Positions 1 to 64,000 of a DNA stretch of 64,000 nt are shown one piece after another. Source of the stretch: a candidate division WOR-3 bacterium (GTDB lineage Bacteria; Hydrothermota; Hydrothermia; Hydrothermales; JAJRUZ01); contig JBDRZP010000007.1 of the NCBI GenBank assembly GCA_039804025.1, forward strand, positions 2,719-66,718. Direction: 5' to 3'. The number at the start of each line of letters is the position of its first letter. The first letter of the stretch is position 1. The position numbers were made by a program, and so were the translations under genes. The notes under the pieces are model-generated. The model searched no databases. It was not told the DNA's origin and was given only the letters and a program-made list of their open reading frames with translations.

Positions 1-250
1 TTTATTTTATTCACCTTTTTCTCACATTTCCCCTGGTTTTAATTTTACTTTTTCATATTTAAGAAAATACCCCTTTCTTAATGGAGAAATTTTCTATTCT
101 ACAAAGAGAAAGGATATTTATTATAACCTTAAATATGGCATAAGTTTTCCTTTTGTTTTTCCCCAGAATATCATATACCTAAATTCTCTATTTTTTGAAA
201 GTAATTATTTCCTAAAAATAGGTTTTAAAAAAAGATATCAGGAATATTCA

Positions 251-949
251 TTGGATCCTAAAAAAGGAATTTTTCTTTCAGAATTTATTTATAAAAACTC
301 AAAAAAAGAAAGTAAATTTTTTGATGATGCCAATTATGCAGGTTTTAATTTTGGATTTTATATTTTCCCTGTCACTGACTTATTTTATAATGAGATTAAC
401 ATTAATTTTTCTTTTTATCCCCAAAGATTTTCAGGAGATTATAACTTTAAAAAATTTTTTATAAAATATGAACTTTCTTTTAGCCCTTTTTATCCATATT
501 TATCTTACATAAATCCTTTTGACCTTATAAATATAAAATTTTTTTACGGCAGAATTGAGGGTCATTTCCCTTTACAGGAGTTCTTTAATAATTATTCCAT
601 TTCCTCTTATGATATCTTGAGTTCCCCTTTTGAAAGAATTTCTCTTTTATCTTCTGATTATACCTTTACAGGTGAGGAAGGAATTTATTTAAAAGGCTAT
701 AAATTTGTAAGATTTAAAAATGTATTATCTTTTTTCTTTTCTTCGGGTTTTAAAAATTTTGGAATTTTCTATGAAAAGATTTTATGGGGTGACTTCAATC
801 TTTGGGATTCAGGAATTTACTTTATAAAATACTTTAAGAATTTTATGTTGAAAATATATTTACCTTTTTATATAAATAACCCTCACCTTAATAAGGAAAA
901 GAACAATTTTGATTTTAGAATTAAAATTGTGTTAAAATTTTTTGAATAA
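251..949 (+). CDS. hypothetical protein, aromatic-rich (F/Y/N-rich), possibly beta-strand-rich or outer-membrane-like; no signal peptide at the called Met
   Basis: 232-aa ORF from the six-frame track; call rests on composition and alternating aromatic pattern only, no family motif recognised. Confidence 0.3.
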   Translation: MDPKKGIFLSEFIYKNSKKESKFFDDANYAGFNFGFYIFPVTDLFYNEININFSFYPQRFSGDYNFKKFFIKYELSFSPFYPYLSYINPFDLINIKFFYGRIEGHFPLQEFFNNYSISSYDILSSPFERISLLSSDYTFTGEEGIYLKGYKFVRFKNVLSFFFSSGFKNFGIFYEKILWGDFNLWDSGIYFIKYFKNFMLKIYLPFYINNPHLNKEKNNFDFRIKIVLKFFE

Positions 950-962
950 AAGGTTCAAATCC
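950..962 (+). promoter_or_regulatory. upstream stem-loop motif AAGGTTCAAATCC, 21 nt before the ATG of 984..1496
   Basis: read directly from sequence; one of at least 9 instances of the same T-arm-like motif at constant distance from start codons. Confidence 0.45.
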
Positions 963-983
963 TAAAAAATAGAAAGAAAAAAA

Positions 984-1496
984 ATGGATTTTGGAAAAAT
1001 AATTGAAAAAGCTCTTTCAATTTTACAATTAAAAGAAGATGTAATAAAGGAAGTATCTGAAAAACCTGAATATTTAAATTTTTCAATTTTAATTGTTGCT
1101 ATTGCGGGACTTGCAAGTTCAATTGGTTCTTTTAAGTTTATTCCAGGTATAATCACTGGTCCAATTGTTGCTGTGATTGGATTTTTTATTTGGGTTGGAA
1201 TATTGTGGATTATTGCAAAAATCTTCGGTGGTAAAGGAAATTACCTCTCTTACTTTAAACCTCTTGCAATGTCTGATATAATTCAATGGGTAACAGTTAT
1301 ACCTTTTATAGGCTCTTTTCTTGGTGCCATTGCCTTAATATGGATGGTAATTGTTGCCATAAAGGTAACACAGATTGTTCATGAACTTGATCTTCCTAAA
1401 GCAGTTCTTGTTGTTCTAATACCGATTGGTGTAGTCTTCTTCCTGTTTCTTCTTTTTGGGGCTGCAGCCCTTGCTGTAATTGGAATGAGAGGATAA
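984..1496 (+). CDS. Yip1-domain-like small polytopic membrane protein
   Basis: 170 aa; hydrophilic N-terminus followed by 4-5 hydrophobic helices, the layout of Yip1/YIF1-type proteins. Confidence 0.45.
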   Translation: MDFGKIIEKALSILQLKEDVIKEVSEKPEYLNFSILIVAIAGLASSIGSFKFIPGIITGPIVAVIGFFIWVGILWIIAKIFGGKGNYLSYFKPLAMSDIIQWVTVIPFIGSFLGAIALIWMVIVAIKVTQIVHELDLPKAVLVVLIPIGVVFFLFLLFGAAALAVIGMRG

Positions 1497-1505
1497 AAAT
1501 CTTAA

Positions 1506-2855
1506 TCAAGAATAAAAGAAATTTTAACTAAATTTGAAAATAAATTATTAAGAGATAAAGATTTATTAATCAAATATTCTGAGGACGAATCACCGGTTAA
1601 GGGTAAAATACCAGAATTTGTATTTCTTCCTCAAAAAGTAGAAGAAGTCTCTGAATTTATTAAATACTGCTTTAAGTATAAAATTCCAATAACACCAAGA
1701 GGAGGGGGAACAGGTCTTTCAGGTGGTGCTGTTCCTTTAAAAGGTGGTGTTATATCCTTTGAAAGGATGAATAAAATTATTGATATTGACGAAATAAATC
1801 AATATGTGGTCCTTGAGCCTGGTGTAATTACAGGGGAAATTAATAAAGTTCTTAAATCCTTTGATCTTTTTTATCCACCTGATCCAATGAGTCTTGATTC
1901 ATGTACCATTGGTGGTAATGTTGCAACAAACGCAGGGGGTCCTAAGGCTTATAAATATGGTGTTACATCAAATTACCTTCTTGAACTGGAATGTGTATTT
2001 CCAAATGGGAAAGTAGAAACAATAGGTAAAAGAACAAGAAAATGGAAGGCTGGTTACAACCTATTGAATTTCTTATGTGGTTCTGAAGGAACACTTGCAT
2101 TATTTACAAAGATTACTCTTAAGGTAATTCCAAAACCTGAAAAAGAGATTCTTATAATGCTTGGATTTGAAGAAAATAATAAACTTTTTGAGTTTGTAAA
2201 AAAAATTATCAAAAATAAATTTTTCCCTTCAGTAATTGAATTTATGGATAAAAGTTGTTTTAATTTAGTAAAAGAGAAAATTAAAAATTTTTTCCAAATA
2301 GAAAGTTCTATACTCTTTATCAGTTTTGAAGGAGGGGAAAAAGATATAGAAAAGATTATTGAAAGATTTTATTTACTAACGGAAAAAGAAAAGATAAATA
2401 ACATTTTTGTAGGAGATGATAAAAATACTATTGAAAGAATGTGGAATATAAGAAAAAATATGTTTTATGAAACAGAAAAAATGGGTTTTAAAGTTCATTC
2501 AGAGGATGCAGGGATAACATTAACAAAAGCTATAGAATTTATTGAGGATATAAAAAAAATTCTTAAGGATTATAATAAAGAAGGTTATATATTCGGTCAT
2601 CTTGGTGATGGGAATATACATATAAATTTGACTTATAAAATGGATGAAAAAGGGTTGATTAAGGAAATTTCAAAAATTATATGGAATCTCATAATAAAAT
2701 ATGGTGGGACAATAACTGCAGAGCATGGAATAGGTTATTTAAAAAAGGAAGGGTTTAAAAGAGAAATATCACCTTTTTTATACAGAATTCATAAAGATAT
2801 TAAAAAAATTTTTGACCCAAAAGGCATTTTGAACCCGGGAAAAATTTTTTACTAA
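1506..2855 (+). CDS. FAD-linked oxidase (glycolate oxidase subunit GlcD / D-lactate dehydrogenase family). Track ORF starts at ATG 1767, but the FAD-binding domain is encoded in frame upstream from about 1506 with no ATG/GTG/TTG
   Basis: Upstream in-frame translation reads ...PVKGKIPEFVFLPQKVEEVSEFIKYCFKYKIPITPRGGGTGLSGGAVPLKGGVISFERM, the FAD-binding PCMH signature, joining MNKIIDIDEINQYVVLEPGV... C-terminal FAD-oxidase_C-like region; total about 449 aa, typical of GlcD. Confidence 0.6.
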   Translation, partial: SRIKEILTKFENKLLRDKDLLIKYSEDESPVKGKIPEFVFLPQKVEEVSEFIKYCFKYKIPITPRGGGTGLSGGAVPLKGGVISFERMNKIIDIDEINQYVVLEPGVITGEINKVLKSFDLFYPPDPMSLDSCTIGGNVATNAGGPKAYKYGVTSNYLLELECVFPNGKVETIGKRTRKWKAGYNLLNFLCGSEGTLALFTKITLKVIPKPEKEILIMLGFEENNKLFEFVKKIIKNKFFPSVIEFMDKSCFNLVKEKIKNFFQIESSILFISFEGGEKDIEKIIERFYLLTEKEKINNIFVGDDKNTIERMWNIRKNMFYETEKMGFKVHSEDAGITLTKAIEFIEDIKKILKDYNKEGYIFGHLGDGNIHINLTYKMDEKGLIKEISKIIWNLIIKYGGTITAEHGIGYLKKEGFKREISPFLYRIHKDIKKIFDPKGILNPGKIFY

Positions 2856-2901
2856 ATTTTAACTCAAATTATAGAATAAAAGTTTATTTAAAGATTTAAA
2901 A

Positions 2902-2935
2902 GGGGAAAAGGAGAATAATACTCTCCCCTCCCCCT
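2902..2935. terminator. putative bidirectional terminator hairpin (GGAGA-ataatac-TCTCC inside a G/C-rich extended stem) between convergent genes
   Basis: inverted repeat at 2910-2926 with flanking GGGG/CCCC arms, followed by a T-rich stretch; lies between the + gene ending 2855 and the - gene ending 2953. Confidence 0.4.
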
Positions 2936-2952
2936 GTTATATATCTCCTTAA

Positions 2953-4200
2953 TTACACCCAGCCTCTTAATTTCATTCCTTCCACCACTCTTCTCACTGC
3001 CACAGCGTATGCAGCAGTTCTGGGGTCAACATTAAATTCTTTCATAGCATCCCAGACAGCATTAAAGGACTTTGTCATTTTTGTATCAAGTCTCGAATAA
3101 ACCTCTTCCTCTTCCCAGTAAAACCCAGTAATATTCTGAACCCATTCAAAGTAAGAAACAGTAACACCACCTGCATTAGCAAGAAAATCAGGTAAAAATA
3201 AAATATTTTTCTTGTGCAAAATTTCATCAGCTTCAGGAGTAACAGGTCCATTTGCAAGCTCTAAAATTATTTTAGCCTTTATTTTATTTGCATTTTCTTC
3301 TGTTATCACTTCCTCAAGTGCTGCTGGAATAAGAATATCCACATCCAGTTCAAGAAGCTCCTCATTTGTTATTTTTTCACTTCCTTTAAAACCTACTACA
3401 GAACCTGTTTTATTTTTATGTTCAAAAACTTCCTCAAAGGGAAGTCCTTTCTTGTTTAAAATTCCACCTTTTGAATCGCTGACAGCAATAACTTTTGTTC
3501 CGAACATTTCTGTTATAAGTTTGTGGGCAAAGTATCCTGCATTTCCGTATCCCTGAATTGCACAGGTTGCTTTTTTAAGGTCTATCCCGAGTTTTTTAGC
3601 AGCTTCTCTCAATACATACATACCACCTCTTGCAGTAGCATCATTTCTTCCAACAGAACCACCTATTCTTAAAGGTTTCCCGGTAATTACCCCAGGGGCA
3701 TTATACTGTCTTATTTTACTGAATTCATCCATCATCCAAGCCATTATCTGGGGATTTGTGTAAACATCAGGAGCAGGAATATCCTTTTCAGGTCCTATTA
3801 CCTGGGCTATAGCTCTTATATATCCTCTTGAAAGTTCTTCCAGTTCCCTTTGAGACATTTCTTTTGGATTACATACAACACCACCCTTTCCCCCACCATA
3901 AGGTAAATCCATAAGTGCTGTTTTCCATGTCATCCAGGCTGCAAGTGCTCTAACAGTATCAATAGTTTCCTCAGGATGGAATCTTATACCACCCTTTGTT
4001 GGGCCAAGAGCATCATTATACTGAACCCTGAACCCTCTAAATACCTTAACAGTTCCATTATCCATTTTTACAGGTATAGAAACATGTATTTCCCGCATAG
4101 GCCACCTTAGCATCTCGTGAACATGAGGCTCAAGTTTTAAAACTTGGGCAGCTTTATCAAGCTGCTCCTGAGCAACTTCAAAGGGATTTTTTTTAGCCAT
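2953..4200 (-). CDS. gdhA: NAD(P)-dependent glutamate dehydrogenase
   Basis: 415 aa; catalytic GGGKGG motif, Rossmann IQGYGNAGY, overall Glu/Leu/Phe/Val dehydrogenase family layout. Confidence 0.9.
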
Positions 4201-4233
4201 TTTTAGTCCTCCAATTGTTATTTTTAAATTTTA

Positions 4234-4246
4234 GGGGATTTAACCC
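4234..4246 (-). promoter_or_regulatory. variant of the upstream stem-loop motif (GGGTTAAATCCCC on the minus strand), 33 nt upstream of the gdhA start
   Basis: read directly; one nucleotide shorter loop and longer spacing than the other instances. Confidence 0.25.
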
Positions 4247-4313
4247 TCCTCCTTTTTAAATTAATTATATAATAACTTTACAAATTCAGTCAAATAATTT
4301 AAAATATAATTAT

Positions 4314-4326
4314 AAGGTTCAAGTCC
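4314..4326 (+). promoter_or_regulatory. upstream stem-loop motif AAGGTTCAAGTCC, 23 nt before the ATG at 4350
   Basis: read directly; preceded by TATAAT at 4305-4310 and followed by SD GAGGT. Confidence 0.45.
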
Positions 4327-4349
4327 CTTTTTAAAAAAGAGGTTAAAAA

Positions 4350-4529
4350 ATGAACATTTCAAAAATAATTTTTATACTTTCCCTTATTACTTTTATAATA
4401 GCAATTGTTTTAAAACTTACAGGCACTGAATTCCCTCATCTTTTTAAACCTTATACCTACCTGAAAGGGACCTGGACATTACTTTTATTTTCTATTAGTT
4501 ACCATTTGATTTTTGAAAAGGGGAAATAA
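4350..4529 (+). CDS. small hydrophobic membrane protein (59 aa), below the ORF-track length cutoff
   Basis: ATG with SD (AAGAGGTtaaaaaATG) and the conserved upstream motif; translation MNISKIIFILSLITFIIAIVLKLTGTEFPHLF... has one clear TM helix. Confidence 0.4.
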   Translation: MNISKIIFILSLITFIIAIVLKLTGTEFPHLFKPYTYLKGTWTLLLFSISYHLIFEKGK

Positions 4530-4556
4530 AAGGGAAAAATATTTTAAAATATATAT

Positions 4557-4955
4557 GTGAATAAAGACACTTTAATTTTAGGTGTTGAAGAATTTGTTGA
4601 ATTACAGAAATTGCTTGATGATTTTACATACAGAGCAAACACACATTCTTCAATGCTTTCTACCCTTTCAGGACAATTACTTGTTTCTTCAGGTTTTAAA
4701 ACTCCCTTTAATCTACTTGCCATATCAGCATTACTTGCAGGGATTTTTCAAAGCACAAGAGAATTGGCAAGAATAATAGGAGAAAAAAATTTTGTAACTT
4801 TTTTTCAGGAAGGTAATAGCTGGAATATATATTACACCCTGGTTGGGGAAGACCTGCTCCTTACCACCTTTTTTGATGATAGAACTATACTGGGAATGGT
4901 AGAAGTTCAGGCAAAAAAACTTGCAAAAAAGATAAATGAACTTTTGAAAAAATGA
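4557..4955 (+). CDS. roadblock/LC7 (MglB-like) domain protein
   Basis: 132 aa; size and pattern (LILGVEEF...LAISALLAGIF...GNSWNIYYTLVGEDLLLTTFFD) fit the roadblock/LC7 fold; first gene of a coupled operon. Confidence 0.5.
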   Translation: MNKDTLILGVEEFVELQKLLDDFTYRANTHSSMLSTLSGQLLVSSGFKTPFNLLAISALLAGIFQSTRELARIIGEKNFVTFFQEGNSWNIYYTLVGEDLLLTTFFDDRTILGMVEVQAKKLAKKINELLKK

Positions 4956-6826
4956 CCCTTTTAAATCCAAGATTTACCTTTAAAAACTTTGTTGAATATA
5001 AAGGGAACAGAATGGCAAAAAGAGCCCTTGAAACCATAATAGAGGATCCACTTGTTTTCAATCCAGTCTTTATATACTCAGAACCAGGAATGGGTAAAAC
5101 CCACCTTGTAACTGCTCTTACACACAGATTAAGAGAAAAAAACATTAAGGACCTTTTTCTTATACCAAAAGAATTTGAAAAAAATTATGAAAAAATATAC
5201 GATTTTAAAAAGGGATTTTTAATCATTGATAATTTTGAAAATTTTTCAAAAATAAAAAGTGAAATAATTGAGGAGTTCACGAATAATTTTGAAATACTTC
5301 TTGCGAATGAGGTTGAAATAATTCTCTCTTCCTCAATTCCCTATAATGAATTAAAGGACCTACCTTTCGAACTTTTATCAAGGATAAAAGGAGGCCTTTT
5401 AATAGAAATATTGCCACCTGATGAAGAAGATATTAAAATCATTATAAAAGAGAAACTAATTAAAAGAGGAATAGAATTAGAGGAAAGATTTATTAATTTG
5501 ATTTCAAGGAAAAATTACAAAAATATAAGAGAAATAGAAGGTGATATAAATAAAATTTTTTTAAGGTTTATTTCAAAAGAAAAAATTGAAGAAAAAGATA
5601 TAGAAGAAATAACAGGAATATCACTTCCTATACTCTTCTTTTCAGATATAATACCTGAAATTGAAAAAAGCCTTGAAAAATTAGAAGTAGTTGCAAGGGA
5701 AGAGGAAGCTTTAAAAACAGCCTTAAAGGAAAAAATTTATATATGGGAAATGAAGGGATTTAAAACTGATAGACTCAAAAAACTTATAGGAGTAAAAGAC
5801 TTGCAGATTTTAAAAGAAGAATACAGAAAATTTATCAGCGATGTTACAAAACTGATTGAGTATCAAAAAATTTATGGTGAAATAGGTGTTCAAGATATAG
5901 AAATTGAAAAAGCCCTTTTTGATCCTGATAGGGTTCTTGAGGTTGAAAAATGGATAGAAGAGATAAAAAGCAGTGTTTTAAAGAAAGAGGAACCAATAAT
6001 TCTAGAAGAAGCTATAAAGGAATCTGAAGAAACTGAAGAAATTGAAGAAATCAGTACTACAGAAGAAAAAAAAGAAATTGAAGAAATTATAGAAGTAAAA
6101 GAAGAGGAAGAAGTATTTATAATTGAGTCTGATTATAACAGAGATGTTCTTGAAGAAATAAAAAAACAAGCAAGAGAAGGTAAACCTGAGATTTTACTTA
6201 TCTTTTCTCAGGGAAGGAGGGGACTTTCAACTCATCTTCTTTATGCTTATGAAATAAATAAAGAAAAGAAAAAAGTTTTTTACCATTCAAATGACATATC
6301 AGATTTATTCTTTGAAGACGAAAGTAAACTTAATACAATTTTTAAAGATTATAATTTTATTGTAATAGATGATGCAGAAATATTTTTTGATGTGGAGGAT
6401 TTAAGAGATAAAATTTTACCTTTAATTATAGAAGAAAAAAATAATGGGAAAAAATTTTTAATAGGAATAAAGAAAAATCCTGAAGAAATCTATTTACCGG
6501 AGGAATACAAAAAAGTATTTGAGTCTTCAAAAAATGTTTCCTTAAAAAAACCAGATAGAAAAATACTTGAAGAAATTTTAAATGAAAAAATAAAAAAAGA
6601 AAACTTGAACCTCGATGAAAATCTAAAAGAAGAAATTCTTAATAGAGAGTTTTTTGATTTAAAAGAATTTGAAGATTATCTTAAGGAAACACAGAAAATA
6701 ATTGAAAATAGAGTAAAAAAAGAGGAAATTAAAATAAGTCTAAAGGGAAACTCAGCCAATGAGAAAAGTAATATAATTTTTGATATTGAAATAATAGAAG
6801 AAAGAATTTTTGAGGACTACCCATGA
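4952..6826 (+). CDS. DnaA/Hda-family AAA+ ATPase-like protein with a second degenerate AAA+-like module and no DnaA domain IV
   Basis: N-terminus LNPRFTFKNFVEYKGNRMAKRALETIIEDPLVFNPVFIYSEPGMGKTHLVTALTH matches the DnaA AAA+ box (NPxYTFdnFVvG..N..A......Npl.NPlFiYG..GlGKTHLl.Ai); Walker B-like FLIIDNFE; second module ILLIFSQGRRGLSTHLLYA...FIVIDDAE; E/K-rich linker between; start overlaps upstream stop (ATGA). Confidence 0.6.
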   Translation: MTLLNPRFTFKNFVEYKGNRMAKRALETIIEDPLVFNPVFIYSEPGMGKTHLVTALTHRLREKNIKDLFLIPKEFEKNYEKIYDFKKGFLIIDNFENFSKIKSEIIEEFTNNFEILLANEVEIILSSSIPYNELKDLPFELLSRIKGGLLIEILPPDEEDIKIIIKEKLIKRGIELEERFINLISRKNYKNIREIEGDINKIFLRFISKEKIEEKDIEEITGISLPILFFSDIIPEIEKSLEKLEVVAREEEALKTALKEKIYIWEMKGFKTDRLKKLIGVKDLQILKEEYRKFISDVTKLIEYQKIYGEIGVQDIEIEKALFDPDRVLEVEKWIEEIKSSVLKKEEPIILEEAIKESEETEEIEEISTTEEKKEIEEIIEVKEEEEVFIIESDYNRDVLEEIKKQAREGKPEILLIFSQGRRGLSTHLLYAYEINKEKKKVFYHSNDISDLFFEDESKLNTIFKDYNFIVIDDAEIFFDVEDLRDKILPLIIEEKNNGKKFLIGIKKNPEEIYLPEEYKKVFESSKNVSLKKPDRKILEEILNEKIKKENLNLDENLKEEILNREFFDLKEFEDYLKETQKIIENRVKKEEIKISLKGNSANEKSNIIFDIEIIEERIFEDYP

Positions 6827-8400
6827 GAGGTTCTCTTAAAGAGGTGCCTTTTTCTGATGTAGTTCAGTTAATGGTTATGGGTAAAAAAACAGGAAGGTTA
6901 TCAGTAACAAATGGAGAAGATTTTTTAGAACTATATTTTAAGGGGGGAATAGTAATATATGGTAAAATGGTTAATAGACCTGAAAGAATAGGGGAAATTC
7001 TTTTAGCAAAAGGGATAATTGATGAGGAAAAGTTAAAAGAAGCCAAATCACTTGTTGACAAAGGAAAACCAAATATAGGAAGTGCTCTTTTAGAACTTAA
7101 TGTTCCAGAAAACGAAATTAAAAAAGCCTACGAAGAGGAAATTAAAAAATTTGTTGCCAATGCAATTTCTTGGAATGATGGATATTTTAACTTTGAACCT
7201 GATGAGTTTCCAAAGGAAAAACCCATTGTTTCTATTGACCCTTCTTATCTTCTTTTAGAATCTGCAAGAACCTTTGATGAATGGCGAAAAATAGAAGATA
7301 TTATTCCATCTTTAGATGAAATATGTATTTTAAAAGACAAAACCTATGTGCCAAGAGATGAAAAAGAAGCTAAAATTATTGAAAGGATTGATGGAAAAAA
7401 AACTGTAAAAGAAATTTTAGAGGAAACAGGTGAAAATCTCTTTGACCTTGCTGAGACTTTTAAAAATCTCCTCTTAAGAGAGGTTATAGAAACAAAAGAA
7501 AAAATTGAAAAGGAAGAAGTTTCAAAAGCAAAAATTCTTGAACATATAAACTTAGGGTATGCCTTTCTAAAAACAGGATTATTTGAAGAGGCTGAGAGAG
7601 AATTTAAAAGACTCAATGAGCTTGCTCCCAATAAACCAGAAGGTTATTTTTATTTAGGACTTCTTTCTATTTATAAAAAGGAGTTCGAAAAAGCAATTTC
7701 TTATTTAAATGAAGCATTAAAATTGGACCCCCTTAATCCAAAAATACTTAACAATTTGCTTTATATTTACCTCGAAACTAACAGGTTAGAGGAAGCAGAA
7801 AAAATTATAAAACAATTAAATGAAATTAAAATTGATGATGAGAGATTCTTACTTAATAAGGCAATTTATTTTGAAAAAATTGGGGAAAAAGAAAAGTCAG
7901 AGGAAATAATAAGAGCATTAATGAAGGAAAAATCTTTCTTAAAAACACCTTATATTCTTCTTGCTCAGAAACTTTATAATGAAAAAAAGTTTCTTCAGGT
8001 TATAGAGATACTTTCAATAATAAAAGGATATGATCCGAAAAATCCTGAGGTTAATTATGGTCTCGGTTTATCATACAGAGCCTTAGGAAAAATAAAGGAA
8101 GCTGAAGAATTTTTGAAAAATGCAATGAAACTATCTCCATCAAATATAAAGTATAAACTCGCCCTTGCTGATTTTTATTATGAAAAGGGAAAATTTGATG
8201 AATGTAAAAATCTATACACACAGGTTTTATCAATTGATAAGCATAACAAGGAAGCCTTATTCAGAATGGGAAATATTTATTTAAAAGAAGGTAAATACGA
8301 AAATGCTCTTAAATATTTTGAAGAGATCTTAAAAATTGAACCTGAAAACAGAGTGGTAAAAAGAAATGTTGAAATTATCAGAAAAACTATTAATGTTTGA
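6823..8400 (+). CDS. DUF4388 (PATAN-like) domain plus TPR-repeat protein
   Basis: N-terminus VPFSDVVQLMVMGKKTGRLSVTNGEDFLELYFKGGIVIY is typical of DUF4388; C-terminal half has multiple 34-aa TPR units (AEREFKRLNELAPNKPEGYFYLGLL..., AISYLNEALKLDPLNPKILNNLLYIY...); ATGA overlap with upstream gene. Confidence 0.55.
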   Translation: MRGSLKEVPFSDVVQLMVMGKKTGRLSVTNGEDFLELYFKGGIVIYGKMVNRPERIGEILLAKGIIDEEKLKEAKSLVDKGKPNIGSALLELNVPENEIKKAYEEEIKKFVANAISWNDGYFNFEPDEFPKEKPIVSIDPSYLLLESARTFDEWRKIEDIIPSLDEICILKDKTYVPRDEKEAKIIERIDGKKTVKEILEETGENLFDLAETFKNLLLREVIETKEKIEKEEVSKAKILEHINLGYAFLKTGLFEEAEREFKRLNELAPNKPEGYFYLGLLSIYKKEFEKAISYLNEALKLDPLNPKILNNLLYIYLETNRLEEAEKIIKQLNEIKIDDERFLLNKAIYFEKIGEKEKSEEIIRALMKEKSFLKTPYILLAQKLYNEKKFLQVIEILSIIKGYDPKNPEVNYGLGLSYRALGKIKEAEEFLKNAMKLSPSNIKYKLALADFYYEKGKFDECKNLYTQVLSIDKHNKEALFRMGNIYLKEGKYENALKYFEEILKIEPENRVVKRNVEIIRKTINV

Positions 8401-9163
8401 TTTAAAAAGTATAAAAGAAATAATACTTGAAAAAACAGGTATTGATTTATCCTATTACAGAGATAGTTACCTTGAAAGAAGAATAAGAGTAAGGATGAGG
8501 AAAAGCGGTTTTTCAAATTTTCTCGATTATATTGAAAAACTGGAAAGTGATTTTGAAGAAAGAAAAAAATTTATAGATGAAATAGGAATAAATGTATCAT
8601 ACTTTTTCAGAAATAAAAATACCTTTGAAGAAATAAGAAGGTTAATTATACCTGAGTTAAGAAATAGAAAAACAATTTATATATGGAGTGCTGGATGTGC
8701 CTCTGGAGAGGAACCCTATTCTTTAGCCATAATTTTAAACGAGGAAAAAATTGAAAACTACAAAATATTTGCAACAGATATTGATAGTGAAATAATTGAA
8801 AAGGCAAAAGAAGGGATTTATTTTCCTGATAAGTTTATTGAAACACCTAAGGAATTTATTGAAAAATATTTTTTTAAAATAAATGGAAAATATAAAATAG
8901 TTGAGTATTTGAAAAAAAATATTACATTTTTTCTTCATGATGTAATAAAAAAACCACCACTTTTTAATTTTGACCTCGTTCTTTGCAGAAATGTTGTTAT
9001 ATATTTTATTAAGGATAAACAAAGAATTGTATTCGAAAATCTATATAATAGTCTGAAAAAAGGGGGGTTTCTTGTTCTTGGTAAAACAGAATTCCTTCCC
9101 TTTGAATTTAATGATAAATTTGATTACATTTCAAAATCTGAAAGAATATTGAAAAAATTATGA
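8366..9163 (+). CDS. cheR: CheR-type protein-glutamate O-methyltransferase (alternative start at 8393)
   Basis: all-alpha N-domain (FFRNKNTFEEI) plus SAM-MTase motif IYIWSAGCASGEEPYSLAI, the canonical CheR signature; overlaps the upstream gene end. Confidence 0.7.
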   Translation: MLKLSEKLLMFDLKSIKEIILEKTGIDLSYYRDSYLERRIRVRMRKSGFSNFLDYIEKLESDFEERKKFIDEIGINVSYFFRNKNTFEEIRRLIIPELRNRKTIYIWSAGCASGEEPYSLAIILNEEKIENYKIFATDIDSEIIEKAKEGIYFPDKFIETPKEFIEKYFFKINGKYKIVEYLKKNITFFLHDVIKKPPLFNFDLVLCRNVVIYFIKDKQRIVFENLYNSLKKGGFLVLGKTEFLPFEFNDKFDYISKSERILKKL

Positions 9164-10980
9164 AAGAAGAAAAATTTTTTATTCCTGTTTTGGATACAAA
9201 TTATGAGGAAAGTTACAATTTAAGTTATCCAGAATGGAGAATAAAATTTGAGAAATTATTACAGGAAATGGAAAAGGGAAATCTAAGGTATATATACTTA
9301 GGAGCAAACACTTCCTTTTTCCTTAGATTTTATAAAGAAAACATTTTAGAAGAAATTAAAATAAACCTTCCCCTTAGATTAAAGAAAATTGGTTTAAACA
9401 CACTTTATTACTTTATTCCAGTAAATGTTATTGATTCCTTTTCTTTGATTTTAAACTTTAAAATTATTTTTGAAGAATTGAAGGAAAGTTTTTCAGGAGA
9501 AAGAACAGTTTATTTGCCTTATATAAATAAACTTCCTAAAGGATTTTTAGCACTTTTAAAGGGATTTGGCATAGAATTCATATTTTCAAGAGTTCCTGTA
9601 AAAAGACCCTACTTAATAGTAAATGATATTGAAAATGAAATAAAAATAGTTAATGTTTCTTCTGACTCAAAAATTGTATTCCTTGATTCCTTTCTAATAA
9701 AAGAGGATATTAGTAAAAATTTATTCTCCATTGAAGAAATAACATCAAGTATTCCTGATAAGGGTGAATTGTATGAATTTAAATCAGAAGTCAAAATAAA
9801 GAAAAGTTTTCCTTATTTTAAAAAGCTTGAAGAAACTATTTTTAAATACCATATTTTAAACATAGTATTAAAAATTGAAAATCCCAATATTTCAAATTAT
9901 TATATTAAAGAAAAAATAAAAAATTTTTTAACCCTCTATAATTCAGAAAATATCGAACTTTTAAAAGAAGAAATAAGGGAAATAAAGCACTATGGTAAAA
10001 AGTTAAAAGAAGATTTTCTTGATAATAGTAAAAAATTATCAGTATTCAATCCTTTACCCTATAAATTTAATTATTACAGAATAATAAATAACAAACTTTA
10101 TAAGGCAGAAGCAAAGCCTTTTTCCTTTTCAGAATTGAAAGAAGAAGAATCCTATGAAAAAAATCTGGATTTTAGAATTTATAATAGAGGTAACATAAAA
10201 TTTTATGAACTTTTAATTCTTACAAAATTAATTGGTGAAAAAGGTGAACTTAAAGGTGGAATTTATGAAGAAGAAGTTATAAAGGAAAACTTTATTAAAA
10301 CTAAATCAAAATTAAGATTGAGTGATAAATCTTACGATTATTCAATTACATTAATTCCTCATGAAAATCTTTTAAAAATAAGAGGAAAACTAAAAAATAT
10401 AAATAAATGTGAAATTTTAATAGGGAGTGAAAAAAATTTAAATATTAGAGAATTTTCCCTCTTTGAGTTAGAGGAATTGACTCTTGAGAAAACCTATTCC
10501 GGTTTTCTTATTATTGATGGTGATAACAGATATCTTATAAAAACAATACCTGGAATCGGTGTTAAAAAATATAATAATACCTTGAAACTTATTTTTGAAG
10601 GAAAGGTAAGCCTTGATATAAAGAAAATTTCTGAATCTTTAATCCTTGAGTATATGAAGTATAAATACAAACCCATTATTTTTGAAGGCTCGCCTAAAAA
10701 GGAACTTTCATCAATTTTTGAAATAAAAAATGAAGATACAAATTTTATTTATATGGATGTTAAAGAAAATATGCTTTATATATACCTTTATTCAGATGAA
10801 AAAGATAATATAAAAATTCTTTTTAAGGGAAAACCTCTTGAAGCCTTTATTTTTGACTTAAAGGCTAATAAAAAACTTGATAAAGTTATGATTAGGGATA
10901 GATGGGTAATAATACCCCCAAAAAAGGGAATTTTCTGTATTGGAGTTGACATAAAAACTTTTCCCTTTTCAATATTTTAA
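9160..10980 (+). CDS. hypothetical protein, K/E/N-rich, no recognisable domain
   Basis: 606-aa ORF translationally coupled (ATGA) to cheR and overlapping the M28 gene start by 1 nt. Confidence 0.4.
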   Translation: MKEEKFFIPVLDTNYEESYNLSYPEWRIKFEKLLQEMEKGNLRYIYLGANTSFFLRFYKENILEEIKINLPLRLKKIGLNTLYYFIPVNVIDSFSLILNFKIIFEELKESFSGERTVYLPYINKLPKGFLALLKGFGIEFIFSRVPVKRPYLIVNDIENEIKIVNVSSDSKIVFLDSFLIKEDISKNLFSIEEITSSIPDKGELYEFKSEVKIKKSFPYFKKLEETIFKYHILNIVLKIENPNISNYYIKEKIKNFLTLYNSENIELLKEEIREIKHYGKKLKEDFLDNSKKLSVFNPLPYKFNYYRIINNKLYKAEAKPFSFSELKEEESYEKNLDFRIYNRGNIKFYELLILTKLIGEKGELKGGIYEEEVIKENFIKTKSKLRLSDKSYDYSITLIPHENLLKIRGKLKNINKCEILIGSEKNLNIREFSLFELEELTLEKTYSGFLIIDGDNRYLIKTIPGIGVKKYNNTLKLIFEGKVSLDIKKISESLILEYMKYKYKPIIFEGSPKKELSSIFEIKNEDTNFIYMDVKENMLYIYLYSDEKDNIKILFKGKPLEAFIFDLKANKKLDKVMIRDRWVIIPPKKGIFCIGVDIKTFPFSIF

Positions 10981-11717
10981 TGATAAAGGATTCAATTTTG
11001 ATTTTTTATATGAATTTTTTAATGTCAATTGGACCAAGAGTTCCGGGAACTTTTGCTCATGAAAATTTAAGAAAATTTCTCTTAAAGGAATTTGAAAGAA
11101 TGGGATTTAAATCTGAGATAGATTCTTTTTATGAAGATGGGTATAAATTTTTTAATTTAATATTTAAAAAGGGAAAAGGAAATTTCATACTTCTTGGAAC
11201 CCACTATGATACAAAGCCTGGTATAGAAGGTGCAAATGATTCAGGTTCAGGTGTTCTTTTACTTTTATATTTGGCAAATTTACTTAAAAATACTCATAAA
11301 AATTTTCTATTTGTCTTCTTTGATGGGGAAGATTTCGGTGATAATGCACCTCTTTACGGTTCAAAACATTTTGCAAAAACAAAAAATTATAAAATTGAAT
11401 GGGGAGTTATTTTTGATATGATCGGTGACAAAAACCTTGAAATTTTTATGGAAGGTTTTTCTTATGAATTAGCTCCAGATTTAACCTTAAAGATTTTTGA
11501 TTTTGCAGAAAAAAGGAAAAAGGATTTTATGTTCAAAAAAGTAAAACATTATATAATTGATGACCATTTACCCCTTCTAAAGAAAGGGGAAAAGGTTATT
11601 CTTTTAATTGATTTTGACTACCCTTACTGGCACACAGAAAAAGATACATGGGATAAGATAAGCATAGAAAATATAAAAAAATTAGGGGAATTCTTTTTTG
11701 AATATTTAAATGAATAA
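10980..11717 (+). CDS. M28-family zinc peptidase (aminopeptidase/glutaminyl-cyclase-like)
   Basis: metal-ligand blocks LLGTHYDTKP, GANDSGSGV, FVFFDGEDFG characteristic of peptidase M28. Confidence 0.6.
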   Translation: MIKDSILIFYMNFLMSIGPRVPGTFAHENLRKFLLKEFERMGFKSEIDSFYEDGYKFFNLIFKKGKGNFILLGTHYDTKPGIEGANDSGSGVLLLLYLANLLKNTHKNFLFVFFDGEDFGDNAPLYGSKHFAKTKNYKIEWGVIFDMIGDKNLEIFMEGFSYELAPDLTLKIFDFAEKRKKDFMFKKVKHYIIDDHLPLLKKGEKVILLIDFDYPYWHTEKDTWDKISIENIKKLGEFFFEYLNE

Positions 11718-11754
11718 ATTTGAAATTAGGAATTCAAAAATAGTATAAATAAAC

Positions 11755-12627
11755 ATGGAAATAACATTATTATTTTTTTCAATATTTTTAAAAGGGGAAC
11801 TTCTTTTAAAAGACTCCATTCCTTTAAAGGATTATAAAGTAACATTTTATGAACTTGACTCTGCTCTTTCACTTATTGATTCCTCTTTCACAAAAACTGA
11901 CCGAGAGGGAAAGTTTTTATTCAAAAATGATAGAAAGGGAATATATATTGTGAAAATTAACTATCAGGGTATAAGATACAGAACTGATCCAATACTTAAG
12001 GATGATGATAAAATAAGGTTAAGTGTCTATGACACTGTTTCAAATTATGAGCAAATGGTTTTGCAGAGAGCACATATTGCTTTTATACCATCACCTGGAT
12101 TAATTCAGGTAATTGAAGTTTACAACTTTTTTAATGCTCATAACAAAACAGTTAAAAGAGAATTTAGAATACCTCTTCCTCCTAATGCTACACATATTTT
12201 TTCTCCACAGGGTGTTCTTCCTTTTGAATTTAAACTCTTTGAAAATTCCTTTATATATAAGGAAGGGTTTAAACCTGGGTTAAAAACAATTTCTTTGCTT
12301 TATCATCTCCCCTTTGACAGGATTAAATTTGAAAGAAAAATACCCTTTATAACAAATGAATTTCTTGTTATGCTACCAAAGGAACTTGAATTAAAAACAA
12401 GGATGAATTTTGAAAAAGAAAATTTACAAACACCACAGGGAAGCTTTTATGTTTATTCCTTTAAAAATTTAAAGGCTAACGAAATTTTATCTTTTGAAAT
12501 TAAAGTCAAAAAAGGTGAAATGTTAAAGGATTTTATTCCACCTTTTCTTTTATTAATTTTGTTTTTAATATTTTTGTTTTTTATTTTTAGAAAAAAATGG
12601 AAGAAAAGGGAAGTTATCTCAGAGTAA
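11755..12627 (+). CDS. membrane-anchored protein with a carboxypeptidase-regulatory-like (prealbumin-like) beta-sandwich domain and C-terminal TM helix
   Basis: TDREGKFLF...GIYIVKINYQG motif typical of CarboxypepD_reg domains; C-terminal FIPPFLLLILFLIFLFFIFRKKWKK anchor. Confidence 0.4.
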   Translation: MEITLLFFSIFLKGELLLKDSIPLKDYKVTFYELDSALSLIDSSFTKTDREGKFLFKNDRKGIYIVKINYQGIRYRTDPILKDDDKIRLSVYDTVSNYEQMVLQRAHIAFIPSPGLIQVIEVYNFFNAHNKTVKREFRIPLPPNATHIFSPQGVLPFEFKLFENSFIYKEGFKPGLKTISLLYHLPFDRIKFERKIPFITNEFLVMLPKELELKTRMNFEKENLQTPQGSFYVYSFKNLKANEILSFEIKVKKGEMLKDFIPPFLLLILFLIFLFFIFRKKWKKREVISE

Positions 12628-13244
12628 TTGATTTAAAAAAAATTTTTAGAAAAACTTATGTTTTAAAAAATATAAATTTTGAAATAAAAGAAAAAGGTCT
12701 TTATCTATTTATTGGTGACAACGGTGCGGGTAAAACAACTCTTTTTAAAATTCTTTCCTTTTTACTTTTCCCCTCAGGTGGAGAAATATTTTACATGGAA
12801 AAAAAAATAAGAGACAATCAGGAAAAAATTTTAAAAAATATAGGCTTTTCAACTCATAATCCCTTTCTTTATCCTGACTTAACCTGTCTTGAGAATCTGG
12901 AATTTGCATCAAAATTTTATAATATAAAAAAAGAGGTAATTTTTGAAATTTCTGAAATTTTTGAAACAAGTGAGTATCTCCGCAAAAAAGTAAAGGAACT
13001 TTCAAGAGGTCAGCTTCAGAGGATTTCCTTAATAAAATCAATGCTCCATGACCCTCTATTTTTATATCTTGATGAACCTTTTAATGCACTTGATAAAAAG
13101 GGAGTAAAAATTCTTGAAGATTATATCATTAAAAATCTTGATAGAAAAATAATCTGTATATCAAGTCACACCCATTCTGATATTTTTGAAAGGAAAAGAA
13201 AAGCCTATTATTTAAAAAAAGGTGAAATTATCAGAGAGGAATAA
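12597..13244 (+). CDS. ABC transporter ATP-binding protein (short, CcmA-like), no adjacent permease
   Basis: Walker A GDNGAGKTTL, signature LSRGQLQRISL, Walker B LYLDEP; overlaps upstream ORF by 31 nt. Confidence 0.75.
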   Translation: MEEKGSYLRVIDLKKIFRKTYVLKNINFEIKEKGLYLFIGDNGAGKTTLFKILSFLLFPSGGEIFYMEKKIRDNQEKILKNIGFSTHNPFLYPDLTCLENLEFASKFYNIKKEVIFEISEIFETSEYLRKKVKELSRGQLQRISLIKSMLHDPLFLYLDEPFNALDKKGVKILEDYIIKNLDRKIICISSHTHSDIFERKRKAYYLKKGEIIREE

Positions 13245-14244
13245 ATTTAAAAAAACCTTCTCTTCTTTCTACTTCAAAATTTAAAAAATGTTTACATGTC
13301 CAGATTGCTGTTTCAAAGTGTCTTGTTGGTTCTGGAACAAAAATTTCTCCTCCATATAAACAAAGAAAAGGAACTAACTGGTCAGAAAGATTTGGATCAG
13401 GAGAATCACCTCTTTTTAAGAGAAATAAAAATCTATCGGCAATTTCTTCACCCAGTTTTTCAGAACTTACTCCTTTTTTACATAATATATCAAGAGCAAG
13501 TTCTCTATTACCATCAAAAATTCCCTTGATAAAAAAAGCACATCCAGGTGAAAGGGATTCCTCATAAGATATTTCTATATCCTTGATAACATTTATTTCT
13601 TTAACTTTTTTCAAAAAGGATTCTTTCATTCTTTCGAGAACTCTTCTTTCTTTCAAAATTATTGAACCTGATAATTTGCCCACTATTTTTTTAAGTTCTC
13701 CTTTTCCAAAATTTAGATTTATTTTATCAAGTTTTCCATGAAATTTAAGTTTAACAAAACCTCCACCCTGTGGGTAATATCCCCTTCTTATAATAAAAAT
13801 TTCATTTTCAAAAAGAATTTTTTCAAATAAAGGTAAAAAATGAAACCTGAAATAATCAAAGGTGGGGGCACCTTCTACATCAGTTCCCCCCTGTATTTCA
13901 AGATATAAAGGTTTTTCAGATATAAGGGAAACAGGGAAAATTGTCTGTAAAAAAAGGGGAATTGAACCAGCGGTTTTAAAATCCATTTTAACCTTTCCGC
14001 CTTTAATTTTTCCTGGAAAAAATTTAACTTCAAGGGAATTTAAAGTATCACCTTCTACCTTTATATCAGATATTTCCTTTAAACATTTTATAATATGTAA
14101 ATGTTGGTTTTTAAGCCCTGGATTTGGTCTTCCTCTTCTAATGTTATAGATATAAAAGGGCTTTTTTGTTAATAGTGAAAGAAAAAGAGAAATCCTTAAA
14201 ATCTGACCTCCACCTTCAAGGTAAGAGCCATCAATTTGAATCAT
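13231..14244 (-). CDS. rtcA: RNA 3'-terminal phosphate cyclase
   Basis: N-terminus IDGSYLEGGGQILRISLFLSLLTKKPFYIYNIRRGRPNPGLKNQHL matches the RtcA signature (GGGQ[IV]LR...R...PGL..QHL). Confidence 0.85.
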   Translation of the reverse strand: MIQIDGSYLEGGGQILRISLFLSLLTKKPFYIYNIRRGRPNPGLKNQHLHIIKCLKEISDIKVEGDTLNSLEVKFFPGKIKGGKVKMDFKTAGSIPLFLQTIFPVSLISEKPLYLEIQGGTDVEGAPTFDYFRFHFLPLFEKILFENEIFIIRRGYYPQGGGFVKLKFHGKLDKINLNFGKGELKKIVGKLSGSIILKERRVLERMKESFLKKVKEINVIKDIEISYEESLSPGCAFFIKGIFDGNRELALDILCKKGVSSEKLGEEIADRFLFLLKRGDSPDPNLSDQLVPFLCLYGGEIFVPEPTRHFETAIWTCKHFLNFEVERREGFFKFIPL

Positions 14245-14252
14245 ATACTAAT

Positions 14253-14732
14253 TTACTTCCTCAAACTTTCAGTGAATTCTAATCCTTTCTCAGTTAAAAC
14301 ATAAAGTGGTTTTCCATTCCTCTTTTTAGGTAAAGAATAAATAAAATTTTTTTTTCTAAACTTCTGTAAAAAGGTTGAGGGATTTTTTGATATTTTCCAT
14401 TTCATTATTTTATAGATTGATTTTATATCAGAAAGTGTAAAGGATTTTCTTCCAAAATTCTCATAATAGAATCTCGCAGCAAGTAACATTTTTTCAGTAT
14501 TACTTTTTATTTTAAAATTTTTAAAATAATCCTTTGTTTTTTCTAAATCACTCTCTTCTAACTTGATTTTTTCTTTTTCAAAATATTTCTCTTTTTCAAT
14601 ATACTTCTCTTCAGGAAACTTTTTAAAAAAAGTTTTTAAAAATTCCTTAAATTTTCTTTCAACAAAATCCCTGTCACCCTGAATTTCTAACTCTAAATTT
14701 CCTTCCTTAATTCTTATAAGATATGTTGACAT
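14253..14732 (-). CDS. hypothetical K-rich protein
   Basis: 159-aa ORF; carries the conserved upstream motif at 14756-14768. Confidence 0.4.
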   Translation of the reverse strand: MSTYLIRIKEGNLELEIQGDRDFVERKFKEFLKTFFKKFPEEKYIEKEKYFEKEKIKLEESDLEKTKDYFKNFKIKSNTEKMLLAARFYYENFGRKSFTLSDIKSIYKIMKWKISKNPSTFLQKFRKKNFIYSLPKKRNGKPLYVLTEKGLEFTESLRK

Positions 14733-14755
14733 TATTTTCTCCCTTATGGATTTAT

Positions 14756-14768
14756 GGAATAGAACCTT
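14756..14768 (-). promoter_or_regulatory. upstream stem-loop motif (minus-strand AAGGTTCTATTCC), 23 nt upstream of the start at 14732
   Basis: read directly; in a divergent intergenic region shared with the 14816 instance. Confidence 0.45.
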
Positions 14769-14815
14769 TAAAAAGCAGTATATTATAATAACTTATGAAG
14801 ATTTTTTTTTCAATT

Positions 14816-14828
14816 AAGGTTCAAATCC
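14816..14828 (+). promoter_or_regulatory. upstream stem-loop motif AAGGTTCAAATCC, 24 nt before the ATG at 14853
   Basis: read directly; identical 13-mer to the 950 instance. Confidence 0.45.
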
Positions 14829-14852
14829 TCTTATTAAAAAGAAGGGTAAAAA

Positions 14853-15884
14853 ATGATTAGAATAGATGAACTTACAAGAGAAGGAGAGCTGTATGAGGTT
14901 TTAGACAACAAAAAAGTAAGATGTTATGCCTGTGCCCATAAATGTGTTATATTTGAGGGTAAAAGGGGAATCTGCCAGGTTAGATTTAACATTGATGGAA
15001 AACTTTATGTTCCTTTTAATTATGTTTCAGGACTTCAAAATGATCCTATTGAAAAAAAACCCTTTTTTCATTTTTTACCAGGTTCTTATGCTTTAACCTT
15101 TGGTATGCTTGGTTGTGACTTTCACTGTCCGTATTGCCAAAACTGGATAACATCACAAGCTTTTAAAGATGAAAGAGCTATCCTTTATTATGAGGAAATA
15201 ACACCGGAAGAGATAGTAAAAATAGCACTTTTAAAGGGTTCAAAAAGTATAATTTCTTCCTATAATGAACCACTTATAACAACAGAATGGGCAAAGGAAA
15301 TTTTTAAATTAGCAAAAGAAAAAGGTCTTAAAACAGGTTATGTTTCTAATGGTTATGTAACTGATGAGGTTTTGGATTATCTTACCGGTTTAATTGATGC
15401 CTATAAAATTGATCTAAAAAGTTTTAAAGAAGAAAATTACAGGATTTTAGGTGGAAAACTTAAATATGTTCTTGAAGGGATTGAAAAAGTTTTTAAAAGG
15501 GGATTATGGCTTGAAATTGTCACACTTATTGTTCCCGATTACAATGATTCTGAAGAGGAATTAAGAGAGATTGCAAAGTTTATTAAAAGTTTATCACCTT
15601 TTATTCCATGGCATGTTACTGCCTTTCATCCTGATTATAAAATGCAAGATCGTGATAGAACCTCTGTTAGAAAAATAATAAGAGCAAGGGAAATTGGACT
15701 TGAAGAGGGTCTTAAATTTGTATATGGAGGAAATGTTTGGGGTTTTCCTGAAATTGAAAGCACCTATTGTCCTTCTTGTGGAGAAATGCTTATTAAAAGG
15801 GAAATATTTCTTGTTTTAGAAAATAAAATTAAAAATGGGAAATGCCCAAAATGTAAAACTGAAATTAAAGGAATATGGAATTAA
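14853..15884 (+). CDS. radical SAM enzyme, AmmeMemoRadiSam-system (AmrS) / PFL-activase-like family
   Basis: N-terminal Cys cluster RCYACAHKCVIFEGKRGICQVR followed by radical SAM CDFHCPYC (Cx3Cx2C) motif; 343 aa. Confidence 0.65.
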   Translation: MIRIDELTREGELYEVLDNKKVRCYACAHKCVIFEGKRGICQVRFNIDGKLYVPFNYVSGLQNDPIEKKPFFHFLPGSYALTFGMLGCDFHCPYCQNWITSQAFKDERAILYYEEITPEEIVKIALLKGSKSIISSYNEPLITTEWAKEIFKLAKEKGLKTGYVSNGYVTDEVLDYLTGLIDAYKIDLKSFKEENYRILGGKLKYVLEGIEKVFKRGLWLEIVTLIVPDYNDSEEELREIAKFIKSLSPFIPWHVTAFHPDYKMQDRDRTSVRKIIRAREIGLEEGLKFVYGGNVWGFPEIESTYCPSCGEMLIKREIFLVLENKIKNGKCPKCKTEIKGIWN

Positions 15885-16843
15885 ATTTTCCTATAAAAAC
15901 CGTTGATTTAAAAAGATATTACGGCAAAGTCTGTGCTCTTGATGGTGTTTCAATAGAGGTTAAAGAGGGAGAAATTTTCGGTCTTTTAGGTCCTAATGGA
16001 GCAGGTAAAACAACCTTTATAAGAATTCTAACAACCTTACTTTTACCTTCTTCAGGAAAGGCTTATGTTTTGGGTTATGATGTGGAAAAGGATTTTAGAG
16101 AAATAAGAAAAAGAATAAATATGGTATCAGGAGGTGAAGAGATAGGTTATGGAATTTTAACCCTTGAGGAGACCCTTTTTTTATTTTCCCAATTCTATGG
16201 AATTTCAATTAAAGAAACAAGAAGAAGAATAAAAGAACTTTCACAATTACTTAACTTAGAACCCCATCTAAAAAAAAGAGTATCAAGACTTTCAACAGGA
16301 TTAAGGCAAAGGATGAATATAGCAAGGGGATTTATAAATAATCCTCAAGTAATATTTCTTGATGAGCCAACAATGGGACTTGATGTTGAGTCAAGTATTG
16401 AGGTTAGACGATTCATTAAAAAATGGGTAAGAGAAAACAAGGGAAAAACAATACTTCTAACAACCCATAACATGTTTGAAGCAGATGAGTTATGTGATAG
16501 AATAGCAATAATAAATAAGGGAAAAATCCTTGCCTGTGACACACCTCAAGGGTTAAAGGAAATGGTAAAAAAGGAAGATATATATGAATTTGAAATAAGA
16601 GCAAGGGAATATGAGCTTGAAAAAACTTCTGAATTATCAATATTAGAAAAAAAGAAATTGGAAGGTGAAAGAATATACATTAAAATAAGAGCTCAAAAAA
16701 ATCTACCTTTTGAAAAAATTATAAATGAGATAAAGAGGAATAAAGAGGAGATACTTTCTTTTAAAAAAATTGAACCAACTCTTGAAGAGGTATTTGTTAA
16801 ACTTGTTGGTAAAACTTTTGAAGAGATTGAAAAAGAAAAATGA
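15875..16843 (+). CDS. ABC transporter ATP-binding protein (ABC-2 type)
   Basis: GLLGPNGAGKTT, LSTGLRQRMNIARGF, IFLDEPTMGLD. Confidence 0.8.
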   Translation: MELNFPIKTVDLKRYYGKVCALDGVSIEVKEGEIFGLLGPNGAGKTTFIRILTTLLLPSSGKAYVLGYDVEKDFREIRKRINMVSGGEEIGYGILTLEETLFLFSQFYGISIKETRRRIKELSQLLNLEPHLKKRVSRLSTGLRQRMNIARGFINNPQVIFLDEPTMGLDVESSIEVRRFIKKWVRENKGKTILLTTHNMFEADELCDRIAIINKGKILACDTPQGLKEMVKKEDIYEFEIRAREYELEKTSELSILEKKKLEGERIYIKIRAQKNLPFEKIINEIKRNKEEILSFKKIEPTLEEVFVKLVGKTFEEIEKEK

Positions 16844-17664
16844 AAAAATTTAAGGAATCTCTTTCAATAAATATAAGAGCAATATTAGCAAGAGCCTATG
16901 TTAGAATAGTTGCAACCCACAGGGAAGGTTCTTGGATTTTTTTATATGGTTTAACAGGTCTTATTTCAATAGCCTCCTACATTTTTTTATACAGAAATCT
17001 TGGAGCAAAAAAGGTATTTGAAGGATTTGTTATAATAGGTGGTTTTGTTTTAGCTTTCTGGATAAATGTTTTATGGAGTATAGCCTCACAGCTATACTGG
17101 GAAAAACTTTCAGGTAATTTAAGATACTTTATAATAGCACCTTGTTCAAAAATGTCAATTTTAATTGGAATGTCAATAGGTGGAATTTATATGATTTTAT
17201 TCAGATCTATATTTATTCTTTTTACTGCTTTTATAATTTTTAAAACACCATTAAAACTTTTTAATCCTTTTCTTGCAATTTTAACATTTTTTATTACTCT
17301 TTTTGGACTCTATGGGCTTGGTATGTCTTTTTCTTCTTTATATCTGCTATGGGGAAGGGAGGCTTGGCACTTATCTAATCTCTTTCAAGAGCCTGTTTAT
17401 GCAATTTCTGGTTTATATTATCCGATAAAAGTTTTACCAATTTTTATTATTTTTGTAGCTTCTCTTATCCCCCTTACCCTTGGTCTTGATGCTATGAGGC
17501 ATGCTTTTTTCGGAAAAGAAGCAGAGGGAATTTTAAACATTTATATTGAAATTTTAATACTTACAATTTTATCAGTGATTTTTCTTTTACTTTCTTACTA
17601 TGCTTTAATAAAGATGGAAACAATAGCAAGAAAATGGGGAACACTTATTGAGAGATGGCAATAG
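16840..17664 (+). CDS. ABC-2 family transporter permease
   Basis: 274 aa, 6 predicted TM helices, ATGA-coupled to the ATPase gene. Confidence 0.6.
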   Translation: MKKFKESLSINIRAILARAYVRIVATHREGSWIFLYGLTGLISIASYIFLYRNLGAKKVFEGFVIIGGFVLAFWINVLWSIASQLYWEKLSGNLRYFIIAPCSKMSILIGMSIGGIYMILFRSIFILFTAFIIFKTPLKLFNPFLAILTFFITLFGLYGLGMSFSSLYLLWGREAWHLSNLFQEPVYAISGLYYPIKVLPIFIIFVASLIPLTLGLDAMRHAFFGKEAEGILNIYIEILILTILSVIFLLLSYYALIKMETIARKWGTLIERWQ

Positions 17665-18482
17665 TAAGATTTCTTTACTCTTCTTTTCTATTAGCTTTCA
17701 AGGTTGAATCAAACTGGACAAGACCTTTCTGGTTTTTCTTTTATCATGCAATAAGACCCTTTTCTACAGTTATTCTGGTTTTATTCATGTATAAGGCTAT
17801 ACTTGGTTTTGATTTTGAAAATCCCTATTTCCCCTTTTTATATACTGGAACGGTTTTCTGGACTTTTATTCAGAATTCAATATTTGGAATTTCATGGAGT
17901 ATTCTCGGTGATAGGGAATTTTATCAGACTTTAAAGTATATGGTAACTTTACCTTTCCCCTATTCATTAAATTTATTTGGTAGATTCTTAGCCTATTTAG
18001 TTCTTTCAATATTTTCAGTGACAATTCTTTTATTAGCAGGAAAGATAATATTCAAAGTAAATTATTTAATTGGACCTTTATTTTTTATATATTTTTTTTC
18101 AGCAATACCATTATTTTTCTCATCAGGTTTACTTTTTTCATCTCTTTTACTTATTTATCCCAGGTATGCTTTTTTTATTCAGGAACTCTTTTCAGGAGTA
18201 TTGTTTTTAATTTCAGGAGTTATTTATCCTGTTAAAATTCTTCCTTATCCCTTAAATCTAATTGCAGCATATTCACCTGTTACAATATGGCTTGATGGTT
18301 TGAGGAAAAGCCTTGGATTAAAGCTTTTTTCCCAGGAGATTTTTAATCCTGAAAATGTTTCCTTTATTTTTATATTTTTCTTATTTTCTTTTTTCTTTTC
18401 CATTATCTCAATTTACCTTTTTAATCTCTCGGAAAATATGGCAAGGAAAAAGGGGCTCCTTGAAGAAACAACAGGCGGTTGA
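17655..18482 (+). CDS. ABC-2 family transporter permease (second subunit)
   Basis: 275 aa polytopic protein overlapping the upstream permease gene. Confidence 0.6.
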   Translation: MAIVRFLYSSFLLAFKVESNWTRPFWFFFYHAIRPFSTVILVLFMYKAILGFDFENPYFPFLYTGTVFWTFIQNSIFGISWSILGDREFYQTLKYMVTLPFPYSLNLFGRFLAYLVLSIFSVTILLLAGKIIFKVNYLIGPLFFIYFFSAIPLFFSSGLLFSSLLLIYPRYAFFIQELFSGVLFLISGVIYPVKILPYPLNLIAAYSPVTIWLDGLRKSLGLKLFSQEIFNPENVSFIFIFFLFSFFFSIISIYLFNLSENMARKKGLLEETTGG

Positions 18483-18491
18483 AGTTTTAAT

Positions 18492-19301
18492 ATGGAAATA
18501 ATAAATGAAATAAATGAAAAAAGAAGAAGATATGTAGATGATTTTCTTTCCTTTATACCGATTTATGAGGATAAAAAAAGGGAAATTGCCTTAAAAAATT
18601 TACTTTTAAAAAATAGAAAATTTATCAAAAACAAGATATGTGTAGAAGCAGGTGCAGGTAAGGGAATTTTTTCAAAATTTATGGTTCTTTTAGGAGCAAA
18701 AAGAGTTTATGCTGTGGAAGAGAGCTTTTACCTTTATAAAATTTTAAAAGAAAATGTAAAAGATGAGAAAAAAATAATTCCGGTAAATAAAAAAATAGAA
18801 GATTTTTTGCCTGATGAAGAAATTGATTTACTTTTCCAGGAGTTTTATGGTTCTCTTCTTTTTGATGAATCCCTTTTAGCTCTTGAAAAAATAAGATTTA
18901 AACCTAAGAGGGTAATACCTGATGGTGGTGCTTTATGGTGTATGATTTTAAAAGAAAAGGAAATTATGGAAAAAGATAAGATATATGAAAAAAATTGGAA
19001 AGAAATTTTAAAAAATGTTTTAGTATCTGACCTTTTTCCTTACATAAAATTTAAGCCACATTTTAAAATATTTGAATGGAATTACGGGAAAGATTTTCCT
19101 AAATTTATTAAATTTGAATTAAAAAGAAAAGGTGATTTTCTTGTATTTTCATCAGAAATAAAAGATAAAGGGAAAAGTATTTTAAAAACATGGGAAACGG
19201 ATACCTGGTCTTTAATTTATACGCCGATTAATGGAAAAAAATTCCTTTTTGAGTTTAATTATGAAAATGCTTTTACGGAGATTAAATTCAAATGGATATA
19301 A
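18492..19301 (+). CDS. class I SAM-dependent methyltransferase with protein-arginine-methyltransferase (PRMT)-like motifs
   Basis: motif I VEAGAGKGIFSKFMVLLGA, post-I KRVYAVEES, motif II IDLLFQEFYGSLLFDE (compare PRMT VLDVGCGTGILS...KVYAVE...DIIISEWMGY). Confidence 0.5.
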   Translation: MEIINEINEKRRRYVDDFLSFIPIYEDKKREIALKNLLLKNRKFIKNKICVEAGAGKGIFSKFMVLLGAKRVYAVEESFYLYKILKENVKDEKKIIPVNKKIEDFLPDEEIDLLFQEFYGSLLFDESLLALEKIRFKPKRVIPDGGALWCMILKEKEIMEKDKIYEKNWKEILKNVLVSDLFPYIKFKPHFKIFEWNYGKDFPKFIKFELKRKGDFLVFSSEIKDKGKSILKTWETDTWSLIYTPINGKKFLFEFNYENAFTEIKFKWI

Positions 19302-19376
19302 AGTCAAAAAAGTATTTAAAAATGAAAAATCTTGAAATTTTTATAATTTTATTTTATTATTACATGTAAGGCATAT

Positions 19377-19390
19377 AGGGTCTAATTCCC
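19377..19390 (+). promoter_or_regulatory. upstream stem-loop motif AGGGTCTAATTCCC, 20 nt before the ATG at 19411
   Basis: read directly; AGGG/CCCT stem with a 7-nt loop. Confidence 0.4.
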
Positions 19391-19410
19391 TTAAAAATAT
19401 CATAAATATT

Positions 19411-22044
19411 ATGAATTTTTTATTTTTATTCTTTTTTATATCTCAAATGAGTGAAGGTTTAAAAATAAACTTTCATACAGCAAGTTTTGAGCCAATTACT
19501 GAAGGTGTCCCTATATTCTCTTCTCAGTTGGATGGGAATTTTAATCCAGGTTTAAATTATGTAGTTATACAGTTTTCAGAAATCCCGACTCCAGAAGAAA
19601 GAAAAAATATTGGTGCAAGTTATGGTATTAAATTTACTCCCTGGTATATCCATGAGAATGCTTTTATTGTAAGTTTCGTTTCAGACAACCCATTAAAAAA
19701 GATAGAAGAAATAAAGGAAATAAGAAATGTGCGAAGTGTCTTTCTTTACAAACCAGCTTTTAAATTTACGAAAGATGCCTGGGAACTATTTACTACACAA
19801 CCTGATTTAAGAGACAAATTTTATGTTCAGGTTTTTCACGATTCTTTACTAATGGATGCTGTAAATCAGGTTATCAATCTTGGAGGTGAAATATTATTCA
19901 TCGGAAAAAGAGATTTAGAAGAGGCAAAACATCTTGCAAGATTTGGATTTATAATAGAAGCAGGGAAACTCGCACAGATTGCAAATAATAGTGGAGTTTT
20001 TGTTATCGGAAGATTATATGAAAAGAATGTTTTTAATGATGCTTCAAGATGGGTAATTCAGACAAATCTCTCAGTTGATACATCTATATGGGCTCGTGGA
20101 ATTAGAGGTGAGGGAGTTATAATAGGGCATAATGACAACGGACTTGACCCAAACCATTGTTTCTTTAATGGAACTATAGACGGTCAGCCAAAAATTGTAA
20201 GACTTTTTGATTATAACGGTGGAGGTTTTGCAAACGGGGATCATGGAACTCATACTGCAGGAAGTGCACTTGGTGGAACTGATCAGCAGAGCACAAATAA
20301 ACAATATAAAGGAATGGCTAAAAGGGCAAGACTTGTATCACAGGAACCATTAGCTCCTGACCCTCCTGGCTTTTACAGTGTCCTTCTTGACGCATATAGT
20401 GAAGGAGCAAGAATACATACAAATAGTTGGGGTTATCAATGTAATGCTATTTTAAATTATTGTGGAACAGGTGGATACGAATTAGAGGCTCTTGATATTG
20501 ATAATTTTGTATGGAATTATATTGATATGACCGTATTTTTTGCAGCAGCAAATGGTGGAGATTGTGTATCCCCTTGGACTTGTGGAAATGTAAGAAGAAT
20601 ATCCTGTCCTGCAACTGCAAAAAATGATATAACAGTTGTTGCAACAAGAAGAGCAAACAATCAGGAATATAAGACAACATGGAGTTCCTTTGGGGCACCG
20701 AATAATCGTGGTGATTACAGGTTTGGAACGGATTTAACTGCCCCTGGTGAGAATGTCAACTCTGCTGATAATAATACAGCATGTGGTATTGTTCAAATGT
20801 CAGGGACATCAATGGCAACTCCAACAGCAGCAGGGGCAGGAGCACTTGTTGTTCAATATTATAAAGAAGGATGGTATGGAAACGGAACAAAGAACTCTGC
20901 ACCTTCATGGAATCCCTCATCAGCACTTGTAAGGGCTACTCTTTTAGCATCTTGTAGGGATATGCTTTATGATGTTGATGATGATGAGTATGGACCAGCA
21001 AATTCAGGAGTCCCAAATATTTATGAGGGTGCAGGAAGAATAACTCTTGAAGATGCTTTGTGGTTTGGTGAGACAAGAAAACTTGCCTTTGTTGATGGTG
21101 ACTTACCATACGGAGATAATCAGTTTAATACTGGTGATTCAATTGTTTACACAATAAATGTTCTTGGAAGCTCTATACCATTAATAATTATTCTTTCATG
21201 GATTGATTATGTGGGGACAGCAAATACATATCCAGTTATAGTTAATAACCTAAATTTAAAGGTGGTTGATCCTTCCGGAAACACATATAAGGGGAATGTT
21301 ACATCCAATGGATGGTCTGTTCCAAATACTGGCTCTTTTGATGCACTTAATACCTGGGAACTCTTCAAATTACAGAACCCTTCAACAGGGGAATGGAAAA
21401 TAATAGTTAAAGGTGCTAATATACCTCAGCCCAAGCCTGCAGGAATAAAATATCCTTTTGCAATTGTTGTCACAGGTAATTTTGACCAAATTTCAAAACT
21501 TGGAACTACTGAAAGTTTTCTTATTCTCTCTTCTTTAAAAGAAGGGATTCTTTTAAATCTTAACTTCTTTGAAAAAATTTCAGAAATTTTGATCTTTAAA
21601 AAGGAAGAAAAAGAGAAAAACTTCTCCCTTATTTTAAAAGAAGAAAACCCTTTAGCACCCTACAGATTTGTTGATAGGAATGTAAAAATCGGGAATACTT
21701 ATGAATATAAAGTGATGGTAATTTCAGGAAGCGGAAATCAGTGGTTTGGTCCAGTTTCAATAAAGTATGATTACTTAACAAGTGAAATCAAAGCTTTTTC
21801 ACAAATTTCCGGTTCAAAACTTAAGTTAAATCTATACCTTGAAGAAGAGGACGAAATAGAACTCTATCTTAAAGACCCCTCTGGTAGAAATGTTAAAAAG
21901 ATTCTTGAAAATAGATTTTCAAAAGGAAACCACTCCTTAGTTTTTGACCTTTCAAATTACAGAATACCAAGCGGAATTTATTTTCTGAATATTAAAGGTA
22001 AAAGTGGAATTGATTTCAAGATTAAAATAAGTGTTTTATACTAA
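19411..22044 (+). CDS. secreted S8 subtilisin-like serine protease with T9SS-type C-terminal sorting domain
   Basis: signal-peptide-like N-terminus; catalytic blocks GDHGTHTAGS (His) and MSGTSMATP (Ser); C-terminal ~80 aa (ELYLKDPSGRNVKKIL...GIYFLNIKGKSGIDFKIKISVLY) matches the Por/T9SS CTD pattern. Confidence 0.8.
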   Translation: MNFLFLFFFISQMSEGLKINFHTASFEPITEGVPIFSSQLDGNFNPGLNYVVIQFSEIPTPEERKNIGASYGIKFTPWYIHENAFIVSFVSDNPLKKIEEIKEIRNVRSVFLYKPAFKFTKDAWELFTTQPDLRDKFYVQVFHDSLLMDAVNQVINLGGEILFIGKRDLEEAKHLARFGFIIEAGKLAQIANNSGVFVIGRLYEKNVFNDASRWVIQTNLSVDTSIWARGIRGEGVIIGHNDNGLDPNHCFFNGTIDGQPKIVRLFDYNGGGFANGDHGTHTAGSALGGTDQQSTNKQYKGMAKRARLVSQEPLAPDPPGFYSVLLDAYSEGARIHTNSWGYQCNAILNYCGTGGYELEALDIDNFVWNYIDMTVFFAAANGGDCVSPWTCGNVRRISCPATAKNDITVVATRRANNQEYKTTWSSFGAPNNRGDYRFGTDLTAPGENVNSADNNTACGIVQMSGTSMATPTAAGAGALVVQYYKEGWYGNGTKNSAPSWNPSSALVRATLLASCRDMLYDVDDDEYGPANSGVPNIYEGAGRITLEDALWFGETRKLAFVDGDLPYGDNQFNTGDSIVYTINVLGSSIPLIIILSWIDYVGTANTYPVIVNNLNLKVVDPSGNTYKGNVTSNGWSVPNTGSFDALNTWELFKLQNPSTGEWKIIVKGANIPQPKPAGIKYPFAIVVTGNFDQISKLGTTESFLILSSLKEGILLNLNFFEKISEILIFKKEEKEKNFSLILKEENPLAPYRFVDRNVKIGNTYEYKVMVISGSGNQWFGPVSIKYDYLTSEIKAFSQISGSKLKLNLYLEEEDEIELYLKDPSGRNVKKILENRFSKGNHSLVFDLSNYRIPSGIYFLNIKGKSGIDFKIKISVLY

Positions 22045-22084
22045 AATTTCCACAAAACCTAAAAAGATAAACTGTAAGGAAAAT

Positions 22085-23521
22085 TTATAATACTATTTCT
22101 TCAAACCTTCTACTCTTTGGTATCTGGCTTTTTATTTTGTTTTCCCTTTTAATACCAATTCCAAGGCATATTCCATCATAAACAAGAACTTTAAAACCAT
22201 CCCTTTCTTTATCTGAAATTTCAATATCAAAACCCTTTAAAATTTTTATCGCATCTTCAGAATTTTTAATTTCATAAATATTTTTCTTAATAAATGGAAA
22301 AACAAGCTGAACAAAATTTGTTGTCAGTTTGTATTCATTATTATGCAATCTTGCTATACGCATACCCTCCCTGAAAGAATGAGGAATTTCAAATTTTTCA
22401 AAATCTTCTGATAAAAGCCATATATCATTCTTTAATTTAAAAATTTTATCATCAAAATAAGATTCATCTATTCCAAAATATTCTTTAAGAAATTTTAAAA
22501 ACCTTCTAACCTCAGAATTATCCCTTTTTAAAAGTTTTCTATACTCTTTTTTTAAAACATAATCCTTTTCTTTTTTTAGTTTATCTATTTTCTTCATTTT
22601 AACAATAAAAAAACCCTCCATTTTTGATTTATGAGGCCATATCCTGATAGCTTTTTCAATTTCTTTTGAAAACTTTTTATCCCTATATTCAGTTATACCC
22701 CTTTCCTCATTTATGTTAAGTTTATCAATTTTCATCACTTCTACTGGGTAACTTTTTAAAATCTCATCAATAAGTTCTTCATTTTCTTCAACTGTTAAGG
22801 TGCAGGTTGAATAAACAATTTCACCTCCTACCTTTAAAGCCTTTATTGCTGAAACAAGAAGTTTTTTTTGAATAATTTTATAAAAATTAACCTCCCTTTC
22901 ATTCCACCAGGAAAGAACCTCCTTTGCTTTATGGAGAGTTCCCATACTTGAACAGGGAGCATCAACGAGAATTTTATCAAAACTTTCAAAATAAAATTTT
23001 CCAAATTGGACTCCATCCATCATAGTTATGGCAGTATTAATAAGACCAATTCTATCAATGTTATGGGTTAAAGCTTTTATTCTTGGTAAATGAATATCAT
23101 TACAAACAAGAACACCTTTATTTTCCATAATTTCACCAATCTGAGTTGCCTTAGAACCAGGAGCAGAAGCAATATCAAGTATAAATTGACCTTTTTCAGG
23201 TTTTAGAATCTTTACAGGTAAAAGAGAAGATTTTTCCTGTATGTAAAAAAGACCTGCGTAGTGTTCAAGTGTTTTACCTATTTCGTATGGTTCATAAATA
23301 ACTTCAAAGGAATTTTCATAAAGAGGGTTTTCTTTTAATATAAAGCCTTTCTTTATTAATCTTTCCTTCAAAAAATTTTTATCAGTTTTTAAAATATTAA
23401 CTCTTAAAGTTTTAGGGAATTCATCCTTAACAGATTCAAAAAATTCCTTTGTTTCCTTAGAACCAATGAGTTTAACAAGGTAAGAATAAAAGGAGGTATT
23501 TTCAAACAAGATTTCTTGCAA
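22085..23521 (-). CDS. 16S rRNA m5C methyltransferase, RsmB/RsmF (NOL1/NOP2/Sun) family
   Basis: DIASAPGSKATQI (SAM motif) and DKILVDAPCSSMGTL (catalytic Cys); C-terminal extension as in RsmF. Confidence 0.8.
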   Translation of the reverse strand: MQEILFENTSFYSYLVKLIGSKETKEFFESVKDEFPKTLRVNILKTDKNFLKERLIKKGFILKENPLYENSFEVIYEPYEIGKTLEHYAGLFYIQEKSSLLPVKILKPEKGQFILDIASAPGSKATQIGEIMENKGVLVCNDIHLPRIKALTHNIDRIGLINTAITMMDGVQFGKFYFESFDKILVDAPCSSMGTLHKAKEVLSWWNEREVNFYKIIQKKLLVSAIKALKVGGEIVYSTCTLTVEENEELIDEILKSYPVEVMKIDKLNINEERGITEYRDKKFSKEIEKAIRIWPHKSKMEGFFIVKMKKIDKLKKEKDYVLKKEYRKLLKRDNSEVRRFLKFLKEYFGIDESYFDDKIFKLKNDIWLLSEDFEKFEIPHSFREGMRIARLHNNEYKLTTNFVQLVFPFIKKNIYEIKNSEDAIKILKGFDIEISDKERDGFKVLVYDGICLGIGIKRENKIKSQIPKSRRFEEIVL

Positions 23522-24233
23522 GTTCCCTTATGTTAAGAGCACTTTCCTTTATTTTTATTGCAGAGTTTATTACCTTTAAATCTTCCGTTTTCTGAGAAAT
23601 TGTATTTGCTTCTTTTAAAATTTCCTGTCCATAAAAATCCAGTTTTTTACCCCATGGTCCATCTTTATTTTTTAAAATTCTCATAATACTTTTTATATGA
23701 GAGCCTATTCTAACAATTTCCTCATTTATTTTCTCACCATTCATCTTTTCTAAATTAAACCCAATTTTTTTTATTTCCCTTTCAATTGCTTTTTTTATTT
23801 CTTCTCCCTCCTTTAATCTTTTTTCTTCAAGTTCTATTAGGGCTTTTTTTAAAAGTCTTTTTAAAAGTATCCATATTCTTTTTTCAGGATAAATAAATTT
23901 AACAAGACCAGGAATTTTGAATGGGTCAATGGTAAATAGTAAATTCTTTTTACTTTTAAGTTTTATATCTTTAATTAAATTTTCATTAATTTTGAATCTC
24001 AATCCTGTTTCGGGAAAATTAATTTTAACTATGAATTTTCCATCCTTTAAATTTTTTTCAAGAAAATTTCTTACCTTTGCTTCTATTCCAGGGATTTCTG
24101 GCTGTAAAATAACTTTAAACTCAGAACCTAATGAATTTAAAGATATAATTTCAAGTTTACAGAAAATATTACCTTCTCTTCCCGATTTCGTGCTTACACC
24201 TGTCATACTTTTTATTCCCTTTTTAATTTTCAT
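23502..24233 (-). CDS. YicC/YloC-family stress-induced protein
   Basis: N-terminal SMTG motif and overall size (243 aa, somewhat short); overlaps rsmB-like start by 20 nt. Confidence 0.55.
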   Translation of the reverse strand: MKIKKGIKSMTGVSTKSGREGNIFCKLEIISLNSLGSEFKVILQPEIPGIEAKVRNFLEKNLKDGKFIVKINFPETGLRFKINENLIKDIKLKSKKNLLFTIDPFKIPGLVKFIYPEKRIWILLKRLLKKALIELEEKRLKEGEEIKKAIEREIKKIGFNLEKMNGEKINEEIVRIGSHIKSIMRILKNKDGPWGKKLDFYGQEILKEANTISQKTEDLKVINSAIKIKESALNIRELARNLV

Positions 24234-24883
24234 TCCATTAAAACATATTCAAAAAGTAAATCAGATATAAAGAAATAAAGAACATCAAAGAAAAAAAGAA
24301 AGAAAACATAGTTTAAATTAAAAATTTTCTCTTCAAGCAAAAGAGTTAAACTTTTTGTGACTGAGATGAAAGGAGGAACAAATAGGGGTAATAAAATTAT
24401 AGGTAATAAAAATTCCCTTGCTTTTGATGAGAAAGTGAGAAAGGATAAAAGTGTCCCCAGAATTGAAAACCCAAAGGAAAATAAAATTAGAATTATAAAA
24501 AAGGGTAAAAAGGGGGGAAAATCAACATTAAGGAAAATTGAGAAAATTACCATTAAAATAAAACCTGAAATTAGCTGAAATAGAAACATGGAAAGGGTTT
24601 TTGAAATGAAGATATAATTTCTCGGAATAGGAAATGTTAAAAGAGAGTATATTCCACCAGTTTCAAATTCCATTGAACTTATTCTTTCAAATCCAATCAT
24701 TCCTGCAAAAATAAAGGATAAAAAGTAGAAAAAGGAAAAAAGCTTTAAATCTTCAATTCTTTCAATTCCAAAACTCAAAAGAAAAAGTAATAAAAAGGAG
24801 AAAAGAAGGTAAGGTATAATTATTTCTTTTGTTCTAAATTCAAGTAAGATATCTTTTTTAATTAAATGGATTATATACTTCAA
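24230..24883 (-). CDS. polytopic membrane protein, possibly CcmB-like ABC-2 permease
   Basis: 217 aa, about 6 TM helices, immediately downstream of rpmB; family assignment weak. Confidence 0.3.
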   Translation of the reverse strand: MKYIIHLIKKDILLEFRTKEIIIPYLLFSFLLLFLLSFGIERIEDLKLFSFFYFLSFIFAGMIGFERISSMEFETGGIYSLLTFPIPRNYIFISKTLSMFLFQLISGFILMVIFSIFLNVDFPPFLPFFIILILFSFGFSILGTLLSFLTFSSKAREFLLPIILLPLFVPPFISVTKSLTLLLEEKIFNLNYVFFLFFFDVLYFFISDLLFEYVLME

Positions 24884-24886
24884 AAA

Positions 24887-25069
24887 TCAAACTACCTCAA
24901 GTTTTCTTAAACACTTTGTGCATACTCTAACTTTTTTAATTTTTCCGTTTATTTTTGCCCTTCTTGTGTGTAAATTAACCTTAAATTTTCTTGGTGTGAC
25001 CCTGTGAGAATGGGAAATTTGTCTTCCAATAATTGTTTTTTTTCCACAGATTTCACATTGCATTGCCAT
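24887..25069 (-). CDS. rpmB: 50S ribosomal protein L28
   Basis: 60 aa, CEICGKK...SHSHRVTPRKFKVNLH matches the L28 pattern. Confidence 0.85.
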   Translation of the reverse strand: MAMQCEICGKKTIIGRQISHSHRVTPRKFKVNLHTRRAKINGKIKKVRVCTKCLRKLEVV

Positions 25070-25509
25070 TTTTCTTCCTCCTTTAATTTTTAATTATAAT
25101 AAAAATAAATAAAATTTTCAACCTGAAAGAAGAAGTTTAGTACCAGAGGAACATATAAGGAAATTGATAAAAAAATAGCATTCTTAAAAGATAAAGTATT
25201 TTATTTATCTTCTCTCACCCTTTGCCCATAGGTGATTTCTTACAAAAATTGTTCTGTAATATAAAATATTTTTAACCCTAAATAAATCTTTATTTTAAAA
25301 TTAAAATTTAACAATAGTGAATATCCTTTGCACTTATTTTAGGAATTCTTGCTTTAATCCAACCCCTATCTTATTTTACAAATAAACTCATACAAAATGA
25401 GAATAAAAGAGCAAAGAAAATTACTGGGAGACAGAAAGGATGTTTGATGAGGTAAATAAAACCTGAAATAATTCTATCATAAGTTATTAAAAGATCTTAA
25501 TTAATTGAA

Positions 25510-26067
25510 CTATCTTAAATGTCTTATAATTTCCAATACTTCTCTATGTCTTTCCTCTGCATTCTTTTCCATAACTCTTAAAGTCTCATCCATTTTATAA
25601 AGCATCTCACTTATTTTTTCTAAAATCTCTGATTGCTTATTTAGAATTTCTGTGTGCCTATTTATCGTTTCTGATTGCTTATTTAACATTTCTGCCATCT
25701 TATTTAACATTTCTGTTTGCTTATTTAACATTTCAGTTTGTTTATTTAGCATTTCAGTTTGCTTATTTAGCATTTCTGATTGCTTATTTAGCATTTCAGT
25801 TTGCTTATTTAGCATTTCTGATTGCTTATTTAATGTTTCTGTTTGCTTGTTTAATATTTCTGATTGCTTATTTAATGTTTCTGTTTGCTTGTTTAATATT
25901 TCAGTCTGTTTGTTTAGCATTTCAGTATGTTTATTTAAAATTTCATTCTGTTTATTTAGCATTTCATTTTGTTTACTTATCATTTCCTTCATCCATCTGC
26001 CATTACTCCATGCAAGATAAGTTAAAACTCCTGCAAGAAGGGTCAGTCCTATTCCAAATATTTCCAT
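25510..26067 (-). CDS. N-terminally membrane-anchored coiled-coil protein built from about 17 heptad repeats (LNKQTEM/LNKQSEI)
   Basis: N-terminal TM MEIFGIGLTLLAGVLTYLAW then perfect 7-aa periodicity encoded by 21-nt DNA tandem repeats. Confidence 0.5.
   Translation of the reverse strand: MEIFGIGLTLLAGVLTYLAWSNGRWMKEMISKQNEMLNKQNEILNKHTEMLNKQTEILNKQTETLNKQSEILNKQTETLNKQSEMLNKQTEMLNKQSEMLNKQTEMLNKQTEMLNKQTEMLNKMAEMLNKQSETINRHTEILNKQSEILEKISEMLYKMDETLRVMEKNAEERHREVLEIIRHLR
25628..25985. repeat. about 17 tandem copies of a 21-nt unit (consensus gattgcttatttagcatttct) inside the 25510..26067 gene
   Basis: read directly; units differ by 1-3 substitutions. Confidence 0.85.
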
Positions 26068-26160
26068 AGTATAAAATTATAAAGAAAAAATGCATTAAAT
26101 ACCAATTTTATTAGAATACCCTTCCTTTTTCTTTCTCCTAATTTTAATTTATTTTCCAGT

Positions 26161-28182
26161 TTACCTTGTGATTATAACTTTAAAAGGTTTATTCTCTTTG
26201 TTATATTTTAAAAAGTAAATGCCAGAGCAAATTCCATCAATGGATAATGAAATTCTTGAATTTGATTTGCTCACTCTATAAGTTCTAACTTTCTCACCAA
26301 GAACATTATAAAGTTCAAATTGACTTATTTTATCTTTAATCAAATGATTTGATTCAATCTTTATCTCATTTTTAACAACATTACCTAATAACCTGAATTC
26401 TTCTTTTGAAAAATCGTTTTCCTCTATTCCATATCCATAAAACTTGTAAATCTGTAAACCAGCATAATAATCAGCTACATAGGCGTAATTTTCTGAAACA
26501 TAAACACCTTCTGCCCATTCAGGTGTCTGATAGTATCCTACTTCATATGGTGAAGAAGGATTTGAAACATTTATTATCCTTAAACCAGAATTCCCATCAG
26601 CAACATAGGCATAATTGTCTGAAACATAAACACCCTGTGCATAGCCAGGTGTATCATAATATCCTACTTCATATGGTGAAGAAGGATTTGAAATATCTAT
26701 TATCCTTAAACCAGAACCTCCATCAGCAACATAGGCATAATTGCTCGAAACATAAACACCCTGTGCATAGCCAGGTGTATCATAATATCCTACTTCATAT
26801 GGTGAAGAAGGATTTGAAATATCTATTATCCTTAAACCAGCCCTCTCATCAGCAACATAGGCATAATTGCTCGAAACATAAACACCTAATGCAGCTCCAG
26901 GTGTATCATAATATCCTACTTCATATGGTGAAAAAGAATTTGAAACATCTATTATCCTTAAACCAGAACCCTTATCAGCAACATAGGCATAATTGCCCGA
27001 AACATAAACACCTATTGCATCGTCAGGTGTATAATAATATCCTACTTCATATGGTGAAGAAGGATTTGAAATATCTATTATCCTTAAACCAGCATAATAA
27101 TCAGCAACATAGGCATAATTGCTTGAAATATAAACACCTAATGCAGCTCCAGGTGTATCATAATATCCTACTTCATATGGTGAAAAAGGATTTGAAACAT
27201 TTATTATCCTTAAACCAGCCCTCCCATCAGCAACATAGGCATAATTGCTCGAAACATAAACACCTATTGCATCGTCAGGTGTATAATAATATCCTACTTC
27301 ATATGGTGAAGAAGGATTTGAAACATTTATTATCCTTAAACCAGAATTCCCATCAGCAACATAGGCATAATTGTCTGAAACATAAACACCCTGTGCAGCT
27401 CCAGGTGTATCATAATATCCTACTTCATATGGTGAAGAAGAATTTGAAACATCTATTATCCTTAAACCAGAACCTCCATCAGCAACATAGGCGTAATTGC
27501 CTGAAACATAAACACCCCATGCCCAGCCAGGTGTATAATAATATCCTACTTCATATGGTGAAGAAGGATTTGAAACATCTATTATCCTTAAACCAGAAAT
27601 TCCATCAGCAACATAGGCGTAATTGCCTGAAATATGAACACCTAATGGATAGCCAGGTGTATTATAATATCCTACTTCATATGGTGAAGAAGGATTTGAA
27701 ACATTTATTATCCTTAAACCAGCATAATAATCAGTAACATAGGCGTAATTGCCTGAAACATAAACACCATAAGAATAGCTAGGTGTAAAATAATGACCAA
27801 GTTTGATTGGATTTGACGCATCTGTAACATCCCATATTTCAAGTCCACCTTGTTCTGTTGCAATATACAATCTCTTATTTACTGGTTCATAAAAAAGTCC
27901 CCAAACAAATCCCCTTGTATAAATTTTTTCTGAAACTTTTTGAGGATTAGAAGGATTTGAAACATTTAAAATATATACACCACCACCTGAACCCAAAAAT
28001 ACAAGGTTCCTTGAAGGATCAAAAGAAACTGCAAAAGAAGGACCAAATGGCCAGTTGCCTATGAATCGGACATTCATTGAATCAAAACCTGCCTTTACTT
28101 CAATTTCAGAAGGAGGAAACAATTTCCAGGGCTTATAATTAATTCCGGTATTTATCAAATTTATAAGTATGAATACCAACAT
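26161..28182 (-). CDS. secreted LVIVD-repeat (beta-propeller-like) protein with T9SS-type C-terminal sorting domain
   Basis: about 11 copies of a 40-aa unit [41 protein letters not shown] (LVIVD repeat pattern); signal-peptide-like N-terminus; C-terminus ...[20 protein letters not shown] is T9SS-CTD-like. Confidence 0.7.
   Translation of the reverse strand: [673 protein letters not shown]
26440..27790. repeat. about 11 tandem copies of a 120-nt unit (near-identical) encoding the LVIVD repeats
   Basis: recurring strings such as tattatccttaaaccag at 120-nt spacing (26573, 26693, 26813, ... 27653). Confidence 0.85.
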
Positions 28183-28431
28183 TATTTATACCTCCTTATT
28201 TAACAATTAAATTTTACTTAAAATTTATAAAAAAATCTATAAAAAAATCAAATAAAAGTTTAGAATACCATAACATTTTAGACTTATAAAGATTATATTT
28301 TTAAATTTTTAAAAAATAATCGAAGGGAGAAAAATTATTTAAAGATTTATGGGTTTATATTGAATTTTTCTGGCTCAATAAGATTAAAAGAAATGCTTAC
28401 TACAAAATGTTCTAGATTTTGCTTTTTTCAT

Positions 28432-28475
28432 AAATATACCGCAACCTTTTTAACTCCAAAAGCATCTTTTGTTGC
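28432..28475. repeat. about 44-nt conserved element cataaatataccgCaacctttttaactccaaaaGcatctttt, copy 1, upstream (minus sense) of the LVIVD gene
   Basis: near-identical copy at 29232-29275. Confidence 0.6.
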
Positions 28476-28565
28476 CTATTTTTCAAAAAATTTTATAGCA
28501 ATCTCCATTAATTTTTCCCCTCTATAATTATTTTTTACACTTTTTTTCATATTTTAATCTTAAAG

Positions 28566-28648
28566 GAATTTTTGCGCACCCTAAAGGGTGCGGCTACCAT
28601 AAAATTATAGAATATGGGAATAAATGTTAAAAATTTTCAAAAATGGTA
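28566..28648 (-). repeat. inverted partial copy (hairpin-2 plus AT-rich body) of the structured intergenic repeat family found in tandem at 44448-44752
   Basis: 83 nt matching the reverse complement of 44670-44752 with 1-2 mismatches (gaatttttgcgcaccctaaagggtgcggctaccataaaattatagaatatgggaataaatgttaaa...). Confidence 0.75.
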
Positions 28649-28689
28649 ATTAATGAATAACTTTAATAGATTTTTATACTTTGAAAGTA

Positions 28690-29166
28690 TTATCTAATGA
28701 ATTTTAGAAAGGTAAAAAATATTATAGTCATAACACCTATCTGTCCTACCCAGAATATAAACATCCATTTTATTATGTTCGCATAAGTTTTTGAAATTTT
28801 TTCATTAAATTCAACTCTTAATTTTGAAATCTCCTCAGTAATTCTTTTATCAATTTTTGCAGTTTCCTCAGTTATCCTTTTATCAAGTCTTGCACTTTCT
28901 TCAGTTATCCTTTTATCAAGTCTTGCGATATCTTCAGATTTTAATTTGTTAATCTCTTCAGTTATCCTTTTATCAAGTCTTGAGATATCTTCGGCTCTTA
29001 ATTTATTAATCTCTTCAGTTAATCTCCTTTCATATTTTTCAGTCTGTAGCTCAATTAAATCAATTTTCAGTTTTTCATTAGAGGCATTTAAAAGCTCAAT
29101 TAATGCATCAACCCCATCTTCCCCAAGCTTCTCCCTTAAAACCTTTGGAATAGTTATTATTTTCAT
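28690..29166 (-). CDS. tail-anchored coiled-coil protein with RLDKRITEExxKL 11-aa repeats and C-terminal TM helix
   Basis: 158 aa; repeats encoded by 33-nt DNA tandem repeats; C-terminal KWMFIFWVGQIGVMTIIFFTFLKFI hydrophobic anchor. Confidence 0.5.
   Translation of the reverse strand: MKIITIPKVLREKLGEDGVDALIELLNASNEKLKIDLIELQTEKYERRLTEEINKLRAEDISRLDKRITEEINKLKSEDIARLDKRITEESARLDKRITEETAKIDKRITEEISKLRVEFNEKISKTYANIIKWMFIFWVGQIGVMTIIFFTFLKFIR
28835..29030. repeat. 5-6 tandem copies of a 33-nt unit (cagttatccttttatcaagtcttgc...) inside the 28690..29166 gene
   Basis: read directly. Confidence 0.8.
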
Positions 29167-29231
29167 AATTTAAATTATAAAGAAAAGATACGAAAAATTC
29201 AAATATTTAAATCTTCTTGATTTTAATTTTT

Positions 29232-29275
29232 CTATAAATATACCGTAAACCTTTTTAACTCCAAAAAAAACATCT
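29232..29275. repeat. copy 2 of the 44-nt conserved element, about 70 nt upstream (minus sense) of the start of 28690..29166
   Basis: ctataaatataccgTaaacctttttaactccaaaaAaaacatcttttt vs the 28432 copy. Confidence 0.6.
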
Positions 29276-29294
29276 TTTTCTATATTGTCGCAAT

Positions 29295-30929
29295 TTAAAT
29301 ATACAGAAAAAATATTAAAAAAAGGATAAAAACTAAAAGAAATATTAAAATCGGAGATATTCCAAGGGGAGTTAATAAATAACCGAATATAAAGGCAAAA
29401 GATGCAACAAAAACACTGTAAGGCAATTGGGTTCTAACATGATCGATGTGATCACAGGAAGAAAAAATTGAACTCATTATAGTTGTATCTGATATTGGTG
29501 AACAATGATCTCCAAAAATTGCACCATCAAGGATAGAGGCAAGAGTCATAATCGTTGTAATTCCATAGACATTTCCATCAAGAGCAAAGGCAACAGGTCC
29601 TGCTATGGGAATAATTATTGCCATTGTTCCCCAGCTTGTTCCTGTTGCAAAAGAAGTAAGACATGAAACTAAAAATGTAAGAGCAGGAAAAATTTTAGGA
29701 GAAATAATTCCTTTAAAAATATTTATGAGATACTCTGCAGTTTTTAATTCAAGACAGACATTTTTAAGAGACCAGGCAAGAACTAAAATTGTAATGGGTA
29801 AATAGGAAGAAAAAGCACCCTTTACTGAATAATAAAAATTTTTTTTAAAACTCAAACCACTATTTATTTTTGAAATTAATAAAGCACTTATTAACCCAAA
29901 GAAAGAGCTAACTAATAAAACAAATATATTGTTTTCTGCATTAGTTATAACTTTAAGCCATACATAGGGATTAAAAAAATTAAAAATATTTTCCCTTAAA
30001 TAAAATAAACCTTTACCATCAAGCCATAACCCGGAAAGAAGGGTTAAAAATAAAATGAAAACAGGAATTATAAAGGTCATTAAAGAAGACCTTGCACTTT
30101 CATCCTCCCTTATTCTTTCAAAACCTTTAGAAGAAAGAGGAACAGCTCCATCATTCAAAAGTTTTCCTTCTTTTTCTGCCCTCTCCTCTGCTTTTTTCAT
30201 TGGACCGAAATCTTTCCCTTTTAAAGTCAAAATTAAAATAAAAATTATCATGAAAAGACAGTAAAATCTATATTTAAATACATCAAGAAATATTGAATAA
30301 CCGTCCTTTAAAATTCCCACACTTTTTGCAAATTCAGAAAATAATCCCACTTCATATCCAATCCATGTGCTTATAAGGGCAATCCCTGCAACAGGAGCAG
30401 ATGTGGCATCAACTAAAAAAGCAAGTTTTTCCCTTGAAATTTTAAATTTATCTGTTATAGGTCTTGCAGAAGTTCCAACAACCATTGTATTTGCATAATC
30501 ATCAATAAAGACAATAAGTCCAAGAAGAAATGTAATAAATTGAGCCCTTTTTTTTGTCTTTGCAAATCTTATCAAATAATTAACAAGAGAGCTAAATCCA
30601 CCTGAAGCTGTTATAACACTGATCATTGACATAATAAAAACAACAAAAAGGAGAATTTCAATATTTGTAATATTAAAGAGAGAATTTGTTATAAAACTTA
30701 AAGATTTTATTAAAAAAAATTCCGTATCTCTAAAAAGCATACCACCAATAATAACTGATAAAAATAAACTCATTAAAAGTTTTCTTGAAATAAGAGTAAG
30801 TATAATTGCCAAAAAAGGGGGTAAAACACTTAAAAATTCCCTCTCTCCATCTATTTTGAAAAAAATTTTTAAAAAAAGAAAAAGGAAAAAAACAAAAAAA
30901 TGAAAAAAGTAATTTTTTAAAAATTTCAT
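29295..30929 (-). CDS. Na+/H+ antiporter NhaC-family-like membrane transporter
   Basis: 544 aa, 11-12 TM helices, C-terminal GDHCSPISDTTIMSS motif resembling NhaC family. Confidence 0.5.
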   Translation of the reverse strand: MKFLKNYFFHFFVFFLFLFLKIFFKIDGEREFLSVLPPFLAIILTLISRKLLMSLFLSVIIGGMLFRDTEFFLIKSLSFITNSLFNITNIEILLFVVFIMSMISVITASGGFSSLVNYLIRFAKTKKRAQFITFLLGLIVFIDDYANTMVVGTSARPITDKFKISREKLAFLVDATSAPVAGIALISTWIGYEVGLFSEFAKSVGILKDGYSIFLDVFKYRFYCLFMIIFILILTLKGKDFGPMKKAEERAEKEGKLLNDGAVPLSSKGFERIREDESARSSLMTFIIPVFILFLTLLSGLWLDGKGLFYLRENIFNFFNPYVWLKVITNAENNIFVLLVSSFFGLISALLISKINSGLSFKKNFYYSVKGAFSSYLPITILVLAWSLKNVCLELKTAEYLINIFKGIISPKIFPALTFLVSCLTSFATGTSWGTMAIIIPIAGPVAFALDGNVYGITTIMTLASILDGAIFGDHCSPISDTTIMSSIFSSCDHIDHVRTQLPYSVFVASFAFIFGYLLTPLGISPILIFLLVFILFLIFFLYI

Positions 30930-31522
30930 TTTATAGATAAAATAAAAATTATAAAAATTGGAACAAATAAGGAAAGTAAAAAACCATTTATAATTGATAG
31001 CAAAAGATATTCTTTACCACCCCACTTTATTATAACAGGAAGAGTGGTATCAACTGTTGTAGCACCACCTGATGCAATTAAAGAGCTTTTACCAAAAATC
31101 CTTATAAGGAAAGGAGCAAAAATAATTGTTTCAATTTCTCTTAAAAGGTTAGTCATTAATGTTATAATCCCAAAAAACTCACCTTTTATTTCTGAAACAA
31201 GAATACTTGATAGACTGTAATAACCCATTCCTGACACAATGGTTATCCCCTCTTTTATTGGAAATCTAAATATTAAAAAAACAAAAAAAGAAAAGAAGAT
31301 TGTCCCCAGAAGTGAAATAAAGGGAAATAACAGATATTTAAAATTTATATTTTTAAAAATTTCTGAAACTCTTTTTTCACTACCAATTTGAATTCCAACA
31401 AAAAAAAGAAGAATATAAAGAACATAGGTTTTATAGTCAAACTTTTGCAATTCAGTAAATGAGAAAAATTTACCTGTTAAAATACCGAAAAGGAAGAAAA
31501 AAAAGAAAAAAATTGATGTCAC
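30926..31522 (-). CDS. membrane protein, possibly DUF340/LysO-like exporter subunit
   Basis: 198 aa, polytopic; ATGA-type overlap with the NhaC-like gene; weak family call. Confidence 0.3.
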   Translation of the reverse strand: MTSIFFFFFFLFGILTGKFFSFTELQKFDYKTYVLYILLFFVGIQIGSEKRVSEIFKNINFKYLLFPFISLLGTIFFSFFVFLIFRFPIKEGITIVSGMGYYSLSSILVSEIKGEFFGIITLMTNLLREIETIIFAPFLIRIFGKSSLIASGGATTVDTTLPVIIKWGGKEYLLLSIINGFLLSLFVPIFIIFILSIK

Positions 31523-31776
31523 TTTTTTAACAAAAAATATGTAAATAAAGAACTTCCTAAAATACCTGTAATAGAAAAAATTAAAGAATAATAAAAATTT
31601 TTATTCAAATTAGATAGGATTTTTTCATCAGAACCAACTGAATAACCTATTACAAAAAGAAAAACTGCAATAAGAATATATACAATAATTTCCGAGAATT
31701 TATTTAAAAAGGCAATTTTTTTTAATAAAAAACCTATAACTATACCAGTTAAAAAAAATATGAAAATATTTATCAT
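31519..31776 (-). CDS. small membrane protein (85 aa), probable partner of 30926..31522
   Basis: 3 hydrophobic helices; overlapping stop/start with flanking genes. Confidence 0.3.
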   Translation of the reverse strand: MINIFIFFLTGIVIGFLLKKIAFLNKFSEIIVYILIAVFLFVIGYSVGSDEKILSNLNKNFYYSLIFSITGILGSSLFTYFLLKK

Positions 31777-32252
31777 TAATTAAATATCTGAGAAATTACT
31801 TTACCAACAAAATGAGAAATGATAACAACTAAAGTTCCTATAATTAAATGCTCAGATACAACTTTAAGGGGGTTCTCAGACTGAATTCTGGAAAGAATAT
31901 AACTTATAACTGTAAGAACAAAGAATCCCCATAAAATATTAACAATAACTGCTAAATTTAATTTTAAAAACAAAACAGGCAAAATAAAAGTAGAAGCAAA
32001 TATAAATTTTGCTAAAAAGGTTGAAATTGTTGAAACCCATATTTCTTTTCCTGTATGAACATTCTCTGACTCCTCAGAAATATGAATTCCAAGAGCATCG
32101 GAAAAGGCATCTGCAATTGCAATTGTAAGAATACCTCCTATTACAGCAAGCCTTGAACTTGTACCTGAAAAAAGTCCTACCATAAGACCCATTGTTGTTA
32201 TTATTCCAGAGGTCATACCAAAGGCAAAACCCACTGTTATTGAATGCCTCAT
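31776..32252 (-). CDS. VIT1/CCC1-family-like (Fe/Mn transporter-like) short membrane protein
   Basis: TVGFAFGMTSGIITTMGLMVGL...AIADAFSDALGIHISEESE resembles the VIT1 N-terminal block (lGanDGlvtt..lv.G....aliAgalSMalGEYvSv). Confidence 0.4.
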   Translation of the reverse strand: MRHSITVGFAFGMTSGIITTMGLMVGLFSGTSSRLAVIGGILTIAIADAFSDALGIHISEESENVHTGKEIWVSTISTFLAKFIFASTFILPVLFLKLNLAVIVNILWGFFVLTVISYILSRIQSENPLKVVSEHLIIGTLVVIISHFVGKVISQIFN

Positions 32253-32258
32253 AGGCTT

Positions 32259-33569
32259 TTAATACAATTTTTTTACTTTCACAAAAGCCGATAAATAAGT
32301 AATTTTACTTGACCAGTCAGGTGAAGGAAAATTAACATTTGGGTCAGTTGGAGAACTATCCTGGGCATGAGTATTTTCTCCACCTGTTGTAAAAACTTCA
32401 ATAAAAATAGAATCAGGATTTGAAAGAAGAGAATCAGGTATTGAAAATTCTAAAAAATTACGAGAGGTGTAACCCTGCTCTCCACCTTTATTCAGAAGAT
32501 TTAAATATTGCCAGGAAGAACCTTTCCATCTGCATAATTGCGCTTCTTGAAGAATATCATTTTCAGGATGCCAGACATAAAGTATATATTTTGGATAAAA
32601 GGGATTTAAAGAATCACCTGCTGCAACCCTTCTATTCCATGGGTCAGAGAAAGCTCCTGATGGGGAAATTGAATTTGTAAAAATATATATTCCAAAAGCA
32701 AGACCGTAATTAGGTCCTGAATTAACATTAAAGCCTATAAACCACTTATCATCAATATGACAAGCCCATAAAGAGTCTAAATCAAGATTTGGCTCATTAA
32801 TATCATAAACAGGATCAAGACCTCTAAGATCCTGAGGTAAAAAATCATTTATTCCATCAATGATTATTGGATTCCTTACTGTACTCTTTTTCAAAACAAA
32901 GTTAATATTTTTTATTTCACTGTAATTTAAAAATAGAAAAAGAGTATCAGGAGAATAATTATTTGACATAGCAATTATTTTAAAAGAATCATCAATAAGA
33001 TCATTAAACTCAAAAGAATTATTCATGGAGTCTGTTGTAAAACTTCTTAAAAGGGTATCAGAATTCTTATAGTAAAGATAAACTTTTGAAACTGGATATG
33101 GAGCATTAATTATGTCTTCAAAATTAACCTTGCCCCTAATTGTTCCTGTACCTCTTATTTTTTTAATTCTGTAAAATAATGAATCCTCAAGTAATAAAAA
33201 TCTGTAAAAGCCATCCTCAGGTAAACTTGCTGATATATGTGTTCCCTCACCTGAAACAAGCTCAAGTTTTCCATAAAGTAAAGTATCTTCCCAGGAAGTT
33301 CCAAAGGAAGGATCCCATTTCTGGTCAGGAACAAATTTAAACATTATGTTTTTTTTATATTTAAATTTTTTAACTATTTCCCATCTATAGTCAGAAACAA
33401 GTTCCATAAAGGAATTTGGGTCACCTAAATTCCATCCTTGAAAATCTCCTGCAAGTTGCATTTTGCTGTAATTGGAGAGATAGTAATTACCTGGCAATTT
33501 AAAATAAGGATTTTCTCTTTTTTTACAGGATAAAAAAATTAATAAAATTATAAAAAAAAACTTTTTCAT
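32259..33569 (-). CDS. lipoprotein with N-terminal CBM48/E-set glycogen-binding-like domain
   Basis: signal peptide plus Cys lipobox (LIFLSCKK); QLAGDFQGWNLGDPNSFMELVSDYRWEIVKKFKYKKNIMFKFVPDQKWDP matches CBM48/AMPK-beta GBD pattern. Confidence 0.45.
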   Translation of the reverse strand: MKKFFFIILLIFLSCKKRENPYFKLPGNYYLSNYSKMQLAGDFQGWNLGDPNSFMELVSDYRWEIVKKFKYKKNIMFKFVPDQKWDPSFGTSWEDTLLYGKLELVSGEGTHISASLPEDGFYRFLLLEDSLFYRIKKIRGTGTIRGKVNFEDIINAPYPVSKVYLYYKNSDTLLRSFTTDSMNNSFEFNDLIDDSFKIIAMSNNYSPDTLFLFLNYSEIKNINFVLKKSTVRNPIIIDGINDFLPQDLRGLDPVYDINEPNLDLDSLWACHIDDKWFIGFNVNSGPNYGLAFGIYIFTNSISPSGAFSDPWNRRVAAGDSLNPFYPKYILYVWHPENDILQEAQLCRWKGSSWQYLNLLNKGGEQGYTSRNFLEFSIPDSLLSNPDSIFIEVFTTGGENTHAQDSSPTDPNVNFPSPDWSSKITYLSAFVKVKKLY

Positions 33570-34009
33570 TTTACCCTTAAAATTGAATTAACATAAGGAC
33601 CATTTTGAATCCTCTCAGGATTTGATGGATCAAGAATCCAGTTCACTCCATCAATTACATATTTATACTGATATACACCAGGTGGTAAAACTTTTATTAT
33701 AGTCCATATACCATCACCTTTTACTCTATCACCCTTTACACCATCATCGTTCATCCTATCAATATCCGGGTTATAAACACCATTTGCAGTTCCTCCCCAG
33801 GCATTAAAATCTCCTGCAAGTGTTACATATCTTGCAGAAGGAGCATAAACTTCAAAAATTACAAACTTTTGATTCTCTCTCTTTAAAACCCTTATTTCCT
33901 CAGGAACATCTTTTTCATCAATTATCCGTGGAGGTGGAACTCTGGGTCTTATAGAATTCCACAGTGAACAGGAAAAAATCATTAAAAAGAAAAGAAAGAA
34001 AAATTTCAT
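33566..34009 (-). CDS. secreted CBM48 (glycogen-binding) domain protein
   Basis: VTLAGDFNAWGGTANGVYNPDIDRMNDDG...GIWTIIKVLPPGVYQYKYVIDGVNWILDPSNPE is the classic CBM48 signature. Confidence 0.6.
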   Translation of the reverse strand: MKFFFLFFLMIFSCSLWNSIRPRVPPPRIIDEKDVPEEIRVLKRENQKFVIFEVYAPSARYVTLAGDFNAWGGTANGVYNPDIDRMNDDGVKGDRVKGDGIWTIIKVLPPGVYQYKYVIDGVNWILDPSNPERIQNGPYVNSILRVK

Positions 34010-34018
34010 AATTAATTA

Positions 34019-34825
34019 TTAAAAAAAATTTAAAGGATTTTCAATTTCAGGAATAATTATATCAAAACCTTTAAAACTTCCCTCTTTTACCCTATTCATA
34101 ATTTTTTTTACCATTAAACCATTCTTTTTTAAAAAATCAGTTATTCTATCACCCTCTTTAATTGATGCTTCAAAGGGATTATAAACTACGAAAAAAATAC
34201 TCCTCTTAAATTCAGGATAAAATTTCTTATATATGTTTAAATTTTCTTTAATCTTTTCATAAACTGGGTCCTTTTCAATTTTTTCACCCATAATTTTCCT
34301 CAATTCAATTATTTTTTTTCTCTGATGCAATAAAAAACTTAGAAGTTTTTTTCTCATAAGAATAAGAGAAACTATTCTTAAGGAAAGAGCTGTTGGAGGC
34401 ATATCAAAAATTACTCTATCGTAATTATCAGAGAATCCCTTAATAATAAGGTCAATCATACAATCTTCTTCTATACCTGGTAAATATCTAAAATTTTCTT
34501 TTAAAGAATCTTCAAATAAAGTAAAAAGAGGAGAAAATTTTTCAATTTTCCTTGATTCCTCAAATGCTTTTTTATCTATTAGTCTTTCTATATCAGGTTC
34601 ATATATAAAAATATTTTTAAACTCTTTAAATTCTTTTTTTTCTTTTAAACCGAGATAATCTGAAATGTTATGGGCAGGATCAAGAGAAAAAAGAAGAGTA
34701 TTCTTTCCAAAAAATTTTGAAAGGAGTATTGAAAGAGTTGTTTTTCCTGAACCACCTTTTCCAAGAAAGAAAAAAAATTTATGAGATATCAAAAAATCCG
34801 AATACTTCTGAAAAGGGGTCATCAT
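34019..34825 (-). CDS. ArsA/GET3-family P-loop ATPase (short form)
   Basis: P-loop FLGKGGSGKTT and the family-specific DPAHNISD motif. Confidence 0.55.
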   Translation of the reverse strand: MMTPFQKYSDFLISHKFFFFLGKGGSGKTTLSILLSKFFGKNTLLFSLDPAHNISDYLGLKEKKEFKEFKNIFIYEPDIERLIDKKAFEESRKIEKFSPLFTLFEDSLKENFRYLPGIEEDCMIDLIIKGFSDNYDRVIFDMPPTALSLRIVSLILMRKKLLSFLLHQRKKIIELRKIMGEKIEKDPVYEKIKENLNIYKKFYPEFKRSIFFVVYNPFEASIKEGDRITDFLKKNGLMVKKIMNRVKEGSFKGFDIIIPEIENPLNFF

Positions 34826-35012
34826 TAAAAAGAAAATTTTTATTTTTTATTTCCTCTACAAGATAAGGATAAATTTCAAGAAAAAAGGAAAAGGGTAGAA
34901 AAGGTGAAAGTCCAAGAAGCGGAGAAAAAGTAATCATTAAAAAAACTTTTTCTCTCTCGTATAACTCCTTTTTTATTTTAGAAAACAAAAATTTTTTAAA
35001 AGGATTTTTCAT
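34779..35012 (-). CDS. small hypothetical protein (77 aa) overlapping both neighbours
   Basis: ORF-track only; overlaps the ArsA-like start by 47 nt and cstA start by 17 nt; may be spurious. Confidence 0.15.
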   Translation of the reverse strand: MKNPFKKFLFSKIKKELYEREKVFLMITFSPLLGLSPFLPFSFFLEIYPYLVEEIKNKNFLFNDDPFSEVFGFFDIS

Positions 35013-36693
35013 TTAAAGACTTATAAAAATTAATAAATAAAATTGAATTTAAATAAAGCATCACTAAGATCATAATAGCAATAAGAATTTTTTGATATAA
35101 ATTCATAACATGTGAAGAAACAAAAGGAATAACATAAAATAAATACCATAGAAAAGCAAGAGTTACAGTTAACCAGAGAAAAAGGGAGGGCACAAGAATT
35201 AATAATTTAAGAGTGCCTTTTATTTTTAAAATTTTTATAACCCAGAGAGAAATAGTCAAAAGAGCTACAGAAGCTAAAAGCTGGTTTGCTCCACCAAAGG
35301 ATGGCCATAATAAAGACCATGAACCCTGTATCGCAAGAAAAAACCCTAAAAGAACAGGTATAGAGGAAAGGAGATACTTATTTTGTAATTTAGCAAAGAA
35401 AGTTTTTTTAAGTGTTATAGGCTCCATAAGCTCCTTTAAAATATACCTTGCAATTCTACCACAAGTATCGAGTGTCGTAGTTGCAAAAGATGAAACCCAT
35501 AAAGATGCAAAAATAAGTATAATTTTTTCAGAAACAAAATTAAAAGAAGAATTAACAGCTTTTGCGTAACTTTTTGCAAATATTCCTATTGGACCACCAA
35601 TTTTAACAATTTCTGAAAGATAATCCTTACCAACATTTATTTCACCAATTAAATTTAAACCAAAAAGACCTATTACAAGAACAACAACAGTTGCAAGCAT
35701 TCCCTCTGTAAACATAGAACCCGCACCGACAAAGAGACCTGATGTTTCTTTATCCAGCTGTTTACTTGAAGTTCCTGAACAAACAAGACAGTGAAATCCT
35801 GATAAAGAACCACATGCAATAATTAAAGGAATTGTGGGCCAGAAAGGAGAATTTCTTCCCTCTATAGCAGGTGGTGAAAAACTTGTAAAAAATGGAAAAT
35901 TTATTGATTTGAAACTCAAAAAAACTGAAATCATACCTATAAATAAACCAATCCATAGAAACCAGGCATTTATATAATCTCTTGGCTGAAGCAAAACCCA
36001 TACAGGAAGTGAGGAAGCAAAAATAACATAAAGAGAAAGAAAAATTAACCACATTTTATAAGGTAAATTGAGTGGGAAAAGAAAGGAAATATAAAATAAA
36101 AAGGGCATTAAAAAAAGACCTACTATAGTAACAATAACATAATTGCCCCTTAAAATTCTCAAAAGATAACCCAAAAACACCGCAAGTATAGTAAATAAAA
36201 GAAAGGCAGTTGCAACCTCTGGCTGTTTTGTAAATAAATTTGAAATGATTGAAGAAAAAGCTGCAAGAACTAAAATAAGAACAAAAAGAACAAAAAAATT
36301 AAAGAGAATCTGGGTTCTTTCACCCATAAGTTTTCCAGCTATCCATTGAATTGATTTACCCTCATATCTTACACTTGCCATAAGGGAAAGATAATCATGA
36401 ACTTTACCAATAAAAACATTACCTATCCAAATCCATAAAAGAGGAAGACCATACCCCCATATCATAGCTATAGCAGGTCCTACAATAGGCCCAACACCTG
36501 CAATGGAAGCAAAGTGATGTCCAAAAAGAATAAGTTTAGGAGTAGGCACATAATCTACATCATCTCTCAGTTTGATAGCAGGAGTTTTGCTTTCTGGATC
36601 TGCTTTCACCACTTTCTTTTCGAGTATTTTCCCATAGGTAAAATAAAAAAATAGATAAATAAATCCACCGGTTAATAAAAGTAAAGTTGCCAT
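34996..36693 (-). CDS. cstA: carbon starvation protein A (peptide/pyruvate transporter family)
   Basis: LFGHHFASIAGVGPIVGPAIAMIWGYGLPLLWIWIGNVFIGKVHDY matches the CstA N-terminal signature. Confidence 0.85.
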   Translation of the reverse strand: MATLLLLTGGFIYLFFYFTYGKILEKKVVKADPESKTPAIKLRDDVDYVPTPKLILFGHHFASIAGVGPIVGPAIAMIWGYGLPLLWIWIGNVFIGKVHDYLSLMASVRYEGKSIQWIAGKLMGERTQILFNFFVLFVLILVLAAFSSIISNLFTKQPEVATAFLLFTILAVFLGYLLRILRGNYVIVTIVGLFLMPFLFYISFLFPLNLPYKMWLIFLSLYVIFASSLPVWVLLQPRDYINAWFLWIGLFIGMISVFLSFKSINFPFFTSFSPPAIEGRNSPFWPTIPLIIACGSLSGFHCLVCSGTSSKQLDKETSGLFVGAGSMFTEGMLATVVVLVIGLFGLNLIGEINVGKDYLSEIVKIGGPIGIFAKSYAKAVNSSFNFVSEKIILIFASLWVSSFATTTLDTCGRIARYILKELMEPITLKKTFFAKLQNKYLLSSIPVLLGFFLAIQGSWSLLWPSFGGANQLLASVALLTISLWVIKILKIKGTLKLLILVPSLFLWLTVTLAFLWYLFYVIPFVSSHVMNLYQKILIAIMILVMLYLNSILFINFYKSLNEKSF

Positions 36694-36724
36694 TTTGAAT
36701 TATAAAATCTTTTCTTTTACTGGT

Positions 36725-38119
36725 TCAAAAATAAATAAGATAAAAAACAAGAAAAACAGCAAGAAAAAAATAAGTTACAAGGTCAAGAGTTTTAAGGGAA
36801 GGAGCACCTATAAAATAAAATAAACCTAAAATAACAAAGGTTATAGTTAAAAGAATATAAAAAAATATATTTACAAATCCAAGAAAGGGAAGTAAAAATA
36901 TTCCAATTGTAAAAAAAAGATAACCCAATTCTTTTTTTCTTTTCATCAAAAAGTATCTTGAAGTTCCATAAAAAAGAAAAAAAAGAAAAACAAAGAGAAA
37001 AAGAGATTTATCTACAAAATTTAAAAAATCTTTACCTGAGGAAGATGTATAGCCAAAGAGAAAAAGACCAGCAGATTCAACTGATATCTCAAGGGGTCTT
37101 ATTTTAAGGGTTTTGATAAAAGTTCTATTTAAAACATAAATTGAAAAAAGAATAAAGATAATAAAAAAGTGATAAAATGATAATAAAAGGGAAAAAATAA
37201 GAGAAATTGATAATGTAAAAGGGACATAATCTAAATTTTTTCTAAAAAGAAATTTGCTTAAAGAATAAAATATCACAGGAGTTAAAATAAAAAGGGGAAT
37301 AAATTTATTAAAAGGAAAATCAAAAAATTTTCCATGTTCTTCAAAAATTATCTTATAAGATGTCCAGAAACCCATAAAGGGTAAAAACAAATTTAAAAAA
37401 AGAAAATCATAATTTATAAATTTTCTCAATATATTTTCCTTATACTCTCTGAAAATTAGAAAAAATAAAAATAGAAGAAAAACAAAAAGAACTCCATATA
37501 AAATTGAAATTTTCTGAAGTTCAAAAGGGAAAACACCACCTTTCCAGAAATCCCTGTTATTGCCAGAGATTAAAATAGGGAAAATTAAAAGAAATATATA
37601 AGAAAAAATATTCAAAATAGTTAAAAAAATTATTTTATAAAATTTTTTACTGAAAGAGACAATATATAGAAAAGTAATAAAGCCCATAATGATAATTTCT
37701 ATCTTAATACCTATGGGTATATGAATCAGATCCTTTAAAGAAAAACTTATATAAACAAAATCAGAGCTTTTTCTAAAAGAGAATAAAAAATTTATAAAGG
37801 GAGTAAAAACAACAAAAGAAAAAGAAGAGGTATAAAAAGATAAAATTTTTTTAAGTCTTCTGTTTATTAAAAATTTAGTAAAAAGTAAATAAATAATTAA
37901 AAGCGTAGAATAAAAAAATATAAAATAAATAACAAATATAAAAAAATGGTACAGATTCTTCAAAAAAAATTTATTTGTATCTAAAATAATAGAGAAAAAA
38001 ATCTTTATTAAGATGATAGTTAGAAAATAAAAAAGAGAATATTTATAATCAGGAAATAAATTTTCTAAAAATTTTATTTTTTCCTTTAACTGAAAGGTAA
38101 AAGGGAGATTTTTCCACAT
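36725..38119 (-). CDS. large polytopic membrane protein, F-rich, unknown function
   Basis: 464 aa with more than 10 hydrophobic segments; overlaps tdh end by 34 nt. Confidence 0.35.
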   Translation of the reverse strand: MWKNLPFTFQLKEKIKFLENLFPDYKYSLFYFLTIILIKIFFSIILDTNKFFLKNLYHFFIFVIYFIFFYSTLLIIYLLFTKFLINRRLKKILSFYTSSFSFVVFTPFINFLFSFRKSSDFVYISFSLKDLIHIPIGIKIEIIIMGFITFLYIVSFSKKFYKIIFLTILNIFSYIFLLIFPILISGNNRDFWKGGVFPFELQKISILYGVLFVFLLFLFFLIFREYKENILRKFINYDFLFLNLFLPFMGFWTSYKIIFEEHGKFFDFPFNKFIPLFILTPVIFYSLSKFLFRKNLDYVPFTLSISLIFSLLLSFYHFFIIFILFSIYVLNRTFIKTLKIRPLEISVESAGLFLFGYTSSSGKDFLNFVDKSLFLFVFLFFLFYGTSRYFLMKRKKELGYLFFTIGIFLLPFLGFVNIFFYILLTITFVILGLFYFIGAPSLKTLDLVTYFFLAVFLVFYLIYF

Positions 38120-39117
38120 TCACCCTCCTCCATCAATTTCATGGCTTTATCTATTTCTTCCATTTTTAAGGTATGGGTTATAACTTTTTTAAGGTCAAGA
38201 CCTGATTCAAGAAGTTTATCAATTTTATACCATGTAGAAAAAATACCTCTTCCAGTTATTCCGTAAATTCTTATATTTTTTAGAATTACTAAATTATTCA
38301 AATCTATATTTACTTTTCCTTCAAAAATTCCAAGAAAAGAAGCTCTTCCACAAGGTGAAAGACACTTTAGCCCCTCTTCAAGAGCTTTCTGGTTTCCTGA
38401 CATTTCTATGAGAACTTCAACACCTTCACCTTTTGTTTTTTCCATAATAATTTCATAAACATTTTCCTTTAAGGGATTTATAACATAATCAGCACCGAGT
38501 TCTTTTGCTTTTTTTATTCTGTATTCTTTTACCTCTGTGATAAATACAGGATAGGCACCTGAATGCTTTGCAACAAGTATAGCCATCATTCCCAGAGGCC
38601 CTGCACCAGTTATTAAAAGACTTTTACCTGAGACATCCTCTGCCAAAACTGTATCCACTGCATTACCAAAGGGTTCTTTCAAGGAAAGCACTTCTTCGGG
38701 CAAATTAATTTCATTTTTCCACAGATTAAAAGCAGGAACTTTAACATATTCAGCATAAGCACCATCTACATCTACTCCGAGAATCTTTGTGTTATAACAA
38801 ACCCTATAATTACCCTTTTTGCATGCAGGACAGTTATTACAAACAAAGTGAGATTCAACCGAAACTATATCCCCTATTTTAAAATTTTTTACATCCTTTC
38901 CCATTTCAACTATTTCACCTGCTACCTCATGACCTATAATTTTGGGAATTTCAAATTTTTTACTTATCCATTCATCCCATCTATATATATGTAAATCTGT
39001 TCCACATATGGAGCATCTTTTTACTTTTAATATAACCTCATCTCTTCCAGGAACAGGTTCTTTAACATCTTTTATCTCAAAACCTCTTCCTTCTTTAGTT
39101 TTAATAATGGCTTTCAT
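38086..39117 (-). CDS. tdh: L-threonine 3-dehydrogenase (zinc-dependent MDR family)
   Basis: CSICGTDLHIYRWDEW...GHEVAGEIVEMG plus GAGPLGMMAI Rossmann; close to E. coli Tdh layout. Confidence 0.85.
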   Translation of the reverse strand: MKAIIKTKEGRGFEIKDVKEPVPGRDEVILKVKRCSICGTDLHIYRWDEWISKKFEIPKIIGHEVAGEIVEMGKDVKNFKIGDIVSVESHFVCNNCPACKKGNYRVCYNTKILGVDVDGAYAEYVKVPAFNLWKNEINLPEEVLSLKEPFGNAVDTVLAEDVSGKSLLITGAGPLGMMAILVAKHSGAYPVFITEVKEYRIKKAKELGADYVINPLKENVYEIIMEKTKGEGVEVLIEMSGNQKALEEGLKCLSPCGRASFLGIFEGKVNIDLNNLVILKNIRIYGITGRGIFSTWYKIDKLLESGLDLKKVITHTLKMEEIDKAMKLMEEGECGKISLLPFS

Positions 39118-39164
39118 TTTTTCCCTCCTTAAGTTAAATTTATTTTTAAAAATTTAAGCAAAAA

Positions 39165-40583
39165 TTAAGGAGCAACACTTGTTACAGCCCAGTTTGAAAA
39201 ATCAACTAATATTTTCGGAAAAACTCCAAAAAATAAAATACCTGCAATACATATTATCATTGAAAGTTTAAGATTAAATGGCATATTCGTTTTAAATTCT
39301 ATATCCGAATCTTCAATATAAAGTTTTTTTGCAACCATAAGATAGTAATAAAGAGCTACAATTGTGAGTATTGCTCCCCATAAAGCAAGATACCATAGTC
39401 CAGCATGAACACCAGCAAGAAACACATAAAGTTTTGCCCAGAAACCTGCAACTGGTGGAATTCCACCAAGAGATAGAAGTATTATAAGCATTGAAAGGGA
39501 TAGTATAGGGGCTTTTTGGGAAAGACCTTTAAGATTCTCAATTTCAGTTTTATTAATTGTATTTCTAACAGTTTCAACAAAAAGAAAAGCTCCCATATTG
39601 GAAAAGAGATAGGTAAACAAATAAAAAATTACCATACCAAGTCCTTCTTTTGTTCCACTGGCTACTCCCACAAGTATATATCCTATATGGGCAATACTTG
39701 AATAGGCAAGCAACCTTTTAAGATTTTTTTGTGGAAGAGCAAGAAGGTTTCCAATAAACATTGAGAAAAAGGAAAGAAGGATGATTAAAAGTAAAATATC
39801 ACTTCTATCTGAAGGTAAAACTTCAAAAATAATTCTGAAAATAGCAGCAAAGCCAGCTGCTTTTGGGGCAACTGCTAAAAAGGCAACATAAGGTTCAGGA
39901 GCTCCATGGTATGTATCTGGAAGCCAGGAGTGGAAAGGGAAACTTGCTATTTTAAAACCCAAACCTGCAATTAAGAAAACTATTCCAGCAGCAAAAAGTG
40001 GCGTAAAATCGCTTAAAAAGGATTTAATTTTTATAAATTCAAGAAAACCTGAAGCTCCATAGATAAAGGAGATCCCAAAAAACATTATTGCAGCAGAAAA
40101 AGCACCTACAAGAAAAAACTTAAGACCAACCTCTGGTGCCAATTCATCATATTTCCTTATAGCAGATAAAACATAAAGGGGAATACTCATCAATTCAAAA
40201 GCAACAAAAAATAAAAGAAAGTTTTTGGAAGAAACTAAGATACTCATTCCAAGAACTGAAGTTAAAATAAGTAAATAATACTCAGCCTTCCTTTTTGGAA
40301 GTTCATTTTCAACATAATGAATGCTTCCGAGGATTCCAATAAATGCAGCAGAAAAGAACAAAAGCTTAAAAGCATAGGAGAATTCATCAAAATAAAAATC
40401 TCCATAATAATTTCCAACAAAATTTTTAAAGAAAATAAACAGCAAGAGTCCGAAAAGAAGTAAAATAGAATTTAAGTAACCTATTATTTTACCTTTTCCC
40501 TTTTCAGGAATAATAAAATCTAAAACAAAAGTTAAAACCATCAGAAAAATAATATAAAATTCAATTAAAGCTACTTTTAACAT
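39165..40583 (-). CDS. nuoN: NADH-quinone oxidoreductase subunit N (antiporter-like)
   Basis: 472 aa, 14 TM, NuoN/ND2 family pattern; immediately follows nuoM. Confidence 0.8.
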   Translation of the reverse strand: MLKVALIEFYIIFLMVLTFVLDFIIPEKGKGKIIGYLNSILLLFGLLLFIFFKNFVGNYYGDFYFDEFSYAFKLLFFSAAFIGILGSIHYVENELPKRKAEYYLLILTSVLGMSILVSSKNFLLFFVAFELMSIPLYVLSAIRKYDELAPEVGLKFFLVGAFSAAIMFFGISFIYGASGFLEFIKIKSFLSDFTPLFAAGIVFLIAGLGFKIASFPFHSWLPDTYHGAPEPYVAFLAVAPKAAGFAAIFRIIFEVLPSDRSDILLLIILLSFFSMFIGNLLALPQKNLKRLLAYSSIAHIGYILVGVASGTKEGLGMVIFYLFTYLFSNMGAFLFVETVRNTINKTEIENLKGLSQKAPILSLSMLIILLSLGGIPPVAGFWAKLYVFLAGVHAGLWYLALWGAILTIVALYYYLMVAKKLYIEDSDIEFKTNMPFNLKLSMIICIAGILFFGVFPKILVDFSNWAVTSVAP

Positions 40584-40584
40584 T

Positions 40585-42144
40585 TTACCCTCCTATGTTA
40601 AATTTTGATAAAAATTCAATAACACTTGCATCAATAAACTTAACAAGGAGGAAAGGAAACATTCCAAAAATTATAAGTGTAAAGGAAAGTATATAGAGGC
40701 TTACCCACTCAGGTCCCTTTGCATCAGAAAGATCATGCCATGCTTTTTCATCAAAGGGACCATAAAAGACAATTTTTAAAAATCTTAAAACATACACAGC
40801 AGTTATAAATGTCCCTGTTATTGCTGCCAAAAACCAGGGAAAGTGTCCTGATTTTACAGCTCCTATAAAAACAAGAACTTCGGCAACAAATCCTGAAAGT
40901 CCTGGTAAACCCAGAGATGTTAATCCTGCAATTGTAAAAGCAGTTGCAATTCCCGGCATTTTTTTACCAAATCCACCCATTTTTAATATATCTCTTGTAT
41001 GAGATTTCTCATATACAAGCCCAACAAGAGCAAATAAAAGACCTGTCATTATACCATGGGAAAACATTTGAAAAACAGCACCATTTACTCCCCATTCATG
41101 AAGAGTTGCAAGACCCAGCATAACATACCCCATATGTGAAACTGAGGAATAAGCTACAATGTATTTTAAATCAAATTGATTCATAGCTGAAAGAGCACCG
41201 TAAACAATATTTATACATGCAATTAATCCTACAAGAAAGGAAAAATCAGAAGCACCCTGAGGGAAAAGTCCCCATCCCCATCTCATTGCACCATAAGCTC
41301 CCAATTTCATCAAAACTCCTGCATGAAGCATTGAAACAGCAGTTGGGGCAGCAGCATGTCCATCAGGAGACCAGGTATGAAGTGGAAAAACACCAGCAAG
41401 AACACCAAAACCAACATAAAAAGTTAAAAATAGAATTCTCTGTAATTCTAAAGGATAATATTTTGTGCTTAATTCTGTATAAGAAAATGTATTTCCACCC
41501 TGAAAATAAAGCACAAGCATTCCAACCAAAATAAAAGCAGAACCAAGAAGCAAGTATAGGGTAAGCTTTGCTGCTGCATATTCCTTTGTTCCAAGTGTAA
41601 CATTTCTCATCGCCGTATCAATAGGTCTCATTATATACTGGATTAAGTTATTGGGTGGAATTTTTGGTTTTAAATCTGCACCTGATCCCCATATTCCTAT
41701 TAAAAGATACATTGGAAGAACTGCAATTTCATAAAAAAGAAAGAATATAAAGAAATCAAGGGATGCAAATACTCCAAAAACTCCTGTTACAAGAACAAAA
41801 AGGAGAATGTAAAATTCCTGGGATCTAAAAGGGATTGTCCAGGAAGCAAAAGTTCCAGTGAATATTATTAAGCCTGTTAAAAGTAATAGAGAAAGAGAAA
41901 TTCCATCTGCACCAAGATAATAAGAAATTCCAAGGGTTTTAACAAGAGGAATGTGTTCAATAAACTGGAATCCCCCTTTTTTAAAATCATATAAAAAAAA
42001 CAAAAGTATAGAGAAAAATAGGGAGATTCCTGAAAAAATACTTGCTGTAATTCTTACGAGGAGGGGTTTCCTCCTCATAAATAGCATTAAAAATGCTCCT
42101 ACAAATGGTGAAAAAACAATTATTGATAAAAATGGGAATTTCAT
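40585..42144 (-). CDS. nuoM: NADH-quinone oxidoreductase subunit M (antiporter-like)
   Basis: 519 aa, LGADGISLSLLLLTGLI and HAAAPTAVSMLHAGVLMKLGAYG blocks of NuoM/ND4/MnhD family. Confidence 0.8.
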   Translation of the reverse strand: MKFPFLSIIVFSPFVGAFLMLFMRRKPLLVRITASIFSGISLFFSILLFFLYDFKKGGFQFIEHIPLVKTLGISYYLGADGISLSLLLLTGLIIFTGTFASWTIPFRSQEFYILLFVLVTGVFGVFASLDFFIFFLFYEIAVLPMYLLIGIWGSGADLKPKIPPNNLIQYIMRPIDTAMRNVTLGTKEYAAAKLTLYLLLGSAFILVGMLVLYFQGGNTFSYTELSTKYYPLELQRILFLTFYVGFGVLAGVFPLHTWSPDGHAAAPTAVSMLHAGVLMKLGAYGAMRWGWGLFPQGASDFSFLVGLIACINIVYGALSAMNQFDLKYIVAYSSVSHMGYVMLGLATLHEWGVNGAVFQMFSHGIMTGLLFALVGLVYEKSHTRDILKMGGFGKKMPGIATAFTIAGLTSLGLPGLSGFVAEVLVFIGAVKSGHFPWFLAAITGTFITAVYVLRFLKIVFYGPFDEKAWHDLSDAKGPEWVSLYILSFTLIIFGMFPFLLVKFIDASVIEFLSKFNIGG

Positions 42145-42167
42145 TATTTTTTATAAATTTAAATGTT

Positions 42168-42180
42168 GGATTTGAACCCC
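42168..42180 (-). promoter_or_regulatory. upstream stem-loop motif (minus-strand GGGGTTCAAATCC), 23 nt upstream of the nuoM start
   Basis: read directly. Confidence 0.45.
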
Positions 42181-42255
42181 TTTAATTATAAAATAATTTT
42201 TTTTTAAAATCAAAAAAAATTTGTATGAAAAATTGAGAGTTTAATAAAATTAAAA

Positions 42256-43848
42256 ATGAACAGAAAACTATACTTTAAATTATTTATTATCCACTTTCTA
42301 ACAAATTTCTTATTCCTGTTGAACTATGATGGTGTTTACTGGGATGATTACGCATTATACAACCAGAACTTTAAAACAATTTATGAAATGTTTAAAGATC
42401 ATTCCGGTTACCTATCACTATATTTTTCTTATTTACATTTTATACTTTTAAAAGCCGGAATTTTTATTTATCGGATTTTAGTTTTCCTTTTATATTTCTT
42501 TAATACAATTTTTTTATATGAAATTCTAAAAAAATTAAACTTTCTTTCTGAAAATGAAAAACTCTCAATAACACTTTTATTTATGCTTTCACCCCTTTGT
42601 TTTGCAAAAATTTCCCTGATGCATTTTACATATGTCTTTAATTTACCAATCTTTTATTTTGCCTTTTTCCTTTTAAGCATTTATATCGAGAGTCCCTCCT
42701 TTCTAAAACGAATTATAATACTAATACTCTTTTTCATATCATTTACAACTAACTCATTGCTTGTTTTTTATCTTCTTCCAATAGCTTATTTATTCTATTT
42801 AAATTATAACTCTAAAACTTCCTTCACTTTTAACTTCTTGAAATTCTTAAAAAATAATATTGATTTTTTAATTTTACCATTAATATATTGGTTTCTTAGA
42901 TTAACTTATTTCAAACCGAGTGGTTTATATGAAGGTTATAATGCAATAAATATTAATTTAAGAACTCCCTTTTATATTCTTATTTCTCTTTTTACAAATT
43001 TAATTGAACCTCTTGACTTATCTTTTAGTCACTCTTTTTCCCTATGGTATATTACTATTTTCCTGATTTTAATTTTTTATTTTTTATTTGATGAACAATT
43101 TGAAAAATCAGAAAATAATGAAGATAAGTTATTAAATTTAAAATTTTTGATGGGCATCATAATTTTTTTAATTAGTGTTTTACCTTATATATTAGTCCAG
43201 AAAATTCCCTCTCTATGGGACTGGGATTCAAGACATCAGCTATTACTTCCGCTTGGATTCAGTTTTATAGTTTATTTCGGCTCAAAAATTCTTTTAACTA
43301 AATTCCTAAAATTGAAATTTAATAATTTTATTTTATATTTCTTTTTATCATCTTTCTTAATTGAAAATTTAATAGCAAATTTCAAATACCATATTGACTT
43401 TTTTTACCAGCTAAGTATTATAGAAAATATGAAAAAAAACGAATCAATAAAAAATAATTACACTTTTGTTGTTAAAACAGAACTAAAGGACAAATTAGCC
43501 TTTAACAGATGGTTCAGATCTTACGAATTAAACGGGATGTCAAAAATTGCTTTTGGTATTGACAACAAATTATTTATTCCTGAGAATATAGATTTAAATT
43601 CAGATTTTAACTTTTATAAACCTTACAAACAGTATAATTTCTCAAACTGGGATCCAGGTTCCTTTCAAAATAAGAAATATATCGTGATAAAGGAAAACCC
43701 TGATACTCCCTTTTTTAATTTTGATAAAAAATTCTTTATACTCTTTCCTTATTTAAAATACTATTTAAAACTTAACTTTTATAAAATATTTAAACCCACT
43801 TATTTCAAAAGAGAAATATCAAAACTTGTAATAATAGAGGCTTTATAG
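42256..43848 (+). CDS. polytopic membrane protein (N-terminal ~11 TM + C-terminal soluble region), possibly a GT39/ArnT-like glycosyltransferase
   Basis: architecture only; no catalytic motif confirmed. Confidence 0.35.
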   Translation: MNRKLYFKLFIIHFLTNFLFLLNYDGVYWDDYALYNQNFKTIYEMFKDHSGYLSLYFSYLHFILLKAGIFIYRILVFLLYFFNTIFLYEILKKLNFLSENEKLSITLLFMLSPLCFAKISLMHFTYVFNLPIFYFAFFLLSIYIESPSFLKRIIILILFFISFTTNSLLVFYLLPIAYLFYLNYNSKTSFTFNFLKFLKNNIDFLILPLIYWFLRLTYFKPSGLYEGYNAININLRTPFYILISLFTNLIEPLDLSFSHSFSLWYITIFLILIFYFLFDEQFEKSENNEDKLLNLKFLMGIIIFLISVLPYILVQKIPSLWDWDSRHQLLLPLGFSFIVYFGSKILLTKFLKLKFNNFILYFFLSSFLIENLIANFKYHIDFFYQLSIIENMKKNESIKNNYTFVVKTELKDKLAFNRWFRSYELNGMSKIAFGIDNKLFIPENIDLNSDFNFYKPYKQYNFSNWDPGSFQNKKYIVIKENPDTPFFNFDKKFFILFPYLKYYLKLNFYKIFKPTYFKREISKLVIIEAL

Positions 43849-43871
43849 AAAAAGGATACTCTATGAATTCT

Positions 43872-44327
43872 TTAAACTTTTTTTATTATTTTATATATAT
43901 TTCCGAGACAACAGGAACCTTGCGGGTTTCTTAAATCGCAAGCACACTGTTTTAGCTTTATTCCTGTATTTATATCCTCAATAATTTCTTTTTCTCTCTT
44001 TTCCTTTACCATAGAAAGAATTTCACCGAGAGTATGATTAAAACAGTAACAAACAGGAACAAAAGGGTTTTCTGGCTCTTTTTGATAAACAGGGACTTTT
44101 ACATCTTCGGTTTTAAATACATCATCAGAAGAATTATAATAAACGATAGGACAATTTTCAGTTTCACAGAAAAAATAAGATTCTGAAGGAAATATTCTTC
44201 TCAAAGAGACTTTCAAAAGGGACTTTAAAGTTTTTAGATTCACCTTTTTACCAGGTTTTCCACAGAAAGGACAATTAGTATTTTCTTTTATTATGTCACC
44301 TTTCTCACATTGAATGCACTTATCCAT
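43872..44327 (-). CDS. Cys-rich putative metal-binding protein with N-terminal zinc-ribbon (CxxC...CxxC)
   Basis: CIQC...CPFC, CETENC, CYC, CAC, CC clusters in 151 aa. Confidence 0.4.
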   Translation of the reverse strand: MDKCIQCEKGDIIKENTNCPFCGKPGKKVNLKTLKSLLKVSLRRIFPSESYFFCETENCPIVYYNSSDDVFKTEDVKVPVYQKEPENPFVPVCYCFNHTLGEILSMVKEKREKEIIEDINTGIKLKQCACDLRNPQGSCCLGNIYKIIKKV

Positions 44328-44447
44328 TTTTAAATTATATTGAATAAGGATAAATAATTTAAAATTATTTTATGATACCGAAAGAATTTAAATTGACATG
44401 TTATAATTTGGAAGAAATAGAGAAAAAACACGATGAGATAGTAAAAA

Positions 44448-44752
44448 TTCGCAGGCTAAAGCCTGCACCTACCATTTTTTTGAAAATCTTTAACATTTAT
44501 TCCCATATTATATAATTTTAGGGTAGCCGCACCCTTCAGGGTGCGTTAAATTAATTCTCTGGTTGTATTTCGCAGGCTAAAGCCTGCGCCTACATTTTTT
44601 TGAATTTTTTTAACATTTATAACCCTAATTTTATTATAAAATCTTGAGATTTATTCTGAAGGCTAAAGCCTGCTCCTACCATTTTTTGAAAATCTTTAAC
44701 ATTTATTCCCATATTCTATAATTTTATGGTAGCCGCACCCTTTAGGGTGCGC
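44448..44752 (+). repeat. three tandem copies (one partial) of a ~100-nt structured intergenic element: hairpin GCAGGCTAAAGCCTGC, CCTACC...GGTAGC long-range pair around an AT-rich body, hairpin CGCACCCTTTAGGGTGCG
   Basis: copies at about 44448-44545, 44569-44657 (lacks hairpin 2), 44659-44752; inverted partial copy at 28566-28648. Confidence 0.8.
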
Positions 44753-44862
44753 AAAAATTCGTTAAGATTAAAATATGAAAAAAAGTGTAAAAAATAATTA
44801 TAGAGAAGAAAAATTAAGGGAGATTGCTATAAAATTTTTTGACATAATTTGAATTATAAATT

Positions 44863-46356
44863 TTATCTATTTGAAGCTTCAATCAATTTTTTTAAAATTT
44901 TAATTTTTTCTTTCAATTCCTCAAAAAGTTTTAAACTCATTCTCCATTTCCAGTTACCAATTTTTGTCCCCGGTTTATTAATTCTTGCCTCTTCACCAAG
45001 AAATAAAATATCATAAACAGGAATTATTATAACACTTGCTCTTGAAAAAAGCATCTTTTTCATTATCCCGTTCCAGATATCATCTTCTGAGGAAATATTA
45101 AGATAATCTAAAATAAATTTTTTTATATTATCTTTTATTTCCTTCTCAAACCAACCTTTTAAGGTATTTGTATCATGAGTTGAGGTGTATCCAAAGGATT
45201 TTTCAGGATAATTATGGGGTAAATGGGGATTATTTAAATTTAAATCTCCAAAACCAAATTGAAAAACCCTCATTCCAGGAATATCATAAATTTTCATAAT
45301 CTCAACAACATCATCAGTTATAAAACCAAGATCTTCTGCAATTAAATTAAACTTACCAAATTTTTTAAAAATAAAATCAAAAAATTCTCTTGCAGGAGCC
45401 TTTACCCACTCACCAATCCTTGCATCCTCACTTCCATAAGGAATCTGATAATAACCAACAAAACCTCTAAAGTGGTCTATTCTTATATAATCATAAAATT
45501 TTAAATTATGAAAAATCCTTTTAACCCAGAAATCAAAATTTCTCTCCCTTAATTTATCCCAATCATAAACTGGATTCCCCCATAATTGACCTTTTTCAGA
45601 AAAATAATCAGGCGGAACTCCTGAAACATAAAGAGGTTTTTTATTTTCATCAAGTTTAAAAATTTGAGGATTCTCCCAGACATCAGCACTATCATAGGAG
45701 ACATAAATAGGTATATCACCTATTATTTTTACTCCCCTTTTATTTGCATATCTTTTAAGAGTTATAAACTGTTTATAAAAAATATACTGAACAAATTTTA
45801 CTTTTTCTATTTCCCTTTCATATTTCCTCTCCAGTTTTCCAATCACCTCAGGAGACCTATCCCTTATTTTACTTTCCCACTCATTCCATATAGTTTTAAA
45901 TTCATTTTTTAAAACAGTAAATAAAGAATAAGAATTTAACCAGTAATCATTTTCTCTACAAAATTTCAAAAATTTATCCTCTTCATTTTTTTTCTTGAAA
46001 TTATAATAGGCAATATCTAAAATAACTCTTTTAAAATCATAAATCCTTTCGTATTCTACTTCATTTTCCTTAAAGTCAGGAACTTTTTTCAGTATGTCTT
46101 TACTTAATAAATCTTCCTTGATTAAAAAATAAGGTGAAATAAATAAAAAATTGTAAGCAAAGGCTGAATAACTCATGTAAGGAGAAAAAAGACCAGATTT
46201 ATCAACTGGATTTAAAGGCAAAATCTGCCAGAATTTAATTTTATTTTCAGCTAAAATATCAACAAATTTATAAGCAAAACCACCAAAATCTCCTATACCA
46301 AAAGGTGAAGGTAATGAAAATATAGGAAGTAAAACACCACATCCCCTCTCATTCAT
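44863..46356 (-). CDS. malQ: 4-alpha-glucanotransferase (amylomaltase, GH77)
   Basis: N-terminus GVLLPIFSLPSPFGIGDFG is the GH77 hallmark. Confidence 0.85.
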   Translation of the reverse strand: MNERGCGVLLPIFSLPSPFGIGDFGGFAYKFVDILAENKIKFWQILPLNPVDKSGLFSPYMSYSAFAYNFLFISPYFLIKEDLLSKDILKKVPDFKENEVEYERIYDFKRVILDIAYYNFKKKNEEDKFLKFCRENDYWLNSYSLFTVLKNEFKTIWNEWESKIRDRSPEVIGKLERKYEREIEKVKFVQYIFYKQFITLKRYANKRGVKIIGDIPIYVSYDSADVWENPQIFKLDENKKPLYVSGVPPDYFSEKGQLWGNPVYDWDKLRERNFDFWVKRIFHNLKFYDYIRIDHFRGFVGYYQIPYGSEDARIGEWVKAPAREFFDFIFKKFGKFNLIAEDLGFITDDVVEIMKIYDIPGMRVFQFGFGDLNLNNPHLPHNYPEKSFGYTSTHDTNTLKGWFEKEIKDNIKKFILDYLNISSEDDIWNGIMKKMLFSRASVIIIPVYDILFLGEEARINKPGTKIGNWKWRMSLKLFEELKEKIKILKKLIEASNR

Positions 46357-48229
46357 TTTTTAAGTATAAAACAGCAAGTGGAGGTAAAGTTAATTCTATT
46401 GAATAATTTCTTCCGTGAAAGGGAATATCTTGTGAATAAATTTCACCATTTTTAACACCACTTCCTCCAAAATTTGTATCATCACTGTTTAGAATCTCAA
46501 AATATTTTCCCTTTTTAGGAACTCCGATTCTGTAATTATATCTAACAACAGGGGTAAAATTACATACAACAAGAATAAAATCACCCTTTTTATCCTTTCT
46601 TATAAAACTTATAACGCTTTGTTCTCTATCGTTAAAATCAATCCATTCAAAACCTTCTGAATAAAAATCAGTTTCATGAAAACATTTTTCTTTCTTATAA
46701 ATTTCATTTAACTTCTTAACAAAATTAAAAAGAGAGTTGTTATAATGATTATTAAGTAAAGAAAAATTAATTTCAGAATCATGATTCCATTCTCTATCCT
46801 CACCGATTTCATTTCCCATAAAAAGAAGTTTTTTTCCAGGATGAGCATACATATAACCATACAAAAGTCTTAAATTGGCAAACTTTTGCCAAGTATCACC
46901 TGGCATCTTATTCAAAAGTGAACCCTTTCCATGGACAACTTCATCATGGGATAAAGGCAATATAAAATTTTCAGAAAAAGCATACCATATACTGAAAGTT
47001 ATTTTATCGTGATGATATTTTCTATAAATTGGATCCTTTGAAAAATAAAAAAGAGTATCATGCATCCATCCCATGTTCCATTTCATTCCAAAACCAAGTC
47101 CTCCTTCGTCAACCCTTCTTGAAACTTTAGGCCAGGAAGTTGATTCTTCAGCGACTGTGTGGATCCCCTCAAATTCTCTATAAAGGTAAGAATTCATTTC
47201 TTTTAAAAAATCAATGGCTTCAAGATTTTCTCTACCTCCATAAATATTTGGAATCCATTCACCTTCTTTTCTTGAATAATCAAGATAAAGCATTGAAGCT
47301 ACTGCATCCACCCTTAAACCATCTGCATGGTATTTATCAAGCCAGAAACAGGCACTTGAAATTAAAAAAGACTTAACTTCATTTCTTCCATAATTAAAAA
47401 TCAAACTATCCCAGTCAGGATGCCATCCTTTTCTTCTATCCATATGCTCATAGAGATTAGTTCCGTCATAAAAAGACAATGCAAAATCATCTTTTGAAAA
47501 ATGTGAGGGAACAAAATCAAGAAAAACTGCAATTTTATTCTTATGTAAATAATCTATCAAAAACATCAAATCTTCTGGTTTTCCGTACCTTGAAGTGGGA
47601 GCAAAATATCCTGTTACTAAATATCCCCATGATCCATAAAAAGGATGTTCCATTAAAGGTAAAAATTCAATATGGGTAAATCCAAGTTCTTTCACATATT
47701 CACAGAGTAAAGGGGCTATTTCCCTGTAATTAAAAAATTTACCGTTCTTTTTTTTCCATGAGCCAAGATGAACCTCATATATCGAAATAGGGGCTTCATG
47801 ATGATTTATTTTTTTTCTCTCCTTTAACCATTCCTCATCATTCCATTTATAATCCAGTCTCCATACAATGGAAGCTGTTCGCGGTGGTTCCTCAAAACAA
47901 AAAGCAAAAGGGTCCTGTTTGTAAGCTGAATAATTATTAAACTTTGATACAATAAAATATTTATAAAGGGATCCATTCAAATCTTTTTCAACTATTCCCT
48001 CCCATATTCCAGAACCATCCCATCTAACAAAAAGTGGATTTCTTTCTGGTTCCCAATTATTGAATTCACCTACTACATAAACTTTTTCAGCATTAGGAGC
48101 CCATACTGCAAAATAGGTTATATATTTCCCATTTACCTTTATAACATGTGAGCCAAGTTTTTCATAAAGTTTATAATGTGAGCCTTTTTTAAATAAATAA
48201 ATATCATAATCAGTGAAAAGAGAAAACAT
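46349..48229 (-). CDS. glgB: 1,4-alpha-glucan branching enzyme (GH13_9)
   Basis: YEKLGSHVIKVNGKYITYFAVWAPNAEKVYVVGEFNNWE N-terminal CBM48 region plus GH13 catalytic blocks (GLRVDAVASMLY, FMGNEIG). Confidence 0.9.
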   Translation of the reverse strand: MFSLFTDYDIYLFKKGSHYKLYEKLGSHVIKVNGKYITYFAVWAPNAEKVYVVGEFNNWEPERNPLFVRWDGSGIWEGIVEKDLNGSLYKYFIVSKFNNYSAYKQDPFAFCFEEPPRTASIVWRLDYKWNDEEWLKERKKINHHEAPISIYEVHLGSWKKKNGKFFNYREIAPLLCEYVKELGFTHIEFLPLMEHPFYGSWGYLVTGYFAPTSRYGKPEDLMFLIDYLHKNKIAVFLDFVPSHFSKDDFALSFYDGTNLYEHMDRRKGWHPDWDSLIFNYGRNEVKSFLISSACFWLDKYHADGLRVDAVASMLYLDYSRKEGEWIPNIYGGRENLEAIDFLKEMNSYLYREFEGIHTVAEESTSWPKVSRRVDEGGLGFGMKWNMGWMHDTLFYFSKDPIYRKYHHDKITFSIWYAFSENFILPLSHDEVVHGKGSLLNKMPGDTWQKFANLRLLYGYMYAHPGKKLLFMGNEIGEDREWNHDSEINFSLLNNHYNNSLFNFVKKLNEIYKKEKCFHETDFYSEGFEWIDFNDREQSVISFIRKDKKGDFILVVCNFTPVVRYNYRIGVPKKGKYFEILNSDDTNFGGSGVKNGEIYSQDIPFHGRNYSIELTLPPLAVLYLKNE

Positions 48230-48232
48230 TGA

Positions 48233-49261
48233 TTATTTTACTTCCCTTAAATACCTTGCCGCCTCCTCAGGAGATATTGGATTTATATAAAAACCTGAAC
48301 CCCACTCAAAACCTGCAATATAAGTTATTCTTGGTATTATCTCAATATGAAAATGGTAATCAAGATGTATTGTCTCCCAATAATAAGGTCTTCCAGGTCT
48401 TGGTCTTATAACAGGGGATGTGTGAATTACAAAATTATAGGGGGGGTCATTTAAAAGAAGTTTAATTCTCAAAAGAACATCTTTTAAAACAATTGATAAA
48501 TCTTTTATTTCTTCATTATCCATCAAAGTAAAATCATGACTGTGTTTTAAAGGGAAAATCCATGTTTCAAAAGGAAAAGAAGAAGCATAAGGGCACCAGA
48601 CTAAAAATTTTTCAGTTTTGTATACAATTCTTTCACCTAAAGAAACTTCCTGGTCAATTAAATCACAGAATATACATCTTTCCTTTCTTTTATAATGTTC
48701 CTTTGCTGCCTCAAGTTCTGCAACCACTGCAAGAGGAATTATAGGAGTCGCAATAAGTTGAGAATGAGAATGATATAAAGAAGCACCAGCATCCTTTCCG
48801 TAATTTTTAAAAATTAAAATGTATCTGAATCTTATATCTTTTGTTAAATCTATATATCTTTCTTTAAAGGCTATAAGCACATTTTTTATATCATCATGAT
48901 TCATATCTTGAAGTTGAGTTTCATGGTTAGGTGTTTCAATGATTACCTCATGGGCACCTATTCCTGAAACATGATCAAAAAGCCCAACTCCCTTTCTCAT
49001 TAGTTCTCCCTCAATTCTTAAAGCTGGAAATTTATTAGGAACAACCCTCACTTTCCAACCTGGTTTATCTCTTTGTGTTCCCTCTTTTCTTATAGAAAAA
49101 ACCTCCTTCGGGGTTTTATCCTCATTTCCTTCACAGAAAGGACATGTATCCTTTGGGGGTATCTCTTCTTTTTCTCTTTGAAAATCTTTTGGTCTTAAAC
49201 CTCTTTCAGGAGAAATTATGGTCCACCTCCATCTTATAGGGTCATATCTTAATTCAGGCAT
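48233..49261 (-). CDS. galactose-1-phosphate uridylyltransferase-family (GalT-like HIT) nucleotidyltransferase
   Basis: ELRYDPIRWRWTIISPERGLRPKDF...CPFCEGNE and HSQLIATP (HxHxQ-like) motifs. Confidence 0.7.
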   Translation of the reverse strand: MPELRYDPIRWRWTIISPERGLRPKDFQREKEEIPPKDTCPFCEGNEDKTPKEVFSIRKEGTQRDKPGWKVRVVPNKFPALRIEGELMRKGVGLFDHVSGIGAHEVIIETPNHETQLQDMNHDDIKNVLIAFKERYIDLTKDIRFRYILIFKNYGKDAGASLYHSHSQLIATPIIPLAVVAELEAAKEHYKRKERCIFCDLIDQEVSLGERIVYKTEKFLVWCPYASSFPFETWIFPLKHSHDFTLMDNEEIKDLSIVLKDVLLRIKLLLNDPPYNFVIHTSPVIRPRPGRPYYWETIHLDYHFHIEIIPRITYIAGFEWGSGFYINPISPEEAARYLREVK

Positions 49262-49276
49262 ATTATTTTCTCCTTT

Positions 49277-51331
49277 TTAAACAAAATTATAATCTTCTTC
49301 TTTTTTTTCAATCAGATAGTAACCGTATATAGGATGTCTGCATACATTTTTATTTTCAATAGCCAAAAAGAGATATATATTATTATAAAGATTTTTTATT
49401 CTTAATTCAAAAATTTTATCTGCCTTAAATTCAAGGTCATAAGGTAAATTATCTTTTTCAAATTTAAAAATTTTTTCAAAGTTATCTGACTTTATAGCAA
49501 TCAAAATTTTATAACCTTCCTCAAAAATTTCATTAAAATTCTTTTTTGCATCAATTCTTAAACAGAAATTTTTCTCTTCATCCCATCCAAAGTAAAGAAA
49601 CTTTAAAATACATTTATGTTCTATATCCAGGTCAATAGTACCTGCATTTGCCCATTCATAAAAATTTGTTATTTTACCGTCAATAACAGGATATATAAAT
49701 CCTGAAATATTCTTCAAGAAATTTTTATGAATTTCCTTTTTAATTGGATTATTAAGAAAATCAGGGTATTTTTTACCTAAATTTTTGTAAACATTTTTTA
49801 AATGTTCTCTAAATAAAATATCAAACTCTGGAGCATAAAATGTAGGATTATCATAACCAAGCCACCAGAAAAAGTCACTACCCTCTGCAAAAAGCATTGA
49901 ATACATAGATTTTTCATTTTTTAGAAAATCTCTTCCAATATCCTCTCTTACTTTTTTTAAGATAGTCCAACCTTCATTTTTCTCATCATCCCCCATCCAT
50001 GTGGTAAAATCACTTCTTATCCATGAACCTGGATGAATTCTCTCTAAAACTCCCTTATCCTTAAAATCAAAACCTTGCTCGAAAGTTGAAAAAACAATAA
50101 AATCTTTTTGGGAGAGTGTTTCATAAAACTTTCTTAAAAACAAAATCCCCCCTTTCTCATAATGAATCCAAGGATTTTCTCCGTCAAGAATTACTGTTAC
50201 CCATAAATTCTTCCCTTTTCTTCTTAAATTTTCAAGGTAATTAACAAAATCTGAAACTGCTTCCTCTGACTTAAGATTTTTATAAACAAAACCTATCTTG
50301 TCAGATAAAACTCTATCTCTAAAAAATAAAAGAATTTCACCTTCTTTCCCCCTGTAAATGTAAGGTTTATAGAGTTCATCTCTTATTTCCCAAGGCTTTT
50401 CTCTTAAAGGTATATTTATACTCCTTTCAAGAATACCCTCATCAGTCATTGTAAATTGAATTTTTTTTCTAATAAATAAATCAAGGGTTTTGTCTGATAC
50501 ACTACCTTCAGAAGGCCATATACCTTTAATTTCTGTATTGAATTCTTTTCTCATGTAAGATAAAGCAAGATCTATATGCATTTCTGCATCCTCTGTATGG
50601 GAAAATTCAACCATTCTTTCTTTAATATGAGGTGATGATATTTCAAAGGACTTACTTTCTATTATAAGGGGAAGAATTGGATGTGAAAAGGGGGATGTTG
50701 TTAATAAAACTTTTTTATTTTCAATAAGTTCTTTATAAATTTTAACAAGTTCTTCAATTATTTCAAAGCATATTTTTAAAATTTCTTTTTTGTCCTCTTC
50801 AGAATAATTTTCTTTTTTTTCTCCGAGTTCCTTTAAAATTTTATTTTCCTCTTTTTTAATTTCAGAAATACTTGAATATATAAAATAAAACATTATATCC
50901 CTTAATTCATTATTTGAAAAAAATTTTATTTTTTTCTCAAGTCCTAGAATGTTCCCCCTTTTTATAAAAAGGTAATTAAATCTCTCATAAGGTTTAATCT
51001 GTTTCTCGTAATTTAGAGAAAAAAAATTCCTCAAAACAAAAATTTTTTCATCATTTTCCATTTGAGAAGGGTCCTTTTTAAAAATATTAAGCCATAAACA
51101 GGAAACATCTTTTTCTAAATATTTTTTTATCTGATACCAGAGAGTGGGGGTTATGTTAAAAGTAACCTTCACATTTTGAGGTGTATCAACTAAAATTCTC
51201 CCCATATCATAATACTCCCTTATTGCATGAATAAATACCCATGGAAAGAAAAAATATTCCCTTTCAGGTTCAAGAAGAAAATATGAAGGTTGATGAAGGT
51301 GCCAGAGAATAGAAAGGTTTATATCTTTCAT
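49277..51331 (-). CDS. glycoside hydrolase family 57 protein (alpha-amylase/branching-enzyme-like)
   Basis: N-terminus INLSILWHLHQPSY is the GH57 signature; 684 aa. Confidence 0.7.
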   Translation of the reverse strand: MKDINLSILWHLHQPSYFLLEPEREYFFFPWVFIHAIREYYDMGRILVDTPQNVKVTFNITPTLWYQIKKYLEKDVSCLWLNIFKKDPSQMENDEKIFVLRNFFSLNYEKQIKPYERFNYLFIKRGNILGLEKKIKFFSNNELRDIMFYFIYSSISEIKKEENKILKELGEKKENYSEEDKKEILKICFEIIEELVKIYKELIENKKVLLTTSPFSHPILPLIIESKSFEISSPHIKERMVEFSHTEDAEMHIDLALSYMRKEFNTEIKGIWPSEGSVSDKTLDLFIRKKIQFTMTDEGILERSINIPLREKPWEIRDELYKPYIYRGKEGEILLFFRDRVLSDKIGFVYKNLKSEEAVSDFVNYLENLRRKGKNLWVTVILDGENPWIHYEKGGILFLRKFYETLSQKDFIVFSTFEQGFDFKDKGVLERIHPGSWIRSDFTTWMGDDEKNEGWTILKKVREDIGRDFLKNEKSMYSMLFAEGSDFFWWLGYDNPTFYAPEFDILFREHLKNVYKNLGKKYPDFLNNPIKKEIHKNFLKNISGFIYPVIDGKITNFYEWANAGTIDLDIEHKCILKFLYFGWDEEKNFCLRIDAKKNFNEIFEEGYKILIAIKSDNFEKIFKFEKDNLPYDLEFKADKIFELRIKNLYNNIYLFLAIENKNVCRHPIYGYYLIEKKEEDYNFV

Positions 51332-51385
51332 GGATGGTAATTATAAAATTAGAAAAAAAGCAAAAACAAATAAAAGTTTGAAAAA

Positions 51386-52858
51386 ATGAAAAATGTTAAA
51401 TATAATATTAAAAATTTTTATAAAATGAAAATTGCCTATTTCTCTGCAGAAGTTTATCCCTTTTCAAAAGTTGGTGGACTTGCAGATGTGGCAGGTTCAC
51501 TTCCTATTTTTATAAAAAATAAAGGAATTAACATAATAGTTTTATCGCCTTATTACTCAAAATTTATTAAAGAAAAAAACTTTAAAATCAAGGAAAAAGT
51601 AGAACTGAAGGTAGAATTTGATAATAAAAATTTAATAACAGAATGGATTCATATTTCCTATAAAAATGTTTCCTTTTACCTTTTAAAATATGAGGAATAT
51701 TTTGGAAGAGATTATATTTATGTGCCCTCATCAGGTGAAGATGAAAAACAGTATAAGAGATTCGCTCTATTTTCTTATGCATCCCTTTTATTTTTAAAAA
51801 AAATTAACTTTAAACCCGATATAATTCATATAAATGACTGGCACACTTCTTTTATACCTCTATATATAAAAAGAAAATTTAATAGAGATGAATTTTTTAA
51901 AGAAATAAAAATTTTGCTTACAATTCATAACCTTTCCTATCAGGGGATTTATGAGAAAAAAGTTTTGAAGGAAATTGGATTTGATGAAGAAATAAAAGAA
52001 ATAGAAAGTAACGGAAATATCAATTTCTTAAAAGCAGGAATTTTATTTTCTGATTATATAAACACAGTAAGCAAAAGCTATTCTGAGGAAATATTAACTC
52101 CTCAGTTTGGATGCGGACTTGATGAAATTTTAAAAAGTAAGAAAAATAAAATTTATGGAATATTAAACGGTATAGATTACGAGGAATGGAACCCAGAAAA
52201 AGATAAGGATATTTATAAAAATTATAGTATCAAAGATTTTAAGGAAGGAAAGGAAATAAATAAGAAAAAGTTAAGGGAAGAATTTAATTTAAAAGATGAT
52301 AACTCAATTTTAATAGGAATGGTATCAAGATTAACATATCAAAAGGGAATAGATTTACTTATTGAATCTTTCAATGAATTTTTTAAAAGAGAACTCCAAT
52401 TTATTTTACTTGCAACAGGAGAAAAGAGATATGAGGATAAAGTAAAGGAATTTGAAGTTAAGTATAAAGAAAAGTTCAGATTTTTACCAAAATTTGATTT
52501 AATCCTTGCCAAAAAAATTTATGCAGGCTCAGATCTTTTCTTAATTCCATCTATATTTGAACCCTGTGGTCTTACACAAATGATATCAATGAGATTTGGA
52601 ACAATTCCTTTTGGTTTTAAAACAGGGGGGCTAAAAGATTCAATCAAAGATTATGAAGAAGGAGGATATGGTTTTTTATTTGATGAATATAAAAAGGAAA
52701 AATTTATTGAAAAACTTGATAAAATTATTTCGGTTTTTAAAGATAAAGAAAAATGGAATAAATTAATAGAGGAATGCATGAGAAAGGACTTTTCCTGGGA
52801 AAATTCAGCGAAGGAGTATATAAAATTATATGAAAGAATAAAATATGAGGGAGTTTAA
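51386..52858 (+). CDS. glgA: glycogen synthase (GT5, ADP-glucose type)
   Basis: KIAYFSAEVYPFSKVGGLADVAGSLP N-terminal motif. Confidence 0.85.
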   Translation: MKNVKYNIKNFYKMKIAYFSAEVYPFSKVGGLADVAGSLPIFIKNKGINIIVLSPYYSKFIKEKNFKIKEKVELKVEFDNKNLITEWIHISYKNVSFYLLKYEEYFGRDYIYVPSSGEDEKQYKRFALFSYASLLFLKKINFKPDIIHINDWHTSFIPLYIKRKFNRDEFFKEIKILLTIHNLSYQGIYEKKVLKEIGFDEEIKEIESNGNINFLKAGILFSDYINTVSKSYSEEILTPQFGCGLDEILKSKKNKIYGILNGIDYEEWNPEKDKDIYKNYSIKDFKEGKEINKKKLREEFNLKDDNSILIGMVSRLTYQKGIDLLIESFNEFFKRELQFILLATGEKRYEDKVKEFEVKYKEKFRFLPKFDLILAKKIYAGSDLFLIPSIFEPCGLTQMISMRFGTIPFGFKTGGLKDSIKDYEEGGYGFLFDEYKKEKFIEKLDKIISVFKDKEKWNKLIEECMRKDFSWENSAKEYIKLYERIKYEGV

Positions 52859-54074
52859 TCATTTAAAAATAATCACACTTATTTTAGCAGGAGGAAAGGG
52901 TGAAAGACTTTACCCTTTAACAAAATTCAGAACAAAGCCAGCAGTTCCTTTTGGTGGAAAATATAGGATTATTGATTTTGTGCTCTCCAATTTAACAAAT
53001 TCAGGTTTCCTTTCTATATATGTTTTAACACAGTATAAAGCACAGAGTTTAACAGAACATATTGAACAGGGTTGGCAGCTTGGAAGTGCCTTAAGAAGAA
53101 GGAATTTCTTTATAACAATTGCTCCTGCACAAATGTGGATGGGTGAAGAGTGGTATAAAGGAACAGCAGATGCTGTTTATCAAAATTTTCATTTACTTTC
53201 AAACTTTGACCCTGATATAGTTCTTGTTTTTGCAGCAGATCATGTTTATAAAATGGATGTTTCTCAAATGTTAAGGTTTCACCTTGAAAAGGATGCAGAT
53301 TTTACAGTATGTGGTATTCCTGTCACAACTCAAGATATATCTCATTATGGAATAATATGCTCTGATAATGAAAACAGAGTTTGTGGATTCTGGGAAAAGC
53401 CGAAAACTTTACCCCCTGAATTAAAAGATAAAAAATTATTTATATCTATGGGTAATTATATTTTTAGAAGGGAATTTCTTGAAGAAATTTTAATTGAAGA
53501 TTCAAGGGATGAAAAAAGTTCTCATGATTTTGGTAAAGATATTTTGCCTAAAGTTTACAAAAATTCAAGGGTATTTATATATGATTTCTCACAAAACAAA
53601 ATAAGAGGTGAAGAATTTAACTACTGGCGTGATGTAGGAACAATAAAGGAATATTATGAAGCAAACATGGATTTATTAAAAATTCCTCCTCCTTTAAATT
53701 TATGGAATCCACACTGGACAATAGGAACTGTAAGCTTTAAAGATCCACCTTGTTTTATAGAAAAAAATGCAGAAGTTTATAATTCAATAATTGCAGAAGG
53801 AACAAGAATATTTAAAGGTGCAAAAGTTATAAATTCAGTAATTGGTAGAAATTGTATTATAGAAGAAAATGCTATTATTGAAGATTCAATAATTCATTAT
53901 GGAGTAAAAATAAGAAAAAAAAGTATTGTTAAAAAATGCATAATTGATAAATTTGTGGAAATTGAAAAAGAAACTAATGTTTGGGAAGATAAAAAAGAAA
54001 ACTATGAAATAAGGGATAACATTCTAATAATTCCATCCCCTCCACCATCTATGAGAACAAGTAAAATTTCTTAA
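52845..54074 (+). CDS. glgC: glucose-1-phosphate adenylyltransferase
   Basis: ILAGGKGERLYPLTKFRTKPAVPFGGKYRIIDFVLSNLTNSG matches GlgC N-terminus almost residue for residue. Confidence 0.9.
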   Translation: MREFNHLKIITLILAGGKGERLYPLTKFRTKPAVPFGGKYRIIDFVLSNLTNSGFLSIYVLTQYKAQSLTEHIEQGWQLGSALRRRNFFITIAPAQMWMGEEWYKGTADAVYQNFHLLSNFDPDIVLVFAADHVYKMDVSQMLRFHLEKDADFTVCGIPVTTQDISHYGIICSDNENRVCGFWEKPKTLPPELKDKKLFISMGNYIFRREFLEEILIEDSRDEKSSHDFGKDILPKVYKNSRVFIYDFSQNKIRGEEFNYWRDVGTIKEYYEANMDLLKIPPPLNLWNPHWTIGTVSFKDPPCFIEKNAEVYNSIIAEGTRIFKGAKVINSVIGRNCIIEENAIIEDSIIHYGVKIRKKSIVKKCIIDKFVEIEKETNVWEDKKENYEIRDNILIIPSPPPSMRTSKIS

Positions 54075-54098
54075 ATAATGGGTTCTTTATAAAGATAA

Positions 54099-55856
54099 CT
54101 AAAGGGCTACTTTTTCTTTTAACAGAAGATTTTCAATTTCTTTCTCAACCAGCTCTTTTTCTGTTTTAAATTCCTCCAATGGTTTTTCCTTTAATCTTAT
54201 AATCCTATCAATAAGTTCAGGATTCAAAATTTTCTCAATTTCTATTTCTTCTTTCAAAGCCTTTTCACCTGTTAAATAGAACTTCTGAATAACTTTCATC
54301 ATACCATACTGTTTTTCAAGGGGACAGGTATAATCCACTTCATCAAAGGCACTCTGCTGTAAGAATCCATCCCTTATTATTCTTCCAGTTTCAAGTAATA
54401 ACCTTTCATGATCTTCAAGAGCATCAGGACCAACAAGCTGGACAATTTCTTCAAGTTCAGCATTCTTCTGTAAAACTTCTCCTGCCCATCTTCTTAATTC
54501 AGGAAAATCAGGAGCAACGTTTTCCCTGAACCATTTTTCCATTAGTTCAAAATAAAGGGTATATGACCTTAACCAGTTTATAGCTGGATAATGTCTTCTA
54601 TATGCAAGTGCAGTATCAAGTGCCCACAAAGCACCTACAACTCTCAATGTGCTCTGGGTAACAGGTTCAGAAAAATCTCCACCAGGAGGGGATACAGCAC
54701 CAACAGCAGTAACAGAACCTTCATATTCATCACCTGCAAGAGGAATAACCCTACCTGTTCTTTCATAAAAAGCAGCAAGTTTTGCAGCAAGATAGGGGGG
54801 ATAACCTTCTTCTCCAGGCATTTCTTCAAGTCTTGAAGATATTTCCCTTAAAGCCTCAGCCCATCTTGAAGTTGAGTCTGCAAGCAATAAAACATTATAA
54901 CCCATGTCTCTATAATACTCAGCGAGGGTTATTCCAACATAAATTGATGCCTCTCTTGCTGCAACTGGCATATTTGATGTGTTTACAACTAAAATAGTTC
55001 TATCCATAAGTGGAGCACCCTTATGGAAGGGATCATCAAGTTCAGGGAATTCAATAAGAACTTCAGTCATCTCATTACCTCTTTCTCCACAACCAATATA
55101 TATAACAACTTCAACAAGAGAACATTTTGCAAGTGTCTGCTCTGTAACAGTTTTTCCAGTTCCAAAACCACCAGGTATTGCAGCATTCCCACCAAGAGCA
55201 ATAGGAAAGAAAAAGTCAAGAACCCTCTGTCCTGTTATTAAAGGTTTCTCAGGTCCCATTCTTTTTCTAAAAGGTCTTGGAACCCTGACTGGCCACCTGT
55301 GATATAGTTTTAATTCAGTTCCATCTTCAAGAATACATACAACATCTTCAACTGTAAAAGAACCACTTTTAATTTCCTTAATTCTTGAAGGTTTGACATT
55401 GGGTGGAACTAAAATTCTATGTCTTATACTCTGCGTCTCCTGTACCTCTCCTATTATTCTTCCTGGCCAAACTTCATCTCCCTTTTTCAATAAAGGCTCA
55501 AAATCCCATTTTTTATTCCTATCAAGAGCATTTGCCACAACACCTCTTTTAATAAAATCTCCAACCTTATCTCTTAGAACCTGCAAAGGTCTTTGAACAC
55601 CATCAAAAGCTGTGGTTAAAAGACCTGGACCAAGTTCTACAGATAAGGATTCTCCAGTTCTTTCAACAGGTTCACCTACAAAAAGTCCTGAAGTATCTTC
55701 ATAAACCTGAATAAAGGCAAGGTCTTCTTTAAGTCTTATAATTTCTCCTACAAGACCTTCGTTTCCCACTCTAACAATTTCATTCATTCTTGCACCACGC
55801 ATATTTTTAGCAACTACAAGAGCACCCGAAATCCTTGTAATTACAGGTTTTTCCAT
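54099..55856 (-). CDS. atpA: V-type ATP synthase catalytic subunit A
   Basis: 585 aa; N-terminal barrel, P-loop GGFGTGKTV, and long collinear similarity to Thermus/Enterococcus V-ATPase A (e.g. [45 protein letters not shown]). Confidence 0.85.
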
Positions 55857-55958
55857 AAGTTTTCCTCCTTTATTTTTATTAAATAAAATTTATTATAATC
55901 TTTTTGTATTTTAAAGTTCAATTTTGAAAACAAGTTTAAAAATTTCTTATTTTAAAAT

Positions 55959-56894
55959 ATGAAACCTAAAAAACTGAAACTCGGTTTTTTTCCAACAAAA
56001 GTTGAAAAAATTATCCTTGATGGAGAAGAAATTCTTATTAAAAGGGATGACTTTACAGAACTTGTAGGTTCTGGAAATAAAATAAGAAAATTAGAGTACT
56101 TCTTTTACAAGGCAAAAAAAGAAAAAGTTAAAAAAATAGTTACATGTGGAGCAATTCAATCAAATCATGCAAGAGTAGCTGCTTATCTTGCGAGAAAATT
56201 AAATTTTGAACCTGTTTTATTTTTAAGGGGAGAAAAATCGAAAACATATGAAGGAAATTTATTTTTAAACCACCTTTTTGGAGCTGAAATACATTTTGTA
56301 AAAGAAAGAGAATATGAGGAGATTGATAAAATAATGGAGGAATATAAAAATTCTGAAATGAAAAAGAAAAATAAAGTGCTTTTAATCCCTGAGGGTGGCT
56401 CCGATGAACTCGGATTATGGGGATATGTTGATGCATTCTCTGAAATGAAAGAATTTATATTGAAAAATAAAATTGATTCAATTTTCTGTGCTGTTGGTTC
56501 AGGTGGAACATACGCAGGTTTATTTCTCGGTAAAAAAATATTTAATCTTGATACTAAAATTTGCGGTGTTCTTGTTACAAGAAACAAAAAATATTTTGAA
56601 GAAAAAATTGAAAAAATACTGAAAGGAGCCATAGAAAAATATAAATTGAATATTAATTTTAGCAAAGAAGAATTCGTTTTTTATGAAAATTACATAGGAG
56701 AAGGTTATGGAATACCCTATAAAGAAGAAATAGAAATAATTAAAAAAATGGCTAAAAAAGGAATAATTCTTGACCCTGTATATACAGGAAAGGCCTTCTA
56801 TGGATTTTTAAATGAAAGGAAAAATTATAATAAACCACTTTTTTTACACACAGGAGGAATTTTTAGCATATTCGCCTTTAAAGAATATTTTTAA
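55959..56894 (+). CDS. PLP-dependent D-cysteine desulfhydrase / ACC deaminase family enzyme
   Basis: SGNKIRKLEYF and TCGAIQSNHARVAAYLA motifs. Confidence 0.75.
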   Translation: MKPKKLKLGFFPTKVEKIILDGEEILIKRDDFTELVGSGNKIRKLEYFFYKAKKEKVKKIVTCGAIQSNHARVAAYLARKLNFEPVLFLRGEKSKTYEGNLFLNHLFGAEIHFVKEREYEEIDKIMEEYKNSEMKKKNKVLLIPEGGSDELGLWGYVDAFSEMKEFILKNKIDSIFCAVGSGGTYAGLFLGKKIFNLDTKICGVLVTRNKKYFEEKIEKILKGAIEKYKLNINFSKEEFVFYENYIGEGYGIPYKEEIEIIKKMAKKGIILDPVYTGKAFYGFLNERKNYNKPLFLHTGGIFSIFAFKEYF

Positions 56895-56996
56895 AAAATG
56901 TGATTTAAATCACTTGTAATTTTTAAAAAATCAATATATAATTAAAAATAACCATCTCTATAAGCTCCTAATTAGTTGGGGGGGTACTTAGAGATG

Positions 56997-57010
56997 AGGG
57001 TCCGAGTCCC
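56997..57010 (+). promoter_or_regulatory. upstream stem-loop motif AGGGTCCGAGTCCC, 22 nt before the ATG at 57032
   Basis: read directly; SD AGGAG lies between motif and ATG. Confidence 0.4.
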
Positions 57011-57031
57011 TATAAAATAAAGGAGTTTAGT

Positions 57032-58861
57032 ATGTATAAATTAATTCCAATGATCTTATTCGCAGTATTTCTCCTGGGATTCACGGAGAAAGAAATCACA
57101 GGGGAAGTTGTAATACAAAATCCTGTAAAAAAAGAAAATATCAAACTCCCACAGAACTTCAACCCTGAAAGTGCTGAGAGGGAACTCATAAATGCAAGAG
57201 AATCTGGAAATAAAGAACTCGCTGGTGAGTTATCGAAATATATACATGAATGGTGGAAGATGAATAGAAAGGAAAACTACTCCCCGATAACCTGTGGGGA
57301 TAACCCTGAACCAGGTAAAAATTTAAAGGAAGAAAATTCAAACTTTAACCAGAATATTCTGAGATGGGGAAATGATGTGAGAATTGATCCAAGAAATGGA
57401 GTAAACGATGTTAAAATAACCTCCCTTTCAACAGGTGAACTCTATACAATTTCGAAATTTTTTGATGGGACAAATTACCGTGTTATAGTTCACAGATCCA
57501 CTGATAATGGAGAAACATGGAATATTTATTGGGATAATACTTTTTCAACAGGGTATAGCATCACTTCACCCGGCATCTTAGCAGTTAATGATACCCTTGT
57601 TTTATGGTACATTTTAATCCAAAACGATACTCTCTATAGAACATGGTTTATCACTGCTTTACCAGGAAATTCTTTCAATCCTATATCCTTTGGTTCTCCC
57701 ACAGGAGGATTTAATGACAATGTCCAATATTGGAATCTTGATTTCAAAACAGATGCACCTCATTACGGTTTATATGAATATAACTATGCAACCTGGGTTG
57801 AATATTATTATGTAGGAACGGATTCAACAAGTGTGATGTTTGCAAGATCAAATGAACTTAATGTCTCAAACTGGGAATTAGGTCCTGTTAAGGTAATGAA
57901 AACCTCCGGGGATAATATATATTATTATCACTCTAAAATTTCTTTTGGTGACCCTCATAGACTATGGATTATTGGACCCTTACATCCATACGGGTATCCC
58001 AATATTTATGATGAGACTATCGGGGGTGTTTATAGTGATGACTATGGGTCTTCCTGGACCCCAAGCAACCCATTTAATCCATTATGGATAACTCCTTTCA
58101 ATGACCATTACGATGATTTTGAGTGTGATTTAGCTGCATCCTATATTGATTCAAACTGGGTAATTTTAGTTACAAGAACAGATACAGGCATACTTCATTT
58201 TCAAGACCTAAATCTTTACAACTACTATTCAAAAAATGGAGGGAATACATGGAATTTTCAGGGATGGGTAATGCCTGATCTTAATTTTAGTCCTGATGTT
58301 TATGTTGATAATTCAAGCACTGCCTTTTATGCTGTTTTCAGAAAGAATATCCCTTCAGGCCCATATGAAGAAGTAAGACTTAAAATAGGTAATATAAATG
58401 ACCCCTCATCCTGGACTGGTTCATATCTTAATATAATAAACGATGATAGTACTGACAACTTAAGTGATGACTTTGGGTCCTATGTAAGTTATAACCCTTC
58501 CACAAATGAGCCTGTTGTGGTATGGACAAGTTTTGAAGGTTTTACTTACAGTATATGGTTTGATGCTCAAACAAGAGTTAAAATTTCTGAAAAAATCATA
58601 AATGAAGAAAATGAAACCACACTTATACCGAGTATTGGGAAAAATAATTTAAAAATTTTCTTCTACATACCATCCCCTTCAAATGTTAAACTGAATATCT
58701 ATTCCCCTGATGGAAGAATTGTAAAAAATATTCTTAACTCAAAACTTAATAAAGGTAATTACACTTATAACATAAGAAACACATTGAAAAATGGCAAATA
58801 CTTTCTAAAACTTGAAACTGAGAATACAAAAGTTTCTATACCCTTAATCATTGTTAAATAA
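57032..58861 (+). CDS. secreted BNR-repeat (sialidase/glycosidase-like) protein with T9SS-type C-terminal sorting domain
   Basis: signal peptide; BNR motifs STDNGETW, SKNGGNTW, DDYGSSWT; C-terminus NVKLNIYSPDGRIVKNIL...GKYFLKLETENTKVSIPLIIVK matches the T9SS CTD. Confidence 0.65.
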   Translation: MYKLIPMILFAVFLLGFTEKEITGEVVIQNPVKKENIKLPQNFNPESAERELINARESGNKELAGELSKYIHEWWKMNRKENYSPITCGDNPEPGKNLKEENSNFNQNILRWGNDVRIDPRNGVNDVKITSLSTGELYTISKFFDGTNYRVIVHRSTDNGETWNIYWDNTFSTGYSITSPGILAVNDTLVLWYILIQNDTLYRTWFITALPGNSFNPISFGSPTGGFNDNVQYWNLDFKTDAPHYGLYEYNYATWVEYYYVGTDSTSVMFARSNELNVSNWELGPVKVMKTSGDNIYYYHSKISFGDPHRLWIIGPLHPYGYPNIYDETIGGVYSDDYGSSWTPSNPFNPLWITPFNDHYDDFECDLAASYIDSNWVILVTRTDTGILHFQDLNLYNYYSKNGGNTWNFQGWVMPDLNFSPDVYVDNSSTAFYAVFRKNIPSGPYEEVRLKIGNINDPSSWTGSYLNIINDDSTDNLSDDFGSYVSYNPSTNEPVVVWTSFEGFTYSIWFDAQTRVKISEKIINEENETTLIPSIGKNNLKIFFYIPSPSNVKLNIYSPDGRIVKNILNSKLNKGNYTYNIRNTLKNGKYFLKLETENTKVSIPLIIVK

Positions 58862-58892
58862 TTTTTTAGATTTACTCTGAAAAAATATAGGG

Positions 58893-58920
58893 GGGAGGTG
58901 GTTTAAAAACTATCTCCCCT
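58893..58920. terminator. putative bidirectional terminator hairpin (GGGGAG...CTCCCC) followed by T-run, between convergent genes
   Basis: inverted repeat at 58893-58920 then tcttttatttt. Confidence 0.4.
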
Positions 58921-58923
58921 CTT

Positions 58924-60219
58924 TTATTTTAAAAGTTTTCTTTCAAAGGCTTCCCTTTCCAGCTGTTCCCTAAAATCAGGGTGAGCAATTTCTATTAAAG
59001 CCTTTGCCCTTTCTTTTAAAGACTTTCCCCATAATTCAGCAATACCGTATTCTGTTACCACATACCTTACATCAGCCCTTGTTGTTACAACTCCTGCACC
59101 TTCCTTCAATTTGGATACAATTTTTGATACTTTTCCACCTTTTGCTGTTGAAGGAATTGCTATAATGGGTTTTCCATTTTTACTCCATCCTGCTCCCCTT
59201 ATAAAATCCACCTGTCCACCAAAACCTGAATAAATGTATGTTCCAATGGAATCTGAACAAACCTGGCCCGTCAAATCAATCTCAATTGCTGAATTGATAG
59301 CAACCATATTATCATTTCTTGCAATAATAAAAGGATGATTAACATAATCACAGGGATGGAGTTCAAAAATAGGATTATTATGGCAAAAGTTATAAAGATC
59401 TTCAGAACCAAATATAAAAGTTCCGATAACTTTCCCTGGATGTAAAGTCTTTCTCGCACCTGTAATGGTTCCATCAAGAATCCTCTCCATTATTCCATCA
59501 GAAATCATCTCGGTGTGAATGCCAAGATCTTTTTTACCTTTTATAAATTTCAAAACTGCATTCGGTATACCACCTATTCCAACCTGTAAAGTGGCACCAT
59601 CATCAATTAAATCTACAATATATCTTGCAATTTTTTCCTCTGTTTCTGTAGGTTCTATTTTAGGAAGAGTATATAAAGGTTCATCAATTTCACAAAGAGC
59701 TGTTATCTTCGATATATGAACAAAACAATCTCCAAGTGTTCTGGGCATTCTCCTATTTACCTGAGCTAAAACCTTTTTAGCACTCTGTATAGCAGCCTTT
59801 GTTGCAATAACTTCAACACCGAGGCTCAAAAATCCGTGCTCATCAGGTGGAGAAGTATGAATTATAGCAACATCAATTTTAATCTTACCTTCTCTTATCA
59901 AAACAGGAATTTCATGCAAATGACAGGGAATATACTCAGCATTACCTTCATTTACAGATTCTCTATCAGCAGGCCCAACAAAAAGAGATTTATGTATAAA
60001 ATTTTCATAAGTTCCATGCTTTTTAAAAGGGTCTTCACCTGCCTGTAATACATGATAAACTTTTACATTTTCAAGATCTTTTCTTCTTGCAAGAAAATCA
60101 AGCAAAAAACTGGGAGTAGCTGCATTTCCGGAGACAAATACTGAGTCTCCGGATTTTATAAGTGATATAATTTCTTCTGGACTTTTTTTCCTTTCATGAT
60201 ACATTTTAAGAAAACTCAT
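58924..60219 (-). CDS. acetyl-CoA hydrolase/transferase family protein (4-hydroxybutyrate CoA-transferase-like)
   Basis: N-terminus YHERKKSPEEIISLIKSGDSVFVSGNAATP and overall 431-aa layout typical of Cat2/AbfT. Confidence 0.75.
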   Translation of the reverse strand: MSFLKMYHERKKSPEEIISLIKSGDSVFVSGNAATPSFLLDFLARRKDLENVKVYHVLQAGEDPFKKHGTYENFIHKSLFVGPADRESVNEGNAEYIPCHLHEIPVLIREGKIKIDVAIIHTSPPDEHGFLSLGVEVIATKAAIQSAKKVLAQVNRRMPRTLGDCFVHISKITALCEIDEPLYTLPKIEPTETEEKIARYIVDLIDDGATLQVGIGGIPNAVLKFIKGKKDLGIHTEMISDGIMERILDGTITGARKTLHPGKVIGTFIFGSEDLYNFCHNNPIFELHPCDYVNHPFIIARNDNMVAINSAIEIDLTGQVCSDSIGTYIYSGFGGQVDFIRGAGWSKNGKPIIAIPSTAKGGKVSKIVSKLKEGAGVVTTRADVRYVVTEYGIAELWGKSLKERAKALIEIAHPDFREQLEREAFERKLLK

Positions 60220-60233
60220 AAAAATCCCCTCCT

Positions 60234-61349
60234 TTATAAAACAGGATAACCTTCACTCCACGGATGTTTCCTTGTAAATTTTCCCTTAAAAGTATAACAA
60301 CCATTCCATAGAGCTTTATTTTCTTTTATATAATCAATTCCATTTTTAACAATTTCTTTTAAATATGGAATTAAAGCATTGGAAAGAGCATGTGAAGCAG
60401 TTCTTGCTACAAAAGAAGGAACATTAGGAACACAAAAATGAATCACACCGAATTCTTTGTAAACAAAACTTTCTGTTGGTGTAAGTCTTGATGTCTCACA
60501 TGCACCTCCCTGGTCTATAGAAAAATCAATTATAACAGAACCGCTTCTCATAGATTTAACCATATCCCTTGTAACAATCTTCGGGGTTTTCTCTCCTGGA
60601 ACAAGAATTGCTAAGATAAGAACGTCAGCAAATTTAACAAATTTAGAAATATTTTCGTAAGTTGCAATAGCAGTAACTACTCTTCCACCGAAAATTTCAT
60701 CAACTTTTTCAAGTTTATTTTTTGAAATATCAAGCATATAAACCGAAGCTCCCAATCCAAGAAAAGACCTTGCAGCATAAGTTCCAAGTGTTCCGGAACC
60801 TATTATAACAACATCAGCAGGAGGTATCCCTGGAATACCACCTAAAAGAATTCCAAGCCCACCCCTTTCTGTTTCAAGCAATCTACCTGCAATCTGGGGA
60901 GCGAGTTTACCGGCTATTTCACTCGAAACCCTTAAAATTGGTAAAGTTCCATCCTCTTCCTGAATTATTTCGTAACCAATAGATGTAATCTTCTTTTCAA
61001 CAAAGGCATCATATATATTTTTTGGTTTCACAGCAAGATGCAAAAATCCAAAAATGACATGGTTTTCTTTCAAAAGTGAAAGTTCACTTTCGAAAGGCTG
61101 GTTTATTCCTAAGATAATATCAGACCTTAAAAAAACTTCTTCCTTTGAATATACTATTTGGGCGCCTTTTTCCTTATACTCTTCATCAGTAAAACCAGCA
61201 CCTTCTCCTGCTTTGCTCTCTAAGTAAATTTCAGCTCCAAGATCAATTAACTCTTTACAGGCTGAAGGAGAAAGAGGCACTCTTTTTTCATAAATATTAC
61301 CCTCTCTTTCCGATAAGGGAATACCTATTATTATTCTATCCATAAACAC
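60234..61349 (-). CDS. ald: alanine dehydrogenase (GTG start at 61349; ATG at 61343 more likely the true start)
   Basis: collinear with Ald: IGIPLSEREGNIYEKRVPLSP..., VIIGSGTLGTYAARSFLGLGASVYMLD Rossmann; first codon in the track ORF is GTG. Confidence 0.85.
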   Translation of the reverse strand: MFMDRIIIGIPLSEREGNIYEKRVPLSPSACKELIDLGAEIYLESKAGEGAGFTDEEYKEKGAQIVYSKEEVFLRSDIILGINQPFESELSLLKENHVIFGFLHLAVKPKNIYDAFVEKKITSIGYEIIQEEDGTLPILRVSSEIAGKLAPQIAGRLLETERGGLGILLGGIPGIPPADVVIIGSGTLGTYAARSFLGLGASVYMLDISKNKLEKVDEIFGGRVVTAIATYENISKFVKFADVLILAILVPGEKTPKIVTRDMVKSMRSGSVIIDFSIDQGGACETSRLTPTESFVYKEFGVIHFCVPNVPSFVARTASHALSNALIPYLKEIVKNGIDYIKENKALWNGCYTFKGKFTRKHPWSEGYPVL

Positions 61350-61364
61350 CCTCCTTTAAAAAGA

Positions 61365-61379
61365 GGGGGTTGAACCCTC
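61365..61379 (-). promoter_or_regulatory. upstream stem-loop motif (minus-strand GAGGGTTCAACCCCC), 21 nt upstream of the ATG at 61343
   Basis: read directly; SD GGAGG between motif and ATG. Confidence 0.4.
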
Positions 61380-62712
61380 AAACAATTAAAAGTTCACCTT
61401 TTGGATAACTCTTCAAAGTTTTTTTTCTTGTAATAAGAATACTCCAAACAGTGAATACACCTATTCTTCCAATAATCATAAGAAAAATTATTACTAATTT
61501 TGAAACAGGAGAAAAATCAGTAGATAAGCTTAGATTCGGATAAATTTTGGAACCCAAAGATAGACCAACAGTTGAAAGAGCAGAAATAACTTCAAAAAGT
61601 ATTCCTGTAAAGTCAAATCTATTTCCTTCTACAATTAAAATTAGAAAAAGACAAAGGCCTGCAATAAAAATATAAAGGGAAAATATCATTAAGGACTCAA
61701 TAAGTAAATTATTTTCAATTCTCCTTTTTGATAAATAAACTTCTTCTTCTCCTCTAAATATACTCCTTAAAAAAGCCGCCAAAATTGCAAAATTGGTAGT
61801 TTTCACTCCTCCTGCAGTTCCACCAGGGGAACCACCTACTATCATTAAAAAAATTATAATTAAAATTGTTGATATTGAAAAATTTGCAATATTCAAAGCA
61901 CTAAATCCTGCTGTCCTTGGAGTTGTTACATGAAAAATTGAATTTATAATTTTTAATAAAACATTAAAATTCTTTAAAGAGTTATTCCACTCAATTATTA
62001 AAAAAATTATACTAAAAAATAAAATAAGGAATAATGTGGTTTTAATAACAACTTTCGAGTGATAGGATACGGATTTTCTTTTTCTAAGGAAATTATAAAT
62101 ATCATCAAGTACAAAAAAACCGATACCACCTATTATAAAAAGAAAAGAGATAGTTAACAGATAAAATGGAGAATTCTGGTATTTCATTAAATTTTCTGAA
62201 TAAGAGGAAAAACCTGCATTACAGAAAGCGGAAATACTATGAAATACACTGTGAAATAATCTATCTTTACCATCTGTAAATAAAAAAAGGAAAAAGGAAC
62301 CCGATATTTCAATTATAAGGGTATAAATTAAAACTTTTAATATTAGTTCTCTCACAGGAATGCCTCTCAAAAAAGTCTGGGTTTCCTTTGTTATCACCCT
62401 CAAAGAGATCGGAACACCACCTTTTAAAACAAGGAAAAAATAAGAAAGAAGCGTCATATAACCAAGCCCACCTATCTGTATGAGAAATAGAATAATAAAT
62501 TTTCCCCATATAGTCCAAAATTTTTCTGTATCCTTAACAATATGACCTGTTACACAAAGGGCAGAGGTAGATGTGAAAAGGGCATCAATAAAATCAAGAT
62601 TGCCTTTATGGGTAAAAGGTAAAAGCAAAACAAAGGAAAAAAATAAACTTATTAATAAATACCCTGCTAATATTAAAAAATGGGGTTTAAATTTAAAAAA
62701 TTTATTCAACAA
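61378..62712 (-). CDS. TrkH/KtrB-family potassium uptake transporter
   Basis: 444 aa polytopic; selectivity-filter-like glycine motifs SAFCNAGFS and STVGLSLGS. Confidence 0.7.
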   Translation of the reverse strand: MLNKFFKFKPHFLILAGYLLISLFFSFVLLLPFTHKGNLDFIDALFTSTSALCVTGHIVKDTEKFWTIWGKFIILFLIQIGGLGYMTLLSYFFLVLKGGVPISLRVITKETQTFLRGIPVRELILKVLIYTLIIEISGSFFLFLFTDGKDRLFHSVFHSISAFCNAGFSSYSENLMKYQNSPFYLLTISFLFIIGGIGFFVLDDIYNFLRKRKSVSYHSKVVIKTTLFLILFFSIIFLIIEWNNSLKNFNVLLKIINSIFHVTTPRTAGFSALNIANFSISTILIIIFLMIVGGSPGGTAGGVKTTNFAILAAFLRSIFRGEEEVYLSKRRIENNLLIESLMIFSLYIFIAGLCLFLILIVEGNRFDFTGILFEVISALSTVGLSLGSKIYPNLSLSTDFSPVSKLVIIFLMIIGRIGVFTVWSILITRKKTLKSYPKGELLIV

Positions 62713-63052
62713 ATTCTAAAAGACCTTCTTCCGCACTGTCTCCCTTTCTAAATCCCAGTTTTATAATTCTTGTAAAGCCTCCCTTTCTATCCTTAAAATT
62801 CTTTGCTATTTCAAAAATTTTACTTGAGGCTTCCTTGTGATTTAAGTAGGAAAATATAAGCCTCCTTGTAGCCTGAGTATCATTTTTCGCAATATTAAGA
62901 AGCTTTTCTACAAATTTTCTTGTTTCCTTCAGCTTAGGAACAGTGCTTTTAATCCTTCCTTTTAATACCATACTTATTGCCTGATTTCTTATAAGTGCCT
63001 TTCTATGGGAATGAGTTCTCTGTAACTTCCTCCCTTTTTTTAGATGTCTCAT
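62702..63052 (-). CDS. rplQ: 50S ribosomal protein L17
   Basis: MRHLKKGRKLQRTHSHRKALIRNQ... matches the L17 N-terminal signature. Confidence 0.9.
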   Translation of the reverse strand: MRHLKKGRKLQRTHSHRKALIRNQAISMVLKGRIKSTVPKLKETRKFVEKLLNIAKNDTQATRRLIFSYLNHKEASSKIFEIAKNFKDRKGGFTRIIKLGFRKGDSAEEGLLEFVE

Positions 63053-63061
63053 ATTTCCCTC

Positions 63062-64000
63062 CTATTTCTTTATTGGTTTTGAAATCTCCATTCCCAGGTA
63101 CAAATCAAATTTTTTAAGTTTTTCCTCTATTTCTTCTATTGACTTTTTACCAAGATTTTTAATTTTCAAAAGATCCTCTGGCTTTAAAGTAACAAGATCA
63201 TAAAGCGTTTTAATTCCTTCCTCTTCAAGTGCTTCTGAAACCCTTTTAGATAAATCTAAAAAGGAAATACTCTCGTCGAGCATTTCCATATGCTTTTTTG
63301 ATATTTCTTTTACCTTTTTCTCTTTAACTTCTTTTTTCTCTGTATAAATTTTCTTTAAACTTGAAAGATGTTGAATCATAATTTCCTGAGCTTCAATTAA
63401 AGCATCATAGGGAGTTACTGAACCGTCAGTTTCAATATCCAAAAATAACTTTTCAAAATCAGTCCTGTAATCTACTCTCATATTTTCTATCCAGAAATTT
63501 ACAAACCTTACTGGTGAAAAATCAGCATCAATGAAAAAGGAATTATGGGGTAATATAGGTTGGAATCCCTTATCAGCTTTTATAAGGTACTTTATTTCCT
63601 CAACAGTCAAATAACCTCTTCCACTCGTTACAAATGCCTCAATTGCAAGTTTAGATTTATCAGAAGAAAGTTCAGCTATGTGAACTTCAGGGTTAAGTAT
63701 TTTTATCTCAGGTGGTAATCTAAAATCACCTGCTTTTACTTCTCCTTTTCCCTGCTTTGATAAAACCATGGACTTATATGGAAGATCACCCTCAAATTTT
63801 ACCCTTACTTTTTTTAAATTCAAAACAATATGAGGAACATCCTCAATAACTCCATCAATAGTAGAAAATTCATGCAAAACCCCATCAATGTGAACTGCAA
63901 AAATTGCCGAGCCTTTTATACTTGAAAGTAAAACTCTCCTCAATGAATTTCCAAGTGTAACTCCATAACCCCTTTCAAGAGGAGAAATCTCAAAAACTCC
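63062..64000 (-). CDS. rpoA: DNA-directed RNA polymerase subunit alpha, 5'-partial (continues past window end)
   Basis: C-terminal domain ...LSKRVSEALEEEGIKTLYDLV and N-domain VLLSSIKGSAIFAVHIDGVLHEFS; first about 30 residues lie beyond 64000. Confidence 0.85.
   Translation of the reverse strand, partial: GVFEISPLERGYGVTLGNSLRRVLLSSIKGSAIFAVHIDGVLHEFSTIDGVIEDVPHIVLNLKKVRVKFEGDLPYKSMVLSKQGKGEVKAGDFRLPPEIKILNPEVHIAELSSDKSKLAIEAFVTSGRGYLTVEEIKYLIKADKGFQPILPHNSFFIDADFSPVRFVNFWIENMRVDYRTDFEKLFLDIETDGSVTPYDALIEAQEIMIQHLSSLKKIYTEKKEVKEKKVKEISKKHMEMLDESISFLDLSKRVSEALEEEGIKTLYDLVTLKPEDLLKIKNLGKKSIEEIEEKLKKFDLYLGMEISKPIKK

What the first reader, a model, noticed from the sequence alone, without database searches (positions are those of the whole stretch)
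4557..11717. Six-gene translationally coupled operon: roadblock/LC7 - DnaA-like double AAA+ - DUF4388/TPR - CheR methyltransferase - 606-aa orphan - M28 peptidase
Every junction in this run overlaps: ATGA at 4952/4955, 6823/6826 and 9160/9163, an 8-35 nt overlap at the cheR start, and a shared A at 10980. Co-translation as one unit is therefore very likely. The domain set resembles MglA/MglB-type polarity or signalling modules, where roadblock and PATAN-like DUF4388 domains usually accompany a Ras-like GTPase. Here the NTPase slot is filled by a DnaA-family AAA+ protein, and a CheR-type methyltransferase sits with no MCP or che genes anywhere in the window. I know of no described system with this composition. 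Acidic E-rich tracts in the AAA+ protein and the K/E-rich orphan are conceivable CheR substrates; that is speculation.
Basis: partly seen in the sequence, partly recalled or inferred. Interest (0 to 1): 0.75.

Follow-up and report, generated by a model that had tools for sequence, protein, structure and literature searches.

The report
MglB–DnaA-like ATPase–PATAN–CheR polarity operon
This is a real, conserved operon of an uncultured heat-loving bacterium (candidate phylum WOR-3) that joins a cell-polarity switch protein (MglB), a type-IV-pilus-linked adaptor (PATAN/TPR) and a chemotaxis methyltransferase (CheR) to an undescribed double ATPase derived from the replication initiator DnaA. It looks like a new variant of the signalling modules that tell bacteria which cell pole is the front.

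Summary
Six co-directional ORFs (4557-11717) overlap at every junction, and every domain call holds.

Comparative genomics changes the interpretation. The core MglB-like roadblock, tandem DnaA-like AAA+, PATAN/TPR and CheR recurs in the same order in about 37 species-level genomes: WOR-3, Stahlbacteria, some bins labelled Cloacimonadota, and Edwardsbacteria. AAA+ identity falls to 25-33%, and the flanking genes differ.

Most relatives also carry a true MglA GTPase just upstream, and CheD, CheB, a second TPR protein and an inositol monophosphatase downstream. The most distant relatives add CheW and MCP genes (L041, L045), or PilT (L039, L040).

So the AAA+ protein does not fill the GTPase slot. 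It is an extra, invariant partner of an MglA/MglB-PATAN polarity module tied to a chemosensory adaptation set.

The window's lineage is a reduced form:
- no adjacent mglA, cheD or cheB;
- a degenerate second P-loop;
- a lineage-restricted 606-aa ORFan and a glutaminyl-cyclase-like M28 gene.

The E-rich tract is not conserved and is an unlikely CheR target. A family-specific central helical domain and a C-terminal acidic/aromatic tail are conserved.

I found no published description of this composition. Verdict: real feature, new variant of a known kind, function inferred.

The parts
4350..4529 (+). 59-aa ORF with two predicted hydrophobic helices, 27 nt upstream of mglB. Possible first gene of the transcription unit.
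   Evidence: Read from the sequence. Called as a gene in public assemblies. 69-76% identical orthologues sit in the same position in L004, L010 and L011. Absent from distant relatives. No family hit on record.
4557..4955 (+). MglB-like roadblock/LC7 protein (132 aa).
   Evidence: Robl_LC7 22.8 bits. NCBIfam MglB 1.9e-12. M. xanthus MglB structures 6h5b_B and 6izw_B at E 1.6e-16 over aa 6-129. 47% identical to the L006 orthologue that sits next to mglA. Its stop overlaps the AAA+ start in 37 of 37 loci.
4952..6826 (+). 624-aa tandem DnaA/Hda-like AAA+ protein with no DnaA domains I, II or IV.
   Evidence: Bac_DnaA 9.6e-23 and TIGR00362 3.7e-41, below cutoff; no Bac_DnaA_C hit. AlphaFold model pLDDT 79.6. 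Best PDB matches are DnaA domain III (8bv3 TM 0.81, 30% id; 2z4r) and Hda 3bos. Family alignments.
4952..5623 (+). N-terminal AAA+ module (aa 1-224). Walker A GMGKTH. Walker B IIDN (DD in most relatives). Ser143-Arg144 at the DnaA box VII arginine-finger position. Arg193 at the sensor-2 position.
   Evidence: G48, K49 and R193 are invariant, and D93, S143 and R144 are at least 90% conserved, in 40 sequences. Assignment of these residues to DnaA/Hda motifs rests on my knowledge of the E. coli DnaA and Hda sequences.
5624..5977 (+). Family-specific central helical domain (aa ~225-342). Carries the signature E-K-I-Y-I-W-E-M-K-G-F ... L-x-E-L-Q-K-x-Y/F-G ... L-F-x-P-D. It is the most conserved part of the protein.
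   Evidence: K261, Y263, W265, M267, K268, G269, F294, L301, Q305, G309, E319 and F323 are invariant in 40 sequences. The best conservation windows are 261-280 and 301-320. Helices 234-267, 284-311 and 325-342 in the model. No Pfam family. No similarity to MCP signalling domains.
5978..6121 (+). Variable, disordered E-rich linker (aa ~343-390).
   Evidence: pLDDT below 50 for aa 343-387. Column conservation is 0-0.28, and the segment is missing from P0009, P0010 and P0016-P0024.
6122..6646 (+). Second AAA+ module (aa ~391-565) with a degenerate P-loop (GRRGLST, no lysine) and Walker B IDD.
   Evidence: Fold. Relatives with CheD/CheB keep GxGK/R[ST]. The window-type loci (window, L004, L010, L005, L012) have lost the lysine. 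A second Bac_DnaA hit is precomputed for distant orthologues.
6779..6823 (+). Conserved C-terminal acidic/aromatic tail (…FDIEIIEERIFEDYP), reached through a variable linker.
   Evidence: The motif [ILV][FIELW]E[ED]x[YFH] is at or within 10 residues of the C-terminus in every complete family member. A regex found it in 37 of 43. The six misses are three ORFs with no tail (two run off the contig end) and three that end ERIFEDH. The preceding linker varies in length and sequence.
6823..8400 (+). PATAN (DUF4388/PatA_N, aa 2-155) plus TPR (aa ~218-522) protein.
   Evidence: PF14332 1.1e-22 and many TPR models. 31% identical end to end with the L006 orthologue. Always immediately downstream of the AAA+ gene. 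The helical insertion aa 54-106 weakly resembles the N-terminal domain of the T4P ATPase PilF (E 0.01).
8366..9163 (+). CheR-type protein-glutamate O-methyltransferase (265 aa).
   Evidence: CheR_N 5e-15 and CheR 2.7e-53. B. subtilis CheR 5ftw at E 8e-49 and S. typhimurium CheR 1af7 at E 1.8e-27. R82, G110, E116, D138 and Y213 are at least 95% conserved in 37 orthologues. Overlaps the PATAN/TPR stop in 32 of 37 loci.
9160..10980 (+). 606-aa lineage-restricted ORFan. A real, conserved protein with no detectable family.
10980..11717 (+). M28-fold protein (245 aa), closest to bacterial glutaminyl cyclases. No signal peptide visible.
   Evidence: Peptidase_M28 5.6e-28. Best PDB hits are glutamine cyclotransferases 6qro (6.5e-21) and 4fuu. 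Linked to the module only in the window, L004 and L010.
11755..13244 (+). Co-directional 290-aa membrane/beta-sandwich protein and ABC ATPase. Probably co-transcribed, but not part of the conserved module.
   Evidence: Syntenic only in L004 and L010.

Best explanation
This is a reduced form of a conserved cytoplasmic polarity and signalling module of WOR-3 and related candidate phyla. Its logic resembles the Frz-MglA/MglB network of Myxococcus and the PATAN-regulator systems that steer type IV pili in cyanobacteria.

What the sequence comparisons show:
- A true MglB homologue is translationally coupled to a tandem DnaA/Hda-derived AAA+ ATPase.
- That ATPase is always followed by a PATAN/TPR protein and, in almost every locus, by CheR.
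- Relatives add MglA upstream and CheD/CheB downstream. Outgroup relatives add CheW and MCPs, or PilT.

What I infer:
1. MglB acts on an MglA encoded elsewhere in this genome.
2. The AAA+ protein has an N-terminal ATPase site that retains the Walker A/B, arginine-finger and sensor-2 positions of DnaA, but it has no DNA-binding domain. I propose it is an ATP-dependent, self-associating hub.
3. Its strictly conserved central helical domain and its tethered acidic/aromatic C-terminal peptide are partner-docking sites. The most plausible partner for the tail is the TPR domain of the next gene product, in an EEVD/TPR-like arrangement. The alternative is CheR, by analogy with the MCP pentapeptide.
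4. The PATAN domain is the output. By analogy with PixE and PixG it contacts the pilus motor (PilB/PilC) or another polar machine.
5. CheR, held near the TPR protein as in the fused TPR-CheR FrzF, methylates chemoreceptors encoded elsewhere and so tunes the input.

In the window's lineage, CheD, CheB, the second TPR protein and the adjacent mglA are gone from the locus. The second P-loop is dead. A lineage-specific 606-aa protein and a glutaminyl-cyclase-like M28 gene have been added, and their roles are unknown.
For: - The domain identities hold.
- The core recurs in about 37 species-level genomes at 25-68% AAA+ identity, in at least four different flanking contexts.
- Conserved gene overlaps: MglB->AAA+ in 37 of 37 loci, PATAN->CheR in 32 of 37.
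- mglA lies directly upstream in 18 distinct loci. It is 53-66% identical to M. xanthus MglA, with E 5e-67 to the solved structure.
- cheD-cheB lie downstream in about 30 loci, and the CheB receiver domain is intact.
- MCP genes lie in the same cluster in L041 and L045, with CheW in L041. PilT and an MCPsignal protein lie beside it in L039 and L040.
- The PATAN domain is documented to bind PilB1 and PilC and to be a sufficient output for pilus-based phototaxis (bioRxiv 10.1101/2021.06.11.447907).
- MglA and MglB genes are known to neighbour PATAN genes (PMC4316618).
- The only cultured WOR-3 strain is a non-swimming thin rod with pili (PMC12285271).
- The conserved central domain and C-terminal tail appear.
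Against: - No interaction, localisation or activity has been measured. All mechanistic steps are inferred from homology and gene order.
- No mglA, MCP, cheA, cheW or pil gene lies in this 64-kb window. I could not scan the rest of the genome.
- Pilus genes are adjacent in only 3 of about 37 loci, so the output could be something else.
- What a DnaA-type ATPase would do in such a module has no precedent.
- The tail-TPR docking is an analogy only.
Confidence: 0.55

Rival explanations
1. Non-MCP methylation system. CheR (with CheB and CheD in relatives) reversibly methylates a component of the module itself. Candidates are the AAA+ hub, whose C-terminal xΦE[ED]x[YF] tail would tether the enzymes as the NWETF pentapeptide does on chemoreceptors, or the PATAN/TPR protein. 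On this reading the module is a receptor-independent, ATP-driven adaptation device.
For: - cheR is glued to the AAA+-PATAN/TPR pair in nearly all loci, and in WOR-3 proper no MCP or CheW lies within +/-10 kb.
- The tail sits at the end of a variable linker, like a tether.
- In window-type proteins it reads IFEDY, IWEEL or VWEEY, close to known xWxxF pentapeptides (my recollection of those motifs).
- The MCPs encoded in the L041 cluster themselves end without such a peptide.
Against: - No conserved EE/QE pair with small flanking residues exists in the AAA+ or PATAN/TPR alignments.
- The central domain shows no similarity to MCP signalling domains.
- The E-rich tract is not conserved.
- Outgroup clusters do contain classical MCPs, and L041 also contains CheW.
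- The CheB receiver is intact, implying a CheA-type kinase.
- L029 keeps MglA-MglB-AAA+-PATAN without any cheR/D/B.
Confidence: 0.15
2. Replication or cell-cycle coupling device. The DnaA/Hda-like ATPase acts on DnaA, the nucleoid or the divisome, as Hda inactivates DnaA-ATP and as PatA binds divisome proteins. It would link chromosome replication or division-site choice to polarity cues.
For: - The N-terminal module is closest to DnaA domain III and Hda and keeps the arginine-finger and sensor-2 positions.
- The Walker B IDN of the window protein matches E. coli Hda as I recall it.
- PatA is reported to interact with the divisome (title of PMC7380572, listed; I did not read the paper).
- In L005 the module abuts ftsZ/ftsA, and in many relatives recJ lies upstream.
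Against: - There is no DnaA domain I or IV.
- By inspection there is no Hda-type clamp-binding motif at the N-terminus.
- ftsZ in L005 is convergent and is not conserved elsewhere.
- The invariant neighbours are MglB, PATAN/TPR and CheR, not replication genes.
- NCBIfam DnaA and Hda scores are far below their cutoffs.
Confidence: 0.12
3. Anti-phage or conflict system of the STAND-NTPase + TPR + peptidase type.
For: - Weak nSTAND_NTPase5 and nSTAND3 hits on the AAA+ protein.
- A TPR protein and a peptidase-fold gene lie in the same operon.
Against: - PADLOC gives only generic TPR, methyltransferase and ABC matches.
- The locus is syntenic and vertically conserved across a phylum, with housekeeping flanks.
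- The window composition profile showed no atypical GC at the locus, and no mobile-element genes appeared among the annotated ORFs.
- The NTPase is DnaA-clade, not STAND, by structure.
- The M28 gene is not conserved with the module.
Confidence: 0.03

Closest known systems
Myxococcus xanthus Frz chemosensory system coupled to the MglA/MglB polarity switch (with FrzF = CheR-TPR and TPR effectors such as SgmX)
   Same: An MglB homologue is present here, and MglA in relatives. A CheR methyltransferase is juxtaposed with TPR repeats. Relatives carry CheB, and outgroup relatives carry MCPs and CheW. The inferred job is to control which pole is active. (The coupling of Frz to MglA/MglB is taken from PMC3441718 and PMC4316618. 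FrzF and SgmX details are from my own knowledge.)
   Different: In Myxococcus the genes are dispersed; here they form one overlapping operon. No RomR, FrzZ or FrzE is seen. The TPR domain is on a PATAN protein rather than fused to CheR. Nothing in Frz/Mgl corresponds to the tandem DnaA-like ATPase. WOR-3 MglA proteins have Gln where M. xanthus has Arg53.
Cyanobacterial PatA-type (PATAN-REC) regulators of Tax/Pix chemotaxis-like systems
   Same: A PATAN domain acts as the likely output module, genetically tied to Che-type genes. The PATAN insertion resembles N-terminal repeats of pilus ATPases.
   Different: No receiver domain is fused to PATAN here. It carries about 300 aa of TPR repeats instead, so phosphorylation cannot be the direct input. 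An AAA+ ATPase and MglB are its obligate neighbours.
DnaA / Hda (initiator-clade AAA+ proteins)
   Same: The fold and motifs of the N-terminal module match: TM 0.81 to B. subtilis DnaA domain III, with Walker A, the box VII Arg and the sensor-2 Arg retained.
   Different: There is no domain I, II or IV. By inspection there is no clamp-binding motif. The AAA+ module is duplicated. A new central helical domain and a C-terminal tail are present. Scores fall below the curated DnaA and Hda cutoffs. The gene context is signalling, not replication.
Actinobacterial conservons (CvnA-D: kinase, MglB-like, unknown, MglA-like)
   Same: A conserved operon built around an MglB-like/MglA-like pair plus signalling proteins (PMC4316618).
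   Different: The partners are entirely different: no histidine kinase or CvnC, and instead AAA+, PATAN/TPR and CheR. The phyla are also different.

Membership tests
MglB (roadblock/LC7 GAP of MglA) | Full-length sequence similarity to characterised MglB | tested here: met
   E 1.6e-16 over aa 6-129 to M. xanthus MglB 6h5b_B and 6izw_B. NCBIfam MglB gives 1.9e-12 but only 47.6 bits against a cutoff of 200. Pfam Robl_LC7 gives 22.8 against 23.
MglB (roadblock/LC7 GAP of MglA) | A cognate MglA GTPase | tested here: inconclusive
   No mglA in the 64-kb window or in the +/-10 kb flanks of L004, L005 and L010-L012. Orthologous MglB genes in 14 relatives sit 31-164 nt downstream of a true mglA. The rest of this genome could not be searched.
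DnaA / Hda family | AAA+ domain III with initiator-type motifs | tested here: met
   Bac_DnaA 9.6e-23. Foldseek TM 0.81 to 8bv3. Walker A, D93, S143-R144 and R193 are conserved.
DnaA / Hda family | DnaA domain IV (DNA-binding helix-turn-helix) and domain I | tested here: not met
   No Bac_DnaA_C or DnaA_N hit at E <= 0.1. The TIGR00362 match covers only profile positions 104-318 and scores 141.6 against a cutoff of 343.9.
DnaA / Hda family | Hda: single AAA+ module with an N-terminal beta-clamp-binding motif | tested here: not met
   The protein has two AAA+ modules. Its N-terminus, MTLLNPRFTFKNF, is the start of DnaA domain III with no QL[SD]LF-like motif (by inspection; the motif is from my own knowledge). 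TIGR03420 scores 82 bits against a cutoff of 194.8.
CheR protein-glutamate methyltransferase | CheR_N plus the CheR SAM-binding domain above curated thresholds, with conserved catalytic positions | tested here: met
   55.4 and 180.7 bits, both against a cutoff of 27. E 8e-49 to B. subtilis CheR. R82 and Y213 are at least 95% conserved. Their equivalence to S. typhimurium R98 and Y235 is from my own knowledge.
CheR protein-glutamate methyltransferase | An MCP substrate in the same organism | not testable with these tools
   None in the window. Present in the clusters of L041 and L045. A whole-genome scan of the source MAG was not possible.
Complete chemosensory (Che) pathway | CheA, CheW and MCP encoded with the adaptation enzymes | tested here: not met
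   Absent from the window and from WOR-3 loci within +/-10 kb. MCPs appear only in the outgroup loci L041 and L045, with CheW in L041. No CheA was seen anywhere in the fetched DNA.
PATAN (DUF4388/PatA_N) domain proteins | PF14332 above threshold, with the helical insertion | tested here: met
   80.8 bits against a cutoff of 25. Residues 2-155 span a 122-position model, so an insertion is present. The insertion weakly resembles PilF N-terminal repeats.
PatA-type response regulator | PATAN fused to a receiver (REC) domain | tested here: not met
   No Response_reg hit. The C-terminal part is TPR.
M28 peptidase / type II glutaminyl cyclase | M28 fold above threshold | tested here: met
   98.4 bits against a cutoff of 21.3. 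Closest solved proteins are bacterial glutamine cyclotransferases. Cyclase versus peptidase activity was not resolved.
Known anti-phage defence systems | Match to a PADLOC system protein set | tested here: not met
   Only generic TPR, methyltransferase and ABC hits.

The most novel reading that the evidence does not exclude
The tandem DnaA-derived ATPase is a new kind of cytoplasmic signalling scaffold that takes the place of a chemoreceptor array. It would tether CheR (and CheB/CheD in relatives) through its C-terminal acidic/aromatic peptide. It, or its PATAN/TPR partner, would be the methyl-accepting element. It would use ATP-dependent assembly to set MglA/MglB polarity. That would be the first non-MCP substrate system for CheR/CheB/CheD and the first initiator-clade AAA+ protein working in cell polarity.
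Probability: 0.12. Interest if true: 0.85.

Novelty: new variant of a known kind. Interest (0 to 1): 0.6.

Why it matters
MglA/MglB polarity switches and Che-type adaptation enzymes are well-studied paradigms. An obligate DnaA-clade AAA+ partner has not been described for either. Here that partner is translationally coupled to MglB in all 37 loci that have an mglB directly upstream, and to MglA in two others.

If the ATPase is a functional core component, it adds an ATP-driven element to a circuit so far understood as GTPase plus GAP/GEF plus phosphorelay. It would also show the replication-initiator fold recruited to signalling.

The family supplies concrete handles for experiment: an invariant KIYIWEMKGF domain, a tethered tail, and natural variants with and without CheB/CheD, MglA or a live second P-loop. 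A WOR-3 isolate now exists in which these could be tested.

The finding also bears on whether CheR, CheB and CheD can act outside classical receptor arrays.

Tried and rejected
1. E-rich tract as CheR substrate: rejected. The tract is disordered, variable and absent in orthologues.

2. Central domain as a cryptic MCP-like methyl-accepting hairpin: rejected. hhalign probability is 0.5% against MCP signalling domains, and there are no conserved EE/QE pairs.

3. The 606-aa orphan.
- Homologue search found only seven close relatives.
- A profile search of 1.84 billion representative proteins found nothing beyond its own cluster.
- No PDB sequence hit.
- The 599-aa protein in the same position in L005 and L012 shows no significant similarity (BLAST E 0.042, hhalign E 0.11). 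The weak match is co-linear at the C-terminus.

4. Defence-system reading: PADLOC was negative.

5. Is mglA elsewhere in the Hydrothermales genome? The homologue search with a WOR-3 MglA was saturated by hits of at least 75% identity, and none could be traced to the source assemblies. Unresolved.

6. Literature on chemotaxis or pili in WOR-3: it gave only the isolate's morphology. My first literature query was uninformative because it matched on word starts.

7. Promoter and terminator scans: matches are at chance level in this AT-rich DNA (56 found against 45.9 expected). They were not used.

8. Rfam and tRNA scans of the window: nothing found.

Full report
**Observation.** The window is AT-rich (GC about 0.25-0.36). 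It comes from a candidate division WOR-3 / Hydrothermales metagenome-assembled genome, because identical proteins occur in GCA_965648955.1 and GCA_039804005.1.

All domain calls hold:
- The roadblock hit is marginal in Pfam (22.8 against 23 bits). The protein nevertheless matches the solved M. xanthus MglB over its full length (E 1.6e-16).
- The 624-aa protein has an N-terminal Bac_DnaA AAA+ module.
- The 525-aa protein is PATAN (DUF4388/PatA_N) plus TPR.
- The 265-aa protein is a canonical CheR, with E 8e-49 to B. subtilis CheR.
- The 606-aa protein matches no family.
- The 245-aa protein has the M28 fold.

Among all window ORFs of at least 150 aa I found no MCP, Che, MglA or pilus gene. The neighbours are housekeeping genes such as gdhA, rtcA, ABC transporters, glycogen genes and a V-type ATPase subunit. 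The co-directional block probably begins at a conserved 59-aa two-TM ORF (4350-4529). It probably runs on through a 290-aa protein and an ABC ATPase to 13244, bounded by divergent gdhA and convergent rtcA.

**Conservation.** Homologues of the AAA+ protein fall into a compact family. I read neighbourhoods through the public gene calls. I then scanned one genome per GTDB species with the family's own motifs (YIW[EK]MKG[FY]). Finally I labelled ORFs by BLAST against reference members.

About 37 species-level genomes carry the family. They are labelled WOR-3, Stahlbacteria, Cloacimonadota (E29/E44 bins), Edwardsbacteria or unclassified. In every one of them the AAA+ gene is immediately followed by the PATAN/TPR gene. 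It is preceded by mglB, or in a few cases directly by mglA. cheR follows in all but L029 and the contigs that end before reaching it.

The orthologues are divergent. Window against L006 gives MglB 47%, AAA+ 28%, PATAN/TPR 31% end to end, and CheR 39%. The flanks differ: PFOR and ftsZ in L005, recJ and an inositol monophosphatase elsewhere. The association is therefore selected, not inherited synteny. MglB overlaps the AAA+ start in 37 of 37 loci, and PATAN/TPR overlaps cheR in 32 of 37.

**What the relatives add.** The common form, in about 30 genomes, reads: [148-aa protein, RecJ, MglA], MglB, AAA+, PATAN/TPR, CheR, CheD, CheB, 299-aa TPR protein, inositol monophosphatase.
- The GTPase is a genuine MglA. 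It scores E 5e-67 to M. xanthus MglA and has the TVPGQ motif.
- CheB passes NCBIfam's own cutoff. Its receiver keeps D13, D57, S87 and K109 in 30 of 30 sequences, which implies a cognate kinase.
- In the most distant members the cluster is larger. L041 (Edwardsbacteria) reads: TPR, PATAN/TPR, TPR-roadblock, roadblock, MglB, MglA, two unrelated genes, AAA+ (single module), PATAN/TPR, CheR, CheD, CheB, TPR, CheW, MCP, MCP.
- L045 also ends in an MCP. L039 and L040 have PilT and an MCPsignal-containing protein just upstream.

The window-type form occurs in the window, L004, L010 and L011. A sister form in L005 and L012 carries a different 599-aa protein. Both forms lack the adjacent mglA, cheD, cheB, the second TPR gene and the phosphatase. 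Each has a roughly 600-aa ORFan after cheR instead. The M28 gene, the 290-aa gene and the ABC gene are linked only in the closest relatives.

**Anatomy of the AAA+ protein.** The model (pLDDT 79.6) and the 40-sequence alignment give five parts.
1. An N-terminal AAA+ module, closest to DnaA domain III (TM 0.81, 30% identity to 8bv3) and to Hda. It has invariant GxGK[TS]H, Walker B D93, Ser143-Arg144 where DnaA has its box VII arginine finger, and Arg193 at sensor 2. The motif equivalences are from my knowledge of DnaA.
2. A helical domain (aa ~225-342) that is the best conserved part of the protein. It includes EKIYIWEMKGF, LxELQKxYG and LFxPD, and matches no family.
3. A disordered linker. It is E-rich in the window but absent from many orthologues.
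4. A second AAA+ module. Its P-loop is intact in the CheD/CheB-containing loci but has lost its lysine in the window-type loci (GRRGLST). The whole module is missing in L041 and L045.
5. A variable linker ending in a conserved acidic/aromatic peptide: EERIFEDYP, GELIEENF, EEIIWEEL or NEEVWEEY. This peptide is present in every complete member.

There is no DnaA domain I or IV. By inspection there is no clamp-binding motif.

**Interpretation.** The literature confirms that MglA and MglB genes neighbour PATAN genes (PMC4316618). It also shows that the PATAN domain is a sufficient output module that binds the pilus ATPase PilB1 and the platform protein PilC (bioRxiv 10.1101/2021.06.11.447907).

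The AAA+ protein, however, does not replace the GTPase. It coexists with MglA in at least 18 loci.

The lone CheR is a remnant of a CheR-CheD-CheB set, and that set sits with MCPs in the outgroup loci (with CheW in L041). The most economical reading is a Frz-like arrangement in which a chemosensory pathway tunes an MglA/MglB polarity switch:
- The output adaptor is the PATAN/TPR protein.
- The DnaA-derived ATPase is an additional, obligate hub.
- Its central domain and tethered tail are the obvious docking surfaces. The tail is equally reminiscent of EEVD-type peptides bound by TPR clamps and of the NWETF tether for CheR and CheB. Both analogies are from my own knowledge and are untested here.

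The only cultured WOR-3 bacterium is a non-swimming rod with pili (PMC12285271). That fits a pilus or polarity role, but pilus genes are adjacent in only three loci.

**Alternatives.**
- Self-methylation. I looked for MCP-like methylation sites in the module and found none, so this reading is possible but unsupported.
- Replication or division. This rests only on the DnaA/Hda fold and on scattered neighbours (ftsZ convergent in L005, recJ upstream elsewhere).
- Defence. PADLOC, vertical synteny and the fold all speak against it.

**Accessory genes.**
- The 606-aa ORFan is a real, conserved protein. It has no relative outside its own 50% cluster among 1.84 billion representative proteins. Its weakly modelled C-terminal beta-sandwich only generically resembles glycosidase accessory domains.
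- The M28 protein is closest to bacterial glutaminyl cyclases. Its linkage is recent.

**Verdict.** It is partly wrong on two points, the idea of the AAA+ as a GTPase substitute and the E-rich tracts as substrates. It is a new variant of a known kind of system. The notable novelty is a conserved tandem DnaA-clade ATPase with a private central domain and a tethered tail. Function remains inferred. The decisive tests are a whole-genome inventory of MCP, CheA, MglA and pil genes in carriers, complex prediction for the tail and central domain, and methylation and ATPase assays.

Noticed in passing
L006, L007, L014, L016, L018-L021, L026, L029, L031, L033, L037, L043 (mglA genes, e.g. L007:3217-3813): All 14 WOR-3 MglA proteins encoded next to the module have Gln at the position of M. 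xanthus Arg53, the intrinsic arginine finger as I recall it. The four outgroup MglAs (L040, L041, L045, L046) keep Arg. GTP hydrolysis in WOR-3 MglA may therefore work differently or need a residue supplied in trans.
   Followed up: partly
window 10980-11717: The 'M28 peptidase' is closest to bacterial glutaminyl cyclases in the PDB (6qro E 6.5e-21, 4fuu). It is about 65 residues shorter and starts without a visible signal peptide, so it would be a cytoplasmic cyclase-like protein.
   Followed up: partly
window 4350-4529: A 59-aa ORF with two hydrophobic helices lies 27 nt upstream of mglB. It is conserved at 69-76% identity in L004, L010 and L011 but absent from distant relatives.
   Followed up: partly
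window 6982-7140 (PATAN/TPR protein aa 54-106): The helical insertion of the PATAN domain weakly matches the N-terminal c-di-GMP-binding (GSPII-type) domain of the Thermus pilus ATPase PilF (E 0.01-0.2). This agrees with the literature remark that such repeats occur in pilus ATPase N-termini.
   Followed up: no
L005:14086-15885 and the orthologous split ORFs in L012: A different 599-aa ORFan occupies the same post-cheR position, with the same 4-nt overlap, as the window's 606-aa ORFan. Similarity is not significant but is co-linear at the C-terminus. The two may be extremely diverged homologues or independent acquisitions.
   Followed up: partly
L029: One WOR-3 genome keeps mglA-mglB-AAA+-PATAN/TPR followed directly by the inositol monophosphatase gene, with cheR, cheD, cheB and the second TPR gene all missing. 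This is a natural deletion showing that the polarity part can exist without the Che part.
   Followed up: no
L041:179-6379 and L045:2439-9230: Upstream of mglA in the outgroup loci lies a second PATAN/TPR protein, a roughly 900-aa TPR protein, a TPR-roadblock fusion and extra roadblock proteins. This is a much larger polarity gene set than in WOR-3.
   Followed up: no
window 26161-28182 (- strand) and 19411-22044: An LVIVD-repeat protein with a T9SS C-terminal sorting domain, and an S8 subtilase. The organism probably has a type IX secretion system, as expected for an FCB-related lineage. A 443-aa TTG ORF on the opposite strand (26406-27737) is probably spurious.
   Followed up: no
window 44863-54074: A glycogen metabolism cluster: GH77 4-alpha-glucanotransferase, branching enzyme, a GalT-like protein, GH57, glycogen synthase and a glucose-1-phosphate adenylyltransferase-like protein.
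   Followed up: no

What the first reader, a model, noticed from the sequence alone, without database searches (positions are those of the whole stretch)
4952..6826. DnaA paralog with duplicated, degenerate second AAA+ module and no DNA-binding domain
The first ~200 aa carry the textbook DnaA box VII-less AAA+ core (NPRFTFKNFV...NPVFIYSEPGMGKTHL, Walker B FLIIDNFE). Residues ~400-470 repeat the pattern in degenerate form (ILLIFSQGRRGLSTHLLYA...FIVIDDAE) with the Walker A lysine lost. The two modules are separated by a Glu-rich linker (EEIEEISTTEEKKEIEEIIEVKEEEE). The helix-turn-helix DnaA domain IV is absent, so this is not a replication initiator. It looks like an active-ATPase/pseudo-ATPase pair, as in heterodimeric AAA+ switches, embedded in a signalling-like operon.
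Basis: partly seen in the sequence, partly recalled or inferred. Interest (0 to 1): 0.6.

Follow-up and report, generated by a model that had tools for sequence, protein, structure and literature searches.

The report
Tandem DnaA-like ATPase in signalling operon
This gene encodes two fused copies of the ATP-binding core of the replication initiator DnaA, the second copy crippled and the DNA-binding domain gone, and it belongs to an unstudied family that sits inside a small-GTPase and chemotaxis-type signalling gene cluster, so a replication ATPase seems to have been re-used for cell signalling.

Summary
ORF 4952-6826 (+, 624 aa) has three folded parts.

- **N-module (1-225):** a DnaA domain-III AAA+ module with Walker A, Walker B, the box VII arginine and the sensor II arginine.
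- **Central module (~230-342):**
- **C-module (~388-590):** a second DnaA-III module, after a disordered Glu-rich linker (343-387). It matches the N-module at hhalign 99.3%, E 2.5e-20. Its P-loop lysine is lost (GRRGLST), as are the arginine finger and sensor II arginine.

A conserved acidic-aromatic motif closes the protein. No domain I, II or IV is present.

The family is uncharacterised and databases label it "DnaA/Hda family protein". A Gemmatimonadota member has two near-canonical DnaA-III copies, and the query lineage sits at the degenerate end of that series.

I found the gene in 65 species-representative genomes (named ones: WOR-3, Hydrothermales, Stahlbacteria, TA06, Cloacimonadota, Edwardsbacteria, UBP2). 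It is followed by a PATAN-TPR gene in 60 and by CheR in 55. It is preceded by a Roadblock/MglB gene in 39 and an MglA-like GTPase gene in 36.

The best reading is a non-replicative, nucleotide-dependent switch or scaffold in an MglA/MglB plus Che-type polarity or motility pathway. The mechanism is inferred. I did not locate this genome's own dnaA.

The parts
4557..4955 (+). Roadblock/LC7 (MglB-like) gene, 132 aa. Its stop overlaps the start of the DnaA-like gene (ATGA).
   Evidence: Pfam Robl_LC7 E 7.5e-5. NCBIfam MglB model E 1.9e-12, below cutoff. 47% identical to the Roadblock gene in the distant WOR-3 locus L001. ATGA overlap read. A Roadblock gene lies upstream on the same strand in 39 of 65 loci.
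4952..6826 (+). Tandem DnaA-domain-III protein, 624 aa (the finding).
4952..5626 (+). N-module (residues 1-225): DnaA domain III-type AAA+ with lid. Walker A at 5078-5101, Walker B (DN) at 5216-5239, box VII with Arg finger R144 at 5369-5398, sensor II R193 at 5522-5542. The initiator-specific motif is shortened by ~11 residues (5165-5218).
   Evidence: Bac_DnaA E 9.6e-23. PDB DnaA domain III E 2.5e-24. Foldseek 8bv3_A TM(target) 0.81. pLDDT ~90. Motifs and the ISM deletion seen in MAFFT alignments. Coordinates verified.
5639..5977 (+). Central helical module (residues 230-342), the family hallmark. Invariant K261, Y263, I264, W265, M267, K268, G269, F294, Q305, K306, G309, E319, F323, P325.
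   Evidence: Alignments A1, A2 and A5. AF2 pLDDT 82.6 when modelled alone. No Pfam hit. No PDB structural match with E below 1. The same unit occurs in 6-11 matched stretches in Thermoplasmata proteins.
5978..6112 (+). Disordered Glu-rich linker (residues 343-387, 21 of 45 residues Glu), variable in length across the family.
   Evidence: pLDDT below 50. Composition. Length variation, including a ~100-aa expansion in P0011, seen in A1.
6113..6721 (+). C-module (residues 388-590): second, degenerate DnaA domain III. P-loop SQGRRGLST (6206-6232) with Lys replaced by Leu. Walker B FIVIDDAE (6356-6379). No Arg finger and no sensor II Arg.
   Evidence: hhalign N-module vs C-module 99.3%, E 2.5e-20. 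phmmer with canonical DnaA i-E 9.7e-4. pLDDT ~88 with a five-strand alpha/beta core. Tandem-AAA+ proteins (p97, NSF, Rix7) align over 600-700 columns. Relatives keep an intact GxGK[ST].
6779..6823 (+). Conserved acidic-aromatic C-terminal motif FDIEIIEERIFEDYP (residues 610-624), preceded by a low-confidence tether (591-610).
   Evidence: Related motifs end most family members, for example ...GELVEENF...RIMEEY...EVWEEY...FRLIEDF. Low pLDDT in the monomer model.
6823..8400 (+). PATAN (DUF4388/PatA_N) plus TPR protein, 525 aa. Its start overlaps the stop of the DnaA-like gene.
   Evidence: DUF4388 E 1.1e-22 and multiple TPR families. ATGA overlap read. Present downstream in 60 of 65 loci.
8366..9163 (+). 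CheR-type protein-glutamate methyltransferase, 265 aa.
   Evidence: CheR E 2.7e-53 and CheR_N E 5e-15. Present in 55 of 65 loci.
9160..10980 (+). Unknown 606-aa protein whose ORF overlaps the end of cheR. It takes the place that CheD-CheB occupy in relatives. Membership in the system is uncertain.
   Evidence: No credible Pfam hit (best E 0.013) and no PDB hit. A homologous or similar-length gene follows cheR in L016, L004 and L005.

Best explanation
The gene encodes a non-replicative descendant of a tandem duplication of DnaA domain III.

Shown:
- It has two DnaA-type AAA+ modules, a family-specific helical module between them, a disordered acidic linker and a conserved C-terminal motif.
- It has no DnaA domains I, II or IV.
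- It belongs to an uncharacterised family. That family's gene is embedded, often with overlapping start and stop codons, in a conserved cluster. The cluster order is (PilT-like), MglA-like GTPase, Roadblock/MglB, this ATPase, PATAN-TPR, CheR, CheD, CheB, then optionally CheW, MCP and CheA.

Inferred:
- The protein works as a nucleotide-dependent switch or scaffold of an MglA/MglB-type polarity or motility pathway wired to a Che-type chemosensory system.
- The N-module binds ATP. Its invariant arginine finger could mediate head-to-tail contacts like those of DnaA domain III, either with another protomer or with the C-module.
- In this lineage the C-module can no longer bind or hydrolyse nucleotide in the usual way and serves as a structural pseudo-ATPase partner.
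- The Roadblock protein, and MglA where it is present, set or read the nucleotide state.
- The C-terminal acidic-aromatic motif on its flexible tether is a docking peptide, most plausibly for the TPR domain of the neighbouring PATAN-TPR protein.
- Loss of domain IV and shortening of the initiator-specific motif imply that origin DNA is no longer the ligand.
For: Architecture:
- establish two DnaA-III modules, the motif inventory and the absence of domain IV.
- The protein starts at the position equivalent to DnaA residue ~109, so domains I and II are missing.

Evolutionary series:
- Both modules of Gemmatimonadota P0052 hit a canonical DnaA (E 7e-76 and 4e-63). Both keep the ISM, box VII and sensor II.
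- WOR-3 members keep both P-loops, but the C-module has lost its arginines.
- The query clade has also lost the C-module P-loop Lys.

Context, from 65 species-representative genomes:
- PATAN in 60, CheR in 55, CheD in 50, CheB in 49, Roadblock in 39, MglA-like in 36.
- PilT-like in 21, CheW in 15, MCP in 14.
- The same order appears in independent metagenome loci.
- CheA is present in L077.
- ATGA overlaps on both sides of the gene in the window.
- A TPR-rich protein is also adjacent in the Gemmatimonadota locus, which lacks Che and Mgl genes on record.

Literature:
- MglA/MglB genes are known to lie near PATAN genes (PMC4316618; bioRxiv 10.1101/2021.06.11.447907).
- PATAN response regulators are reported to act on the type IV pilus motor (same bioRxiv preprint).

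Conservation:
- K49, D93, S143, R144 and R193 are invariant across members down to ~25% identity (A2). This argues that the N-site is functional.
Against: - No experiment exists for any member, so every functional step is guilt by association.
- In the query lineage the cluster is reduced. There is no MglA within 64 kb and no CheD or CheB. The N-module Walker B is DN instead of DD. ATP turnover may therefore be very slow, or the system may be partly decayed.
- Relative domain placement in the AF2 model is unreliable (pTM 0.41), so intramolecular N-C pairing is not shown.
- In some members the tail motif is followed by ~7 further residues. A strict C-terminal carboxylate-clamp mode of TPR binding cannot be universal.
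- I did not locate the genuine dnaA of this genome.
Confidence: 0.62

Rival explanations
1. It is a replication regulator of the Hda or DnaA-antagonist type. It would dock on DnaA through its domain-III-like modules and stimulate or block the ATP cycle of DnaA.
For: - The N-module is closest to DnaA and Hda.
- It keeps an arginine finger, which is the residue Hda uses to stimulate DnaA-ATP hydrolysis (established knowledge).
- Databases name it "DnaA/Hda family protein".
Against: - It scores far below the NCBIfam equivalog cutoffs (Hda 82 vs 194.8, DnaA 141.6 vs 343.9).
- The protein starts three residues before the LNPRFTF box, which leaves no room for Hda's N-terminal clamp-binding motif (direct reading).
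- The gene neighbourhood in the 65 scanned genomes is GTPase, PATAN and Che genes. No dnaN, gyrB, recF or canonical dnaA turned up in the loci whose genes were listed. The domain-IV HMM found nothing in the loci fetched.
- The extra conserved central module and tail have no counterpart in Hda.
Confidence: 0.07
2. It is a purely structural scaffold in which neither module turns over ATP. The DnaA folds would be retained only as interaction surfaces.
For: - The C-module P-loop is dead (GRRGLST), and it lacks the Arg finger and sensor II Arg.
- The N-module Walker B second acidic residue is Asn in the query clade.
- The local cluster has lost MglA, CheD and CheB.
Against: - Walker A GK[ST], Walker B Asp, the box VII Arg and the sensor II Arg of the N-module are invariant down to ~25% identity. 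That is hard to explain without nucleotide binding.
- Most tandem relatives keep both P-loops (28 of 41).
Confidence: 0.15
3. It is a target or tether for the adaptation enzymes, analogous to a chemoreceptor. The C-terminal aromatic-acidic motif on a flexible tether (…RIFEDYP, …EVWEEY, …IIWEEL) would recruit CheR or CheB, as the NWETF pentapeptide does. Glutamates in the helical module or linker would be methylated.
For: - CheR is in 55 of 65 clusters, and CheD and CheB in about 50.
- Many type-A clusters show no MCP within 10 kb.
- Some tails fit the x-[FWY]-x-x-[FWY] pentapeptide pattern known from receptors (the pattern is recalled from the chemotaxis literature).
- The tether before the tail is disordered.
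Against: - Most tails (…ELVEENF, …FRLIEDF, …RLIEDAR) do not fit the pentapeptide pattern.
- The Gemmatimonadota member keeps a tail but has no CheR on record within 10 kb.
- Type-B and L077-type clusters contain bona fide MCPs.
- No conserved receptor-like methylation consensus is evident in the alignment.
Confidence: 0.1
4. It is a STAND-like or defence NTPase of a conflict system.
For: - Sub-threshold Pfam hit of the C-module to nSTAND_NTPase5 (31.7 bits vs 34).
- Weak PADLOC hits: mad8 at 15 bits for this protein, mad2 at 41.6 bits for CheR.
Against: - All these hits are generic P-loop or methyltransferase similarity. CheR matches Pfam CheR at E 2.7e-53.
- There is no effector domain.
- The cluster has the same gene order in genomes assigned to several candidate phyla, and the loci with gene lists show housekeeping genes next to it. 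No mobile-element genes were seen in those loci.
Confidence: 0.04

Closest known systems
DnaA domain III (bacterial replication initiator AAA+ module; PDB 8bv3, 2z4r, 1l8q/2hcb)
   Same: - Both modules derive from it.
- The N-module keeps Walker A and B, the box VII Arg finger, the sensor II Arg and the lid.
- The fold match is TM 0.81 to 8bv3_A.
   Different: - No domain I or II (the protein starts at DnaA position ~109) and no domain IV HTH.
- The initiator-specific motif is shortened by ~11 residues.
- The module is duplicated in tandem.
- The gene is not in an origin-type neighbourhood.
Hda / HdaA (DnaA-related regulatory inactivator)
   Same: A DnaA-III-like AAA+ module without a DNA-binding domain and with a conserved arginine finger. 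Structural hit to 3bos at E 5e-11.
   Different: - Hda is a single ~230-aa module with an N-terminal clamp-binding motif and a replication role.
- Here there are 624 aa, two modules, an extra helical module and a tail. There is no room for a clamp motif, and the context is signalling.
Type II (tandem) AAA+ proteins with one degenerate ring, and AAA+ assemblies with pseudo-ATPase subunits (NSF D2; clamp-loader delta/delta'; ORC subunits)
   Same: Two AAA+ folds in one chain, of which one has lost catalytic residues. p97, NSF and Rix7 align over both modules.
   Different: - The modules here are of the initiator (DnaA) clade, not the classical clade.
- They are separated by a 110-aa helical module and a disordered linker rather than stacked directly.
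- Ring formation is untested.
Myxococcus xanthus MglA/MglB polarity module with the Frz chemosensory system (and the RomR/RomX, MglC, RomY accessory proteins)
   Same: The cluster links an MglA-like GTPase and Roadblock/MglB proteins with Che-type proteins (CheR, CheB, CheD, CheW, MCP, CheA). TPR and PATAN adaptors and a PilT-like ATPase lie in or beside it (literature).
   Different: - I know of no DnaA-like AAA+ ATPase in the Myxococcus module, and PMC4316618 mentions none.
- Here all components are in one operon-like cluster in FCB-group candidate phyla.
- I did not look for RomR/RomX homologues.
Thermoplasmata multi-repeat proteins carrying the same ~105-aa helical unit (for example MEM4729540.1 'DUF835 domain-containing protein', MCK5561610.1)
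   Same: The central module of the query is one copy of the unit W-x3-G-[FY]...F..F...L-D-..G-F-E...L.D..K. That unit gives 6-11 matched stretches per protein there. Some of these proteins also carry a DnaA-type ATPase domain.
   Different: - The named examples are archaeal.
- They have many repeats, Zn-ribbon or Lys-rich tails, or an N-terminal DUF835 domain.
- Their function is unknown and there is no Pfam model.

Membership tests
DnaA, chromosomal replication initiator (TIGR00362 / Pfam DnaA_N + Bac_DnaA + Bac_DnaA_C) | Domain III AAA+ with Walker A, Walker B, box VII Arg finger and sensor II Arg. | tested here: met
   The N-module matches Bac_DnaA at E 9.6e-23. K49, D93, R144 and R193 align with the DnaA motifs.
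DnaA, chromosomal replication initiator (TIGR00362 / Pfam DnaA_N + Bac_DnaA + Bac_DnaA_C) | C-terminal domain IV helix-turn-helix that binds DnaA boxes. | tested here: not met
   No PF08299 hit. The domain-IV HMM finds nothing in the window ORFs or in any family member. The C-terminal region is a second AAA+ module.
DnaA, chromosomal replication initiator (TIGR00362 / Pfam DnaA_N + Bac_DnaA + Bac_DnaA_C) | N-terminal domains I and II. | tested here: not met
   Query residue 2 aligns with DnaA residue 109 of 8btg_A. No DnaA_N hit.
DnaA, chromosomal replication initiator (TIGR00362 / Pfam DnaA_N + Bac_DnaA + Bac_DnaA_C) | Full two-helix initiator-specific motif between beta2 and beta3. | tested here: not met
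   An ~11-residue deletion relative to canonical DnaAs in all WOR-3 N-modules. The motif is retained in the Gemmatimonadota member P0052.
DnaA, chromosomal replication initiator (TIGR00362 / Pfam DnaA_N + Bac_DnaA + Bac_DnaA_C) | Score above the curated equivalog cutoff. | tested here: not met
   141.6 bits against a cutoff of 343.9.
Hda (TIGR03420) | Single DnaA-like AAA+ module of ~230 aa scoring above the curated cutoff. | tested here: not met
   82.2 bits against a cutoff of 194.8. The protein has 624 aa and two modules.
Hda (TIGR03420) | N-terminal beta-clamp-binding motif (QL[SP]LPL-like). | tested here: not met
   Only three residues (MTL) precede the LNPRFTF box. The motif definition comes from established knowledge.
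Uncharacterised MglA/Roadblock-associated DnaA-like family (defined here) | N-terminal DnaA-III module followed by the central W-[EK]-M-K-G-[FY] ... Q-K-x-[YF]-G ... F-x-P-D helical module. | tested here: met
   All invariant columns are present in the query. The central-module HMM hits the window ORF at E 3.9e-43.
Uncharacterised MglA/Roadblock-associated DnaA-like family (defined here) | Gene immediately followed by a PATAN-TPR gene and cheR, and preceded by a Roadblock and/or MglA-like gene. | tested here: met
   The window has Roadblock, this gene, PATAN-TPR and CheR with overlapping ORFs. MglA itself is absent from the window.
Uncharacterised MglA/Roadblock-associated DnaA-like family (defined here) | Conserved acidic-aromatic C-terminal motif. 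| tested here: met
   FDIEIIEERIFEDYP. Related tails occur across the family.
Type II (tandem) classical-clade AAA+ (p97/NSF/ClpB type) | Two AAA+ modules in one polypeptide. | tested here: met
Type II (tandem) classical-clade AAA+ (p97/NSF/ClpB type) | Classical-clade modules forming stacked hexameric rings with pore loops. | not tested
   The best sequence and fold matches for both modules are DnaA and Hda. I did not inspect pore loops. Oligomeric state cannot be tested with these tools.
STAND / nSTAND5 NTPases (PF25199) | Score above the Pfam gathering threshold. | tested here: not met
   31.7 bits against 34. DnaA domain III explains the same region better.

The most novel reading that the evidence does not exclude
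The DnaA fold's ATP-dependent, arginine-finger-mediated self-assembly has been co-opted as the coupling device between a Che-type chemosensory array and an MglA/MglB Ras-like GTPase polarity switch. It would act as an ATP-gated polar scaffold or timer that plays the part RomR/RomX/FrzX play in Myxococcus. In this reading the Roadblock protein acts on an AAA+ ATPase rather than on a GTPase. The tethered C-terminal motif recruits the PATAN-TPR adaptor, or the CheR and CheB enzymes, which may even methylate the protein itself. The tandem duplication with recurrent loss of one site would then be a built-in asymmetric ATPase pair.
Probability: 0.25. Interest if true: 0.8.

Novelty: new variant of a known kind. 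Interest (0 to 1): 0.62.

Why it matters
- **A new use for the DnaA fold.** DnaA-type AAA+ modules are known almost only from replication initiation and its control (DnaA, Hda) and from helicase loading (DnaC, IstB). Here a whole family has shed every DNA-related domain. It sits instead in a conserved small-GTPase, Roadblock, PATAN-TPR and Che cluster in several poorly known phyla. That suggests an unrecognised use of the initiator fold in cell polarity or motility signalling.
- **Annotation errors.** It flags a systematic mis-annotation, since databases call members "chromosomal replication initiator protein" or "DnaA/Hda family protein".
- **A natural series for studying pseudo-ATPases.** Members range from two canonical modules to one live and one dead module, which is useful for studying how pseudo-ATPase partners arise.
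- **A new module.** It uncovers an undescribed ~105-aa helical module shared with giant repeat proteins of Thermoplasmata.

Tried and rejected
- Pairwise BLASTP of the two halves found no similarity. Profile methods were needed to see it.
- A word-index search with the central-module profile found only one extra fragment. The exhaustive HMM search later showed that the module is widespread.
- Looking for the genuine dnaA:
  - There is no domain IV in the window or the loci.
  - The best-scoring canonical DnaA hit tried (P0026) lies in an rpmH-rnpA-yidC | dnaA-dnaN-recF-gyrB origin region. That arrangement looks Firmicute-type rather than WOR-3.
  - The genome's own initiator was therefore not found.
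- A "CheA-less chemosensory cluster" idea lost weight once L077 turned out to carry CheA at the head of the cluster.
- I checked a defence-system reading with PADLOC and found only weak generic hits.
- Promoter and terminator consensus scans in this 28% GC DNA were uninformative (56 sites vs 45.9 expected).
- Literature searches for DnaA-like ATPases with MglA, Roadblock or PATAN, or for tandem DnaA domain III proteins, found nothing relevant. The WOR-3 genomics paper PMC12542636 does not mention motility, chemotaxis or DnaA.


Full report
**1. The observation**

The ORF lies exactly at 4952-6826 on the + strand and encodes 624 aa. All quoted motifs are present at the stated places:
- Walker A SEPGMGKT, residues 43-50.
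- Walker B FLIIDNFE, residues 89-96.
- Degenerate P-loop SQGRRGLST, residues 419-427.
- Second Walker B FIVIDDAE, residues 469-476.
- Glu-rich stretch, residues 362-387.

The window is 25-36% GC. The protein is 100% identical to a GenBank MAG protein named [quoted passage not shown].

**2. The N-module**

Residues 4-151 match Pfam Bac_DnaA (E 9.6e-23). Residues 2-220 align with solved DnaA domain III structures from Bacillus subtilis, Aquifex aeolicus and Thermotoga maritima (E 2.5e-24 to 7.6e-17). The alignment begins at DnaA residue ~109, so domains I and II are absent. The AlphaFold2 model has pLDDT ~90 here, and its best PDB match is 8bv3_A (TM 0.81 on the target).

Alignment with canonical DnaAs shows the following.
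- Walker A, the Walker B aspartate, the box VII serine-arginine (S143-R144, the position of the DnaA arginine finger) and the sensor II arginine (R193) are present. They are invariant across relatives down to ~25% identity.
- The region between beta2 and beta3, the initiator-specific motif, is ~11 residues shorter than in DnaA.
- The first box VII arginine is Leu.
- The second Walker B acidic residue is Asn in the query and its closest relatives, and Asp or Glu in the others.

The module is therefore DnaA-like and probably binds nucleotide. It is not "box VII-less".

**3. The second module**

BLASTP of the two halves finds nothing, but three independent lines show a real duplication.
- Profile-profile comparison of the N- and C-module alignments gives 99.3% probability and E 2.5e-20 over 191 columns. 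It covers both the alpha/beta core and the lid.
- A canonical DnaA hits window residues ~417-577 (i-E 9.7e-4). A profile of the central-plus-C region retrieves ordinary 430-480-aa DnaAs through positions 123-335, at E ~1e-17 to 1e-19.
- AlphaFold2 gives pLDDT ~88 with five strands (414-418, 441-445, 469-473, 501-506, 527-530) in the same order as the N-module's five strands. Tandem AAA+ proteins such as p97, NSF and Rix7 align across both modules.

In the query the P-loop lysine is Leu. The arginine finger and sensor II arginine positions are Val and Lys. WOR-3 relatives such as P0018-P0024 keep GxGK[ST] in this module but also lack both arginines.

**4.

- **A central helical module.** Between the two modules lies the best conserved part of the protein, a helical module at ~230-342. 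Its invariant residues are K261, Y263, I264, W265, M267, K268, G269, F294, Q305, K306, G309, E319, F323 and P325. It has no Pfam match. It models confidently on its own (pLDDT 82.6). It has no structural analogue in the PDB by Foldseek.
- **Its wider distribution.** An exhaustive profile search showed that the module is one copy of a ~105-aa unit. That unit gives 6-11 matched stretches per protein in long repeat proteins. The ones with a source name are from Thermoplasmata archaea, and some also carry a DnaA-type ATPase domain.
- **The true linker.** Only residues 343-387 form a disordered linker (pLDDT below 50, 21 of 45 residues Glu), and its length varies between relatives.
- **A C-terminal motif.** The protein ends in a conserved acidic-aromatic motif, FDIEIIEERIFEDYP, behind a low-confidence tether. 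Related motifs end most family members...GELVEENF...RIMEEY...EVWEEY...FRLIEDF...WPDLAARLIEDAR. In some members ~7 more residues follow the motif.

**5. No DNA-binding domain**

Pfam finds no Bac_DnaA_C. An HMM of domain IV built from nine canonical DnaAs recognises 45 canonical DnaAs among the fetched proteins. It finds no ORF of the window, no locus ORF and no family member. NCBIfam scores are far below the equivalog cutoffs for DnaA (141.6 vs 343.9) and Hda (82.2 vs 194.8).

**6. The family and its history**

The first search returned ~24 full-length relatives; those that carry a source name are WOR-3 or Hydrothermales. The exhaustive search gave 46 hits below 1e-30 and many more carrying the central module. 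Named examples come from WOR-3, Gemmatimonadota and Longimicrobiales.

The members form a series.
- In Gemmatimonadota P0052 both modules are near-canonical DnaA domain III. They score E 7e-76 and 4e-63 against a Compostibacillus DnaA. Both keep the initiator-specific motif, box VII and sensor II.
- In WOR-3 the N-module loses part of the initiator motif, and the C-module loses its arginines.
- In the query clade the C-module P-loop is lost as well.

Among the 41 tandem members in species-representative genomes, 28 keep both P-loops, 11 keep only the first and 2 keep only the second. Another 24 members have a single module or are cut short by a contig end. Variants exist in which the second module is absent (P0034, 394 aa) or is replaced by an ABC ATPase (P0032).

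**7. Context**

In the window the gene is flanked by ATGA overlaps. Upstream is a Roadblock/MglB-like gene (4557-4955). Downstream is a PATAN(DUF4388)-TPR gene (6823-8400). After that come cheR (8366-9163), an unknown 606-aa gene and an M28 peptidase gene, again with overlapping ORFs.

I scanned one genome per GTDB species with the central-module alignment and found 65 loci. The named ones are WOR-3, Hydrothermales, Stahlbacteria, TA06, Cloacimonadota, Edwardsbacteria and UBP2. A local phmmer census of same-strand neighbours within 10 kb gave these counts:

| Neighbour | Loci (of 65) |
|---|---|
| PATAN | 60 |
| CheR | 55 |
| CheD | 50 |
| CheB | 49 |
| Roadblock | 39 |
| MglA-like GTPase | 36 |
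| PilT-like ATPase | 21 |
| CheW | 15 |
| MCP | 14 |
| AAA_22 ATPase | 12 |

Many of the gaps are in loci cut short by a contig end.

Two main layouts recur.
- (MglA), Roadblock, tandem form, PATAN-TPR, CheR, CheD, CheB.
- accB, PilT-like, accC, MglA, single or tandem form, PATAN-TPR, CheR, CheD, CheB, TPR, AAA_22, CheW, MCP, CheW.

A third layout begins with CheA in L077. The related locus L014 begins with CheY and CheC. Independent metagenome loci show the same orders.

The Gemmatimonadota locus has no Che or Mgl genes on record. It does have an 867-aa protein with many TPR repeats immediately upstream. The query lineage (L016-L019) has the most reduced cluster. No MglA is encoded anywhere in the 64-kb window, and the ORFs I scanned between 14 and 51 kb are metabolic or transport genes.

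**8. Interpretation**

Established here:
- The protein is a DnaA-III-derived tandem AAA+ protein without DNA-binding domains.
- It is a core, translationally coupled component of a conserved cluster of MglA/MglB, PATAN-TPR and Che genes.

The literature already links MglA/MglB genes with PATAN genes, and PATAN regulators with the type IV pilus motor. It does not mention a DnaA-like ATPase there, and I found nothing on tandem DnaA domain III proteins.

Inferred:
- The protein is an ATP-dependent switch or scaffold of this pathway.
- The N-site is live and the C-module is a pseudo-ATPase partner in this lineage.
- The Roadblock protein, and MglA where present, modulate or read the nucleotide state.
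- The tethered C-terminal motif docks onto a partner. The best candidate is the TPR domain of the almost invariably adjacent PATAN-TPR protein.

Rivals score lower for the reasons given in their entries: an Hda-like replication regulator, an inert scaffold, a CheR/CheB substrate with a pentapeptide-like tether, and a defence NTPase.

**9. Limits**

- No member has been studied experimentally.
- Inter-domain geometry in the model is unreliable (pTM 0.41).
- I did not find the genuine dnaA of this genome. The one canonical DnaA I followed up lay in an origin region that looks Firmicute-type.
- The DN Walker B and the reduced cluster in this lineage leave open that ATP turnover is minimal here.

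**10. Verdict**

The protein is a member of a previously undescribed variant of the DnaA/Hda AAA+ group with a new architecture and a new, non-replicative context. Interest is moderate to high. The mechanism remains to be tested.

Noticed in passing
P0059, P0063, P0064, P0068, P0072, P0077, P0079, P0085, P0106 (proteins): Proteins of 600-1500 aa built from 6-11 copies of the same ~105-aa helical unit as the query's central module. The three with a source name are from Thermoplasmata archaea. Some have an N-terminal DUF835 domain, Zn-ribbons or Lys-rich tails. Several carry a strong DnaA-type ATPase domain (Bac_DnaA E ~1e-70), although archaea do not use DnaA. None has a Pfam model for the repeat.
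   Followed up: partly
window 9160-10980 (+): A 606-aa ORF that overlaps the end of cheR. It has no credible Pfam hit and no PDB sequence hit. A homologous or similar-length gene follows cheR in L016, L004 and L005, in the position where other lineages have cheD-cheB.
   Followed up: partly
L006 6490-9407; L007 5026-7934; L015 4390-7316; L030 5789-8735: A PilT-like T2SSE ATPase gene sits between the biotin carboxyl carrier protein gene (accB) and the biotin carboxylase gene (accC). This trio lies just upstream of the MglA gene in the type-B clusters and recurs across many genomes. It is an odd but conserved arrangement.
   Followed up: no
P0032; L060 and L071: A family variant in which the second DnaA-like module is replaced by an ABC-type ATPase (LptB-like, tail ...LYLGKKF[KR]L). 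The N-module and central module are kept. In L071 the usual PATAN and Che neighbours are missing; L060 is too short to judge.
   Followed up: no
L077 6361-7371; L014 5857-6931; L074, L077, L079: Some clusters carry two or three Roadblock genes in a row, and L077 has a TPR-Roadblock fusion. These sit upstream of MglA and the DnaA-like gene. L077 also has CheA at the head of the cluster.
   Followed up: partly
window 26161-28182 (-) and 26406-27737 (+): An LVIVD-repeat protein (10 repeats, E 1e-144) with a type IX secretion sorting domain. A 443-aa antisense ORF lies entirely inside it and is probably a by-product of the repeat composition. A large subtilase is at 19411-22044.
   Followed up: no
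window 44863-51331 (-): A glycogen and alpha-glucan gene block: GH77 4-alpha-glucanotransferase, a branching-enzyme-like alpha-amylase with CBM48, a GalT-like transferase and a GH57 enzyme.
   Followed up: no
window ~20000-24000: Cumulative GC skew peaks near 21-22 kb. At the same place the ORF orientation switches from mostly + to mostly -. No replication genes were seen, so this probably tracks coding strand rather than a replication landmark.
   Followed up: no

What the first reader, a model, noticed from the sequence alone, without database searches (positions are those of the whole stretch)
44448..44752. Structured ~100-nt intergenic repeat family (MITE/REP-like or small-RNA gene family), three tandem copies plus an inverted partial copy at 28566-28648
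Each unit has a perfect hairpin GCAGGC-TAAA-GCCTGC and a long-range pairing CCTACC...GGTAGC enclosing a conserved AT-rich body (atttttttgaaaatctttaacatttattcccatatt.tataatttta). It ends with a second hairpin CGCACCC-TTTA-GGGTGCG. The middle copy lacks hairpin 2. The bodies are homologous to each other, so this is not a CRISPR array. An 83-nt inverted copy 16 kb away (1-2 mismatches) shows the element is dispersed. Candidate explanations are a miniature mobile element, REP-type genome punctuation, or a cis/trans small RNA. Each body contains a good TATAAT.
Basis: seen in the sequence. Interest (0 to 1): 0.6.

Follow-up and report, generated by a model that had tools for sequence, protein, structure and literature searches.

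The report
REP hairpin cluster flanking an inversion
The repeats are a small cluster of REP elements (short GC-rich hairpins tagged with GTAG, the kind spread by RayT transposase-like enzymes) in an AT-rich uncultured WOR-3 bacterium, and a 166-base piece of the cluster copied in reverse 16 kb away marks the ends of a segment that is flipped in a nearly identical strain.

Summary
First, the two "different" hairpins are one motif in opposite orientations: GTAG-NN-GCA(GG/CC)C-TTYA-G(CC/GG)TGC. It occurs six times in the window against 0 expected. Second, the inverted copy is about 166 nt long (28483-28648 versus 44677-44842), not 83 nt.

The motif has the architecture of GTAG-tagged REP elements. 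Its stem changes are almost always compensatory (181 of 183 contexts). It lies mostly between unidirectional or convergent genes. In 6 of 6 independent loci it brackets a Y1-transposase gene that sources name RayT.

The locus is therefore a BIME-like REP cluster in a candidate division WOR-3 genome (29% GC). It is not a small-RNA gene family and not a classical MITE. The AT-rich "body" is a spacer. In one relative at 95% identity its middle is replaced, and the small ORF beside it is absent.

In a 99.9%-identical assembly the 16-kb segment between the two 166-nt arms is inverted, with the crossover inside their 65-nt identical core. No recombinase gene is nearby.

This is a new member of a known kind. 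Copy number and a RayT gene in this genome could not be tested.

The parts
44450..44472 (-). REP hairpin 'H1', unit 1. On the minus strand it reads GTAGGTGCAGGCTTTAGCCTGCG: GTAG tag, 1-2 unpaired nt, 6-7-bp stem, 4-nt loop.
   Evidence: Motif search. The fold gives the same stem. On the minus strand it is terminator-like (followed by AATTTTT).
44473..44522 (.). AT-rich 'body' A. This is the 50-nt spacer between two REPs whose GTAG tags face inward.
   Evidence: It holds promoter-like hexamers (TTGAAA-18-CATATT and TATAAT), which are not significant in 29% GC DNA.
44523..44545 (+). REP hairpin 'H2', unit 1: GTAGCCGCACCCTTCAGGGTGCG.
   Evidence: The same variant occurs three times in the metagenome and viral sample.
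44523..44593 (.). REPIN-like inverted heterodimer with GTAG tags outside: H2(+), a 25-27-nt spacer, then H1(-). This composite recurs in many unrelated metagenomic loci and, with an identical spacer, in the 95%-identical relative L178.
   Evidence: L027, L062, L073, L079, L088, L126, L133, L134, L139, L166 and the window..
44571..44593 (-). REP hairpin 'H1', unit 2: GTAGGCGCAGGCTTTAGCCTGCG on the minus strand.
44594..44657 (.). Body B. This is a diverged copy of the body (about 75% identity). Hairpin 2 is missing here, but the 22 nt upstream of the next H1 still align with the heterodimer spacer.
   Evidence: (D11).
44658..44679 (-). REP hairpin 'H1', unit 3, decayed: GTAGGAGCAGGCTTTAGCCTTC, with one stem mismatch.
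44680..44728 (.). Body C, a 49-nt spacer. It is identical to the spacer in relative L180.
44729..44751 (+). REP hairpin 'H2', unit 3: GTAGCCGCACCCTTTAGGGTGCG.
   Evidence: This exact 23-mer occurs in 16 of the 183 unique metagenomic and viral contexts.
44677..44842 (+). Right arm of the 166-nt inverted repeat: body C, H2, and about 90 nt of flank that includes a 25-codon ORF.
   Evidence: (I1, I2).
28483..28648 (-). Left arm of the 166-nt inverted repeat. It has no H1. Its H2 lies at 28575-28597(-). The arm sits between the 158-aa gene and the LVIVD-repeat gene.
28649..44676 (.). The 16-kb segment between the arms, running from the 158-aa gene and the Na/H antiporter to nuoN/nuoM, the 530-aa gene and the zf_CopZ gene. 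It is inverted in assembly GCA_965648955.1.
   Evidence: Synteny in the Hydrothermales relative shows the window orientation is ancestral.

Best explanation
The feature is a BIME-like cluster of GTAG-tagged REP elements in a candidate division WOR-3 bacterium.

Each hairpin has a GTAG tag, one or two unpaired bases, a 6-7-bp GC stem (GCAGGC or GCACCC) and a TTYA loop. This is the recognition architecture of RayT/TnpA-REP, an HUH Y1 transposase-like enzyme. In E. coli that enzyme binds the folded REP on single-stranded DNA and cleaves and rejoins beside it. That activity is established for E. coli and is only inferred here.

Five hairpins alternate in orientation downstream of malQ. The roughly 121-nt unit was amplified in tandem, and one hairpin was later lost (inferred).

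A 166-nt piece (spacer, hairpin 2 and flank) also lies inverted 16 kb away. Homologous recombination within the 65-nt identical core of these two arms inverted the intervening 16 kb in a sister strain. The junction is shown; the mechanism is inferred.

The likely local effects are those usual for REPs: stable stem-loops in the malQ 3' region and recombination substrates. These effects were not tested.
For: **The motif in the window**
- Six copies of GTAGNNGCASSCTTYAGSSTGC against 0 expected. No other GTAG hairpin of this type occurs in the window.
- Its features match the published definition of GTAG REPs (PMC3733652). These are the GTAG tail, unpaired dinucleotide, 6-9-bp stems, short loops, inverted dimers with 20-100-bp spacers, heterodimers with different stems, and clusters.

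**The same 23-mer elsewhere**
- It occurs in 37 viral-contig stretches and at least 120 metagenome stretches.
- Positions left free in the search pattern are nevertheless conserved: GTAG[C/T]C...G.
- The two free stem pairs are complementary in 181 of 183 unique contexts, against 25% expected by chance.
- Of the hits with a gene predicted on both sides, 72 lie between unidirectional genes, 24 between convergent genes, 8 between divergent genes, and 36 inside predicted ORFs.

**Link to RayT**
- Y1_Tnp (PF01797) genes are bracketed by this exact hairpin in L137, L061, L172/173, L175, L176/177 and L182.
- Homologues are named 'REP element-mobilizing transposase RayT' by their sources.

**Comparison with relatives**
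- The heterodimer H2(+)...H1(-) recurs in at least 10 unrelated loci.
- The cluster is present downstream of malQ in the 95%-identical relatives but differs in composition. It is absent from the syntenic 22 kb of a Hydrothermales relative.

**The inversion**
- L009 is 99.9% identical to the window. It joins 44677+ to 28483+ through a hybrid repeat copy.
Against: - Only six hairpins at two loci are seen in 64 kb, and none in the other roughly 10-20 kb of the related loci. High copy number, a classical REP hallmark, is therefore not shown.
- No RayT gene lies in the window, and I could not search the rest of the genome. The hairpins may be orphans.
- The three H1 copies carry GTAGG[T/C/A] instead of the usual GTAGCC, and one is decayed.
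- The 166-nt duplicated arm includes about 90 nt that is not REP-like. Its origin is unexplained.
- The inversion rests on one junction in one short-read MAG. The reciprocal junction could not be recovered. An assembler mis-join across a 65-nt identical repeat is possible.
Confidence: 0.8

Rival explanations
1. [quoted passage not shown] On this reading the roughly 100-nt unit (H1, body, H2) is a non-autonomous transposon with about 26-bp terminal inverted repeats, moved by a DDE transposase.
For: The unit ends are inverted repeats matching at 19 of 26 positions (D6). The unit is repeated and a partial copy lies 16 kb away.
Against: - There are no target-site duplications at the unit ends. The 9-mer AAAAATTCG flanks the whole array, not single units.
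- The 'TIRs' are GTAG hairpins that occur alone, or as tags-outside dimers, in hundreds of unrelated contexts.
- Tags-inside dimers like this unit are rare in the wider family: 2 against 24 tags-outside pairs, 7 of which are a single hairpin matched on both strands.
- The distant copy lacks the left end and carries extra flank.
- The body pattern was not found in any collection.
Confidence: 0.07
2. A promoter or small-RNA cassette. On this reading the AT-rich body is a sigma-70-type promoter (TATAAT). It fires into hairpin 2, which forms a protective 5' stem-loop on a small RNA or on the mRNA of the 25-codon ORF. The tandem copies would be paralogous genes.
For: - TATAAT lies 6 nt upstream of the GTAG of hairpin 2 in units 1 and 3 and in the 28.5-kb copy.
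- TTGAAA-18-CATATT matches were found.
- In many phage contigs the hairpin sits 5-20 nt upstream of a ribosome-binding site and start codon.
Against: - Promoter-like matches are not above the shuffled expectation at 28.5 kb (4 against 4.8) and only modestly above it at 44.5 kb.
- There is no Rfam family and no terminator after hairpin 2.
- The 44.7-kb copy points into the 3' end of the convergent malQ gene.
- The two ORF copies differ by substitutions that all change amino acids. The roughly 83-nt ORF segment is absent in L178 and L180, and the middle of the body is replaced in L178.
- Family-wide, only 18 of 183 contexts have a ribosome-binding site and start codon within 60 nt.
Confidence: 0.08
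3. A programmed invertible switch. On this reading the 166-nt inverted repeats are sites for a site-specific invertase that flips the 16-kb segment to change gene expression.
For: Both orientations exist in 99.9%-identical genomes, with a clean junction inside the repeat.
Against: - No recombinase or invertase domain is found in or next to the segment (Pfam annotations; Y1 scan).
- The arms are long and imperfect, and the crossover lies anywhere within a 65-nt identical stretch. This is typical of homologous recombination.
- Inversion leaves both outward-facing arm halves attached to the same outside genes.
Confidence: 0.05

Closest known systems
GTAG-tagged REP elements, and REPINs or BIMEs associated with RAYT/TnpA-REP (Nunvar 2010 PMC2817692; Di Nocera 2013 PMC3733652; Bertels 2017 PMC5581495)
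   Same: - A GTAG tag, unpaired dinucleotide, 6-7-bp GC stem and short loop.
- Compensatory stem variants.
- Inverted heterodimers with conserved spacers, and clusters with alternating orientation.
- Location between unidirectional or convergent genes.
- The identical hairpin brackets RayT genes elsewhere (REPtron arrangement).
   Different: - The host is a 29%-GC candidate division WOR-3 genome, and copy density appears low (two loci in 64 kb).
- No RayT was seen in the available sequence.
- The same 23-mer is shared by genomes labelled Nitrospirae and Desulfobaccales. It also flanks RayT genes in unlabelled contigs of 36-63% GC, and a RayT homologue is labelled Ca. Scalindua. It is present in phage genomes too. 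Classical REP families are species- or genus-specific.
- The cluster here also contains tags-inside dimers with a 50-nt AT-rich spacer, which is rare in this family.
E. coli BIME clusters in the mal operons
   Same: Tandem arrays of REPs in alternating orientation with fixed linker types, downstream of a sugar-metabolism gene (here malQ). They have the potential to form stable 3' stem-loops.
   Different: There is no sequence similarity. No IHF-type site is recognisable in the spacer. Function at the RNA or DNA level is untested.
Repeat-mediated chromosomal inversions (between IS copies, rRNA operons or REPs)
   Same: The inverted repeats flank the inverted segment, and the hybrid junction shows a crossover inside the identical core.
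   Different: The arms are only 166 nt and consist of a REP hairpin, its spacer and a flank, rather than an IS or an rRNA operon.
PeSL promoter/stem-loop cassettes of T4-type phages (recalled from memory, not checked)
   Same: A short AT-rich promoter-like stretch next to a stem-loop, repeated between genes and acting as a recombination substrate.
   Different: There is no evidence of promoter activity here. The hairpin carries the GTAG tag and is tied to RayT genes.

Membership tests
GTAG-type REP (RAYT-associated) | An unpaired GTAG (GTRG) tetranucleotide at one end of the palindrome | tested here: met
   6 of 6 hairpins carry it.
GTAG-type REP (RAYT-associated) | A short GC-rich stem-loop (stem 6-13 bp, short loop) kept intact by compensatory changes | tested here: met
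   Stems of 6-7 bp and loop TTYA. The GG/CC swap between H1 and H2 is compensatory. Family-wide, 181 of 183 contexts are complementary.
GTAG-type REP (RAYT-associated) | Extragenic position, mainly between unidirectional or convergent genes | tested here: met
   Both window loci lie between co-directional minus-strand genes. Family-wide counts are 72 unidirectional, 24 convergent and 8 divergent.
GTAG-type REP (RAYT-associated) | Inverted dimers (REPIN) and clusters with alternating orientation (BIME) | tested here: met
   Orientation runs -,+,-,-,+ in the cluster. The heterodimer at 44523-44593 matches recurrent heterodimers elsewhere.
GTAG-type REP (RAYT-associated) | Many copies per genome (tens to hundreds) | not testable with these tools
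   Only 64 kb, plus about 40 kb of related loci, could be read. This gave six copies at two loci. The short-read contigs of relatives break in the cluster, but that can be explained by the local copies alone.
GTAG-type REP (RAYT-associated) | A cognate RAYT (Y1_Tnp) gene bracketed by the same REP | tested here: inconclusive
   Met in 6 of 6 other genomes that carry the identical hairpin.
MITE | Target-site duplications flanking each unit, and dispersed full-length copies | tested here: not met
   Unit ends show no direct repeats. The only dispersed copy lacks the left end. The body pattern is absent from all collections.
Described structured RNA family (Rfam) | A match to a curated covariance model | tested here: not met
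   There were 0 matches at gathering score in the window. Only chance-level matches (E of at least 0.15) were found at the locus.
Site-specific invertible element (invertase switch) | A recombinase gene within or next to the invertible segment | tested here: not met
   Pfam annotation of the segment genes and their neighbours shows none. Three genes (530, 464 and 436 aa) have no Pfam match at all.
CRISPR array | Identical repeats separated by unique spacers of similar length | tested here: not met
   The 'spacers' (bodies) are homologous to each other and the hairpins alternate in orientation.

The most novel reading that the evidence does not exclude
A single REP-RayT pair with an essentially invariant 23-nt hairpin has spread horizontally across several phyla: Nitrospirota, Desulfobacterota, Planctomycetota (Scalindua) and WOR-3. 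It also sits inside genuine phage genomes, so phages may carry REPs between hosts. In the WOR-3 genome the hairpins could be orphan imports that now act mainly as a hotspot for structural change, including tandem amplification, hairpin loss and a 16-kb inversion. This would run against the usual picture of REP/RAYT systems as vertically inherited and lineage-specific.
Probability: 0.3. Interest if true: 0.6.

Novelty: new member of a known kind. Interest (0 to 1): 0.4.

Why it matters
REPs have been studied mostly in Proteobacteria. This finding places a typical GTAG REP cluster in an AT-rich, uncultured WOR-3 lineage. The same hairpin, with its RayT, is shared by distant phyla and by phages. 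That gives a concrete system for testing how REP/RAYT pairs move between genomes.

Locally, the result explains three things: why short-read assemblies of these MAGs break downstream of malQ, why close relatives differ there, and why a 16-kb block appears in two orientations. It also removes a candidate small-RNA or MITE family from the list of unknowns.

Tried and rejected
**Searches that found nothing useful**
- Rfam at gathering score for the whole window, and at E up to 10 for the locus and for a phage cluster. Nothing meaningful was found.
- The body 20-mer in genome contigs. It gave seven single hits, and the two inspected (both Omnitrophota) were chance matches inside unrelated sequence.
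- A degenerate 30-mer for the body in metagenome and viral contigs. There were 0 hits.
- BLAST of a hairpin dimer against cultured phages and plasmids. Only chance-level hits were returned.
- A literal search of the paper library for the hairpin sequence and for the accession numbers. There were 0 papers.

**Look-ups that failed or fell short**
- RayT relatives in viral contigs. None were found.
- Recovery of the reciprocal inversion junction. The LVIVD and 530-aa proteins are not on record, and NuoM is only on short contigs.
- A WOR-3 RayT, sought by choosing the most AT-biased homologues. I found Ca. Scalindua and an unlabelled 36%-GC REPtron (L182), but none labelled WOR-3.

**Ideas considered and dropped**
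- GC skew to date the inversion. It only tracks the coding strand. Synteny with a Hydrothermales relative settled the polarity instead.
- Integron attC sites: no RYYYAAC/GTTRRRY ends and no cassettes.
- CRISPR or solitary CRISPR repeats: the stem resembles type I-C repeats only superficially.
- An IHF site in the spacer: no WATCAANNNNTTR match.
- N4-type hairpin promoters: no support.

Full report
**1. The observation**

The interval 44448-44752 lies in a 535-bp gap between two minus-strand genes. These are malQ (44863-46356, GH77) and a 151-aa zf_CopZ gene (43872-44327). Three tandem units are present, with start-to-start spacings of 121 and 86 nt (D6).

- Hairpin 1 (GCAGGC-TAAA-GCCTGC) is perfect in units 1 and 2 and has one mismatch in unit 3.
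- Hairpin 2 (CCGCACCC-TTTA-GGGTGCG) is present in units 1 (loop TTCA) and 3, and absent from unit 2.
- All motifs are far above chance, with 0.00-0.14 expected per window.

The inverted copy near 28.6 kb is real but longer than reported. The arms are 28483-28648 and 44677-44842, about 166 nt. This copy lacks hairpin 1. It continues past hairpin 2 through about 90 nt that includes a 24/25-codon ORF.

**2. The two hairpins are one motif**

The repeat finder aligned the reverse complement of hairpin 2 to hairpin 1 (D6). A single pattern, GTAG-NN-GCA-SS-C-TTYA-G-SS-TGC, hits six times against 0 expected:

- 44451-72(-)
- 44523-44(+)
- 44572-93(-)
- 44658-79(-), with one mismatch
- 44729-50(+)
- 28576-97(-)

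The GG-to-CC difference between the stems is compensated on the other arm. A generic scan for GTAG plus a GC hairpin finds nothing else of this type in the 64 kb, which is 29.3% GC.

**3. The motif matches the published definition of GTAG REPs**

Di Nocera et al. (PMC3733652) define GTAG REPs by these features:

- a terminal unpaired GTAG;
- stems mostly 6-9 bp and short loops;
- subfamilies with complementary stem changes;
- in families GTAG-1 and GTAG-2, an unpaired dinucleotide between tag and stem;
- frequent inverted dimers with 20-100-bp spacers, often heterodimers, and clusters.

All of these apply here. The piece 44523-44593 is an 'HH' heterodimer (tags outside) with a 25-27-nt spacer.

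**4. The same hairpin is widespread and tied to RayT**

*Distribution.* The pattern gave 37 stretches in IMG/VR. The metagenome loci range from 30% to 70% GC.

*Conservation.* Positions left free in the pattern are conserved (GTAG[C/T]C, then a trailing G). The two free stem pairs are complementary in 181 of 183 unique contexts, against 25% expected by chance.

*Position.* Among hits with a predicted gene on both sides, 72 lie between unidirectional genes, 24 between convergent genes and 8 between divergent genes. A further 36 fall inside predicted ORFs, and 52 were too close to a contig end to classify.

*Dimers.* Tags-outside pairs dominate (24, of which 7 are a single hairpin matched on both strands). 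The heterodimer GCACCC(+)...GCAGGC(-) recurs in at least 10 unrelated loci.

*RayT.* A scan of all ORFs found two Y1-transposase-like proteins next to hairpins. Pfam confirmed Y1_Tnp, at E 8.6e-11 and 1.1e-6. In L137 the gene (176-673) is bracketed by the exact hairpin at 140(+) and 690(-).

The L137 protein has 553 homologues, and the sources that name them mostly call them 'REP element-mobilizing transposase RayT'. I fetched four more. These were Nitrospirae GCA_001803815.1, Desulfobaccales GCA_054635535.1, GCA_040961615.1 and the 36%-GC contig L182. Every gene is bracketed by GTAGCCGCAGGCTTTAGCCTGCG. One cluster member is labelled Ca. Scalindua sediminis. This is the REPtron arrangement that defines RAYT-REP pairs (PMC2817692, PMC5581495).

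*Absences.* The hairpin is absent from cultured phages and plasmids, from Rfam and, as a literal string, from the paper library.

**5. The organism and its relatives**

The exact MalQ, NuoM and GlgB proteins are labelled candidate division WOR-3 bacterium.

Two lineages at about 95% identity also have a REP cluster downstream of malQ, but it is built differently.

- L178/L179 reads [H2-8 nt-H1], 38 nt, [H2-25 nt-H1], then a body whose middle 20 nt is replaced by about 110 nt, then H2.
- L180 reads [H2-8 nt-H1], then an identical 49-nt body, then an H2 with a 12-nt internal deletion (GTAG|GGTGCG).
- Neither has the roughly 83-nt small-ORF segment. Both carry next to malQ a homologue of window 28357-28493.

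A more distant Hydrothermales genome (33.8% GC) has glgB-malQ-nuoM-nuoN-ADH...VIT1-Na/H antiporter, all co-directional. Its malQ-nuoM gap is only 101 nt, and it has no such hairpin in 22 kb.

The hairpins are therefore lineage-specific additions at a structurally unstable site. The body and the small ORF are not conserved functional units. The two ORF copies differ only by amino-acid-changing substitutions.

**6. The inversion**

A MalQ look-up returned L009 (GCA_965648955.1), which is 99.9% identical to the window. L009 1-11679 equals window 56356-44677, and L009 11515-21494 equals window 28483-38463. The two overlap in one repeat copy.

That copy is a hybrid. It has 28.5-kb-type variants on the body side and 44.7-kb-type variants on the ORF side. 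The switch lies inside the 65-nt stretch where the arms are identical.

L010 (GCA_039804005.1) supports the window arrangement. Hydrothermales synteny shows the window orientation is ancestral. No recombinase is encoded in or beside the segment.

The simplest reading is homologous recombination between the inverted arms. There are two caveats. Only one junction in one short-read MAG supports the inversion, and the reciprocal junction was not recoverable.

**7. Mechanism: what is shown and what is inferred**

Shown:
- the motif architecture, its orientation pattern and its stem covariation;
- identity to a RayT-bracketing hairpin family;
- turnover of the cluster between close relatives;
- the hybrid inversion junction.

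Inferred from established work on E. coli TnpA-REP (PMC3479197, PMC8266576):
- the hairpins were seeded by a RayT acting on folded single-stranded DNA;
- tandem amplification and hairpin loss arose by recombination or slippage;
- the inversion arose by homologous exchange.

Not tested:
- copy number and a RayT gene in this genome;
- transcription;
- any effect on malQ or on the downstream genes.

**8. Rivals**

- A classical MITE fails on target-site duplications and on dispersed full-length copies.
- A promoter or small-RNA cassette has only AT-rich hexamer matches in its favour. Against it are the lack of conservation, the convergent malQ, and the absence of both a terminator and an Rfam match.
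- A programmed invertase switch lacks a recombinase.

**9. Verdict**

The locus is a REP/BIME-type cluster, so it is a new member of a known kind. Two side results are worth noting. One REP-RayT pair appears to span several phyla and real phage genomes: L022 has TerL at 8.7e-90 and a portal protein, with a hairpin cluster between the terS-like gene and terL. And the cluster marks an inversion breakpoint. Bertels et al. (PMC5581495) already describe RAYT groups 1 and 4 as widely distributed with low-copy flanking repeats. The breadth of this family is therefore notable rather than unprecedented.

Noticed in passing
window 28649-44676; L009 11515-11679: The 16-kb block from the 158-aa gene to the zf_CopZ gene is inverted in a 99.9%-identical assembly (GCA_965648955.1). 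The junction is a hybrid copy of the 166-nt repeat. Synteny in a Hydrothermales relative shows the window orientation is ancestral.
   Followed up: yes
L022 2320-2490; L027 389-410 and 1373-1425; L031 8564 and 10161: The same GTAG hairpin sits in intergenic gaps of genuine phage genomes. L022 carries TerL, a portal protein and a terS-like gene, with a five-hairpin cluster between the terS-like gene and terL. The hairpin often lies 5-20 nt upstream of a ribosome-binding site.
   Followed up: partly
L137, L061, L172, L175, L176, L182: RayT (Y1_Tnp) genes from genomes labelled Nitrospirae and Desulfobaccales, and from unlabelled contigs of 36-63% GC, are all bracketed by the identical 23-mer GTAGCCGCAGGCTTTAGCCTGCG. 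A further homologue is labelled Ca. Scalindua sediminis. This is unusually broad for a single REP sequence.
   Followed up: partly
window 26161-28182 (-), repeats at 26470-27794: A 673-aa protein made of 11 LVIVD repeats (a 126-nt unit repeated 10.5 times, 89% matches) with a Por_Secre_tail (T9SS) sorting domain. It lies immediately downstream of the 28.5-kb repeat arm.
   Followed up: partly
window 25510-26067 (-), repeats at 25621-25986: A 185-aa protein with 17 copies of a 21-nt repeat (heptads such as MLNKQTE, coiled-coil-like). It has no confident Pfam family.
   Followed up: no
window 28357-28493 and 29209-29255; L178 11541-11684; L180 11541-11685: The roughly 135-nt stretch between the 28.5-kb arm and the LVIVD gene has a partial paralogue upstream of the 158-aa gene (47 nt, 81% identity). 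In the 95%-identical relatives it has a homologue next to malQ. It may be a second repeated module that takes part in rearrangements at this site.
   Followed up: partly
window 44786-44863 (+) and 28477-28551 (-): A duplicated 25/24-codon ORF (MKKSVKNNYR...) lies downstream of hairpin 2. All differences between the two copies change amino acids, and the whole segment is missing in relatives. It is probably not a gene.
   Followed up: yes
L180 11700-11715: In one relative hairpin 2 carries a clean 12-nt internal deletion (GTAG|GGTGCG). In unit 2 of the window hairpin 2 is missing altogether. The REP hairpins appear to be lost by precise small deletions.
   Followed up: no
window 46349-56894: A glycogen and starch gene cluster (glgB, malQ, GH57, GalT-like, glgA, glgC-like) lies next to a V/A-type ATPase A subunit. 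It is conserved in all the relatives examined.
   Followed up: no
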